DNA of 64,000 nt from Macrostomum lignano (GCA_002269645.1 NIVC01000926.1:248001-312000), one strand, 5' to 3'. Positions 1 to 64,000 are shown, numbered from the stretch's first letter. A program made the numbers and translations. The notes: a model not told the origin generated them from the sequence alone.

Positions 1-808
1 GAGCTTGCAGAGCCGCCACGTAGTCAGCCACCGACTCTCCAGGTCGCTGTGCCCTCTGTCGGAAGCGGTACCTCTCTGCGACAACATTTATCCGGGTGGC
101 GAAATGCTTCTCGAGTAGCTCTTCCGTTGCCTCCAGTGTATCCGGGAGCGGCTGCTGCAGGGCCAGGTATATACGCTGCCCTTCCGTGCCTAAGCAGTGC
201 ACAAGCAGAGCCTGCTTACGTTTATCAGACAACTTGTCCATGCCTGACGCAAGCATGTAGTTGTCAAACATGGCTTTCCAGTTTTCCCAACGTAGGGGAG
301 GCTGTCCCGGACTCGGAAGGAATGGAGATGGCAAAGCAATGCTGATTTTTGGCTCTCCGGACATTTCAGGGTCAGTTGATGCAGAATTCTTTGCTCCGTC
401 AGGCATTTGTAGATCCTGCTCGCGACGCCAAGTTTGTTCTAACTGCCCTGTGGTGTCACTGGCTGACAAAGAAGTGCAAGTCTATAGACTGATAGATTTA
501 TAGCACACTTGGCACTCTTAACTGCTTAGCCCCTAATCTGAGCGGGCCTGTGTATTTAATCAAACAGTTTCTCATACCACCTCAACACGGGGCCTTAGAT
601 TGGCTCACAGGAGAGACCGGGTAAGGCACCGGCACATAGACATTACTCACACACAAACTGTAGGGTGGGGAGGCCGGGGATGAGACAGCTTAGTCATGCT
701 GTCTGTGCTTGGGAAAGGGGGCATGGGTGCACTGGGTACGCAGCAGATAGACAGGGTATCAAGCCTAGACAGGCTCTAACGTGTCACTCCTCGCTCACAG
801 TCACAACA
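1..808 (-). mobile_element. Ty3/Gypsy LTR retrotransposon, 5' end (LTR 435-808, PBS 413-430, gag start); runs off the left edge
   Basis: The minus strand translates without stops as ...MSGEPKISIALPSPFLPSPGQPPLRWENWKAMFDNYMLASG...RKQALLVHCLGTEGQRIY...HFATRINVVAERYRFRQRAQRPGESVADYVAALQAL, a Gypsy gag signature. The LTR is bounded by TGTT...AACA. The PBS TGGCGTCGCGAGCAGGAT follows the LTR. Confidence 0.9.
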
Positions 809-1231
809 ATTTGTCTTTCACTTTTTTATTTGTTTACACATGGAAGGAACTTAGGAAGCTATGGTAGCACTAGCAGAGCAGCGTTGAGAATTGCAACTTT
901 TGAAAAAACAACTTTTGCAGCGGAAATGCATCGGACATGGCACAAAAATTAGAAAGTAAATAAAAAGCACAATGGCACAAATAAAAGCTAGTTCTGCAAG
1001 GTTCACATTTTATAAAGGTTTGTTCACATTCACATCGCTATCAAAGGACCCGTTTTGGTTTAAAAGTTATTAAATAATTAAATGAAGCTAAACAAAAATT
1101 TATAATTCTGATCTTTGAATCGTGTCGTGTGAACAAGCCTTCAGTTCAGTGGCTCCCCAAATTAGGAAGTAATCCGCCATGAAAAAAGCCTAACAAAAAC
1201 AGAACGGCAAAAGTTATAAAAATATAAGAGA

Positions 1232-4200
1232 TTAAAGATCGCTTCCGATATTCGTATCAATGAACAGAAGGCGCTGAGCAGACTCCGGGCTTAAACGATT
1301 GCGCTTCTCGGTCACAATTAGATTTTCTGCGCTGAAAAGCCTCTCAGAATCGGCACTGGACGGCGTAATGCAAAGATAACGGCGAGCCAAAGCCGCAAGC
1401 CGTGGATAGGAAAAGTTATTTTGAGCCCACCATTTTAGCGTGGCGACTGTCTGGGCTTTCGGATCCGCAGGCCGCGACAGGAGGGGCTCCTGAAAGTACA
1501 CGGATATTTCTTTTTGAGCCTGCTCCCTAGTCAACTCGATGGTCAAAGTTGGAGTGGCTGACGCCACATTGGGGCTCCACGAGTCGAAGGCCTCCAGATC
1601 AACAGTAGCAGCTCGGCGTCTTTCTGAGGCAGAAGCGAATTCCGTCTCCATTGGAAGCGTATCATTTGATTCTCCCGAGGAAGATGAAGATGTAGACTTG
1701 TTGCTAGCTTCATCGTCTCTGTGTGTTTAAAAGTAAAAATGTGATTTTTTACATATAGATTGCAAAAAAAATTGTAGAAACTAGGACAATATTGTTTTTA
1801 ACTGTTTTTGCATTATGGGTAATACGAGCCGTATATTATAACTCTTTCTTAAACGGATTACGGAATCATAGATATTTGACATTTAAAACTAAATTGTGGC
1901 TTAACTTTTGAATCTTAAATTAGTATCTGATTCTGATACAAAAGTAAAAATTAAAATCTCATGACTCAGAATTATTTATAATACATAAAATAAACTATAT
2001 ATGAGTTACAGGCATACTGAGTGCGAGTGGAGGCAGTAGCTGACGCATTCTCTGCTGAACTAGCAGCAGAACCAAAGTTAGTAGGCAGATTAGAAGCCGC
2101 AGTACGCTGCCGCTGCTGTCTCTGATAATTATCCTCGTTTTCGCACATTGCGTTCAATAGAATTTTGCGAACACTGCGTAGTGTATCAGCATTCGAACGG
2201 AAGCCGAAGTCCCGGTAGTGTGGGTCAAGCATTGTGCTGACAACGTGAAGTTTGCTTTGACCAGAGAGAATGTTCTCAAAGCGGTTCTCTAGGGACTTGA
2301 GAATGACGCTAGCCATTGTTCGAACTTCAGATTCCTCTGGGGCAGTGGTTGCAGCCAGCTTCACGTAGGAAGGCAGCCAAGCCACGGATCTTAATAAAAA
2401 CGGGGTTTTTAATGAAATTAGGAAGTGGTAATTAACTATAATAATAAGTAATTTCTCTATTAATGTTTCATTTCATTGACTATCTTTTACATAGAACACT
2501 TGATGCTAGCATCGATAATTATCTTGATCGATACACGTAGGTACAGTATGGCACAGCAGGTGTAGGCACTGGGCACAATAATACATGTACATGTATATCA
2601 AATCGTACTTAAAATTAGAGGATTAATTAACATACCTTTGGAAGTACCACAGAAATGAGAGAGCCACTCGAGAGTGTCTGGCTGAGCTGACGGATCGGAC
2701 GGAGTATATAGATGACTGGGTTGATCAAATCCCACTCATGGCAAGTCAGTGGATTTGGTTTCATTGCATATCGTGAGCAGTACAGCTTTACGACTTCAGC
2801 CTGAGAAAAGGTTAGTGACATAACTGTTATATAAATTATAAAATATTGCAAGCTGTGATTCACAACTAAGCAAATTGATGAATGAATTTACATGTACATG
2901 TAACGAAATCAGTTCAAATTTCAAACTCAAAAGCAGTTTAGAGTTGAGTCTCAATAGACTAGTACTCTAGTATAAAAAAAGTTACTAAAAATAGCTAAAT
3001 AGCTCAAAATAGATTCACCTGCAACTGACAGGACTCGAGCATGGTCAGTTGCGAATCCCAGCGTGTCTTGACACATTGAACAAGGCGGCTCTCGGATTGT
3101 TGACCCAGGAAATTGCAGCAGCTGCGCCATTCGTCACTCGCCTTGACAGACTTGTGGAAGTGCTTGACAATTTTACGACACTTGGTTACCAGGTCATTGA
3201 TGCTGCGCTGCGCTGGCTGCTTGGTCCTGTCATCAGGCATGGCATCGCGGACACAGTTCTGCAGCTTATGAATTGCACATGACTCCCGAGGCAACTGTAA
3301 AAATGAATTTAATTATGAGTGAGACATGAGTATGAAGTTATGGACATCATCACGTAGGTCTAGGTCTAGGACTAGGACTCTAGGTAGGATATATAGAACT
3401 ATACGAGTAGAATAGATTTCATTTTTAGTATATAGGATGACATAACTCTATGCTTATCCCTAGGATATGACTTACTTCAAGGTTACGTATAGCAGACTGC
3501 ATTGCAGAGCCCTCATCAGTCACAATGCAAGTAACCTTGTCTTCAATGCCAAAGCTGCGAAGAACTGGACGAATAGCATCCGCCATGTTAGCTCCAGTTG
3601 ATGGCCCATCGATTGGAGCACTGCATAACGTAACTTTGCGAAGTTGAAAATTTTGTCGGATCAATTTTGCAGTGAGGCTTACCACAGCCCACTTTCCATT
3701 CATGCTACTCCACTCATCACTTGTACAAGCAACATAGCATGCATTGTCCAATTCATTTTGAACTTTGGCATGGACTTCGTAATAGATTGATGGTATAACA
3801 ACTTCAGCAAAGTGCTTTCGCCCTGGCATTTCATAGTAAGGTGCTACAACACGCATTAAATAGTGGAAACCAGAGTACTCAACCAGCGAATATGGCAAAT
3901 GGTCAACAGCAATCATAGTGCCTACAAAAAAGAATATAAAAAGCAAAATCATGATCATTAGTATGAGTTAACAATTATATTATTATATATAATAATTTAA
4001 AGATATATAATTCTCTATGGCTATGCTTTTGCTTTATAATTACTATTATTGTATTTATTTACTACTATATCATTCATTTCATTATACATTATATTTATTA
4101 TTTTTATTTAATTTTACATAAAAAATTCAATCCAAATAAATTATTAAATATTATAGAATTTGTTAGTTTACAAAATTTATATTTATTAATAATAGAATAA

Positions 4201-4670
4201 CAAAAACCAAATTACCTACCTATTGCATTAGTCAATTGCTCTGGTGGAACTTGCGACAGTTTTGCCATAAGGCGTTGTTGGCATTCTTCTAAAGTTGCCT
4301 GATGTAGGCGCACCTTTTTGATTGGTGGCAGATAATCAACACCAGTGGCTGCATCTAGTTCTATTACTTCAGATGCACCATCTTGGCACTGGATAGTAGC
4401 AGTAGCAGCAGGTTTATTAGAATTAGAATTAGAACAAGAAAGAAAACCATCTTCAGAGTTTCGCAAACTTTCCATATTCTGACGCTCATTTTCAAGCTCT
4501 GGATGCTGAGACTTGATATGAGCTATCATACCACTATTTGTAGATTTTGCTGCAATAGTGCCTCTCGAGATTACTTTTTTACATGATTTGCATGTTGCAG
4601 AAAGTCGATCCTCGGAGATAGTAAAAAAAACATGGATGGATGACTTCGTGCGAGAGAGTCGAAAAGCCAT
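1232..4670 (-). CDS. hAT-superfamily transposase (BED zinc finger + DDE + hAT dimerisation domain), 6 exons, one apparent 1-nt frameshift
   Basis: Exons (minus): 4670-4220, 3921-3476, 3294-3019, 2800-2636, 2389-2018, 1718-1232, all GT-AG. Motifs: BED finger (CKSC...H...H), TSDEWS, VTDEGS, CAIH, TRWDS, LKWW...YPRLAALARRYLCITPSSADSERLFS. Exon 5 is 372 nt where phase requires 371. Confidence 0.88.
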
Positions 4671-5129
4671 ATCTAACTCTTATGCTTATATCTAGGACCT
4701 AGGTCTAATCAAAACAAATCAAATTCAAAACAAATTCAAAACAAATTCTAATTACAACTCAAATTCTAATTCTAGTACTACTTACTGACTATAGCTAATG
4801 AGTGACATATATATATACAGTGACCCGTGCAGTTGCAGTTTTGCATTTTGAAAAAACCTGTTATTACACTTAAAAAAATTACCAAAATTTTTCCGTAACT
4901 TCAGGTTTATTGTCTTACGGGTCCCTAGGTTTAGTAAATTTACTTATTTAACTTTTTTTTAACATATATTGCTGCAAAATAGACAATCGTAGAAAAAAAG
5001 AATAACGTGATAATTTTGCTCTTTGCCTTTTAATTTTCTTTCTTTTAAGTTTTTAGTTTCTTTATTTTACGGGTTGCATGCTTTGGTTTCGTGATTTGTA
5101 ATATTTATTTTAGATTTGAATTTTAGAAG

Positions 5130-5245
5130 CACATTCGGAAATATTCGGAAAAAATTTTTCCGAATCCGAAACATTCGGATTCCTATAAAAGTAAGACTTT
5201 TTTTCGGATTCGGATTCCGAATCCGAATATTCGGATCCATCACTA
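5130..5245 (-). repeat. hAT 5' terminus: TIR TAGTGATGGATCCGAATATTCGG plus ATCCGA/TCGGAT subterminal repeats
   Basis: The plus strand reads ...ccgaatattcggatccatcacta, ending at 5245, preceded by clustered ttcgga/tccgaa motifs. It lies about 575 bp upstream of the transposase ATG. The partner TIR is not in the window. Confidence 0.7.
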
Positions 5246-5330
5246 GTTTAAAAATAGACCTAGGTATTAAAAAACTTGAGTTAAAAAAGTTTTTAATTTA
5301 AGTTAATTTAATTTAATTTAACTTTGGTTA

Positions 5331-5666
5331 CTGGGTTTTTTTAGGCCATATGGTAGCCACTGGCTACCCAAAAAAGCCATTGGCAACTAGATTTGTGGCA
5401 TCAGAGGCCAATCTAGCAACCAACTTGAACTAAGGCAGTTGCCAATGATAAAACAGTTTGTCACATTTTATTACTGCTAAGATTGGCTTGGCTGAAAACC
5501 TGAAGCCTGAGCTGATTTAGTGATTTGAGCATATTATTTTTTGTCAATTCATGAAAATTGTTGCAAAAACAACTTTATAAAGTGGGACACTGAAATAGGC
5601 CAGTTGCCAATTGGCAACTAGATTTTGAGCTCCAGTTGCGTTGCCATTGGGACGAAAAAAACCCAG
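5331..5666. mobile_element. 336-bp MITE with TIR CTGGGTTTTTT and 8-bp TSD TTTGGTTA
   Basis: ctgggtttttt at 5331 and aaaaaaacccag ending at 5666; tttggtta at 5323-5330 and 5667-5674. Confidence 0.75.
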
Positions 5667-5774
5667 TTTGGTTATCATAAGTTTGCCTGTCATAAAGCTA
5701 AAATTCAAACTTGGAATAATTCTTAATTGACTTATTCTCTTTCTAAATATAAAGTCTCAACTCTATAGTTTCAT

Positions 5775-8700
5775 CCCATCGAACTTTTCATGCAGAATTT
5801 CGCCCGAATTTTTTGCATTCACCCGGAATTTTTTCATATTCCAGTAATGCAATCCGATCTGGGTGAAAATTTCGGATCTGTAACGAAAGCTTACAGAATC
5901 CAGGCGAATTTTCCGGATCAAAAAGAAAATTGGGCGACAGTTCCAGGCGAATTCCGGGCGAGTGAACCGGATCTGCAGCCGAATCTAGGCTAATTCCGGG
6001 CGAGTGAACCGGATTAGCACACAATTCCGGGCAAGTAAACCGGATCAGCACACAATTCCGGGCAAGTGAACCAGATCAGCACACAATTCCAGGCGAGTGA
6101 ACCGGATCAGCACACAAATCCAGGCTAATTTTGGGCGAGTGAACTGGATCAGCACAAATCCGGGCTAATTTTGGGCGAGTGAACTGGATCAGCACAAATC
6201 CGGGCTAATTTTGGGCGAGTGAACTGGATCAGCACACAAATCCGGGCTAATTTTGAGCAAGTGAACTGGATCAGCACACAAATCCGGGCGAATTCCGGGA
6301 AAGTGAACTGGATTAGTACATGAATCCAGGTGAATTCTGGATGATTGAACCGGATTTGCAGCCAAATCTTGGGCTTATCACAGTAGCAGAAAATTAAATA
6401 AAGAACGGGTCATTCTTCCATACATTTTCCATGACTACGAATTGAATCAAATTTGATTTAGCCGTCCACGAATAGAAATACTGAATTCAGTTGTGCACAA
6501 CTGTAAATCGTATATTTCTATGCACTTCTATGTACTTTCAGAAACAAAAATGCTGACCTTCTGAATGTCACTCAGATGGGCAGCTGGACTTCGATGCTAC
6601 CATTAACTTTTTTTGAAGCCATATACGGTTTTATATACCTTATCGCGACATTAGCTACTCTTCAGGGATCCCCATCGCCTACCTCTGATTGCATCTGTCA
6701 GGTGGGTCACTCGCTATATAGCTAATTAGCTAGTTAACTCAAGTCAGATGACTTGTCTATTCACTTGCTTAAGAATTGTAAAGATCTCCGCAAAAATGAA
6801 GGAACAACTTTTCTCTCCTTTCTAGGACCTATCAGGGCTCATAAATGTAGACAGCCAATGTCTCGAAGAGCGTTTCTAATGAAATCAAATCCAGCAAATT
6901 TGGCCTTAACAAAAACCTAGAAATTAATTGCAAATAAATGCGGTGGTGGTGTTATGCACTCGATCTTGGACATCACCCGCATTTCACTCCTCGAGTAGCT
7001 CGCCATCTGGAAATATATGTTTTCAGAAGTCAGCCCCTCATTTTCGGCAGCACTGGCGATTCGTTACGCCTTCACCTAGTCCGCCTTCTTTTGCCGCTCT
7101 GCGGCTGGACGAGATTGAAAGAGCACTGCCTGGCTTCTTGCCACAGTCGTGTCAGATTCCAACGAGCTCATAGCGGAGATAGCTTCCAATTGAAGAACTT
7201 CAGCTTTCAGCTGACGATTTTTGGCTTGAGCCTCCAACAGCTTTTTACGAACTCCGCTCAATTGATGGCCTATTAAGTACATAAAAATGAGGAGAGTGGC
7301 GAAGCAGATTCAAACTTAAGAATCGACAACACTTATATATATACAAGGCTGCTAACGTCTTCTAGTATATGCATAAAAAACTTACACAGTTCGTCCTCGG
7401 CTTTGCCTTGGGCCCGAATCTGATCTATCATTGTAGTGCATGACGGGCATCATGACGGCTGCGGTTGCTGCGACGGCATACGCGCCAAAGCAGTTGCTTC
7501 AATCGCTTGGGCCTTTCTATCCAAAGGCCCCTTCTAGAAAGTGGCGGAATACAGGGATCCGGTACTCTTGTTAGCAGCCGTGACAACGTGATCTGCTTAC
7601 GGCTGGTGCAACTGCAAACGCCTTAGACAAACCAATAGAGCATGCACCGACAAAAATCGGATTAGCGTCTATCTTAATAGGAAAGCTGCTTTGCATACTG
7701 GGCCAGTTAGAGCTATTTGGAACTATGCCACAGTCTCTGTCTAGACACCCAGCTGTGCCAAACAATATGGTTGGCTGATTTTATGCTTCTAAGCATCAAA
7801 TATGACGATAGAATCATGCAGCCCGTTGACATACTAAGCAGCTGTGATAGACTACATGCCAGTGGAAGTCAAACCTCTCGCACACAAACAGGGCGCAACA
7901 ATTTTTCAATTGTCACCTGTACGGAGGATAGGCTCAGCCTCACATTACGGACGCTACAGTGCCGCCGTAAAGCAGATAAGTTGTCTCATCAAAGCGAGGC
8001 TTTATTAACCCTCACAGGTCAGCTTAGCAGCTGCCTTGAGCCACAACAGAAGCGAGGATTGATTATCCATCGCAGGTCAGCTTATCAGCTGCCTTGAGCC
8101 ACACAATATGGTTACCGACCATAGTAGTCCGTATAGACTACTCTAGACGTGATCTGCTCACGGCTGGTACAACTGCAAACGCCTTAGACAAACCACTGGA
8201 AGCATGTACCGACAAGAATCGGATTAGTGTCTATCTTAATAGGAAAGCTGCTTTGCATACTGGGCCAGTTAGAGCTATTTGGAACCATGCCACAGTCTCC
8301 GTCTAGACACCCAGCTGTGCCAAGCAATATGGTTGGCTGATTTTATGCTTCTCAGCGTCAAATTTGATGATAGAATCATTCAGACCATTGACACACTAAG
8401 CAGCTGTGATAGACTACATGCCAGTGGAAGTCAAACCTCTCGCACACAAACAGGGCGCAACAATTTTTCAATTGTCACATGTATGGAGGATGGGCACAGC
8501 CGCACATTACGGACGCTACAAAGCCACCGAAAAGCAGATCAATTCACATTGCAATTTCGAAGCTTTATTACCCCTCGCTTTCCAAGAAGAATTAGCGCTG
8601 TTGACCAAATGGATGCCAGGGATTGCCTGATGGGATAGCCATTTGCTGGGGTCTGTATTCAGCGGTTTTCCATCGGAGGCTTCTTCTTAAAATCCCCATG

Positions 8701-9367
8701 GTACTTGTATAATGGATACCGGATTGATTCCGACTCAAGTCCCAAAAATTTCCCGGATCAGCTTCGCCCGGAATTTGGCTGAAATTCAGGTCAAGGGAGC
8801 TGATCCGGGCAAATTTTCCGGATCACTGGGGAATTCCGACTCAAGTTCCAAAATTTTCCCGGATCAGCTTCGCCCGGAATTTGGATGAAATTCGGGTCAA
8901 GGTAGCTGTTCCGGGCAAATTTTCCGGATCATTTGGTCCAGATCACTGGGGAATTCTGACTCAAGTCCCAAATTTTTTCCAGATCAGCTTCGCCCAGAAT
9001 TTGGCTGAAATTCAGGTCAAGGGAGCTGATCCGGGTGAATTGATCATTTGGTCCAGATCACTGGGGAATTCCGACTGGAGTCCTGAAATCTCACCTGGAG
9101 CCGGAACATTTTCACCCAGAACACTATTGAAATTCGGGTGTACACCCAGAATTCCATAGTGTTCCAGGTGAAAAATTCTGGAAAATCCAACCGGAACAGC
9201 TTTCCTTTTCCTGAAATTTTACCGGATCATATTTCTGGATCTTTTTCTGGAAAAACGGGCTATTCCGAGCCCAAAAAGCTGATCCGGGCGTTCACTCGGA
9301 AATGAATTAAAAATTGGGCCTGGATCACAAAATTCCGGAAAAAATTCCGGGTGAAAAGTTCGACAGG
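5775..9367. mobile_element. CACTA/EnSpm (CMC)-like non-autonomous or decayed DNA transposon with large subterminal repeat arrays
   Basis: Termini CCCATCGAACTTTTCA and (reverse complement) CCTGTCGAACTTTTCA, flanked by AT on both sides. AATTCCGGGCGA-core repeats occur at 5800-6370 and, inverted, at 8730-9350. There is an internal ~562-bp direct duplication and no intact transposase. Confidence 0.65.
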
Positions 9368-10319
9368 ATTATAGTAGAAGCTATAAGCATATAAAGTTAA
9401 TCTGCTTTTTCAGGTTTTAGGCCACTTTCTCCTTCTCTCCTAGACCAAGGCTCAGGCAATAGGGCTTACTAAACATTGCTAAAGGATCTAAGCCAAAACA
9501 ATCAGCTTAATAGGTTTTGACTTTTAACCCTTATTACTATTATTATGTATAGACTTAAGACATTTTTTACCTTAAAGCCTTGATAGAAAATCTAGCTGAT
9601 AGAAAATGCAGGCCATTATAAAGAAGTGTGACAGGGCTCTTTCTCTTGTCTTTACAAATATCCTACCACTGCCACTAGCTGTTGTAGGGTACTTTCTTTA
9701 ATAATAATATCCCCACTACTATCACCAGCAGTTGTTGGGCTATTCTAACTCCTATTTTCTGGTTTCCTAAAGCTGCTACTAAAAGCTGTCAAATTTCTAT
9801 ATTCTCTTAGTTAATGTATTCTTGCATGTACTTTAGTTATGGGTAGCATGACTATGACTATTTCTATTCTTATCTTGGTAGCATCTATTTATCTATTGGT
9901 AGCAGTTGTACCTTCACTATACTCTTTAGCCTGAGTGTCTAATGGCACTGTCTATTTCTACTATCTCTCAGTCTTGGGTGTTCCCAGGATCAGAGGGTCA
10001 CAGCCTTATGCAGTTTTCTCTGCCCTGATGCAGTTATATACTCTATAGGGTTATTGCCCTGAGGCGATTCTCATTCCTTAGCAGTTCTTTAATTCTTCCA
10101 ATAAGGGGCTTAATACTCTAGAAAATGAATAAGTCAATTTGAACAACTGCTATTTAAAGATTTAGTAAGGACTTATTAAACTTTTCTACCCATTGGATGC
10201 TTGCGGCAAGTTGCTTCTCTTGGCCTGCCCGAGGCTTCTATTTATACCAAGATTTCTTACAGTTTAAAACAAATTCTAGTTTGCAAGAATTTTTTTGTAA
10301 ATCACAACATTTTTTAGTG

Positions 10320-10815
10320 TGGAATTGAAAAAATGGTTTTCCAAGAAATATAGTACGCAATATAAGTGAATGGATGAAAAATTAAATGAAAGAACATAAA
10401 AGAAAATGAAAGGAAGAAAGTAGAAAAAAGATGAGAGTTAGTAGAGAGGAGAAAAGAAAGGAAATAAAGGAGAGGATAGTGGAAGGACAATAGATAAGAG
10501 AGTAGAGACGAAAGATAAAAGAGGAGAAAAAAGCAAAGAGAAAAAAACAAGAGATATATAAGAGAAGAGACAAAAGAATAGAGATAAAATATGATAGAGA
10601 AGAGACAAGAGAATAGAAATAAAGGTAGAAATAGGAGAGATAGAAAAGCGTTAGAAGGAAGAGAAAAAGAGGGGTAAAGATTAGAAGGGAGAGATAAAAG
10701 TAAAGAGACAGTATAGTGAGAAGAAAGAAAATCATAGAGATAAAATGAGAGTAGAGAGCAGAGAAAAAATAAAAAAGTAGAGGAAAGATAAGAAAGCAGA
10801 GAAGAAAGATAAGAC
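10320..10815 (+). repeat. Purine-rich (A/G) low-complexity tract
   Basis: About 500 bp of almost exclusively A and G on the plus strand (gaaaag/gagaag motifs). Confidence 0.8.
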
Positions 10816-11069
10816 ATAATAAAGTCTCAATCTTGACAATTTTATATATTAAAACTGACTTTCTGACTTTGTATAGAAGATTCAAATCTCTTTAAAAACT
10901 AATTTTCTCCATTTTTATTATAACTTGATTGCATTTTTTCAATAATGTTTATGCCTTAAAACTTTCTATTATACTGAGTTGCAAATGGAAAATCTATCCA
11001 GTATTTATATAACATATAAATGGGATTGAAATAATTGCAGCAGATATGCATAACCTTAAGATTGAATCA

Positions 11070-11185
11070 TCTATCTATTTCTATTGGCAACACATGTAAG
11101 TTGCTATTGGCTGAGATTAGTCATATGTCTACTATTCTATCAAATAGTGACTTATGTGTGTGTTGCCAATAGAAATGGCTAGTTA
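11070..11185. mobile_element. Short palindromic MITE (second, better-preserved copy at 38394-38525)
   Basis: tttctattggcaacac...gtgttgccaatagaaatggct is self-complementary and near-identical to 38400-38519. Confidence 0.7.
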
Positions 11186-11503
11186 GCATTCTTTGGCTCA
11201 TAGGAGAATTGTTAATATATCAAGGCTCATGCTAGAAATCACTAAGACACAAAGTTTAATTTTGTAATTTTGTAAAAATGGAAAAAGTGAAAATTCCAAA
11301 ATAAAATTCTAGTTGCAAAGCAAAAGCAACTCAATGAGTCTTGAAAAGTAAATGCCAGCTTCAAGTAAAAAATGATATGATTATTGTTCTCATTCAAATC
11401 TAAATGAGTCTAATATACAGTTGACTACAAGGCTCAATAAGGCTTCCCCTTTTTTCTTTCCACCATTATTAGAATAGTTGCTGAGATATATATTAAGACT
11501 TTT

Positions 11504-13352
11504 TGAGGGGCACTAGATAAGTTTCTAGCTGCAGTCAACATGTAACAATTATAAAGATGAAACTTTCAGAGCTTTTCGAAGTACTCTCCATCAGCTTGGA
11601 TGCATCCCCTCATCTGCTCAAACCAAGTTTCAAAGCAGTGGTGCCACTCTGAGTGGGATACCCCTCAACGGCCAATCTATAGGCATCAATAGCCTCTTTG
11701 GTGGAGGAAAATTGGCACCCTCGCATGGAATTCTTGATGAATGGAAACAAAAAAAGTCACATGGTGCCAGGTCAGGTGAATATGGTGGATGACTAAGCTG
11801 TTGGAAGCCCACCATCTGTAGAAACTCTCGAGTTCGATTCGCAATGTGCGCATTGGCATTGTCCTGGTGCAGCCAAAGACCTCAAATGCTGCACTTTGGC
11901 CACACCTCTTTAAGGCTGCTAATGACACACGGTAGGCAGATGGTGCAGTACCAATCTGCAGTCACTGTGCGCTGGCTCTCGAGTGCTACAGTCGCAATAT
12001 GGCCAGTCTTTTGGAAGAAAGTTGCCACCATTTGCTTGCCAGTGCTCCAACCCCTGACAACCTTGGTTGGCAGGGCTTCATCTTCAAAAGCCCACACACG
12101 CGACTGGCATTTCCGCTTGGGTTCATAGCAATACACCCACGTTTTGTCACATGTGACAATGTCTGTGACAGACTTCGACATCCCTCCACCAAACCTGTCC
12201 AGCATTTCCTGGCACCAGCTCATGCGGGCCTGCTTCTGCTCAGTGGTGAGCAAATGCGGCACCTAGCAACTGGTCAGCTTGCAGACAGCAAGGTGATCAC
12301 AAAGGATAGAAGCAACTGTCGGCAATGAGATACCAAGATATGCCTCAATCGTTTGATATGTCACTTGCCGATCAGCCTCAATCATGCAACGCATGCGGTC
12401 GATAGTTTCAGGTGTCATCACTGAAACAGGTTGGCCAGTTCGACCTTCATCTTCCAAGCTGTCTTGGCCACTCTTGAACTCCCAGAACTAGGCAGTGATG
12501 GTGGCAATGGATAGCGCAAGGTTAGGAAAGGCAGCAAACAGCCACTTGTGGCACTGGTCCCTATTGGAATAAATGTTGAAAACCTGCAGACTTGCACTTT
12601 AGAAAAGAGTCAAACTATTTTACCGCGCTTTAGGATTAGGCCTATTAGAGATATTCCAAAAGAGCTGCAGTTTTGTCAAAATCAAAATTCGCTAACTTTC
12701 CAAAATCAAAACTGAAATTTCCTGAAATCATAACTTAAAAAAACAAAGTTTAGTATGACCAACACTCACTTTTTCACTTTCAATTTACTGCAAAATGTAA
12801 TACATGTATATGTAGTAGAAATTAGTTTATTTTAGTGACTTTTTAGACACTATCAAAATTTAGACACTATCAAAATTAGAAAATTTAAGCTTAACAAATT
12901 AAAATTGTATAAGCCCCTTCCACAGAGGTATTATACCCATTTCCATGTATATGTATTTGCTAGAGCAGCAGCCAGTAAGAAAGGGCAGCACATGCACAGG
13001 CGCCGTGCCTGTGCGCGCGCTGCGCTTTAGAAAAATTTCAAAAGTGCGCCAGACACCGTCTGCGGTTTTACAACTTTTTCCTATAGGGGCACTGGTAAAA
13101 TGTCAAGCTACTCTTAAAATTGTAGAAAATCATGGTACAAAAGTGTTCACAATTGAGATCCAATATAGTGCTGAAATATTCATAGACCTTGTTGAGATAA
13201 AATGCAACAGTGAGAGAATGGTGACAAATGACAATTAGGTGCATGAAACTTTGGGGATCATGATAAAACTTCTTATTCAATATGCTTAGAAAATATGGCC
13301 TAATTTGAATAAACAGTTTGACTGCAGCTAAAAACTTATCTAGTGCCCCTTA
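11504..13352 (-). mobile_element. Decayed mariner (Tc1/mariner, DD34D) transposon interrupted by a MITE
   Basis: TIRs gaggggcactagataagtttctagctgcagtc (11505) and its reverse complement ending at about 13352. Fragments include EHFCTMIFYNFKS, EDEGRTGQP, VPHLLTTEQK, IVTCDKTWVY and HPPYSPDLAPCDFF, with stops and frameshifts. Confidence 0.9.
12559..13088. mobile_element. 530-bp MITE inserted in the mariner HTH region; 8-bp TSD GCACTGGT
   Basis: gcactggt at 12551-12558 and 13089-13096. Imperfect ~30-bp TIRs CCCTATTGGAATAAATGTTGAAAACCTGCAGAC / CCCTATAGGAAAAAGTTGTAAAACCGCAGAC. A related copy starts at 36869. Confidence 0.75.
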
Positions 13353-13798
13353 TACTAGGGAATCATTGAAATATTCAGGCTTACTAGTGGAATCACTGAG
13401 ATTTCAAGGCTTACAAGGGGTATTGCTAATATTTCAAGGCTAAATGGTACTTTTTTGTTATAGTATATGAATCTATATTATATGTATTTAAATTAATCAA
13501 GTTTCTCAATAGTTTTAAGTTGAGGAAAAATATATTCTAAGACTTTAGAGGTTCTGCACAGGTTAAATATGTTCATGTACCATTAAAGGCAGATTGTGAT
13601 TCAAAATATTTGTTACAGCATTTTAAGTGTATAAATATACCAATCCATCAAAATTAAAACTAAAACATTAAAATTTTCCAACAATATAATTATATTTTTT
13701 TGCATGGCATTCTAGTCCAGTATATAAACCTGACACAAGTCCAGTTTCTATTTAAAAAAACAAAATTTGAATTGATTCAAAAGGGCCAGAAGTCCAAA

Positions 13799-16700
13799 AT
13801 GTCTAATGAAGACCCAGTTGGTCAAGGCCACGAAGACAAAGAGCTGACAGAGATGCCACCATCGCCAACAATGACTTCATCCGCCACTACGCTAAATGGC
13901 TCAATTCATGAGCAAGAGGAGCCAGACAACTCAATACAGGCTAGGAACGGTTCAATAATAATCGACCAACATCAGCAATTATCGGCGCACGAACTGCAGG
14001 ACGCTTTAAATCGGGTTCGAACTCTATCCAGCTGTCCTAGCGTCAGTTCGTGCGGCACAGCTCCTGAGGAGATCTTGTCAATAATGCCACAGCCAGACGA
14101 GGAGCAAGACGTTGACAGAGCCGATGATGTTGATGACGCAGATGATGGCGCGCGTGATGAAACTGGGCCCAAACTGTTGCCTGCTGATTCTCTGCTACCG
14201 GGAGAGCGGTACCGCTGCTCTGGCTTGGACTCAACTAGCCTGTTGATTGTGCTCACTAATTATCGATTGTTGTTGCTACGCCAACCGCCTGCTGATGTTG
14301 AATCTGCAGCATCCATATCGGGACGGATGGAGCCGGCTGAATTGCGTCTAATTGAATCTTTGCCAGTGTTTTTAATTGAACGACTGCAGGCTTTGGATGG
14401 ATTGCAGTTGCAACTGCATTGTAAGGTAGTGACTCAATATCTATGATTTATTTATTCATATTTACAAGTATTTTCCATTGGTTATCCATATTTCTATTTG
14501 GTCTATTTATGTACCCATGTCTCTACCCCTTTTACCCATGTCACTACCCACTCTACCCATGTCTCTACCCCTTTTACCCATGTCTCTACGCTCTCTACCC
14601 ATGTCACTACCCACTCTACCCATGTCACTACCCCCTCTGTCCATGTCTACACCCCTCTACCCATGTCTCTACCCCCTCTGCCCATGCCTCTACCCCCTCT
14701 ACCCATGCCTCTACCCCCTCTACCCATGTCACTACCCTCTCTGCCCATGTCTCTACCCCCTCTGCCCATGCCTCTACCCCCTCTACCCATGCCTCTACCC
14801 ACTCTACCCATGTCACTACCCCCTTTGCCCATGTCTCTACGCTCTCTGCCCATGTCACTACCCCCTCTGTCCATGTCTACACCCCTCTACCCATGTCTCT
14901 ACCCCCTCTGCCCATGCCTCTACCCCCTCTACCCATGCCTCTACCCCCTCTACCCATGTCACTACCCTCTCTGCCCATGTCTCTACCCCCTCTACCCATG
15001 TAACTACCCCCTCTACCCATGCCTCTACCCCCTCTACCCATGTCACTACCCTCTCTGCCCATGTCTCTACCCCTCTACCCATGTAACTACCCCCTCTACC
15101 CATGCCTCTACCCCTCTACCCATGCCTCTACCCCCTCTACCCATGCCTCTACCCCTCTGCCCATGCCTCTACCCCTCTACCCATGTCTCTACACCCTCTG
15201 CCCATGTCTCTACACCCTCTGCCCATGTCTACTACCCTCTGCCCTTGCCCATACTGACTCTACCCTTGCTCACCCACTCACTCACTCTCATGTCTATCCC
15301 TTACTCGGACCTCTGTTCCTCTCTCGACCCCATAATGCTACACAGGCTTTTTATATATCCATTTTAAATCCATTTAATACGGGAAACCTCAACGCTCTAT
15401 TAAACTCCTTAGGACGGGCGCTGCAACCTGCCCCGACTGTACTTCGACTCCCTCCCCGAGCTCAACCAGTGGGCCGAACGACTCGATCCGACCCGATTGA
15501 GTCCTCTTTTGGACTGCCAGGGCGCCACCTACTTTCCCTACCTATTCAAAAAGACGATCCGAAGGCGGCAGCAGCAGCAGCAGCCCGATGCTGAGCCTGT
15601 TGACATGGGCTACGAGGCGCACTACACTGAGAAATCTTTTATAGATGAAGCTAAACGACTCGGCTTCCTGGGCGATAATAGTGGCTGGTGCGTTACTAAA
15701 CTCAACTCCGACAGGTCTTTGTGCCAGTCCTATCCTAGGCTGCATCTGCTTCCGGCCTCCGTTACGGAAGACGAATTGCGCCAGTCTAGCGGCTACCGAG
15801 CTCTGGGTAGATTTCCGGCGCCAGTTTGGCGCTGCCGGGCTAATGGCGCCGTTTTGGCGCGCTCGGCCCAACCGCTAGTTGGATTGGCTGGATTTCTCGG
15901 CTGGCGTTGCGAACCCGACGAGAAATTGGTGCGAATGCTGACTTCCGATGCCGCTAAAAAGGTTTGTGCCAGCGATTGCTATTTTGTATTAGCTGAGCTG
16001 CCGTTTTCTATTAGCTGAGTTGCCGTTTCCTATTAGCTGAGTTGCCGTTTTCTATTAGCTGAGTTGCCGTTTCCTATTAGCTGAGTTGTTATTTTGTATT
16101 AGCTGAGTTGCCGTTTTGTATTAGCTGAGTTTCTATTTCGTATTAGCTGAGTTGCCGTTTTCTATTAGCTGAGTTGCCATTTTTTCTATTAGCTTATTTG
16201 CAATTTTCTATTAGCTGAGTTGCCATTTTCTATTAGCTGAGTTGCCATTTTCTATTAGCTGAGTTGCCATTTTTGCTTTAGCTGAGTTGCCATTTTCTAT
16301 TAGCTGAGTTGCCATTTTTGCTTTAGCTGAGTTGCCATTTTCTATTAGCTGAGTTGCCGCTTTCTATTAGCTGAGTTGCCATTTTCTAATAGCTGAGTTG
16401 CCATTTTCTAATAGCTGAGTTGCCATTTTCTATTAGCTACGTTGCGAATTTATAAATGGTGATTAAACACAGTCAGAGTTGAATAAGCAAGAAAACATAC
16501 ACTGACCCGAATTACCTAATCCAGGTGCTAATAGTGGACGCCAGGCATTACACTGCCGCGCTTGGCAATGGCACCCGAGGCGGCGGCTACGAACGGCCCG
16601 AATATTATACGGGCACAGAGATCGAATACCTGGGCCTGCCCAATATCCACGCTATTAGGAATAGTTTTGTCGCCCTGCGAGCCGCTTTAGGTGCTGCCTG

Positions 16701-19700
16701 TTGCGGTCGCGATGGCTCCTTAGCCTCTGTGGCCTCGAATTCGTTTTCTTCTAATAGCTCTGCTAGTGCTACTACTGTTACTCATAGTAGTTATGCTAGC
16801 GGTAATAATGGATCTGCCTCAACTGTGGCGACCGCGACAACAGAAGCGTTGCAAGCCTCATCCGCAACATCTGTGAGTAATAATTCTACTGTATCTCTGG
16901 CGCCTGGGCCTGTCGCTACAGTTTGTACGGCGCCGCCAACGTCAACTACTTCGTCTGGTGTCAGCTCCGCCGCTGCTGCCGCCGCCGCGGCCGCCGCAGC
17001 CGCTCAGAATGCGAGCTTCTTAAGCGACATCGAACGGGCCGGCTGGCTGACTTTGCTGAGCTCGTTGATTAGGCATTCTAGTAGAATCGCTCAGGTAATG
17101 GAAATGTTTTAAACTTGTCTTAACTAACCACAGGCATCTTTGCTTAACTTTCATAGCACAGCTGTGCTGCTCTGATTTAATATGTTAACTGGTAGAATGT
17201 CCTATTTATTTTTAGTTAGAGTCTCTGTGGCGCCAAAATGAGCGCCTGTCTGTGGCGCCAAAATGAGCGCCTGTATGTGGCGCCAAAATGAGTGCCTGTC
17301 TGTGGCGCCAAAATGAGCGCCTCTATGTGGCGCCAAAATGAGTGCCTGTCTGTGGCGCCAAAATGAGTGTCTGTCTGTCACAGCCTGTGGCGCCAAAATG
17401 AGCGCCTATCTGTGGCACCAAAATGAGCGCCTGTCTGTCACAGCCTGTGGCGCCAAAATGAGCGCCTATCTGTGGCGCCAAAATGAGCGCCTGCCTGTGG
17501 CGCCAAAAGCCCCAGCTTTTGGGTGTGGGCACAGTCCCACACTCACACAGGGGTGTATATACAGGAATATGAGATAGGGGATAAGTGCACCCAGGGGTTG
17601 AATAGATTAATGACTGGAAATCTTCGCCCCCCCCCGTTAGGGAGGCAGAAAAAGAATCTGTTGGAGTCTGTTAACCACACAGACACAGTAGAGTACAGCA
17701 ACCCTTACTTTATTTATCGTTAGGCATTTACCAAAATACCAATTTAACACCAAATGAATGCGACTGCACTTGGAATCGAGCCTGGGCCGCTGGCACATCA
17801 GAACGCCTGGGTAGACCACTGGGCTTTGGCCCCCTTTTAGAATATCGTATACTGATAATAATATTGATTGATTACTCGCACCAATTGGCCCGAATTGGGC
17901 CAGATGTGCAACCGACAGCGGCTATTGCATCTGAAGGTTGCGTACGGCTGTTCAGTCCAAGGACTGGGGGGTCGCCACACACCCTCAGTTACCCCAGCTA
18001 ATGCCGGCACCCATTTTACAGCTGGCTGAACTGAAGCAATGCAGAGTTGAGTGTCTTGCTCAAGGACACAAATTGTTTCAAGTGGGATCGGGAATCGAAT
18101 CCCCGACCTTCAAGTCATGAGTCCTACAACCTCCTTTACCCCTTTACTATCATATACTATATTATATTCTCATTGCTGTGGCTATTTGCGCACTGCGTGC
18201 ATTAGGGTCGCGATTATAATAGTCAGTGTTGTTGTACACCCCGTGTGAGCTAATCAAGGTTGCTGTACACCCCATGTGAGCTAGTGCGTGCTGGCTTCTT
18301 CGCTCGCTGCGCTTGCATTGTAGCCTTGATTCACCGGCTCAAATCCTCAGGTGCTGGTGTCCGAGGGTCGCTCGGTGCTGGTGCACTGCTCAGACGGTTG
18401 GGATCGGACCCCGCAGCTCACCAGCCTGTGCCAGGTCATAGCGGATCCCTACTACCGCAGCATCGCCGGTTTCCGCCTGCTGATCAATCGGGAATGGTTC
18501 GAATTCGGGCACAAGTTCGCCGACCGTTGTTCCGGTCGGGACGCGAACGAGCGGTCTCCAATATTTCTGCAGTTTTTAGATTGCGTGCATCAATTATTAT
18601 TACAATATCCTACTCAGTTTGAGTTCACCGACGCGTTGCTAAGGCGATTAGCGGTGCACTGTTACTCCGGCTTGTTTATTAGCTTCCTTAGCAACGGACC
18701 GGCCGAACGAGACGCTGCAGATTTAAAAAGTCGTGGCCTGTGCGTTTGGAATATATTAAAACTGGCCGGTATGAAGAATGAGCTTTACCAGCCCAGTCAT
18801 CGAGTCCTCACCCCGTCAGCCGCTATTCACAGTTTGCAACTCTGGAGAGCACTGTATGCCCCGCCTGGTCAACCTGGTAGCTTTGATCGGCTTGATTGGG
18901 ATGGTCTACCGCTCGCTTGCGATCCCTTTCAGGTGAGTGCGCGTGCTTGTTGCTGTACTGGGCCTAGTCTCTGATAGATGTGGTTTAGACTTTAGTGAGT
19001 TCGGTTTATGGTGTCTAATAGTGCTGGTTTATGACCTCTAATAGGGCAGGGTTATGACCTCTAATAGGGCTGGTTTGTGATCTCTAAAAAGGACTGGTTT
19101 TTTATCTCTAATAGGACTGGTTTATGATCTCTAATAGGTCTGTTTATGATCTCTAATAGGGCAGGTTTGTGATCTCTAATAGGGCAGGTTTATGATCTCT
19201 AATAGGGCTGGTTTATGATCTCTAATAGGGCTGGTTTATGATCTCTAATAGGTCTGTTTATGATCTCTAATAGGGCAGGTTTATGATCTCTAATAGGGCT
19301 GGTTTATGATCTCTAATAGGGCTGGTTTATGATCTCTAATAGGGCTGGTTTATGATCTCTAATAGGGCAGGTTTGTGATCTCTAATAGGGCTGGTTTATG
19401 ATCTCTAATAGGGCAGGTTTATGATCTCTAATAGGGCTGGTTTATGATCTCTAATAGGACTGGTTTATGATCTCTAATAGGTCTGTTTATGACCTCTAAT
19501 AGGGCTGGTTTATGATCTCTAATAGGGCTGGTTTATGATCTCAAATAGGGCAGGTTTATGATCTCTAATAGGGCTGGTTTATGATCTCTAATAGGGCTGG
19601 TTTATGATCTCTAATAGGGCAGGTTTATGATCTCTAATAGGTCTGTTTATGATCTCTAATAGGGCAGGTTTATGATCTCTAATAGGGCTGGTTTATGATC

Positions 19701-22700
19701 TCTAATAGGGCTGGTTTATGATCTCTAATAGGGCTGGTTTATGATCTCTAATAGGGCTGGTTTATGATCTCTAATAGGGCTGGTTTATGATCTCTAATAG
19801 GGCAGGTTTATGATCTCTAATAGGTCTGTTTATAATTTCTAATAGGGCTGGTTTATGATCTCTAATAGGGCTGGTTTATGATCTCTAATAGGGCTGGTTT
19901 ATGATCTCTAATAGGGCAGGTTTATGATCTCTAATAGGGCTGGTTTATGATCTCTAATAGGGCAGGTTTATGATCTCTAATAGGGCTGGTTTATGATCTC
20001 TAATAGGGCTGGTTTATGATCTCTAATAGGGCTGGTTTATGATCTCTAATAGGGCTGGTTTATGATCTCTAATAGGGCTGGTTTATGATCTCTAATAGGT
20101 CTGTTTATAATTTCTAATAGGGCAGGTTTTTTCTAATGGGGTTGGTTTGTGATCTCTAAAAAGGACTGGTTTATGATCTCTAATAGGACTGGTTTATTAT
20201 CTAATTGAGCTGGTTTATTATCTCTAATAGGGCAGGCCTAATAAGTCATCACTATTAAGATTGACCTTAAAGGAAATAGTTTATGTCATTGTGATTTTTT
20301 CTTCATTTCAATCCTACTTTAATTGGGGAACTCGAGTGAGTATTAGTTACTCCATTAGCTACTAGTGAATATAGTGAAATGCGAAAACGCAAACCCTGAC
20401 ATGTTTAGAGGCTGCGGTATTCCGAACATACGCTTCACAGAGTAAAGCTAATTACACCGTGGCTTACGAAGGTATTACCTGCTATAATAGGTACAGTTAC
20501 AATTAGGTTGCTTAATTTCAGCTAGTCGGCCGAGTGAGGAGGTTATAATCTCTTACTAATTAATACAGCAACCCGATAATGCCTCGATCATTATACAAAG
20601 CCACTCAGCATCCTCCCAGTGTGCTCTAGCGATCCACTACTTGCACCCTACCCCCAGTTTAACAATCCGCCCTTTACCCCACTCCTAGTTTAACAATCCG
20701 CCCTCTACCCCTACCCCCAGTTTAACAATCCGCCCTCTACCCCTACCCCCAGTTTAACAATCCGCCCTCTACTCCTACCCCCAGTTTAACAATCCGCCCT
20801 CTACCCCTACCCCCAGTTTAACAATCCGCCCTCTACCCCTACCCCCAGTTTAACAATCCGCCCTCTACCTCTACCCCCAGTTTAACAATCCGCCCTCTAC
20901 CTCTACCCCCAGTTTAACAATCCGCCCTCTACCACTACCCCCAGTTTAACAATCCGCCCTCTACCTCTACCCCCCAGTTTAACAATCCGCCCTCTACCTC
21001 TACCCCCCAGTTTAACAATCCGCCCTCTACCCCTACCCCCAGTTTAACAATCCGCCCTCTACCTCTACCCCCAGTTTAACAATCCGCCCTCTACCTCTAC
21101 CCCCAGTTTAACAATCCGCCCTCTACCCCTACCCCCAGTTTAACAATCCGCCCTCTACCTCTACCCCCAGTTTAACAATCCGCCCTCTACCTCTACCCCC
21201 CAGTTTAACAATCCGCCCTTTACCCCACTCCTAGTTTAACAATCCGCCCTCTACCCCTACCCCCAGTTTAAAAATCCGCCCTCTACCCCTACCCCCAGTT
21301 TAACAATCCGCCCTCTACCCCTACCCCCAGTTTAACAATCCGCCCTCTACCTCTACCCCCCAGTTTAACAATCCGCCCTCTACCTCTACCCCTAGTTTAA
21401 CAATCCGCCCTCTACCCCTACCCCCAGTTTAACAATCCGCCCTCTACCTCTACCCCCCAGTTTAACAATCCGCCCTCTACCTCTATCCCCCAGTTTAACA
21501 ATCCGCCCTTTACCCCACTCCTAGTTTAACAATCCGCCCTCTACCCCTACCCCCAGTTTAACAATCCGCCCTCTACCCCGACCCCCCACCCCAGTTCAAC
21601 AATTCCCCTTCTACCCCTACCCCCAGTTTTACAATCCGCCCTCTACTCCCCCCATACTAGCAATCAGCCATTTTAGATCCACAACCCCTATCTACCTACC
21701 TAAGCCTCTATATTTGGTTGCCAAAGCTGCAGCTTTACTTCTCAGGTGTTTCGTCCTCGTCCGTCATCTCTCTAGGGATTTCGACTGCTTCTATCTTCTG
21801 TGAGCATAAACCACTCTTTTTTAATAGCTGAGCAAGGCAAGGCAAAGCTGGAGACAAAGAGAAACGGATTTGCCAAAGGTGAAAAATTCACACTTTTTGA
21901 GTCTCCAGCTTAGACTGAATGCCGAAGGATTTAGATTAGCGGCTCGTTTAACAGCGACGGCTATTTGAGAGTGAAAAAATAGGATTAGCTCTTACGATTT
22001 TGTTGTAAGAGCGCTTAGAACGATGGTTTTTTATTACCATAAAGTCAATAGTTTGATGAAAAGCTTAAAAAATTGACATTTCCCGTTAGGCTAACGAGGA
22101 ATGGGGTGCGTCATTGGGAAATTGACGTCATTAATTTCGGTCTGTTGTCTTTGTTTGTGGCACTCGGCATGCTTTTAATATTTTATTTAATGCGTGCCCT
22201 AAAGGGGTGAGATTATCCGGTCCGTCACTCAATGTGGTGAGATTATCCAGCCCGTCACTCAATGTGGTGAGATTATCCGCTCTGTCACTCTATAGGGGTG
22301 AGATTATCCACTCTGTCACTCAATGTGGTGAGATTATCCACTCTGTCACTCAATAGGGGTGAGATTATCCACTCTGTCACTCAATGTGGTGAGATTATCC
22401 ACTCTGTCACTCAATGTGGTGAGATTATCCACTCTGTCACTCAATGTGGTGAGATTATCCACTCTGTCACTCAATGTGGTGAGATTATCCACTCTGTCAC
22501 TCAATAGGGGTGAGATTATCCACTCTGTCACTCAATGGGGTGATATTATCCAGTCTGTCACTCGATAAAAGTGGGATTATCCAGTCTGTCACTCGATAGG
22601 GGTGGGATTATCCAACATATATAGGTTAGTTGGAATTGGAATGTGCATAGAAAACGGAAGCTTGGTCAGTGCAGACAGGCCGAACAAAGCCAATATGCTT

Positions 22701-23171
22701 TATGCGCTCAATATGCAGGACCAGTTGCGTCAGCTCAGACGGGAGCTGAGCCAGGCCGAGCGAACCAGACAGTATCTTCAGGAGCGCCTTGATGCTCAAG
22801 CGGCCGCAGCTGCTGAGGGTGAGCAACAGCAGCAGCGACAGTCAGGCGGTCCAGGGAACGCCAGCAGCCGGTGCCGAAGCAGCGCCAGCAGTTCCCTGTC
22901 GGAGCCCAGCATGGAGAGCGCCGAGTTTGTTGACAATTGCGACGAAGGCGGCATTGTCCGCTGGGTGCCGGACCATCTGCGTCACACGTGCGCCAATTGT
23001 CACGCCAGCTTTAATCAATTGTTGCGTCGGCATCACTGCAGAGCCTGTGGCGACGTGTTCTGCTACAGGTGCTGCGATCAGTACATGCCGCTGCCTAACC
23101 AGTTTCTGCACGACAAGTGCAGAGTGTGCCAGCCATGCTTTGCCAGGCATAGCCATGGCGCTGACGCCTGA
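13799..23171 (+). CDS. MTMR3/4: Myotubularin-related phosphoinositide 3-phosphatase with C-terminal FYVE finger (MTMR3/4 type), 5 exons, ~926 aa
   Basis: Exons 13799-14425, 15413-15961, 16525-17094, 18351-18932, 22719-23171, all phase 0 GT-AG. Catalytic VHCSDGWDRT is intact. Also SYP...RALGRFP, VDAR...NG..GGGYE, LDWDGL + coiled coil, and FYVE WVPD...RRHHCRACG...RVC. The exon 5 acceptor is chosen by phase and homology. Confidence 0.93.
14505..15245. repeat. 21-bp minisatellite (ctaccccctctacccatgyct) in MTMR intron 1
   Basis: Direct tandem copies; they explain the 7-aa-periodic spurious ORFs. Confidence 0.95.
15985..16440. repeat. 22-bp minisatellite (tattagctgagttgccattttc) in MTMR intron 2
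   Basis: Period 22 measured at 16209/16231/16253. Confidence 0.95.
17222..17510. repeat. 25-bp minisatellite (gtggcgccaaaatgagcgcctgtct) in MTMR intron 3
   Basis: Period 25 (17227/17252); the core is shared with the array at 28915-29185. Confidence 0.95.
17520..17834 (-). mobile_element. tRNA-derived SINE, family A (second partial copy at about 46290-46480)
   Basis: The minus strand begins GGGGCCAAAGCCCAGTGGTCTA (A-box-like) ... GGCTCGATTCC (B-box-like). Body segments cacactcacacagg.gtgta, actttatttatcgttaggca and gactgcacttggaatcgagcctgggcc recur in the RPL34 intron. Confidence 0.7.
17860..18160 (-). mobile_element. tRNA-derived SINE with CORE-like central domain, family B
   Basis: Minus strand: GGGATTCGATTCC B-box followed by TGTGTCCTTGAGCAAGACACTCAACTCTGCATTGCTTCAGTTCAGCCAGCTGTAAAATGGG (18070-18010), which resembles the MIR/CORE consensus as recalled. 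Confidence 0.7.
19010..20240. repeat. 23-bp minisatellite (ctctaatagggctggtttatgat) in MTMR intron 4
   Basis: About 1.2 kb of homogeneous tandem array. Confidence 0.95.
20650..21640. repeat. 32-bp minisatellite (cccccagtttaacaatccgccctctaccccta) in MTMR intron 4
   Basis: Period 32 (20719/20751). Confidence 0.95.
22205..22615. repeat. 30-bp minisatellite (gagattatccactctgtcactcaatgtggt) in MTMR intron 4
   Basis: Direct tandem copies; 10-aa-periodic spurious ORFs. Confidence 0.95.
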
Positions 23172-23269
23172 CTAACACTGATTGATTTGCCTGCTTGCTC
23201 TGAGTTGCTTGTTAGTCTTGTGCTTGGACTGCGACTGCTTGTTAATATTTATACAGGCTCATTAGTAGG

Positions 23270-23790
23270 ACTGCGGCACTTCAGAAGATGGATTGCGGCA
23301 ATTCAAAGGGGGGATTGCTGCACTTCAAAGGGGGATCGCGGCACTTCAAAAGGGAGATTGTGGCACTTCAAAGGGGGATTGCGGCACTTCAAAGGGGGAT
23401 TGCGGCACTTCAAAGGGGGATTGCGGCTCTTCAAAGGTGGATTGCGGCACTTCAGAGGGGGATTTGCGGCACTTAAAAGGGGGGATTGCGGCACTTCAAA
23501 GAGGGATTGCGGCACTTCAAAGAAGGGAATTGGCGGAACTTCAAAGGGGGGATTGCGGCACTTCAAAGGGGGATTGTGACACTTCAAAGGGGGGATTGCG
23601 GCACTTCAAAGAAGGGTATTGGCGGAACTTCAAAGGGGGGATTGCGGCACTTCAAAGGGGGGATTGCGGCACTTCAAAGGGGGGATTGCGGCACTTCAAG
23701 GGGGGATTGCGGCACTTCAAAAGGGGGAATTGCGCCACTTCAAGAGGGGTTTGCGGAATTTTAAAGGGGCGATTACGGCACTTCAAAATG
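23270..23790. repeat. 21-bp minisatellite (ggggattgcggcacttcaaag) downstream of the MTMR stop (probable 3' UTR)
   Basis: The tandem array starts about 100 bp after the stop; AATAAA occurs at about 24355. Confidence 0.9.
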
Positions 23791-24795
23791 CTCTGAAGGT
23801 TGGCACCTTTTATTAACTAAAGCCACTGTATCGTTGAAGTTGTATAAAAGATTTTTAATAAACCATATATTGTGTGATAATTTTCATTGCATGAATTGGT
23901 CCCGTATAACTTTGTGGCTCAAAATAGTTATGCTATCTAATTACTGTCAGAACCGATGTAATTTTCTTGTGTCTACTGATTTCTTTATATTCATTTTTTG
24001 CATGCAAACGGTTAGCTTGTCAACTAAATATAATTATTTATAATTATTACTGTATTTAATACATGTTAAAACCAATCTTATATCGTAATGATTTACAATT
24101 AAGTTTTGTATATAAGTAAAGTACATTAGATACTTGCTTATCTCGCTATTGTATAACTAGTTTTAACAAGCTTTTTATTTTCAGAGTTTATTCTAGATTT
24201 CATCTATTTTTGTTTGTTTTATTTTCTTATTTATTAAACAAATTGTCCCCTAAAGGGTTAATTGTTATGCATAATTTCTCTCATTATCTTATTAATTCTG
24301 TGTGGGCTCGTCATTACCTATTGCGAGCCCGTGTGCTTTTTGTTTGCCAAGATCAATAAATTAATAAGTATTAGAAAATACTTATAATTTACTTTAATAC
24401 TGGCTCTTGGCTTATCTCATTTAGTTTGCGGTTTTGACAACTAATTATGCAGATAGATTTAAACTGAATATACATTTCTTGATCAATCAGAATCAGCAAG
24501 AATCTTAGAAAGCTAAATATAAGAATACTACTATGTGCGATAAAAATTGGAACTCTGAGATCTTCAGAGCCGGAAAGTACATGATGTTAAAGTATAGGGC
24601 GGAATTTAGGGATTTTAGACGATTATAAAGTAGCTTAATAGGGATGTGACGAGGTGAGAAGTAGTCGTTGCTGAGAATGTATAATTTTTATTTACGCTCG
24701 TAATTGAAAGCTGTTTTACAATCGAAAGGGGCAGGCTTCTGTAGTATTAAACGCATAATATAATGAAGGAATCTCATGAAGGGCCTTTAGTCTAG

Positions 24796-24835
24796 CATGT
24801 ACTCGTAATAGATTGAGTCTTCGCAGTAGAGACCG
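24796..24835 (-). ncRNA. Spliced-leader (SL)-like sequence; candidate SL RNA gene variant or SL-derived relic
   Basis: The minus strand reads CGGTCTCTACTGCGAAGACTCAATCTATTACGAGTACATG. This closely matches the Macrostomum lignano SL as I recall it (CGGTCTCTTACTGCGAAGACTCAATTTATTGCATG); the recalled sequence is not verified here. Confidence 0.55.
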
Positions 24836-25149
24836 TAGCGTGTGATTGGTCAGAGAGAAGAGAGCAGAGCAGACGGAAACAAAGAGACAATAATCACGCT
24901 TCAAAATAATTCACTTTTGAGATACAATTAAACCAAACTTAAGTACTGATTAGATTAGATATGAATAGATCAGGTTAATTAATTAATATTACATTAAACA
25001 ATCACAAATGTCAATGTTACGCTCGAATAATCCATAAAGTATCGGACAGACAGAATGCGACACCGTCACAGGGATAAAATAAGTGGAAATTCATATTGAC
25101 TCGAAATTTTAAGCAGCGAAGTGTTTTTAATAATAAAAATAGATTATTA

Positions 25150-25330
25150 TTAAAAGAATAATATACATTCATGCATTCCACTGACTTTGGTGTGCACAAG
25201 CAGCCGTACACTCGCTCGCACAGGGGTGTACAGCGACCTTCACTGCCTTGATGATTGGAATTGTATGACAACCCGGCCATTGCTATGGCCAGCTAGTTTT
25301 CGGAACACAAAACCCATTAATTAATGACGG
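25150..25330 (-). ncRNA. Unidentified structured RNA candidate (3-4 hairpins)
   Basis: Stems ctggccat/atggccgg, gggttgt/acaattcc and gctgtacac/gtgtacggc need G-U pairs that work only on the minus strand. The element ends near a T-run, and a GGTTCGATTCC B-box lies upstream at 25351-25361. Confidence 0.4.
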
Positions 25331-25504
25331 AAGTGGCGGACGAAAGTGGCGGAATCGAACCGAGGCGAGTTTAGTACTTTAATACTCTTGACATTGAACT
25401 CGATTTGCGTCGCAATCGTCATATAATTGGCCACAACCTGCACATGCACTTCTACTCCGAGCAGTTAATTAATCCACAGATTACCTGTCCGAGAAATGAT
25501 TAAT

Positions 25505-27272
25505 CTAAATAAACTCCAATCTGCTAATGAGATCTGATGGACCGATCAAATTCGATTGACGGCGAACTCTCGTCAGCTGCACAAGCTGCAGCTGCTGCCG
25601 CTGGTGCTGCCTCACTCGGAGGCTGGGATTGGCCAGGATGTAGATGAAGCAGTTCGCCGCCGAGTCCAGGCCGGTCATCACGTTGGCCGCCACCATCAGG
25701 CAGTCGCTCGGACCGGCTGGCAAGACGCCCAGAGCCGCGTCCAACTTGGACAGGAAGGTGGGCAGCTCCAGCAGGCAGAACACTGCGGACAGGGCCGCTA
25801 CGGTCCGGTTCACTCTCGACCTTAAAGCTGCAGTGGTTGGTCTGCGCCTGAGCAGGGCGAGGCAGCTGGCGGCTGAGAACAGCAGCACCAGGGCTACCGG
25901 ACCGCCAGACTGGGCCAGGAACATTGCGGCCGCCAGGTAAGCAGCTCTGTAGGCTGGGCTGGCCAGCAGGGGCGACGCCAGCTGATCAGTGATGGCGCCT
26001 GCCGATGACTGGGGAGGGAGAGAGACTGACTCACTGACTGACTCACTGACTCACTGACTCACTGACTGACTCACTGACTCACTGACTGACTCACTGACTG
26101 ACTCACTGACTGACTCACTGACTGACTGACTCACTGACCCACTGACTGACTCACTGACTCACTGACTCACTCACTGACTCACTCACTGACTGACTCACTG
26201 ACTGACTCACTCACTGACTGACTCACTGACTGACTCACTGACTGACTGACTCACTGACTCACTGACTGACTCACTAACTGACTCACTGACTGACTCACTG
26301 ACTGACTGACTCACTGACTCACTGACTCACTGACTGACTCACTGACTGACTGACTCACTGACTCACTGACTCACTGACTGACTCACTGACTGACTGACTG
26401 ACTCACTGACTGACTGACTCACTGACTGACTCACTGACTGACTGACTCACTGACTGACTCACTAACTGACTCACTGACTCACTAACTGACTCACTGACTG
26501 ACTCACTGACTCACTAACTCACTGACTGACTCACTGACTGACTCACTGACTGACTCACTGACTCACTGACTGACTCACTGACTCACTGACTGACTCACTG
26601 ACTCACTGACTGACAAGCTCTCACCAGCTGCTGGCCATCCGGGCAGTACACGTACAGATGCTCGAATGCTCGCGGCAAAGCCAGGCAGAATGCCAGGCAG
26701 GCGGCAGCCGGGAACACCGGCCAGGTCAGCCGTCGCCTCCAGGCTGGGAACTGCGTGTGCGGCGACGCCACGGCGGCCAGACGCAGGCCGGCGATGAACA
26801 CCACCGTCCAGTTGCGCAGGCACTGGCAGCCGACCAGGGCCGGCACGCTGGCAGCCATCAGGCCGGTGGCCAGGCCGGCCGCAGTCGCTGACACGCTCGG
26901 CGCCCTGGCTGGCGCCATCAGTAGCGCGCTGAGTAAGAAATGGCTGAGCAGCGCCGCGTTGAAGCCGATCTCGCAGGCCGCCAGCCGGACCAGCAGGCGC
27001 AGGGTCGCCCGAAGTCCCGGCTGGCGGCGCCACATCGCCGAATCGCGGCTCAACCGACGCTGGCAGAGGTACAGGCCGCAGCTGTTCACCATCAGGTTGA
27101 TGCTGGCTAGGCCGGTCATGAACCCGCTGTACATGAGCGGGTTGAGCATCGCCGAGCTCCCTGTTGGAGTTGTCTCGTTCGTTAATCGGCTTGAATTTGA
27201 ATCGCCTTGGTCTGATCGACAATTTGTCGTGGTGGAATTGCCTACCAGCATTGCCCAGTGCCAGGTGGTCAT
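25505..27272 (-). CDS. Rhodopsin-class (class A) orphan GPCR, FMRFamide/Srw-like peptide-receptor type, 2 exons, ~383 aa
   Basis: Exons 27272-26625 and 26008-25505 (phase 0). Seven hydrophobic segments; TM3 RNWTVVFIAGLRLAAVASP, TM6 FCLLELP, TM7 DSAANCFIY. Confidence 0.85.
26025..26612. repeat. (ACTG/ACTC)n tetranucleotide microsatellite filling the GPCR intron
   Basis: tgactcac/tgactgac tandem for about 590 bp of a 616-bp intron. Confidence 0.95.
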
Positions 27273-27979
27273 GCTTGGCTAATCTGAAACGATATCTAAT
27301 AGGTTTAATTTGGATGGATGGAGAGGTCTTACATGTACTCGGGTTTTTGTCGAACCTTAAATCTGGTTCGATCGTATTGTAGGGGAGTGTAGGAATATCT
27401 GACCTGATGGAATCCTATTTGCTGGGAGAACTGTCAGGCTGCTGAGGCTGCTAAGCCCATGAACTTTTGGCGTAGCTCTCTTCCATTGTTTTTATTCATG
27501 CTTGTTCTGCAAGCTGTAAACACCGAAAGCGAAGCACGAATTCTAATCAGACTGCAATAGCATTTTTCGATTGTCTTGCAAGCAATCTGCAAAGTACTAC
27601 GTATAGATGAATCCTACTCGCTTGGAGTTGCAAAGGCTCTGATGTAGCCAGTCTCAGACATTGAGATTAGCTGCTGCTGACATGCGTGTGGACTTCGAGA
27701 TCTCTGATGCACAATTGTTCATTCTGCCTAAAATGCAGGTGCAGCGGAAATGAAGCGACTGAAGTAGCAGAAGATTCAACAAGGCCTTGCAGAGACAGAG
27801 GCCCCTCGTAAGCCTGCCTACTCGTGGATAAAATCCAGCTGGCATAGCAAAGCACCACGTACAAGACGTTAGTCCTGAAGGAACATCTAGAGCTCGTAGA
27901 ATAAAAGACAGGCTTGATCACAGTGAGAAGCTCATGGAAGCTCTTCGATGAGCACACGCCAGAAAAAGGCTGAAAAAAC

Positions 27980-28545
27980 GGAGTGCTTTCACGAGATCGA
28001 AATTTCACAACATCGAAAACTCTAGTAAGAGACTTCACAAGGTCGAAATTTCACAACATCGAAAACTCTGGTAGAGACTTCATAAGGTCGAAATTTCACA
28101 ACATCGAAAACTCTGGTAGAGACTTCACAAGGTCGAAATTTCACAACATCGAAAACTCTGGTAGAGACTTCAAAAGGTCGAAATTTCACAACATCGAAAA
28201 CTCTGGTAGAGACTTCACAAGGTCGAAATTTCACAACATCGAAAACTCTGGTAGAGACTTCAAAAGGTCGAAATTTCACAACATCGAAAACTCTGGTAGA
28301 GACTTCATAAGGTCGAAATTTCACAACATCGAAAACTCTGGTAGAGACTTCACAAGGTCGAAATTTCACAACATCGAAAACTCTGGTAAGAGACTTCATA
28401 AGGTCGAAATTTCACGACGACATCGAAAACTTAATATAACAAGAACTATACAGTAGTTTTCTACGTTGTGAAATTTCGACCTTGTGAAGTTTCGACCTTG
28501 TGAAAGTGGCTGCTATTTGAGTTTTCGATTTTATGAAATTAGTGT
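27980..28545. mobile_element. Truncated copy of the foldback/minisatellite element family (45-bp tandem, about 9 copies)
   Basis: Starts GGAGTGCTTTCACGAGATCGAAATTTCACAACATCG, matching the terminus of the 33907-34748 element. The unit is gaaatttcacaacatcgaaaactctggtagagacttcacaaggtc; orientation flips at about 28440. Confidence 0.75.
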
Positions 28546-28785
28546 TGCATTTTCGCTTACTAAAAAACTACAATGGGGCGAAAGCAAATTTTGTTTTCCG
28601 TCAGCTTCTCTCTCCTGTCCCTCATTTCCTTCCCTGTATTTCTCTCTTATATAGTATGTCTACTTTCTCTGTTATTCTCGGTTTTTCTGCCCTAACAAGC
28701 AGCACTGCTTGAGTCAGGCAGGATCCCTGGTTTGGTTGTCACACATTCATTCGGGGCTTGTGTGCTCGAAAACGTGGTCCAGGAG

Positions 28786-29259
28786 CAGGCGTCGCCGGTT
28801 GGCGCCCCCCGGTGGCGCCGCGTCGCCACCGGGGGGGACAGGGGGGGGGACATGCCAATGCTTTGTCCCCCCCACCCCACGTTGTGAGTCGTTGTGGTAA
28901 TTAATAGTATTTCTTCAGGGCGCCAAAATATAGCGCCTTCGGCGCCAAAATGAGTGCTTGCGGCGCTAAAAAGAATGCCTGCGGCGCTAAAATGAGTGCC
29001 TGCGGCGCTAAAATGAGTGCCTGCGGCGCTAAAATGATTGCCTGCGGCGCTAAAATGAGTGCCTGCGGCGCTAAAAAGAATGCCTGCGGCGCTAAAATGA
29101 GTGCCTGCGGCGCTAAAATGAGTGCCTGCGGCGCTAAAATGATTGCCTGCGGCGCTAAAATGATTGCCTGCGGCGCCAAAATGAGTGTCAAAAATTAGTC
29201 ATGTACATGTTGAATTCTTGGCTTTGTCCCCCACCATAAAATTCATGGCAATGCCCCTA
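28786..29259. mobile_element. hAT-like MITE carrying a 21-bp minisatellite (gcggcgctaaaatgagtgcct)
   Basis: Ends CAGGCGTCGCC / GGCAATGCCCCTA, a decayed inverted repeat; ggggggacaggggggggac and ctttgtccccc subterminal motifs; tandem array 28915-29185. No TSD resolved. Confidence 0.55.
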
Positions 29260-29708
29260 TCCAGGAGTTGTGCGATTCGCAACCCTGATGGCCAACCCCT
29301 TATAAGGCACGGCCGCTGTGTGCACTATGTGAGCTTGTGTATGCAGAGAGTACTGCATGTATTGACGCGCTTGTACGAGTATGTGCTCAGGATTCAGCGC
29401 TGCAGTGCGCAACGATATATTGGACAAATTTTGAAGAAGCTGGAGCTCATATCGGGTCTCTGATAATTAGCGAAGATGTGAAAATCAGCCAGGTCCTGTG
29501 GCTATAAAGAAGACAGCGAGAGAGACAAGCTAGCATGCATGCATGAAGAAACTGATAGCTTATAGAGATTAGCCAACCAGGAAATTATAGGATTAGCCGC
29601 CCCCATCAACGCGTGCTAATTACTGGGCTTACCAACCAGATGCTTTTTCTAAATCGGATTTCCAGCTAGAAGGGGGGCACTGCTGGACTCACCTGCCGAC
29701 AATGTACA

Positions 29709-30570
29709 CGAGGGGTGTTTCAAAAGTAACGAGAAGTTCGACTCGAGCTCGACTTCCTCACGACTGGTGAAGACGCGATCCCGCATGGGCTTCTTCATCG
29801 CTCCAAACAAGTGAAAGTCAGCAATGGCGAGGTCCGGTGAATAAGTTTGATAATTGAGTAGCCGAAAGGCAAGCTCTTCCACTTTCCTTGTGGTGGCTGC
29901 GGCAACGTAGTGAGGGCGAGCTTTGTCCCACAGGATGAAGGGCCTGGCGCGCATAATGCGGCGCTTCCTGAGGGGACCTCGCGCAGACGAGCAAGCTGAT
30001 TTTGTCCGTAGGCGGAATTAATGGTGGTTTTTTCTGGCAGGTAGTCAACCACCAGAACACCACAGGCGTCAACCACACGGTGCACATGATGTTGCGCGTC
30101 CAAGCCGACTTTATTGGCTTCGTGTATGGCTGACGGCCCCGGGCCCCCACTGCATCGACTGCTGCTTAGTGAGTGGGTTGAACATCGGCAGCTGTGTCTC
30201 ATCCATGGTGATAAGAAGTCGTTTAAACCCCTCATCACCAACTTGTCGCCACACCTGCAAGTTTTCCGTCGCACACTGAACTCGCTGTCTTTTGTGCTTC
30301 AGGGTCAGCTCACGCGGTACCCACTTAGCACAGACTCTTGACCAGTTGATCACCTTGAGGATGCGGCTCACAGAATTGCGATGGAGATGCCACAAACCTC
30401 CTCAACTTCACGCACTGCGGCTGGTGGATTGGCGCAGAGATAGTCACGGACAATTTCCTTGCTGTTATCGTCCGTTGACGTTCGGGGGCGACCCGACCTC
30501 GGCGCGTCACCACAACCTGTTGCACCCTCGCGGAACGCCTTGCAGTGAGCATGAACCCGTGCTTGCGATA
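29709..30570 (-). mobile_element. Decayed, truncated mariner transposon
   Basis: Fragments DAPRSGRPRTST, CAKWVPRELT, LITMDETQL, LWDKARPH, YSPDLAIADFHLF. One TIR (CGAGGGGTGTTTCAAAAGT) at 29709 abuts a truncated C-terminus. Confidence 0.85.
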
Positions 30571-30899
30571 GTGCCGCCTAGTTAATTCGTAGTCGTAGTA
30601 AGAGCGTAGTTTTTCGTAGCCGCCGTCGTAGTTTCGCTTTCTTCTAGAAAACCTGTCTCCTAGCTGTGACCTTTACTCGATCCGACTTGATGTGCGAGCT
30701 GAAGCAGACTTAACAAAAGGAAATAATTAAGAATCGCACCATGCATGCTTTCTTGGGGATACATGTCGGACATAAAAGGAGAGTCGTGTCAGACATAAAA
30801 GAAGCGTCGTCATTTCAGACATAAAAAGAAGCGTCATGTCAACTATAAAGTATTCGTGGAAAATTGGTTAGTATGTCAAGGCTCATGGTGGAAATTGCT

Positions 30900-32620
30900 G
30901 AAATGCTGTGGCTCAGGATCGTACAGGGCCTCGGTCCCGACGCTCTCGTCAGCTTGAAAGGCCGCACAGAGCAGGCAGTCCTGAGTGCGCCGAGTCCAGC
31001 TGCCACTCTAGCGTAGCCGTCAGTGTCCACGTCTCGGCGTTGTAGAGCAGGACGGTTTCGACAACCGCCTGCCACAGCCAAGCCCTCTGGCGATCGGGCA
31101 GCGCTTCGGACTGGACGACGGTCCGGATCGAACGGAAGGCCGCCCAGGCAAGTCCTAGCTCTGCGCCGCCAGAGGTCTTCCTCCACGTGAGGTACCAGAC
31201 CGACGAGGTAGGTGAACCGCTGGCAGCGTGCGAGCCTGGTCGTCCGTCCGTCTGCTCCACGGCACGTCAGGTCCGTTGTGATGTCGGACGGCACAGTCAG
31301 CACCTCGGTCTTCAGCGTAGTTGACAACCAGACCGACTCTCGATGCCACCTCGACCAGCCTGTCGATCTGGCGCTGGGCGCCTTCAACGGACGAGGACAG
31401 AAGGGTGAGGTCGTCGGCATAGCCAAGCACTCAGACGCTTTTCGCCGTGACGGTGACCGATACGTTTGCGCAGCAGGAAGCCGTCGTCAGCCGAGGGGAA
31501 TGCGGTCCGAAGCATCCAGTCCAGCAGCAGCATGAAGAGTAACGGCGCCAGCGTGTCGCCCTGCAGAACTCCTGATGAAGTGTCGAACAGATCAGACAGG
31601 CCGTTCGCCGTCACCACAGCAGCTCGAGTGTCGCAATTTAGCGCCATGACAGCGTCGATTAGCTGATGGGGTACCTGGTAGGCTCGAAGGACAAAGGGAA
31701 GCGCTGCTCTCAACACCGATTCAAACGCCTTTCGAAAGTCAACGATGACAATGATCAGCGTAGACTGGCGGATGCGACGTAGACGTAGACGACCGGAACT
31801 TCATCGAGCGCCTTGCCACCTGATGTTTTCCTAACGAACAGCAAAACGTCTTCCGTGGTGACTGGGCTGGTGCAAAAGTCCTCCTTAGCTGGAAGCGGCG
31901 TGTCCAGAGTTGCGCAAAACTGGCAGGCAGCGGCGACGCGGGCGCGTTCCGGCGAAGAAGTCGCGCTATTCTTTCCTGCGCTCCTCCAGGGTGTTACCGG
32001 CCAGGTTCAGCGCCACGCGCTTTTTGCGTCTCGTCAGGGTCCGGACGGCCGTCCACACTGCGCGGCTCTTCACGTCGGGGCCGGCTGCAGTGATGGACCT
32101 GACGGCGTCGTCGACAGCTGCCTTCTGCCGCTCATCTAGCTAGAAGGCGCTCTAAACGCGTCTTAAGCGTTGTCCGTGGGCCGCCGCGGTTTCTGCGGAG
32201 TCGCTCGATGTTGAGCCGTGCCTGCCTGATATGGTCGGGTCGCTCTGCCAGACGGGCAGCGATTTCTGCGCCGGCCGCATCAGCGGGACCGTCTGCTCCG
32301 CAGCGGCTCTAACGGCGGTGCTGATGTCGGAATACTCCGCCTCGCGCTGGTCTCCAAGCGCGCCGACGAAAGCACCCGCGAATTGACGCTTCACGCGGGT
32401 GTCCAACAGTGCGCGATAGTAGCGCCGTGACCGCTGCTTTGGCGGTCGGTAGAGCTGGTCGTGCGGAACCGCAAGTCGCAGAGCAGAAGTCGATGGTCTG
32501 ACCGGAGACCCAGCGGGGCCATGGTGTCGCAGTTGGTGACGCGGCGACGCTCCCGAGTGGAAGCCAGCGCATGATCGAGTTGCACCAGTCTCCTCGTGCC
32601 AATTGGCAAACTGCTATTCA
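30900..32620 (-). mobile_element. Non-LTR retrotransposon (RTE-like) relic: endonuclease C-terminus + partial reverse transcriptase
   Basis: QLDHAL...SDHRLL (AP endonuclease end), GVLQGDTLAPLLF, LGYADDLTLL, VETVLLYNAETWTL; many frameshifts and an internal deletion. Confidence 0.85.
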
Positions 32621-33210
32621 TTACAAAAGCTCTAGACAAACCTGAACATATGGTAGTTGCATGGCAAGAGGTTTAACATCTTACCCTATACGTGACATTA
32701 GGTATGAGGGCAAAACACTGAAGCCCAAGCTTGCCTGCTTTGCCTAGGTGACTCTTACTTTAAAATTAAAGGTTGTGCAATTGTTGAAGAGCACCAATTG
32801 TTACATTGCTTTTCCCCAGACATATAGATTTTAACAAATAGGCAACTTGCTTATCACTTTTATTGTTTGAACATATTTTATTCTTGGGGGTCTCCCTAAT
32901 TTAACACATACCGCACCGCCCTGCAGCGCTACACATTAAAATAAATTAGACTATAACTAAGACATTTCAAAATGCGTTTAATGTTAGGCCTTAAGTGCTT
33001 ATTAAATTTATAATTCGTTATTGCTTTGAAATATAAAATTCAGTGAATAATAACTGATATTAAAAATAATAATAATTTATTAATAATTTAATAATGAGAA
33101 TGAGAACAAGAAAAATAGTTATAATAATTAATATAATAATTTAAGGTATTTATACTCCGTTACTCTTACAACAAATAGTTTTCTCTGCAATCAAACACTG
33201 GATTGACAAA

Positions 33211-35764
33211 ATCGTAGTTGAGCGGTCGTTTGAGCGGCACGGTCGTTCAAATGGTGACACCGGATCGAGATTCTGACACCGTAAATTAATGTGTCAATTT
33301 GCTGGGCTGCAGATTACTATCAGTAGGGTAGAGCTGCCACCACCGTAATTTCGTATTACGGAACGTTGATGGTCTCAGAGCTTTCTTTGAGATGAGACTA
33401 ACTGTTGTTTGTTTTACGCCCCGTGGGCAAATAAGTCAAGATTAAGCTATGGACTTAATGAACGAACGAATAAATGTGGGTTTGTCGATTATTATATTAC
33501 TCGTATTATCGCGGTCAATTGATAAAGATCAATACAAGAAAGTTAACTAGGATTTGAAATAAAATTTAAGCGACCTGTTGACTGAGGATGTCCGGCGTGC
33601 AGGGTGCGGAATAAATAAAAACTGAGTACTTTAAACTGAGGCTGCTAACTTAGAATACACGAAGATTAAAACAGGAGAGCGCGTACGAGAGCAGAGCATA
33701 ACACAAGTGAAGAAAATGACGCAGCATAAATAAGGGAAAAACTATTATTGCCAGCGGACGGGGCACTCGAGGAACCGGTGGGCGGAGGGAGCAAACCACT
33801 CCGTTGATCCCGAGTTGGTTATAATGCGAAAGCATTCAAAATAAAAAAGGAGAAGTAACATCTGGGACATTCACTGAAACCTGCAATGGGGGAGGAGGAA
33901 CATCGGGGGGGGGGGGTTTCACAAACTCGAAATTTCACAACGTCGAAAGCACCTTCTTTCACAAGGTCGAAATTTCACAAGGTCGAAATTTCATAACATC
34001 GAAAACTCAAATAGCAGCCACTTTCACAAGGTCGAAACTTCACAAGGTCGAAATTTCACAACATCGAAAGCTTTAGCAAAGGACTTCATAAGGTCGAAAT
34101 TTCACAAGGTCGAAATTTCACAACGTAGAAAAGTTAAACAGCAGCCACTTTCACAAGGTCGAAACTTCACAAGGTCGAAATTTCACAACATCGAAAGCTT
34201 TAGCAAAGGACTTCATAAGGTCGAAATTTCACAACGTAGAAAAGTTAAACAGCAGCCACTTTCACAAGGTCGAAACTTCACAAGGTCGAAATTTCACAAC
34301 ATCGAAAATTTTAGCAAGAGACTTCATAAGGTCGAAATTTCATAAGGTCGAAATTTCACAATGTAGAAAACTACTGTATGGTTCTTGATATATAAAATTT
34401 TCGACTTTGTGAAATTTCGAGCTTATGAAGTTTCGACCTTGTGAAAGTGGCTGCTATTTGAGTTTTCGATGTTATGAAATTTCGACCTTGTGAAATTTCG
34501 ACCTTATGAAATCTCTTGCTAGATTTTTCGATGTTGTGAAATTTCGACCTTATGAAGTTTCGACCTTGTGAAAGTGGCTGCTATTTGAGTTTTCGATGTT
34601 GTGAAATTTCGACCTTATGAAATTTCGACCTTATGAAATCTCTTGCTAGAGTTTTCGATGTTGTGAAATTTCGACCTTGTGAAGTTTCGACCTTGTGAAA
34701 TAATTTACTTTTCGACGTTGTGAAATTTCGACCTTGTGAAAGCACCCCGAATTCAGTAAAGCAAATTATAGCATGATTAATACTAAAGTACGCAAAGGTA
34801 TGCAGAAATAATTAACTAATGGAGATCAGCGAGGACACACAATTTAAGATAGGCAAACTGAAAGTTTCTCTGCGCTACAAAACCAAGTGGTAGACGAACT
34901 ACCAAATAGGAGACTGTGGTAGTTGCGGACTCCCACTAACGAATTTTTTTTAATTTCATAATAACATTTTACGGACTCTCCCATCTGCCGCCGCCCCGTT
35001 TCTGGCCCTATCTGTCCACCACTGGCGAAATCTATGACGTGTTTGTCCCTCTTTCTGGCATAACTGCCCTTTTTCTGGTTTTTCATGCCCTTTTTCTGTT
35101 TTGTTTGTTTTTCTTTGTGCATCTCTGCGGAACTTTTTGCTCGCCAAGTTCTGGGCCTTGATGTCCACGCCCTGTCCCCATTCTCTGGACCACTTTGCCC
35201 ACCTTCTGCTCCTCTTTTGTTATTTAACTAGGCCTCTTTTCGCCCGTCTCCAAAGGCCCCGACTCCCTTTTTTGGTTTTTTGGTTTTCTGGTCCCTCTAT
35301 CGCTTACTCGAATTAATTTAATAATACTTAATTTTAATACTTGCTATTCGTTCTCAGCTAAGTAAACCCTATTACTAAAGACTAGTGACTCGAGTTTAGT
35401 TAGTTTAGGGCCCCGCACCGCGGCTCCCCCGGAACCATTTCTGTCGTCGGGTCGACTCCAGTATATTTATAATATCCAGCTGCTGATTGAATAAACTAAC
35501 GTCAATTTGTTCTTGTTTAATACTTAATTAAAAGCCGTAGCCTATCTTAAGTCATTGCCCGTGGGGCGTAAAATAACCAAGTTCTCAACTCAAAGAAAGC
35601 TCTGAGACTTCAACCTTCCGTAATACGTAAATTACGGTGGTGGCAGCTCTACCCTACTGAAAGTAACAAGTTCAGCAATTTGACACATCAATTTACGGTG
35701 TTAAAATCTCCGGTGTTTTATCATTTGAACGACCGCGCCGCTACACGACCGCTCAGCTACGATT
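33211..35764. mobile_element. Element bounded by ~250-bp imperfect terminal inverted repeats
   Basis: 33211-33460 (aatcgtagttgagcggtcg...gagctgccaccaccgtaatt...tcagagctttctttgag...ttttacgccccgtgggcaa) is the reverse complement of about 35530-35764. Confidence 0.75.
33907..34748. mobile_element. Foldback-type element built from inverted arrays of tttcacaaggtcgaaa repeats
   Basis: Forward arrays 33915-34370 and reverse arrays 34400-34745; termini GGGG..TTTCACAA..TCGAAATTTCACAACGTCGAAA on both ends. Confidence 0.8.
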
Positions 35765-38393
35765 ACGACTACCCTCCCCCCGGAAATTGAGGACCCCGGC
35801 TGTCGGAGTAAAACAGGAGAAAGAATTCCGTAAGTAATTCTTACTGAATACTTTCCTTAAGAAAGTATTCAGTCAAGCATTCGAGGTACATCAATTCGGT
35901 GTCTGAGGACCCTATTTGAACGCTCGCGCCTAACAAAGACCGCTCGTCTATGACCAAACTATCCTCCCCCGGAATTGAGGACCCCGGCAGCCGGAGTAAC
36001 AGGAGAAATTTCGTTGAGATTCGTCTGCGCGATATTTCCGGATTTAATTCGTGCGAATTCAACGTTGGCGGCAATTCAAAATAAAAACCGCCCACCTCAT
36101 TGCAGTGTCAGCAAAACCCTGCCAAGCCCAAATTTACCGCCAAAAATATAGTTTTCATTCTCCGCCCCCACCTCAAGACCCTATTCTGGGTTGGCTTTGT
36201 TACATCTGCGTTGATTTGTTGCAATTTTTGTTTGCTTTGTAGGCTTTTCACGAAGATCAGTTCTAGAACCAGAATCGGTAGGAAAATGAAAAGCTTAGAA
36301 ACCATTTTATGTTTGTCAGTCTTTACAGTTTAATTTTGTACTTCCTTGACTTTGTTTCCTCTTGGATGTGACAAAAAACGAAATAATTATAGGGCCTATA
36401 CCATTAATAAAAAATGACGATTTCAAATATATTTTACTGTTAAAGTGTAAATATGACAATGGATCAAGAAAAATTTTTGATCCAAATTCCAGAACAAGAA
36501 CACTGTTCTGGAAGCGATTCTGAAAACAGAACAGACAATATGAAAAGCTTTGAACCGATTCTGGTTCTGGAATCGGTAATATGAAAAGCCTATTGGTTGT
36601 GCTAGCCTAGGCCTATGACTTGAAAAAAGCATGGTGAAATTCACAAATCATGATTGGCAAAAGACTAGGCCTAGGCCCTAGTGTATGATTTTTTCCTTGT
36701 GATCACAGTTTTTGTGATTGCGACTGTGATCATAGATTCATGGTCAATCCCTTTTTTAATCTTTTTTCCACTTATGGGCCTAACAATAACATTAACTCTT
36801 TCATGTGATTCTATGAAGTGCATACTAGATGTGCATCACGTGCATGCACATATCACACGCACACTTATCCCTATTGGAATAAGTGTAGAAAACCTGCAGA
36901 CATGCAATATGGGCCTAAAATTTTAGTTCAAAAATGCAACGTGACATTAGAACATGTTGACTTTATACCAAATACAAGCATAGGCCTAGTGTACTAATTA
37001 GATGATAAGGCATTTAGCCTTAATAAGACAGTCAAGTTATTCTTGCCATTTACCTAAAACTGCATTGTGCCAAGACACCATAGGGCATATGCTTTGATTC
37101 TACTAGCAACATGAACATGCCACCAAAAAGTCTTAAATCATGATAGACAGTCAGATGCCTTTTGTCTACTTATACCTATAGGACATATTATTTTCTTAAA
37201 AGTCATGCATGCCAACTATGCACACCTAAATTTAGGCATACAAAGCTAATGCATGCCCAAATTTCTAGGCATATAATACACCCAGGCCTATATATATATA
37301 TATGATTTAGAGTATGGTATATCTTGCATAAAGACGCCTAACCGCAATACCCCTATAACATTTGTCTCTGCCTGGTTGAAAGCTTGTAATGAGTTAGTAG
37401 GCTGGGTTGGAGGATAATAGTCAATCAGGAAGGGCTGTAGGTAGTTGTATAAGAAGAAGGAAGGTAGGCCTTTACCTGTTCCAGTTAATACTCTGACAGT
37501 CTCCTTTGGAATGTCCTCTGAGCAAACAGCCAGCAACTCTATTAAAGCTAGTGTGCCAGAACCATGACTAAGTCTGACCAGGATAGGGCTGTTGGCATGG
37601 CCTAATAGAAATAGTAGGTTGGCGAAGCAAAGGGTGAAATAGTCCTAGCAATTAGCCCTCCTGCCACTTCAAAGATAAGAGACTATCTGGCAAGAGTACC
37701 TAGGGTTTAGTTGGAGGGGGAAGGCTCCTTCGGGTTGCCACGGCTATGGGGGCAGTCAAATGACCAGTATTTGGGACTTCCTAACCTGGAGAAGACATGG
37801 GCTTCCCTGATTGGTTCACTCAACCTCCTCTGGCCCTGGAGAGATTTTGATTTGAGTTTAGAGTAGGCTTAATGCCCCGAAGGCAGGGTGTAGAGCTAGC
37901 CCTTTGCATAATTAGTGTTGACTACTCGGCTTGTTGGCCATATTCACTCTCACTCTAGCTTAAAAACCTTGTGTACCTGAGTACACTCCTAATCTGGAAT
38001 CTATTTTCATTAGTGGCCTAAGAGCCTACTCAAGGGTGAGGCACTGGATTACTTATTTATTTAGTTAGTTAGTTAGTGGCATGTGGGCCACAGTGGAGGT
38101 TCTACATTAGGTAGCTAGATGTTTCTTTAGTCTAGAAGCATCAACCTAGATATGCTTGGGTTTTTATAGTAGCCCTATTTCTTATCTTGAGTGATTATTG
38201 ACTTAAGAAAATTAGCCAACTGGTCTGGAAAAGATTCAAAGTTGCCACATTTATCTTAGCTCTTAGCTGCTAAGGTGTTAGCTCATGGGATACTAGAAAT
38301 AGTTTTTTTGCAACCTTCTCTGCAGCATGCAAGCTTCATTAGACTGTGCAATAGGATACTGCAATAATAAGTAGCATATATGCGCAACTTAGA

Positions 38394-38525
38394 GATTCAC
38401 CCAGCCATTTCTATTGGCAACATACACATGTAAGTCGCTATTGGCTGAGAGCAATCATGTGACTACTATTCTGTCCAATAGCAACTTACATGTGTTTGTT
38501 GCCAATAGAAATGGCTGGGTGAATC
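38394..38525. mobile_element. ~130-bp palindromic MITE
   Basis: gattcacccagccatttctattggcaaca ... tgttgccaatagaaatggctgggtgaatc; a second copy is at about 11070-11185. Confidence 0.75.
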
Positions 38526-41500
38526 CCTAAGTTGCACCCAAGCATGATAAGTAGTAGTTTGCGCATGCTATAGTCTAGTTTATCTTCAAAAATCAGGGGC
38601 TTAAAGAATGGCATCACCATTAGTAGCAGGGATTGACCTGACCTTGGCTTATTTATCCTTAGCAAAGTGAGAACCACTTAGGCCCTATGTATTATATGTA
38701 TTGATGACTTAAAAGGTATATAAGGGCCTATTAGCTGCAATAATTTTGAGTCTGCCTTAGTTGCTTTGTGTCTTGCAAAAAGTAGCTTAAGGCACAATTA
38801 TTTATTATTCAGTTCTTGAAAATTTCATTGAATGCATTTGTTGGCTTAATTAGGCAAAGTTTAGGAAACTGAGCTATGCTGAAGCTAAAAAGTGATTATT
38901 ATAGGCTAGTCAATAATACAGTAGGTAGTTGCTGCTTTTAAGCTTTTCTATAGACAAAAATTAATTTAAAAAGTTAAAAATCAAATTATATAAACTTTTG
39001 GCTCATCCTAGTAAAATATTTTATTTTAGCAATGAATATTTTATTTACAATATAAGGACTGCTTAATAGGCCTAATAATAAGTTGGCAAAAAATCCCATT
39101 TCTGCTCATCCAATTTGCCCAAAATTATACCTACATAAGCATTAACCTAATTACATTCTCAATTTCTAGACAATTTCATGCATTTTTTCATGCAATGAAA
39201 CCAAGCTTCAAAACAATGTCTCAATTCCAACTGTGAGACTCTCTGGCAGCTCAGTTCTCAATGCATTTTCCAGCTCTTGATGTCAGCCAAATCACTTTCC
39301 TTTCAAGTTCTTTTTGATCCTGAAAAAGAGATTTTGGAAACTAAAACCTAAAAAAACATACAATGCATGTTTTTGCTATGAATTTTGACTTATATTTCAA
39401 AAAAGTGTACTATAAAGGGCAGTAAAAAGCTCTTAAAGGAGAAACTGCACAAAGTTGTTTTTATAGAATTGATTCATATGCAAAAAGGACTATAACATGA
39501 TTACCCAGAATACCCATACCCATAAGTCATCATTTTTTAGAAAAGCAAGGTTGTCTATTTAGCATGCAGTCAATTTTCCTTTTAAACAATTTTTCTGATG
39601 GAACTGTTTTCTTAAATGTTGGCAATTTAGCATCTTTGTGATTATACCCTTTGCGTAAACTTTCTAATCCTATCTATGTAAAAAGTAAGTTGTTGTTTCT
39701 ATACTAAGGGTAAACTTTTGTCTTTAATGATTCCTCTCACTGCTATCACCTATAGCTATAATTAGTGCTCTTTGTTTCCTCTCTCTAACTATCCTAGATA
39801 CTGCTACCAAAGTTGTCCTAGGGCTAAACCTATATTTTCTTAGAATTAATCTGAGTATTAGTCTGAATAACTGGATCTAAATATATGTATAAGTATTACT
39901 CTAAGAACTATTCTTAGTATAAGTCCAAGTATTACTATGAGTATTAGTTAACCTTTATATCAGTAGCATTCCTACTTTGTACTTGTAGCATTTGTACTAT
40001 TGCTCCCACTGGTATATACATTGTATTGTATGTATTCCCTTCCTAGTCCTAAGCATTTCTGGGATCAGTGGAGGGTCATGGCCTCTAGTATTCTATATGC
40101 ATTATTAAGGTCTATTACTTTGTATTCTTTCTTCCTGGTTCTCTACTTTCAGTAGTATATATGGTGTACCATTCTTCTACTTCACTTTGCTAGAAAATGA
40201 ATTAACTCAGAAAACACTTCTCACTTTTTTGCTTGGAACACTGCTTTAACCTTCCTATAATTGCTTGAACTGCTAGAGGTGAGTTGGTCTTCCTCCTGAA
40301 ACTCGCTAGTTTATATTTTATATATTTTTATATAAATATATTTTTTATATTATATATAAACTATATTTTTATTGTTTTAATTAATTCACAAAAATATTAT
40401 GAAATATATATTTACAATGTAACAAAATGTTTTTCTAATTTGGCACACATTCAAAATGGATTGTTTATTATTATGGTAAAACTAGAGATAGGGGAGCCTT
40501 TTACATTTCATAATAAAAGTAAATTTACAAAGGCATCCTTTAATTTTATATGTAGCCTAAATTGTCCAAAAATTGCTTTCTGCCTTCTAAAACCAGAGAG
40601 ATTTAATGTGACAATAACCTCTAATGCTGAAATAGCAAATCAAACCTCAATGCTATGTATCATAGAGGCTTCATTTAGATTTGATTTTAAAAGGGAAAAT
40701 TTGTGTATTTTTTAGCTGCTTGAGATCAATAGCTTTAATTTCTATATGTTTAAAATATATTTATTAGGCATTGTTTTTTTAGTAAAAAGCTGTTTTTTAG
40801 GTGATATCAAGTGTCTAGTGTCTTGAATTGTGTATATGATCCTTTTCTGTAATATAAACTGTTGTCTGAGAACATCCACTTGATGATTGATAATAAGTGT
40901 CAGTATCTGCTATGACAATTATAAGGGTATTCATACCAGTGTTAAAGGTGAACAACTAGGTGCTTGATTCAAATCTTGCCAAATCCAATTCTATATAAGC
41001 AATTAATTGCAAACTTTGTTGTGTAGACTGAGTCTTGCTGACAAGAATAATTGAATTGCTCCTGGCAATTGATAGACTATAAAAATACTATGTTTTTAAT
41101 AGCCTCCACAATGGTAAAAACTAATATAAAAGTAATCAATGCACAAAATAAAATGCATATTTCCTAAAGTCTATTATCAACCACCCATGTAGAAAAGACT
41201 CATACAGTTAGCAAAATGATATATTATTTAGCTTACCTCTTTCTTCTATTGGTAAGCCTAGCAGGAACAAACAATTAACTATGTAGAAACTAGTACTATA
41301 AACTCCATACTGAAGTAAAAAATGTATATAAATTATATAATTTATTTTTGAAATAATAAGTTATTATAAACTGAATCACATTTATTCATAGAGAAAGACA
41401 AACCAATAAAGGTAGTCAAATGTAGAAATGTGCAGACTTTAATTGACTGATATCAGTGTTTGCACCAATAATTTACTAGTATAACTATCCTCTATTCCTC

Positions 41501-42422
41501 TTGCTTGTTCTCCCCTATTCCAAGTTCAATTTTCATTGTTTTTTGCCAAACCCTGCTTCTAGTATTACTGTGAGTAGAATGACAATATTTTTCTCATAGG
41601 CCCTTAGATGAGCAAATCAACATGTTTAAGGTGCCAATTTAGCTATTTAGCTAAAAAGTGTTAAAACTATGTGCATATACTTTCAATAGGGGCAGCTTAC
41701 AATAGTTTAAAGTTCATTGAAACATAGTCAAGCAACATTATTTTATGATATAAAAACAAAAACATAGAATATATAGGTAACTTGTTTAGTAGTTAAATTT
41801 TCTTTAAATAAAACACATATCAATTTATATACATTTATATTTCTTCACCACTTTAGTTATAAAAATCATGTACAAAAAACCCTAGAACAAAGTTACATAC
41901 AAAGCCATAAACCCTTCTGCAAACTTAAAATTCTGCCCATAACTTTTCTCAGGCAGATGGTATTGCTATAAAAATCTATTCTTCAATAAAGAAAATAGGT
42001 AAAATTTAAACTAATTTAATTAATATTGCTGGCTATAATAAACAAAGTCAAAAAACTTTGCAGAGTTTTGCAGAATAGTTACAAACAGTTTTAACTATTT
42101 GTTGTGTTATTTAGCTATTTGGCTGTCAGCTATTTTTTGGGTACCTTAATCTCATTAATCTCATTACCTTAATCTCATTTTATAGCTTTTATGTTTAAAC
42201 TGTCTATGAGGCAGAGTTGATACATTTAAAATATGCCAAATACCCTAAGTTAAATTATTCACATAGCCATAGTTATTTGGTAAATTGTTTAGCTATTCTT
42301 ACAATATAATGAGGACTTGACTCCCAAATAAAAATGTGGACTGCTGTGTGTGCTCAGCTCACCCAGTTGGCAAAATTATTGATGACTACTTGCCTCGTTT
42401 TCTGCAGTGCCAGGCATTCTAC

Positions 42423-44855
42423 ATGTCTGACAACAACAATTCAGAGCTTCAGTCTGACGAACTGACAGCACTGGCTAGTATCTATGAGGATGAGATCACC
42501 GAGTTCAATGCCAAGTCTGGCTCATTTGCCATCACTATAAGAGGCAGCAGCAGTGACTGCGACGGGAAGGCATCGCCAACTGTCACGCTGTCCGTGACTT
42601 TCCCGCCTTCGTATCCAACCGAATGTCCGCCAGTGTTTGAACTGTCCGCTCCTTGGCTTCGCGGTGAATCGAGGAGATTATTAGAGAATCGGCTTGTTGC
42701 AGTCTGCCAAGACTTTGCCGGCTGCCCGGTTGTTTACGCTTGGGCTGAAGCTGTGAGACAGTTTATTGATGAACATGCTAGTGCTCAGTGCGACTCTGCC
42801 GCTGCAGATGATCAGGGTGAGAAATATGAATCAAAATTATATCTTACAGTGTTAGTATGATTTCTCTGCTTGGCTTAGAGCCCTCTAAGATTCCCAGTTG
42901 CTGGGCCAGCCTCCCAGAGTGACAGTTGCTGGGCCAGCCTCCCAGAGTGTCAGTTGCTGGGCCAGCCTCCCAGAGTGTCAGTTGCTGGGCCAGCCTCCCA
43001 GAGTGTCAGTTGCTGGCCAGCCTCCCAGAGTGTCAGTTGCTGGGCCAGCCTCCCAGAGTGTCAGTTGCTGGGCCAGCCTCCCAGATGTCAGTTGCTGGGC
43101 CAGCCTCCCAGAGTGTCAGTTGCTGGGCCAGCCTCCCAGAGTGTCAGTTGCTGGGCCAGCTTCCTAGATTCTCAGTTGCTGGGCCAGCCTCCCAGATCCT
43201 CAGTTACTGGGCCAGCCTCCCATATCCCCAGTTGCTGTGCCATCTTCCCAGAATCTCAGGTTGTATTTCATATGTATTCAAACTGCTAATGATATGTCCC
43301 TTTGCCACCGCAGACTCCCACAGTTCTGCATCAAGTCAGCCAACCGCAGCAGTCCCGGCAGCGCTGTCCCCAGAGTCTGCCGCAGCCGCTGAAACTGCAG
43401 AATTTGTCCATGGCGAGCCCATAGAAGACCGACGCAGCGTATTCCAGGCGCACCTGTTGGCCCCAGTTCATAGCGTCCAGCTGGCTAGCAACGCATTGGC
43501 GCAGTTGCTCTCCAGTGAAAAGAAGATCGCCTCTGCTACGCACAATATCTGGGCCTATCGGATTGTCAGACAGAGTCAGACTGGACAACAACAAGGTTTG
43601 TGCCATTGGTCGGTAGCGTCAGGGTTGCAATGCCATTTGGCATCCTGACTTGTGACCCACAGAAGTTGCAGAAGTCTGCAACTGGAAAGTAGAAGTAATA
43701 GAATTCTGAAAACCCCAATAGTTCAAAGAATTACCTGGGTACCGATTTGACATCCGAGAACAATATGCCAAAATATTAACTTCATGTATCATGACTAACG
43801 AAATGACAAACTGAAACCTATATAATGTCCAGTTTTCATAAAAATGTCTTCAAAAATTTCCCCATTATAAGGTTAAGTGTTGTCTTTTTTAGTGTGGAGT
43901 TTGGCTTAAGTTGGGTTTAGGTTAGGGTTGGGTTTAGGTTAGGGTTGGGTTTAGGTTAGGGTTGGGTTTAGGTTAGGGTTGAGTTTAGGTTAGGGTTGGG
44001 TTTAGGTTAGGGTTTTGTTTAGGTTAGGTTAGGGTTGGGTTTAGGTTAGGGTTGGGTTTTGGTTAGGGTTGGGTTTAGGTTAGGGTTGGGTTTTGGTTAG
44101 GGTTGGGTTTAGGTTAGGTTAGGGTTGAGTTTAGGTTAGGGTTGGGTTTAGGTTAGGTTAGGGTTGAGTTTAGGTTAGGGTTGGGTTTAGGTTAGGGTTG
44201 GGTTTAGGTTAGGGTTGGGTTTAGGTTAGGGTTGGGTTTAGGTTAGGGTTGGGTTTAGGTTAGGGTTGGGTTTAGGTTAGGGTTACGATTCGAAAACGTG
44301 CAAACTGCTATGCCAACAATCGAGACGTCCATTTAGCATCGCGAATAAATGTGTGAATGTTCAGGGGTCATTTTAAAAGTTAAAACGTTTATGCCTATGC
44401 TTTTCCCTTGAAATTCTAGTAGAAAATATCTTACAATTTCTAATCATCTACAAATATGTAGATCATTGCTCTTTCAAAATTCAGAGTAAAGATGCTGAAA
44501 TGTACTTTTAGAATGTAGAAGAAAGCAACAATTTCGCCAGGATGCGCCCAGCCCCCTGCCTCAGTGGGTGTCAATAAATGAAATCTTTCAAAAGCCGCCT
44601 ATCTTCCGCACGTGACTTGCAGGCGTCTCATTTTACACCGACTGCGACGATGACGGCGAGCAGCAGGCCGGCGGCCGGCTTCTCCGCCTGCTGGAGCTGT
44701 CGGACACCCGCAACGCTCTGGTTGTGGTGTCCCGCTGGTTTGGCGGCACCCTGCTGGGCCCGGACAGGTTCAAGCATATTAACAATGCGGCTAGGAACTT
44801 GCTGGAACAGCGAGGCGTTATTGAAACGCGTGGTGCTAAGCGGAATAAGAATTGA
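42423..44855 (+). CDS. IMPACT: Protein IMPACT (RWD domain + UPF0029 ancient domain), 3 exons, ~302 aa
   Basis: Exons 42423-42816, 43314-43595, 44623-44855 (phase 1). QSDELTALASIY and FPPSYPTECPP (RWD); DRRSVFQAH, ATHNIWAYRI, DCDDDGE..AGGRLL, VVVSRWFGGTLLGPDRFKHINN. Confidence 0.95.
42893..43230. repeat. 28-bp minisatellite (cagttgctgggccagcctcccagagtgt) in IMPACT intron 1
   Basis: Tandem array; the same family recurs at 45090-45540. Confidence 0.95.
43905..44284 (+). repeat. Telomere-like 17-bp repeat (ggtttaggttagggttg) in IMPACT intron 2
   Basis: Period 17 (TTAGGG at 43922 and 43939); each unit contains TTAGGG. Confidence 0.95.
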
Positions 44856-45089
44856 TAGATTTTTTCCTGTCTACTTGAAATATTAACTAAATTATGTTTT
44901 CTGGTGCAAGTTTATATTTTAATTGATAACTAGAATTTTCTGCATTTATGTGGTTCCATACTGTTGCTTTGTAGAGATCTTGATAATTTTTAAGCATAGA
45001 TAGACTTTGATTTTATTGAGGCTGAGGATTGTAAAGCTTCGTTGCGTTAATTTTCTTCTTTTTCTAGGAATATGTTTAGTGCTAATAGC

Positions 45090-45540
45090 CAGCCTCCCAA
45101 ATCCTCAGTTTCTGGGCCAGCCTCCCAGATCCTCAGTTGCTGGGCCAGCCTCCCAGATCCTCAGTTGCTGGGCCAGCCTCCCAGATCCTCAGTTGCTGGG
45201 CCAGCCTCCCAGATCCTCAGTTGCTGGGCCACCATCCCAGATCCTCGGTTGTTGGGCCAGCCTCCTAGATCCTCAGTTGCTAGGCCAGCCTCCCAGATCC
45301 TCAGTTGCTGGGCCAGCCTCCCAGATCCTCGGTTGCTGGGCCAGCCTCCTAGATCCTCAGTTGCTGGGCCAGCCTCCCAGATCCTCAGTTGCTGGGCCAC
45401 CATCCAGATCCTCGGTTGTGGGCCAGCCTCCCAGATCCTCAGTTGCTGGGCCAGCCTCCCAGATCCTCAGTTGCTGGGCCAGCCTCCCAGATCCTCAGTT
45501 GCTGGGCCAGCCTCCCAGATCCTCAGTTGCTGGGCCAGCA
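45090..45540. repeat. 28-bp minisatellite (cagttgctgggccagcctcccagatcct) between IMPACT and RPL34
   Basis: 24 of 28 positions are identical to the IMPACT intron 1 unit. Confidence 0.95.
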
Positions 45541-45623
45541 TCACAGATTCCAGTCTCACCAGTTCCACCTCGCGCTACCCCGCAGCCACAGCGGCACCGC
45601 CAGCCGTCAGCCCTATCTAGAAG

Positions 45624-46909
45624 ATGACCCACCAGCGCCTGACCCTGAGGCGTCGCCTCTCCTACAACACCAAGTCGAACCGTCGGACAGTGTCCAAGAC
45701 TCCAGGCGGTCGCCTAGTCTATCTCTACCGCAAGAAGCTTGGCGCTGTGCCAAAATGCGGCGATTGCAAAGTGAAGCTGCACGGCGTCACTCCTAGCCGA
45801 CCGATGGAGCGCTGCCGCATGAGCAAACGGCTCAAGACTGTCAACAGGGCCTATGGCGGTTCCCGCTGTCACAAGTGCGTCACTGAACGGTGAGTCATTT
45901 TTTTTAAATATGCTTCATTAAAGTACTAGTAGGTCCTCTATGCAACTGAACACTGAGACTTGCACACAGTGCAGACGATTCTCACCTGTTCTTACTGACT
46001 AGAGGTAGACAATGGCGCTATCAGCTGTAGAAAAATTGACCAAATAAATTACTATGGCAACAGTGCTTCCACTATGGTGTGCCGATAAGTTGTTGCCTGA
46101 AATGTGTCAATAAGCTGCAACAATTCATTCAGATTCTAATACCTTTCACAATGGACTGAATTACTAGCTTAGTATGCATCCTGGTGCACTTTAAGCGACA
46201 TTGTCACACACCCGGCTAGAGGCATTGATGTCCATTCCACCGACCAGTCCCCCTGAGCAGGCACACAAGCGCGCGGATGCGTGTGCAGTCATACGCACAG
46301 GCACACACTCACACAGGAGTGTACGGCGGCCCCCTAACTTTATTTATCGTTAGGCATGTGCACTTCACTGCGCCTGGGTTGGGAATCTGAGGCGTTAATT
46401 GCATGAGCAGAGCCAAGCCGAGATTCCAATTTAGTCTCAAATCAATGTGACTGCACTTGGAATCGAGCCTGGGCCTGTGACAGACATTTTTATCTCAAGG
46501 GCATAGGAAAAAGGACTTGAGAAGAGAGAAGAGGAGAAGGAGAGGGGGGAGATAAGAATGGAGGGAGGCAAAAGAAGAGGCGAGAGAGAAGAGGGTGTAA
46601 AGAGGAGAGAAGAGAGTTAGCTGAGAAAAGATATGTATCTTTTCTTTTCGAGGTATTCAAGGTACAAGGTATCTTTACAAGGTACACACCTTGAGGATTT
46701 GCGATCGACATTTAAACACAAATATTCTCTATAAAACGCCTACACAGACCATGCTAGCAGTACTCTTACAGTTGAATTGGTCAGCATGCATGGAGAAATG
46801 AATTATTGATTTCTCATTTCTAAACTTCAGCATTGTGCGCGCGTTTCTGGTCGAGGAGCAGAAGATTGTGCAGAAGGTGATGCGCGCCAAGGCCAAGGCT
46901 AGCGATTGA
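45624..46909 (+). CDS. RPL34: 60S ribosomal protein L34 (eL34), 2 coding exons, 114 aa
   Basis: Exons 45624-45889 and 46831-46909 (phase 2). [16 protein letters not shown]...KTPGGRLVY...AYGGSRC..CV.ER|[19 protein letters not shown] at 46999. Confidence 0.97.
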
Positions 46910-47218
46910 AATTGAAGCTTCATCCGAAACGCCAGATGTGACAGCAGTAGCTAGTAGTTGATTTGTTCACGTTTAAATGGCAGGAATTCTGTTATTCTAA
47001 TAAAAACATCCGATGGTTTAAGAAACAAGCAGGAATGTGTTGGATCAAATTTCTTGTCTTTCTTTCTTGCTTTTTTAATTTTATTATAGACTTCAATCCA
47101 TAAACCGTTCCCTAGATAATGTTCAATTGTGCTGAAACACACCAATAACGTCAACAAGCGTTCACGAGTGCAAGTAATTGTTTTTTCCTATTTCTGCCAA
47201 GACGCATTCGAACAGACG

Positions 47219-49691
47219 ATGCGTTCATTCCTACTTGCAGTAGCATTGTTAGTAGTAATAGTTAAAAATTCTTTGTCGCTTAACTGCGGCCCAGCTGGCG
47301 ACGGCCAGTGTAGCGCAGCTTGGCGCACTTATCAATTGGAATTCGAATCGGCCTGGTCGGCCTACAAGCGTCCGTTAGACACCGCTGGTTGTTCCATCTA
47401 TGAGCAGACTTTGAAGTCAGACTTGAGCATTTTTGCTGGCGGTGTTCATCGCGAGGATATTGACGAGGCTGTCCGACTGGGCGGAATTCTGTACCAGGTG
47501 GGTGACTGAACCACCCTCCTGCCCCGCAATCTCCGTCCCCTCCACCCTCCGACTTTCCTAGCCCGCCAATTCTGACCAATTAACCCCACCCCGACTTTCC
47601 TGCCCCGCCAACACTGACCAATCAACCCCACCCCCACTTTCCTGCCCCGCCTACTCTGACCAATCAACCCCACCCCCCACTTTCCTGCCCCCTACTCTGA
47701 CCAATCAACCCCACCCCCCCACTTTCCTGCCCCGCCTACTCTGACCAATCAACCCCACCCCCCACTTTCCTGCCCCGCCTACTCTGACCAATCAACCCCA
47801 CCCCCCCACTTTCCTGCCCCGCCTACCAATCAACCCCACCCCCACTTTCCTGCTCCGCCAACTCTGACCAATCAACTCCACCCCCACTTTCCTGCCCGCC
47901 TACTCTGACCAATCAACTCCACCCCACTTTCCTGCCCCGCCTACTCTGACCAATCAACCCCACCCCCACTTTCCTGCTCCGCCAACTCTGACCAATCAAT
48001 CCCACCCTCCACTTTCCTGTCTAGCCAACTGCGACCTCTCAAAACCTACCCCACACCCCTCATTCCTGCCCGTCAACTCCGATTCCTTAGCCTCACCCAC
48101 AAAAATTTTCTTATTAACGTCCTCTATGCAACTGAACACTGAGCCTTGCATAGTATGCACTTTATGCTCACTGTTCTTACTAAATAGAGGTAGACAATGG
48201 CGCTATCAGCTATAAATTATTTGTTACTATGGCAACGAATCTATTATCTCGTATCATTAGCTGTTGCCAATAATTTAATTAGCTGCAACATATTTCACCT
48301 TTAAATGTATCGCGATTTTTATGTAAAATGCATGTACTATTAATGTAGTACCGCTTCAACCCCTCCATCTTACAAGATCATAGACGGAAAACTTTACCGC
48401 AACTCAAGCGAATGCCGTCATTTCTCGGCCCGCTGCTCAGGCGTTGAGCACTATCTATTGCGTGCGGCGCCGCGTATGTCTAGGAATGTGGAATTCGTTA
48501 TCAACGTGGCCGACTATCCTCTCGTTCCGGAGACTCCGTTGAGACCCGCGCCTGTCATGTCGTTTAGCAAGTCCGACGGCCGGCATAGGGATGTCTTGTA
48601 TCCCACCTGGTCCTTTAGTCAGGGCGGCCCCTGTCTGCATCCTATTTACAGGTTAGAGACCCTTGAAACTGTCTTTCTTAATGCCTTAGTGTCTGCTGTC
48701 TGTCAGTCTGTGTCTGCATGTCTTAGTGTCTGTCTGCTGCCTGTCTGTCTGTGCTGCCTGTCTCTGTCCGTCTATGTCTGCCTGTCTCTGTATCTGTCTG
48801 TCTGTCTGCCTGTCTCTGTATCTGTCTGTCTGTCTGCCTGTCTCTGTCTGTGTCTGTCTGTTTGTCTCTCTCTGCCTGTCTTTAGTGTATTTTAAATCTG
48901 TGTAGGTCGTATTTCTGTATATTAATTATCTATCTATAAATCAATCCATCATCTGCAGCAATGGCATCGGCGACTGGAACGGCACCCGTCAGCAGTTGCT
49001 CGCAGTCGCCCAGGCGCATCCCTGGTCAAACAAGACCGACGTTGCCTTCTTCAGAGGCTCTCGAACTTCGCAGGAACGCGACGCCGTCGTTCTGCTGTCG
49101 CTGGCCAAACCGGAGCTTTTCGACGCCCGTTATACAAAAAATCAGGCTTACAAGTCGGCCGCCGACACCCTGAATCTGGAGCCGGCGCCCTACGTCAGCC
49201 TGCCTGAGCACTGCAAGTACAGGTGAGCAGGCTGAGTTAGTGGCACTCCCGCATGCTGATAGTGGCTAGTTTATAATCATGCCTTTTGTTGCTGATATTT
49301 TTGCATCAATCATGTTTGAACTCGCAGGTATCTAATCAACATGCGCGGTGTAGCGGCCAGCTTCCGCCTGCGTCACATCCTCCTGTGCGGCTCGGCAGTG
49401 CTGCACGCCGTTGACAAGAATTCAAATTGGCGCGAGTTTTTCTACCCGGCAATGCGGCCGTGGATTCACTACGTGCCGCTGTTGCCCAACTTGCGCGACG
49501 CCGAAGATAAACTGCTGTTCCTGCGCGCTAATCCCGACTGGGCTAAGCGCCTGGCCGCTGAGGGCGCCCATTTTATTGACAAGCATCTGCGAGACTCTGA
49601 TGTGGCCTGCTATTGGCTGCGATTGTTGAGAAGGTTCTCCCGGCTGCTGAGCTACGATGCGACGCTTAGGGATAATATGCGACCCGTTTGA
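47219..49691 (+). CDS. POGLUT1: Protein O-glucosyltransferase 1 / Rumi (CAP10/GT90 family), 4 exons, ~393 aa
   Basis: Exons 47219-47497, 48377-48651, 48959-49222, 49328-49691. Signal peptide; [10 protein letters not shown]...RCSGVEH...INVADYP; [12 protein letters not shown]; [27 protein letters not shown]; [17 protein letters not shown]. Confidence 0.93.
47510..48060. repeat. 42-bp minisatellite (ctgaccaatcaaccccacccccactttcctgccccgcctact) in POGLUT1 intron 1
   Basis: Period 42 (47614/47656). Confidence 0.95.
48695..48880. repeat. (TGTC/TCTG)n microsatellite in POGLUT1 intron 2
   Basis: Simple repeat run. Confidence 0.9.
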
Positions 49692-50912
49692 CTGGGTAGC
49701 TAGGTTTTTGTATGTGGACTAGCAACCCTTGCCCCCCCCGTTGGGGAGGCAAAAAAGGAATGTTTTTAATATTATTCTTGTAAAGTCTTGTACAGTTACT
49801 TTTGTTATCTGTCGGATAAGGCCAAGGTTTCATAACAAATCGAAACAGACAGAAGAGGAGACTCGACAGAATCGAAAAGGAAATCTGAATAGTTAATCTG
49901 CGCTGTTAATCCATAGTGGTCAGATTCAATGATGCGGTAACGAATTAATTTTTTTCCAGCCAGTTTTAAATGCCTTCTCTCAAAGGCTGTTTTTCATTGA
50001 CAGCTTTTCTTCCTTCCCCAATATTGACATTCCAATTTTTATATACTCGTAGTTTGTCAATTTTGTCTACAGATCTGCCTTCAACAACAAACAGCTGAAG
50101 TTGCCTCGCGTCATTAATAACGTTTGTAAAAAAACAAATCCAATTATTTATTCGGTGAATTGATTGACTTTGATTCACTTTGAATTGAATAAAACTAATA
50201 GCACTTGGAACCACGTGGAACGAACTTTATAATTAATTATTCAGTAGTTTTATCATTTGCAGTACAGTAATATATTGTATCTTATTTGTAAAGTCTACAC
50301 TTGAAAAAACAGCAGAATCAGCAATAGCATTGCAACAACAATAAGCGAGGGTAAATTTAAGCATGCACAACAGTTTCTTTTGAAATTAACAAACTACGTG
50401 TTATAATCTGGCACAATAGACCAACACCAAACAGATATATAGATATTTAAGCGGCAATTTGAGTAATTTTCCATATCATATGTAATAAATACTATTTAAT
50501 AGTACATTACGTCCTACGAAAAGCGGATCAAGCAGAGGGCGCCGCGAAAATCCTTGGAATGGCAAACAAAAACTTAAAAGCTCAAAAATGACTTGCTTAT
50601 ACTACTGAAGTCCAATACATATCCAATACAAACATTCCAATACATAACGACGTAAAGCCACAAAGATAAGGGAAATGGATTTTACCAACTTATCAACGTA
50701 AGTAGAATATAATTCATGGTCCTGACTAGGACTGTTAAAACGATAAATCGTAAGCCGGTCCGGTCTCTGGTTTAATAAAATTTAATCAAATACGAATAAT
50801 TGGCAATATTTGCGAAACTCCCTAGAACTATTGAATCTCGTGACGCAATGACTTAAGCCAGCTGCTTAAGCGCTAATGTATTTGTCTTGATAGTTACCTC
50901 AAAATCAATTGG

Positions 50913-52461
<1,549 letters not shown>

Positions 52462-53084
52462 TGTGTATAACTGAATAAATATTTGAAATTATTATTATTT
52501 CAAATGGCTGAAAGGTAATCAATAACTTATTAGTGACATGATAAAAGAGTTAGTCATTTGACAAAGAGAACAACAAAATGAACAAATTAAACAAAAACAC
52601 AATAAAAAAGCCTATCCATCAAATTACTATAAATTATTATATATAAAATTATAGTTACTTTGTCAAATTGGTAACAAGACATTTTGGTAACAAGTTTAGA
52701 TACCTCAGTGACAAGTTTGGAATAGTCAGTGATAGCCCCAGCCCTCAGTCAAATGAGTAACATAGCTATAATTATATTTAGTATGTATAATTATAATATT
52801 TACCTAAGTGTATGCAACTTATATACTCATAAATATGTACTCATAATATACTCATATATACTCATAAATGTGTAGACTCTTATTTGTTTTATAGTTATTG
52901 AATAACCAAGATTTTTAAGCTCTTTTTTCATTATAATACCCAATGGGAAAAGGGCAGCCTTTAATTTTTACCCTAGCCTCAAATGCAGCCTTGAATGAAC
53001 CTCAAAGCAGATTTTTTGAGGCTGGTTTGATGCTAGCCTAAAAAATAATCTTCAGCATTAAAAGAGATTGTATTTGATGCTGGA

Positions 53085-53520
53085 TTTGAGGCTACAGTAG
53101 AGGTTCAAATTAGAGTCTGAAGTAGAGGCTCGATTCGAGGCTAGATTATAGGCTTTATTTGAGCCTGGATTTAATGTTTAATTTAGAGGCTAAATTTGAG
53201 GCTAGATTAGAGGCTTTATTTGAGCCTGGATTTAATGTTTAATTTAGAGGCTAAATTTGAGGCTAGATTAGAGGCTTTATTTGAGCCTGGATTTGATGTT
53301 TAATTTAGAGGCTAAATTCGAGGCTAGATTAGAGGTTGAATTCAAGGCTGGAATAGAGGCTAGATTCGATGTGCAAGTTATAGGCTGGATTAAAGGTTGA
53401 ATTCGATGCTGGAATAGAGGCTAGATTAGAGGCTGGAATGGAGGTTTGATTAGAGGCTGGATTGTAGGCTGGATTACAGGTTGGATTAGAGGCTGGATTA
53501 GAGGCTAGAAGAGAAGCTCA
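53085..53520. repeat. Degenerate gaggctagatta-based tandem repeat with a ~59-bp higher-order unit
   Basis: Three near-identical long units at about 53135-53320, then shorter 12-bp-like units. Confidence 0.8.
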
Positions 53521-53908
53521 AGTTGGAGGCTTAATGGTGTGTGACTGCAGCTCTTTTGCAAATAGAGGAGCAAATATCCATCCCACAAAAATGTGAACTC
53601 TGTACGAGGTGTATTCAAAAAGTTCTTTTTGGTCCTTTGGCATTTATTTTTAGAAAGCGTTGTAAACAGAATTTTAGCAATTTAACTAAGTTATGTCTAT
53701 GGACTAAACGTTCCTAGGGTTTTAAGCCTCAGTTTGCAACTATGTTAGAGCAGCGAACATTTCTATCAGCTACCACTCAATTTCTTGGCCATGGCTGAAT
53801 CATTTTCAAAGCCTGACATTCGAAGCTTGATGAAGTTTCAGTTTCTGCAAGGAAAAAAGCCACCGGATATGTTTAGGGAGCTTCAGCAAGTGCTTGGCAA
53901 CTGTGCAC

Positions 53909-56900
53909 TGTTGGCCGTACACCGTTTAACTCTCTGACCCTCAAGTGTACAATGCCTGCCCCTGTCGCTCTGCAGCCAATCAGCTTGCACGCTTCTTGTT
54001 TATCAGGTGCAACTCCACCCCACGCAAATATCGATTTCTAAATATATATATTGGCGCTTAAGGCCGCACAGTGGCCAAGCCTTTTCTTACCCCTAAAACA
54101 AATCTACATTGGCATCGCTAGCAGGAATGTCTGTGCCTCTACAACTGCCCCTGCCTGAGCCTTTCGATACTCAGAAAGAGCCACACAACCTCTCAGCATG
54201 GTGGGCAGAATGGGCCAACCGATTCAAGTGCTTTGTGACTGCAAGCGGCATAACAGATGCAAGTCAACAACGAGAGATTCTACTTTACGTCGGCGGCAAA
54301 CAGGTGGCTGAAGTGTACGCAGAACTCACGAGGCCAGGCAAGACCCTCGAAGAGCTCCTGGACGCCCTCAAAGAGCACTTCAAGAGCAGGCACAACCCGG
54401 TATTCGTGCGATATAAATTCTGACACTGCACGTAGCAGCCCGGTGAAGCCATCAACACCTGGGTGCAACGGCTGTTCAAGGCTGCAGAAGGATGTGAATT
54501 CGAGACTCAGCGGGATCTCATCACCCGAGACCAAATTGTCGCCGGCTGCCAGTCAGACCAGCTCCGGCGCAGGTTGCTGCAGACACCTAATATCCAGCTC
54601 AAAGAAGCGCTGCAGCAAGCCAGGGCATTCGAGGTGGCCGACCTTCAATCTGCAGTCATCGAAGCGCGGAAAAGCGAGTCAGTGAACGCAATGCGGCGTA
54701 TCGAGAAGCCAGACCGACCGGAGCGAACCAGAACAAAATGCATCTGCTGTGGAGAGTCGGGCCACCGAACGTGCGAGGCGGCCAAAGGAAAGACGTGTCG
54801 GAACTGCAACAAGGTCGGCCACCTGGCAAAAGCGTGCTTGTCCAAACCCGCAAGCTCCAGAAAGGTGCACGCCATTGCTGAGGAGCAGCCGAGTGATCAG
54901 CAACAGCAAGACAGCAACAGCAGCTGCGAGGTGTTCTGCCTGACGCCACAGCGTAAGCGACTGCCGCTCGTTAAAGCAGACATCAACGGCCACGCCACAG
55001 ACCTGCTAATCGATAGCGGCGCCAGCTGCAATCTAATGGACTCAAAAACATTCAAGGCCATCGGAGGCATGGCAGACGACCTTTGTGCGTCAAAGCAGTG
55101 GGTCTTCCCGTTCGGCTCCAGTGAACCCCTCACTACTCTTGGCAAAGCGACCCTCCGGACCGCCGTTTATGACGTCAGCGCCAGCATTAGCTACATCATC
55201 GTCAAGGAGACGGGCACGACGATCGTGGGCCGCTAAACCAGCGAGGAGCTGGGAATCCTACGCATCAGACCAAGCAATCCCAGCGTCTGTCATCTGAAAG
55301 ACTCTGGTGAGCTTCATGAGCCACTCAGCGCTGCATTGGCGGCCGCAGCGACGGAGGCAGACGATCAGGCAATGCCACAGCATGAGCGCCTCAGCAACAT
55401 TATCAAGACCTTCAGGCAGCAATTTGTGGGAATTGGGTGCGTCAAGGATGTTGAAGTCGGCATCCACCTGCAAGACGGAGCCGTGCCGGTCTGCCATCTG
55501 CCAAGTCGCATCCCCGTGCATCTGCGGGAGGCTGCGCAGCGCGAGCTCGACGATCAACTGCAGGCTGGAATAATCGAGAAAGTGACCGGACCGTCCGAAT
55601 GGGTGGCATGAATAGTTGTTGTCCCGAAGTCGCAGCCTGGCCAAGTGCGCATTACCCAAGATCTGCGAGATGTGAACAAGTTCGTAGTGCCCGAGAAACA
55701 GCCCATACCAACTTTTGAAGAGGTCACTGATGAAATGGCCGGTGCGCGCTACTTCACCGAGTTGGACATCAACAAGGTGTTTCACCAGATCCGCGTCCGA
55801 GAAGACTCGCGCCATCTGCTGACATTTTTGACGCCGAAGGGTCTCATGAGACTGACACGCCTGTGCATGGGCTTTACGTCAGCGTCTGAGATTCTACAAC
55901 GAGTCATGACCAGCGTGCTCGGCGGGCTTCCAGGAGTCCGCTGGGTACATGACGACATTATCATCTATGCAAGCTCCATCATTGAGCACAACCAGCGGCT
56001 AGCGGCAACCTTGCAAAGGCTAGAAGAGCACAACATCACCTTAAATCTGGCAAAGTGCAAGTTTGCCATCAAGGAGGCCAAGTTTCTCGCTATGCGCCTG
56101 TCCGAGAAGGGCATCCAACTGACAGACGAGAAGGTGAGCGCTGTGAAAGCATTCAGAGCACCGAAAAACGCGTCCGAAGTGAGGTCCTTTCTTGGCCTTG
56201 TGGCTTTTGTCAGTCGCTTTATCCCAGCCCTGTCAGACATGGCCAAGCCCCTGCGAGATCTGACCAGAAAGGATGCGCCGTGGTCCTGGGGAGCGGCTGA
56301 GGAGACTGCTTTCAGCGCCATCAAGAACTCGATCTCCGCGAGCAGCACACTGGCATTCTTTGACAAGCGCAGACCCACAGAAGTGATCGTGGATGCCAGC
56401 CCGACAGGACTCGGAGCGATCCTTAGCCAATAGCAGCCAGACGGCAGCTTGCGACCGATCGCCTACGCAAGCCGCGCACTGTCAGCGGTGGAGACGCGCT
56501 ATTCTCAGACGGAAAGAGAAGCCCTTGCCGTCAAATTCGGTTGCCTGCGCTTCTGCCATTACCTCAGTGGTTCGTCCGGTTTCCGGGTCGTCACTGACCA
56601 CAAGCCGCTGGTGCACCTATTTAAGCCAGGATTGCATCCGCCACCAAGAATCGAGAGGATGGCACTGAGCATCCAGGACCTGGTGTTCGAGACAATGTAC
56701 AGGCCAGGCTCGACCAATCCCAGTGACTTGCTAAGCCGGCAAATCTTCCCAGCATCAGCAGTCTCCAGCGCCGGAGCAACCAGGGACAACCACTACATCA
56801 ACAGCATTGCCGAGGACTCGACCCCAAAGGGACTGGCGCTGCAACAGCTTAAGGATGCAACAGCGAGAGATGGAGCCCTCCAAGCAGCCATCTCAGCACT

Positions 56901-58845
56901 CCGAGGCGGCAAGTGGGATCTCCGAGAGGCTACCCTGCGGTCGCTGCACGCAGTCAAGCAGGAGCTCTCCGCAGCAGACGGAATCTTACTGAGAGGCCAG
57001 TGCATCGTCGTCCCCGAAGCGCTGCAGCTGACGGTGCTGCGGCTCGCTCACCAAGGACACCAGGGAGCAAAGAAGACACAGGCGAGGTTATCGGCGAAGG
57101 TCTGGTGGCCCGGTATGGCAGGACAGGCGCAGCGGATGTGCAACGTCTGCCTCCCGTGTCAAGCTGCGAGTCATCAGGCCAAAGTTCCAACAGCGCCGCT
57201 GCAAGCCACACCACTGCCACCACATGCCTGGCACACCCTGGGCATCGACTTCACCGGGCCAGTGCAAAACAAGCATCTACTCGTCATAGTTGACCATTTC
57301 TCCCGCTATCCGATAGTCATGCATGTCGTCCATGACAGCCGAGGCGGTCACCAAGCAGCTCCGGAAGCTATTCTCCACGTTCGGCAGACCAGCGCAGCTC
57401 GTCTCAGACAACGGGCCCCCATTCAGCTCGCAAGCCTTCCACAACTTCCTCCACAGCAACGGTGTGCAGCACCGCTCCATCACTCCGTACCACCCGGCAG
57501 CAAATGGAGTCACCGAACGCATCAACCGCTCGATTAACAAGATCATCCGCATCGCAAGCATCGAGAAATCCGACTGGCAGGCCGCACTCGAAGACTGGCT
57601 GGAGGCCTACCGCAACATGCCGCACAGCAGCACTGGAGCCACCCCTGCGAAGCTGATGTTCCAGCGACAGGTGCAAGACTGCACCCCCAGCATGCGGCAG
57701 CGCAGCCGAGTGCCCAGCACTTTGGCCGCGGTCAAGGCTCGCGACAGCGCCGCCAAACAACGGATGGCGCGCCATGCAGATGAGCGCCGAAGAGCCGCCA
57801 GCCACAACATCATGGCAGGCGACTCGGTGCTGCGCAGGCGGCGCCCTGCCTCCAAAATGCAGACACCCTTCGAGCCAGAGCCGTGGGTCGTCGAGGAGGT
57901 TAAAGGCGACTCCCTCATCCTGCGCAGAGCGCACGAGTCCTGCATGCGCCACATCATGGACCTCAAGCGCCTGCCGACGGCCGACTTCCCGCCACCGCCG
58001 CCCACGCCGCCACCGACCGAAGGCAAGCCGAAGTCACCCGAGTCCATCGCGCTGCGGGCTCACCCACGTGTGTGTAAAAGCCGACCAATGAGTTTAAACC
58101 AGTGAGCTAATTGACTGACTGCAAGAAACTGATTGATCTTTTAAATTTTACAAGCAAACTGAGCGCTTCCCATTTTTGGTAAAGGGGTGTCCCTGCCGGT
58201 CTCATTTTATTTTTTAATCTTCAGCTGCATAGCTTTTAGCTTTTGCTTCAAAGGCCAAATATTCGCAAATAATGCTCGTAATTATATTTGAAACTAATGC
58301 TCGCTTTATATTCGAAACTAATGCTTGTATTTATATTCGAAACTAATGCTCGTATTTATATTCGAAACTAATGTCGTATTTATATTCAAAACTAATGTCG
58401 TATTTATATTCAAAACTAATGCTCATGTCTATTTTCATAAGTAATGCTCATTTGATCGTAACTAATGCTTAAACTCTTATCCATGCTCATATTTGTGTTT
58501 ATGCCCTAATGAATATTCGCTCTCATATCCGTATAATTTCATACTATTCACTCACATCCATTCCCCTCTGATTCCCACTTCGAAATGTTTACTTAGCTTC
58601 CCATTTGCTCTTATCTCCTAACTTTTATCCGCTTGGGGAAGGATGTTGGCCGTACACCGTTTAACTCTCTGACCCTCAAGTGTACAATGCCTGCCCCCGT
58701 CGCTCTGCAGCCAATCAGCTTGCACGCTTCTTGTTTATCAGGCGCAACTCCACCCTACGCAAATATTGATTTCTAAATATATATATATTGGCGCTCAAGG
58801 CCGCGCAGTGGCCAAGCCTTTTCTTACCCCTAAAACAAATCTACA
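53909..58845 (+). mobile_element. Full-length Ty3/Gypsy (Mag-like) LTR retrotransposon, gag-pol pseudogenised
   Basis: LTRs 53909-54108 and 58644-58845 (TG...CA); 5-bp TSD TGCAC; PBS TGGCATCGCTAGCAGGA; PPT ggggaagga. ORF 54127-58105 with Zn knuckles, DSGA protease, VHDD RT, DAS RNase H, HHCC + DDE integrase. Four in-frame stops and one frameshift near 57325. Confidence 0.97.
58280..58440. repeat. 25-bp tandem repeat (tttatattcgaaactaatgctcgta) in the Gypsy 3' UTR
   Basis: Period 25 (58311/58336/58361), between the integrase stop and the PPT. Confidence 0.9.
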
Positions 58846-61800
58846 TGCACCAACTGAGCAGACAGTTCAAAAATGGTACCGGCTGTTCGCTGAGAGAAGA
58901 GAGAGCGTTGAGGACAATGATCGCTCTGAAAGGCCTTTGGCATTCCAGACCATTTTCGATCTGGCGTGACTGCAAAAAATGAGACTGTTGTGAAGAAAGT
59001 GCAAGAGCTCCTGGATGATGATTGGTGATGGACTTGCAAAGAGTTGGCAGAAGACGTTGGTGTGTCAGTAAGAAGTGTCCATACCATTCTGACGGAGCAT
59101 CTTCACCTACAGAAAAAGTTCTGCAAGTGGGTGCCACACCTGCTGACAGGTGAGCAAAAGATGCAGCGAACTGTGGCTTCAAGCAGCCACCTGCGTCGGT
59201 TCCATCGAGAAGGGGAGGATTTTCTATCAAGAATTGTTGCTGGAGACGAGACGTGGGATTATAGCTGGGATCCTGAGACAAAGGCCCAGTCTGCCGAATG
59301 GCTTCCAGCACATTTTCCAAGACCTCAGAAGGCCATCAGGAAGCAGGGCGCGATGAAGATCATGCACGTCGTTTTTTGATTCCCAAGGAATCTTGCTGAA
59401 CTGGGCAGTCTCACAAGGAACCACTGTCAATGGGGACTACTACAAGTGGATTCTGCAGGAGAAGTTGCGCCTAGCAATACAAAAGAAGCGCCCTGATCTG
59501 CTGGAATCTGGCGTGATCCTGCTGCACAACAATGCGCCAGCACATTGCAAGCACAACGTCGTGGATGGGAAGCAAATGGGGCTGGGAAGTGCTCCAACAT
59601 CCACCCTATTTGCCTGATTTATTGCCATGCGACTTCTTATTTCCATCTGTGAAGAGGCCCCTTTGGGGCATTCGATTCGACAGCGTCGAGCACATCAAAG
59701 CTGCTTGCAATCAAGCTGTTCGCCAAACGGTCGCGAGTGGTGTGAGTTCTGGAATCAGAGGCCTAGTAAATTGCTGGCAGAAGTGCAAAGACATTGGTGG
59801 TGAATATGTTGAGTGACAGAATCATTTTAAGCAATCTAAAAGTGTTTTCATGTTTCCAGTTGTTTTGTGTTCAGTTTTGTAGGGCACCGAAAAGAACTTT
59901 TTGAATACACCTCGTATATACTAGCCTGTACCCCGTAAGACACCCGTCTCTGTATAAGTGTACCAGGGGTGTTCCTGTACGATACAAAATCCCACCGATT
60001 AGCCACCAAAAGTTGTCACAGGGCTCTCTATTTAAATCTCAACCGCTGACACTAAAGTTGTTACAGGGGGTTGCTGTTCTCTCTCTAATAAATTCTACTG
60101 CTAAGTCACTAGCTGTTATAGGGCTACTTTTCTATCTCCTAATGTCTTAAAGCTGTCACCAAAAGCTGTAACAGTGCTTTTTACCTCCTACTTTATCAAT
60201 TTTTAATCCCACTAAATGCCACCAAAAGTTGTCTCAGGGCTCTTAATTATTCTTTTATTGGTCTTACTCGCTGCCACCAAGTTGTTATAGGGGTTATTTC
60301 TTCTTAACAATCTTACTGGTTATTAATTGCCTTTTACTGGTAGCGCATGTACTTTTATTGGTAGCATCTGTACTTCTATTATACTTTCTGGCCTGAGTGG
60401 TCTAATGGCACTGTCTATCCTATTCCTATACTCTAAAGATATTATTCTCTCAGTCCTGGGCGTTCCCGGGATCAGAGGGTCACAGCGCACTTTGCTGGGT
60501 TTCTACCCTGAGGCGGGTTTCTCAGACTCTAAGCCTGGATTTCTCTACCCTGTGGTAGGATTCCTGCCTTCTAAAGGTGGGTTACTAGACTCCTAAGTCT
60601 AGGATTTCTCATTCTCTGAGAACGGACTGAACTCTCACTCTTGGGGCAACTCCTAAGTCACTATCTACTTACTCGAAATAAGTAACACGAGTGATTACAA
60701 GCCCAAGGCTGATTTGAAGCTTGATTAATAGCCAAGAAAAGGTGAAAAGGTTGAACAAGGCCAACAGGTGAACAAGGTTGAACCAAGTTATTTATTTTGG
60801 CTCTTAGCTGACTCCATTTTATAGTAAAATTTTCCCTAGTATTTAAAACAAAGTATTAATACATAGAATATTTAGAATATTTTGCATATAAGAAATATTT
60901 TTAATATTTGCATAGTATAACAACAGTAGTACAATTTTGAAATGCAACTTTTTCTAGGAAATTGTTATAAAAACTGAAGGCCTATTATATAAGCAAATAT
61001 GTTGTGTGCACTATATCTTAAGGAGAGAAAATATACTATCCAGATATATGCATGGCAGATAAGTTATATTTCATAATTCCATATATCATTATTTATTATT
61101 TTAATTAATTCAAATTACGCTTAATTAATTATTTAGGGCTTAGAGCTTTGCGATTAGGCTGCAAATTTTTTGCGTAGAACTTTATAGCTTTAATAGTATG
61201 CATATTGTTTGTAATATAAATTAAATATATTTCGTTATTCCAGCTTACAGTAACTTGTCTTCGACTGTTATTTGAATTATGATTATATAACCCCATAATG
61301 TTGATGACAAAATTACGAGTATTACGATAAAATAGGCACATCCTTCTGCGTGCCATAAAAAGTATTCATATAGCTTCAATAGGGATAGAACATTCTGAAA
61401 GGAGCACTGAAAAATTACATTGAAAGTCATAATTAGAAGCTGTAGGATTAGAAGTAATGTAATTTTAAAGAAGTATAAACTTGGAGGCTACAGCTTCCGT
61501 AAAAATATAGGCATGATGGTGATACTAAAATATTAATGGGTTGTTTTAGCAGATTGCATAAAAAAGTTCTTTCATGGATGTTTCAGCTTGCCTGCATGGA
61601 GCTCAAGACTCCCTGGCTGTCCAAAAAGTCAACTGCAGGCACTAAAGTGGCGCCACCACAAACATTGGATACACATAAAAAAAATTTAAATCTACCTAAA
61701 ATTGATAAAACCCAAGCTGACAATGGCCCAGCGCCAAAAAAAGACTTGGCTTTTGAAAGACCCTGAGCCAATTGAGAATGAATGGCTCCACAACATGGTC

Positions 61801-62039
61801 ACAAAACAGTGAAGTTTGCATCTGGCTGGCGCTGTAGATGTGTCCAAGGCCAGCGCTGCTGGTGCTGACCAAGCAGCCAACCAAGATGCCATATTAGAAG
61901 CCAGGTGCCATGCCACAGTGGTGCAAGCTGAATTGGCTATTCAGGTACAGTTTTATAATTAATTATTCTTATAAAGGATTACATGTATATCTGATATATA
62001 ATTAATGCTTCTCTCAACCCTTTCATGCCAATGTAGGAA

Positions 62040-63382
62040 GTAAATATGCCAGTAGACCAGCAGCAAGAATTGCTAGCCATGCAGCAAACGATTGCATTGC
62101 TGGAGGCCAGCCTGTGCATTGCACGGCAACACCTACTTATGGCCACCCATAGTGGTATCCATATCCAGCCACTAAGATAGGTGCTATGGGCACTGGGCAT
62201 GAATTTGCCTACTGGCTGCTGGTCATCGGACCTATGACTATGCAAGGGATCCTGCCACCCATATGCTACCAGCACCTTATGGCACTATCCTCGGTGCTGT
62301 TCTGGCTATTCTACAAAGGAGCCTCATTTACAGAGTTCATGTGTGTGACCACAACAGTTCGACAGTTCTTCCAGTACCTCCCCATGCTGTACTCTGTTGC
62401 TGCCATCACGTACAATGCCCACCAAGTTTGCAAGCACCTTGTACAGTTGGCACTAGCCTTTGGCCCCATCTTTTAGCAGTTGGCTGGCCTGTTTGAGACT
62501 AGATTGGGCAGTAAAGTTAATTCACCTGCATTTCTGGACCTAAAGAAGATGCATTTGATGTTTCACTTGCACAAAGAGGCCAAGCGGTTGCAGGTCCGGC
62601 TGGCAGTAAATATCCAGCAGCCAGCTCCACTACCTCTTGCTATCAGTGCCAAGGTACATATTGCATGCATCAAAAAATCATCCATTAAGCCAGACACAAA
62701 ACTGTACCTGGCAACTACTGTGGCCGGCCCCTACGGTGATGCCAAGGAGGCAGACAAGGTCATGCACAACATGTTGACCAGTGGCCAGAGAGCAGCAGAC
62801 CGCATGTTGACTCCTGCACTTGCGGTACATTTGCTAGAAAGCTGCGTCTGCTGCAAAAACCTTGGAAGGGAGGTTGCTGACCTTTGTGAAGCAAATGAAA
62901 TCTTGTGATGCCAGGTTTCAAAAGAAAGAGAGAAATGCACAGCAATTTTAGAAGAAAAGGAGAGGCTTCAGGTGGCATTGGGCAAGCACGACAGAAAGCT
63001 GTCACAGCTTTCACATGACTATGACACAGAGGTGCAGACTGTCGAGGGAAAAATATCTAACCTGAAGGCTGATTTGTACCAGCTTGCCCTGGAGTATAGG
63101 CGGACTTGCAGTACCTTCCATAACTTGGTGAGGATCATTTCATCAGTGGATAAAATGCTAGAGGACACAAATACAATATATGTGCATGCTTGCAACAAGA
63201 TTGCCAAGCTGACAGAATTGTGCTCAGACTCTCCAGCTACAACCAATGACTCCTTCATGGCCACCAAAGTGGAGTCATTAGGCATCACCATGGCTATTAA
63301 CAGTTGTGTGGATGATAGTTCCGGCAGCACCACTATCAAAAAACCACTGTCTTTGCTTCAAAATGTCGCCCTTGTTGACTAG
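62040..63382 (+). pseudogene. CACTA/EnSpm (CMC) transposase relic, C-terminal half, followed by a coiled-coil segment
   Basis: GHEFAYWLLVIGP...GILPPICYQHL...LY.VAAITYNAHQVCKHL...FGPI*...FETRLG matches the CACTA transposase pattern (W..xEF..WL...LYG...TYNxH...HL...GP...FE). It is interrupted by stops and frameshifts. Confidence 0.72.
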
Positions 63383-63714
63383 TTCCCCACTGTAAAAGTG
63401 ACGGAAGACAGCATGTGCAGAATTGAAAAAGCCATAAAGAAATGCAATAATGCCAAGGAAGTAGGGCAACAAAAGTGCCTACTTGGCGCCATTTTCACCA
63501 CTATCCTGCAGGCTGTCTTTTCTGAGGAGCAGCTTTAGATGTGCATCTAGGAAGGATGAAAAGTAAAAAAATGCACCAACCGGTCAGCCGTTGACCCAAT
63601 GCAGAAAGAGGCTATCATAAACTTTGTACAATCTAATGGCTTAGACCCAAGCCATCTTTTGCTATATTTCAACCGCATCGCCACTTACGGCCCCAGTAAA
63701 CTGTTGGGTGCCGG

Positions 63715-63840
63715 TGGCAAGATGGAGCTGATGGAGGCCAGTGGCAAGATGGAGGCTGGTGGCAAGACAGAGGCCGGTGGCAAGACAGAGGCCAGTGGTG
63801 AGATGGAGGCTAGTGGTGAGATAGAGCTGATGGAGGCACT
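63715..63840 (+). repeat. 18-bp coding-like tandem (gatggaggccagtggcaa; MEASGK)
   Basis: About 7 degenerate copies inside ORF 63599-63967, probably part of the same decayed element. Confidence 0.7.
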
Positions 63841-64000
63841 CAATATGAACACCAATTTAAATATCAATATATCAATATATCATATATATCATATTATATA
63901 TTTTAATATTATTACATTATATACATACATGCGCAACCTCCAAAATTCGGTCGGCCATGCGACTTAGTTTAAAAAAAAATGCGACATAGTTTTTGGCCAA

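What the first reader, a model, noticed from the sequence alone, without database searches (positions are those of the whole stretch)
24690..24900. Spliced-leader-like locus with a non-canonical 3' end
The minus strand 24835-24796 matches the recalled Macrostomum SL almost base for base over the first ~30 nt. Flatworm SLs end in AUG followed by a GU donor. Here the sequence reads ...TATTACGA|GTACATG|CT: the only GT comes 7 nt before the end of the ATG, and the ATG is followed by CT. Options are a divergent SL isoform that donates a leader without AUG (a possible SL2-like, operon-resolving leader), this species' own SL, an SL pseudogene, or a retrocopy of a trans-spliced mRNA 5' end. It is unique, non-repetitive DNA between two convergent genes, and a candidate operon lies 18 kb away.
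Basis: partly seen in the sequence, partly recalled or inferred. Interest (0 to 1): 0.78.

Follow-up and report, generated by a model that had tools for sequence, protein, structure and literature searches.

The report
Dead fragment of flatworm spliced leader
This is a real but broken, isolated copy of the Macrostomum spliced-leader sequence sitting in intergenic DNA; it lacks everything a working spliced-leader RNA gene needs, so it is an ordinary genomic relic rather than a new kind of leader.

Summary
The minus strand at 24836-24807 matches nt 10-40 of the published 45-nt Macrostomum spliced leader (SL): 31 aligned positions with 1 deletion and 1 substitution, E about 1e-5, and one copy in the window. 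The interesting reading, a working AUG-less, SL2-like leader gene, is not supported.

I recovered a genuine Macrostomum-type SL RNA gene from a metagenome contig (L005) and compared the two:
- The window copy lacks the first 9 SL nucleotides.
- Its SL 3' end is rearranged (ATT-ACGAGTA-CATG).
- CT, not the GTAAG donor, follows the ATG.
- It has no Sm-like site.
- It folds no better than shuffled sequence (z +1.2 and -0.6, against -3.6 and -3.7 for the real gene).
- It scores 6 bits against a model on which the real gene scores 143.

Repeat families shared with M. lignano place the window in Macrostomum. The canonical SL is identical in three published species and two environmental samples, so this is not the species' own SL.

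Verdict: a dead SL-derived relic (about 0.8). Its origin is unresolved:
- A cDNA-derived SL + 5'UTR fragment of a trans-spliced mRNA, about 0.45. The 21 nt after the ATG match an SL-GAPDH mRNA 5' end 15/21.
- An SL RNA gene copy with deletions, about 0.35.

Low interest.

The parts
24807..24836 (-). Core of the relic: ACGGTCTC-TACTGCGAAGACTCAATCTATT, homologous to nt 10-40 of the 45-nt Macrostomum spliced leader
   Evidence: 31 aligned positions, 93.5% identity (1 deletion, 1 substitution). E = 7e-6 against the 45-mer and 2e-5 against the L005 gene. It is the only hit in the window.
24796..24806 (-). Rearranged SL 3' end: ACGAGTACATG where the canonical SL has GCATG. It reads as G>A plus a 6-nt insertion before CATG, or as ATTGCATG mutated to ATTACGAG. 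It contains the only nearby GT (24802-24801).
   Evidence: Direct reading and GT scan. The alignment beyond nt 40 is not significant on its own.
24775..24795 (-). The 21 nt after the ATG: CTAGACTAAAGGCCCTTCATG. This is not the GTAAGAC... intron. It matches the 18-nt 5'UTR plus start ATG of an environmental SL-trans-spliced GAPDH mRNA (L004) at 15/21 in the same register.
   Evidence: The other four SL-mRNAs give 5-6/21. Random window 21-mers reach 15/21 or more in 11 of 200,000 trials. The canonical intron in the same register gives 8/21 (my count).
24768..24786 (-). AGGCCCTTCATGAGATTCC: a possible remnant of SL RNA hairpin 3 (canonical AGCCCTTTCATGGGCTTCC, 15/19). The stem is broken. This stretch overlaps the previous part, so the two readings compete.
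   Evidence: p is about 0.02-0.08 depending on gap scheme, which is borderline.
24837..24846 (-). The 10 nt upstream (TCACACGCTA), where a real SL would have GCCGTAAAGA. There is no homology, so the 5' edge of the relic is sharp.
   Evidence: The upstream 125-150 nt also shows no similarity to the region upstream of the L005 gene (1573 of 2000 shuffles score as well).
24687..24692 (-). Context: the first AATAAA on the minus strand after the stop of the 7TM-like gene. It overlaps the stop of a 29-codon ORF (24777-24688) that starts at the second ATG.
   Evidence: The element may therefore lie in that gene's 3'UTR or downstream region; this is inference only.
25505..27272 (-). Context: upstream neighbour on the same strand. 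It is a weakly 7TM-receptor-like gene interrupted by a 12/20/28-nt microsatellite (26024-26614). Its stop lies about 670 nt upstream of the relic.
   Evidence: (7TM_GPCR_Srt E = 0.054, below cut-off).
16525..23171 (+). Context: convergent neighbour, an MTMR3/4-like gene. Myotubularin exons are at 16525-17112 and 18351-18974, and the FYVE exon is at 22602-23171. A 22-nt minisatellite follows at 23268-23787.

Best explanation
The locus is a dead fragment of the Macrostomum spliced leader, not an SL RNA gene. It cannot donate a leader.

What is shown:
- It keeps SL nt 10-40 almost intact and, after a small rearrangement, the terminal CATG.
- It has lost the 5' nine nucleotides.
- No GU donor follows the AUG.
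- It has no stem I, no second hairpin and no Sm-like site.

What is inferred (favoured origin): a 5'-truncated piece of cDNA from the 5' end of an SL-trans-spliced mRNA (SL + short 5'UTR + start codon) was inserted or captured in intergenic DNA downstream of a 7TM-like gene, and then decayed. The similarity stops at the exon end and the next 21 nt look like an mRNA 5'UTR, not the SL RNA intron.

Probabilities: dead relic of any origin about 0.8; this specific cDNA route about 0.45.
For: - SL homology is real and confined to the exon: 24836-24807 equals SL nt 10-40, E about 1e-5.
- A genuine genomic SL RNA gene from a Macrostomum relative serves as comparator (L005:615-723). It has the 45-nt exon, the ATG|GTAAG junction, three hairpins and AGUAUUUUUAG between hairpins 2 and 3. 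It folds at z = -3.57 overall and -3.72 for stem I.
- The window copy folds at z = +1.22 overall and -0.58 for stem I, with 57 of 200 shuffles folding as well.
- No Sm-like motif of three kinds occurs on the minus strand between 24900 and 24400.
- The covariance model of the real gene scores 142.8 bits on L005 and 6.1 bits (E about 9) on the window locus.
- Uneven conservation: the exon core is 94% identical, while the 5' ten nucleotides and the promoter region are unrelated. This does not fit uniform decay of a whole gene copy.
- The 21 nt after the ATG match the 5'UTR+ATG of the SL-GAPDH mRNA L004 at 15/21 in fixed register, empirical p = 5.5e-5.
- Five environmental mRNAs confirm that the canonical junction is ...TTGCATG|body.
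- Precedent: M. lignano has a genomically encoded SL at the 5' end of a protein-coding gene, once mistaken for the SL RNA gene (PMC8629364).
Against: - No poly(A) tract and no target-site duplication of 7 nt or more. No inverted or tandem repeats around the element beyond short AT-rich matches that look like chance.
- No GAPDH or other coding similarity follows the 21 nt.
- The five M. lignano GAPDH loci have unrelated 5' flanks, although the window's genome looks M. lignano-like.
- I noticed the 15/21 match after the fact, not as a planned test.
- Normal retrocopies keep the 3' end of the mRNA, not only the 5' end.
- The stretch AGGCCCTTCATGAGATTCC resembles SL RNA hairpin 3 (15/19, p about 0.02-0.08), which favours the gene-copy rival.
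- Reading CATG as the SL end requires a 6-nt insertion.
Confidence: 0.45

Rival explanations
1. The verdict is the same (dead relic) but the origin differs. On this reading the locus is a DNA-level copy of an SL RNA gene (an SL RNA pseudogene). It lost its 5' end, mutated the donor (GTAAGAC to CTA-GAC), and suffered an internal deletion of about 34 nt that removed hairpin 2 and the Sm-like site. A broken hairpin 3 remains.
For: - A hairpin-3-like stretch, 15/19 identical, lies at a collinear position (24786-24768), p about 0.02-0.08.
- CATGCT-AGAC resembles CATGGTAAGAC.
- SL RNA pseudogenes lacking the GU donor are reported in parasitic flatworms (PMC12582326).
Against: - The tail similarity is not significant: 14-22% of random sequences score as well.
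- It needs several independent lesions within about 110 nt while 31 nt stay 94% intact.
- There is no similarity in the 5' ten nucleotides or the promoter region.
- The covariance model sees only positions 19-48.
- It leaves the 15/21 mRNA-UTR match to chance (5.5e-5).
Confidence: 0.35
2. The locus is a functional, divergent SL RNA gene. It would be transcribed and would donate a roughly 33-nt AUG-less leader from the GA|GUACAU site.
For: - The exon core is better conserved than its flanks. That pattern is also expected of a working paralogue.
- The GU at 24802-24801 sits in the 3' strand of a weak predicted hairpin.
- AUG-less SL variants exist in two trematodes (PMC12582326).
Against: - No Sm-like site within 400 nt.
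- Folding is no better than shuffles.
- 6.1 bits on the SL RNA model.
- It lacks the 5' nine nucleotides present on all Macrostomum leaders.
- GUACA is not the GTAAG donor.
- Only a single SL has been found in M. lignano transcriptomes (PMC8629364, PMC12582326).
- All six metagenome hits to a pattern that allowed this variant carried the canonical form.
Confidence: 0.04
3. The locus is this species' own normal SL. On this reading the window comes from a macrostomid whose SL differs from the published one.
For: - The species is not identified.
- Window proteins found no Macrostomum hit in the protein database, although M. lignano proteins are in it.
Against: - The window shares at least five repeat or minisatellite families, at 84-95% identity, with only 96 kb of M. 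lignano DNA.
- The SL is identical in three Macrostomum species and two environmental samples.
- Even as a species-specific SL, the locus lacks a donor, an Sm-like site and structure.
Confidence: 0.03
4. The SL-like stretch is part of the 3'UTR, or of a small downstream transcript (29-codon ORF 24777-24688 ending in AATAAA), of the neighbouring minus-strand gene, and has been co-opted for some role.
For: - It lies on the same strand as the 7TM-like gene, 670 nt downstream of its stop.
- The first AATAAA after that stop is at 24692.
Against: - There is no evidence of transcription.
- The ORF has no Pfam match (one search covers the overlapping 62-aa ORF).
- No conservation data are available.
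- This would not change the origin of the element as a relic.
Confidence: 0.05
5. The resemblance to the SL is chance.
For: None.
Against: E = 7e-6 to 2e-5 in the window, and 0 of 100 shuffles give a match.
Confidence: 0.005

Closest known systems
Macrostomum SL RNA gene (109 bp, eight copies in M. lignano; Ustyantsev & Berezikov 2021, PMC8629364). Represented here by L005:615-723.
   Same: It shares SL exon nt 10-40 (29 identical, 1 substitution, 1 deletion) and possibly the terminal CATG.
   Different: The window locus lacks exon nt 1-9, the AUG|GUAAG junction, stem I, hairpin 2, the Sm-like AGUAUUUUUAG and an intact hairpin 3. It scores 6 bits against 143 bits for the real gene, and its upstream region is unrelated.
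SL RNA pseudogenes of parasitic flatworms (loci without a GU donor and with negligible trans-splicing; PMC12582326)
   Same: An SL-like exon with a destroyed donor site, judged non-functional.
   Different: Those loci were recognised by whole-gene similarity to SL RNAs. Here only the exon core is demonstrably homologous.
Relict spliced leaders of retroposed genes (dinoflagellate DinoSL retrogenes, PMC6050394 and PMC5585692) and the genomically encoded SL at the 5' end of M. lignano gene Mlig013257.g1 (PMC8629364)
   Same: An SL exon encoded in the genome and followed directly by mRNA-like rather than intron sequence. The exon is 5'-truncated, as relict SLs often are (my own knowledge).
   Different: No recognisable gene body, poly(A) tract or target-site duplication follows here. 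Only about 21 nt of UTR-like sequence can be argued for.
Nematode SL2-type leaders (operon-resolving SL RNA paralogues; PMC7668243)
   Same: Only the idea: a second leader with a divergent 3' end.
   Different: SL2 RNAs are complete snRNP-forming genes with a donor and an Sm site. This locus has neither.

Membership tests
Functional flatworm/Macrostomum SL RNA gene | Complete SL exon (45 nt, starting GCCGUAAAGA...) | tested here: not met
   Homology starts at nt 10. The upstream 10 nt, TCACACGCTA, are unrelated.
Functional flatworm/Macrostomum SL RNA gene | Exon ends in AUG immediately followed by a GU donor (GTAAG in Macrostomum) | tested here: not met
   The ATG at 24798-24796 is followed by CT. 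The only GT is 4 nt upstream of the ATG, in the context GUACA. The canonical junction was confirmed in L005 and in five mRNAs.
Functional flatworm/Macrostomum SL RNA gene | Stem-loop I pairing the exon with the donor region; about three hairpins overall | tested here: not met
   Window: z = +1.22 (136 nt) and -0.58 (56 nt). L005: z = -3.57 and -3.72.
Functional flatworm/Macrostomum SL RNA gene | Sm-like site between two 3' hairpins | tested here: not met
   No RAU3-6GR, TVTTTGG or AT4-6AG motif on the minus strand between 24900 and 24400. L005 has AGUAUUUUUAG between hairpins 2 and 3.
Functional flatworm/Macrostomum SL RNA gene | Match to a sequence+structure model of a real gene | tested here: not met
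   Model R1 scores 142.8 bits on L005 and 6.1 bits (E about 9, model positions 19-48 only) on the window. Caveat: the model was built from a single sequence.
Functional flatworm/Macrostomum SL RNA gene | snRNA-type promoter upstream | tested here: inconclusive
   There is no similarity to the 150 nt upstream of the L005 gene. However, the Macrostomum promoter element is not defined and L005 comes from another species.
Functional flatworm/Macrostomum SL RNA gene | The leader is found trans-spliced onto mRNAs; the RNA is TMG-capped and Sm-bound | not testable with these tools
   No RNA data are available for this species. As an indirect result, the six metagenome hits to a pattern that permitted the variant were all canonical.
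SL RNA pseudogene (decayed gene copy) | Homology to both the exon and the intron part of the SL RNA | tested here: inconclusive
   The exon is homologous (E about 1e-5). For the intron there is only a 15/19 hairpin-3-like stretch, p about 0.02-0.08. The donor-region similarity is not significant.
Processed (cDNA-derived) copy of a trans-spliced mRNA / relict SL | The SL exon is followed at the exon boundary by mRNA sequence, not intron | tested here: inconclusive
   15/21 match to the 5'UTR+ATG of the SL-GAPDH mRNA L004 in fixed register, p = 5.5e-5, found after the fact. The intron gives 8/21 in the same register. The M. lignano GAPDH 5' flanks are unrelated.
Processed (cDNA-derived) copy of a trans-spliced mRNA / relict SL | Intron-less gene body, poly(A) tract, target-site duplication | tested here: not met
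   No coding similarity to GAPDH, and no ORF longer than 62 aa. There is no A-run after the AATAAA at 24692 and no direct repeat of 7 nt or more across the element.

The most novel reading that the evidence does not exclude
The locus is a transcribed, divergent SL RNA paralogue. It would donate an AUG-less leader of about 33 nt (...CUCAAUCUAUUACGA|GUACAU) without a recognisable Sm site. That would make it the first second-class leader in Macrostomorpha, possibly specialised for a subset of genes or for operon-internal genes.
Probability: 0.04. Interest if true: 0.65.

Novelty: new member of a known kind. Interest (0 to 1): 0.15.

Why it matters
As a dead relic it matters little. It is one more SL-derived fragment of the kind that can mislead SL RNA gene annotation. 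M. lignano already had one such mis-assignment (PMC8629364).

If the cDNA origin is right, it gives a small piece of evidence that SL-bearing mRNAs are reverse-transcribed into flatworm genomes. Relict SLs could then be used to date or count retroposition there, as is done in dinoflagellates.

A practical by-product is a full genomic Macrostomum-type SL RNA gene recovered from a metagenome contig (L005:615-723). It is a usable reference for exon, donor, hairpins and Sm-like site.

Tried and rejected
- Rfam: no family at gathering threshold in the whole window, and only noise (U8 at 16.6 bits, IS128) around the locus. Rfam also finds nothing in L005, which contains the real SL RNA gene, so it has no usable model for this gene.
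- Orthologous locus via flanking proteins: the FYVE exon gave one 50% hit and the myotubularin exon at best about 50-65%. No Macrostomum orthologue could be fetched, so conservation of the element could not be tested.
- Species identification by proteins failed. Identification by shared repeats with five M. lignano loci succeeded only to genus or near-species level.
- GAPDH retrocopy: tblastn and nucleotide local alignment of GAPDH against 23.0-25.6 kb and against the whole window found nothing beyond the 21-nt junction.
- Extending the SL alignment through CATGCTAGAC against CATGGTAAGAC was not significant.
- An apparently compensatory U/A double deletion in stem I was dropped, because the window hairpin is no better than shuffles.
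- ATTACGAG occurs twice, 97 nt apart (my reading), which could be the target-site duplication of an insertion. The intervening 89 nt have no terminal inverted repeats by eye, and an 8-mer repeat is expected by chance. I judged it coincidental.
- A possible MITE (20-nt inverted repeat, 80% complementary, at 24675-24694 and 25151-25170) has no target-site duplication and is AT-rich. I judged it chance.
- No further SL-like fragments were found in the window or in 96 kb of M. lignano DNA.

Full report
**1. The observation**

The minus strand 24835-24796 reads CGGTCTCTACTGCGAAGACTCAATCTATTACGAGTACATG.

The published M. lignano leader is CGGTCTCTTACTGCGAAGACTCAATTTATTGCATG (PMC8629364). K-mer reconstructions give a longer form:
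- CCGTAAAGA + that sequence in M. lignano (PMC5173321).
- GCCGTAAAGA... in M. cliftonense (45 nt) and CGTAAAGA... in M. hystrix (43 nt) (PMC10468722 Suppl. Table S3).

BLAST of the 45-mer hits the window once, at 24836-24807. That is SL nt 10-40, 31 aligned positions, one deleted T and one T>C, E = 7e-6. A 22-mer allowing three mismatches has one match against 0.00 expected.

The GT is at 24802-24801 and the ATG at 24798-24796 is followed by CT. The interval is unique in the window.

It lies between a + strand MTMR3/4-like gene and a - strand, weakly 7TM-like gene:
- MTMR3/4-like gene: myotubularin exons at 16525-17112 and 18351-18974, FYVE exon at 22602-23171.
- 7TM-like gene: 27272-25505.

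The element is on the same strand as the 7TM-like gene, about 670 nt past its stop.

**2. A real SL RNA gene for comparison**

I scanned metagenome contigs with CTGCGAAGACTCAATYTATTRC, a pattern that admits both the canonical and the window variant. It returned six contigs, all canonical.

Five of them (Ga0316592) carry the leader at the contig end, followed by different mRNA bodies after ...TTGCATG. These are trans-spliced mRNAs. One encodes GAPDH whose best named relative is M. lignano at 87% identity. The donor organism is therefore a Macrostomum relative.

The sixth (L005, Ga0302322_100095745) holds a genomic SL RNA gene at 615-723:
GCCGTAAAGACGGTCTCTTACTGCGAAGACTCAATTTATTGCATG|GTAAGACACCGGTGATCCAATTCTGGATCAGTATTTTTAGCAGCCCTTTCATGGGCTTCC.

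It folds into three hairpins, with the donor paired in stem I and AGUAUUUUUAG between hairpins 2 and 3. The minimum free energy is -33.4 kcal/mol and z = -3.57, with 0 of 200 shuffles as stable. Stem I alone gives z = -3.72. This matches the published description of the 109-bp M. lignano gene.

**3. The window locus against that standard**

- Only ACGGTCTC-TACTGCGAAGACTCAATCTATT aligns significantly.
- The ten nucleotides upstream and the upstream 125-150 nt are unrelated.
- The sequence after the ATG is not GTAAGAC...
- No Sm-like motif of three kinds occurs on the minus strand between 24900 and 24400.
- The putative RNA folds no better than shuffles: z = +1.22 for 136 nt and -0.58 for the stem-I equivalent.
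- A covariance model of the real gene scores 142.8 bits on L005 but 6.1 bits (E about 9, model positions 19-48) on the locus.

Every testable defining feature of a working SL RNA gene therefore fails. Promoter and expression could not be tested.

**4. Whose genome is this?**

Window proteins found no Macrostomum relatives, although M. lignano proteins are in the database.

However, only 96 kb of M. lignano assembly DNA (GCA_002269645.1, loci L007-L011) shares several repeat families with the window:
- The 28-nt minisatellite at 42882-43260 and 45087-45554, mostly 84-93% identical over about 370-470 nt.
- Other families at 28882-29187 (88%), 17856-18124 (84%) and 63924-63981 (95%).

The window is therefore from Macrostomum, either M. 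lignano or a close relative. The leader is identical in three published species and two environmental samples. The window variant is therefore not the species' normal SL.

**5. Origin of the relic**

The conservation is uneven: 94% identity in the exon core and nothing demonstrable on either side. That argues against simple decay of a whole gene copy. Two signals compete.

(a) The 21 nt after the ATG (CTAGACTAAAGGCCCTTCATG) match, in the same register, the 18-nt 5'UTR plus start codon of the environmental SL-GAPDH mRNA L004 (CTACACTAAAGTCGCACTATG).
- The match is 15/21, against 5-6/21 for the other four mRNAs.
- Random window 21-mers reach 15/21 or more in 11 of 200,000 trials.
- This points to a cDNA of a trans-spliced mRNA 5' end.
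- Against it: I found it after the fact, no GAPDH coding similarity follows, M. lignano GAPDH loci have unrelated 5' flanks, and there is no poly(A) tract or target-site duplication.

(b) AGGCCCTTCATGAGATTCC (24786-24768) resembles hairpin 3 of the SL RNA.
- The match is 15/19 at a collinear position, p about 0.02-0.08.
- This points to a gene copy with an internal deletion of about 34 nt and a mutated donor.
- The donor-region resemblance itself is not significant.

The two readings use overlapping nucleotides, so they cannot both be right. I put the cDNA route at about 0.45 and the gene-copy route at about 0.35. Together with other capture routes, 'dead relic' stands at about 0.8.

**6. Comparison with the known, and novelty**

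SL RNA pseudogenes without donors are described in parasitic flatworms (PMC12582326). Genomically encoded relict leaders mark retrogenes in dinoflagellates (PMC6050394, PMC5585692). M. lignano itself has a genomic SL at the 5' end of a coding gene that was once mistaken for the SL RNA gene (PMC8629364).

This locus is a new member of that known kind. The only novel reading left open is a functional AUG-less leader gene that uses GA|GUACAU and lacks an Sm site. I give it about 0.04.

**7. Verdict**

Interest is 0.15.

Noticed in passing
L005:615-723 (metagenome contig Ga0302322_100095745): A complete genomic Macrostomum-type SL RNA gene: 45-nt exon, ATG|GTAAG junction, three hairpins, and the Sm-like AGUAUUUUUAG. 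A partial duplicate of the exon start (CGCCGTAAAC) lies 15 nt upstream. Rfam has no family that detects this gene.
   Followed up: partly
window 41587-41688 (+): The best window hit of the SL RNA covariance model: 16.3 bits, rough E = 0.013. It lies in 29-30% GC DNA and folds into three hairpins (z = -2.1). It has no similarity to the SL exon and no Sm-like site. It is probably a structure-only chance match.
   Followed up: partly
window 24775-24795 (-) vs L004:30-50: The 21 nt after the SL-like ATG match the 5'UTR+ATG of an environmental trans-spliced GAPDH mRNA at 15/21 (p = 5.5e-5). Nothing GAPDH-like follows, and M. lignano GAPDH 5' flanks differ. The 11-mer CTAGACTAAAG also recurs at window 38135-38125 (-).
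   Followed up: partly
window 16525-23171 (+): The MTMR3/4-like gene (myotubularin + FYVE) found no Macrostomum protein in the database; the best hits were about 50-65% identical. M. lignano proteins are present there, and the window shares repeats with M. lignano. Either the gene is unannotated in M. lignano or the window is from a related species.
   Followed up: partly
window 42838-43315 and 45021-45610; also 28882-29187, 17856-18124, 63924-63981: Minisatellite and dispersed repeat families shared with M. lignano assembly loci L007-L011 at 84-95% identity. The large 'ORFs' at 42926-43648 and 45007-45627 lie inside the 28-nt minisatellite. They should not be read as genes when judging any 'operon' there.
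   Followed up: partly
window 26024-26614: A 12/20/28-nt microsatellite (GACTGACTCACT, about 50 copies) splits the 7TM-like gene between its N-terminal ORF (27272-26595) and its C-terminal ORF (25924-25505). It is either an intron or a repeat-expanded loop; I could not tell which.
   Followed up: no
window 1232-4670 (-): Remnant of a hAT-family transposase: a BED zinc finger at 4212-4670 and the hAT dimerisation domain at 1232-1651.
   Followed up: no
window 54463-58105 (+): The gag-pol region of a Ty3/gypsy-type LTR retroelement: zinc knuckle/protease, RT, RNase H and integrase. It is split over at least four overlapping ORFs in different frames, so it is frameshifted.
   Followed up: no
window 42336-42860 (+) and 48458-48895 (+): An RWD-domain ORF and a glycosyltransferase-90 fragment lie on the same strand about 18-24 kb from the finding. 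I did not evaluate it.
   Followed up: no
window 24803-24810 and 24706-24713 (-): The 8-mer ATTACGAG occurs twice, 97 nt apart. The first copy sits exactly where SL homology breaks. After the second copy comes CGTAAAT, which is donor-like. I judged this coincidental.
   Followed up: partly
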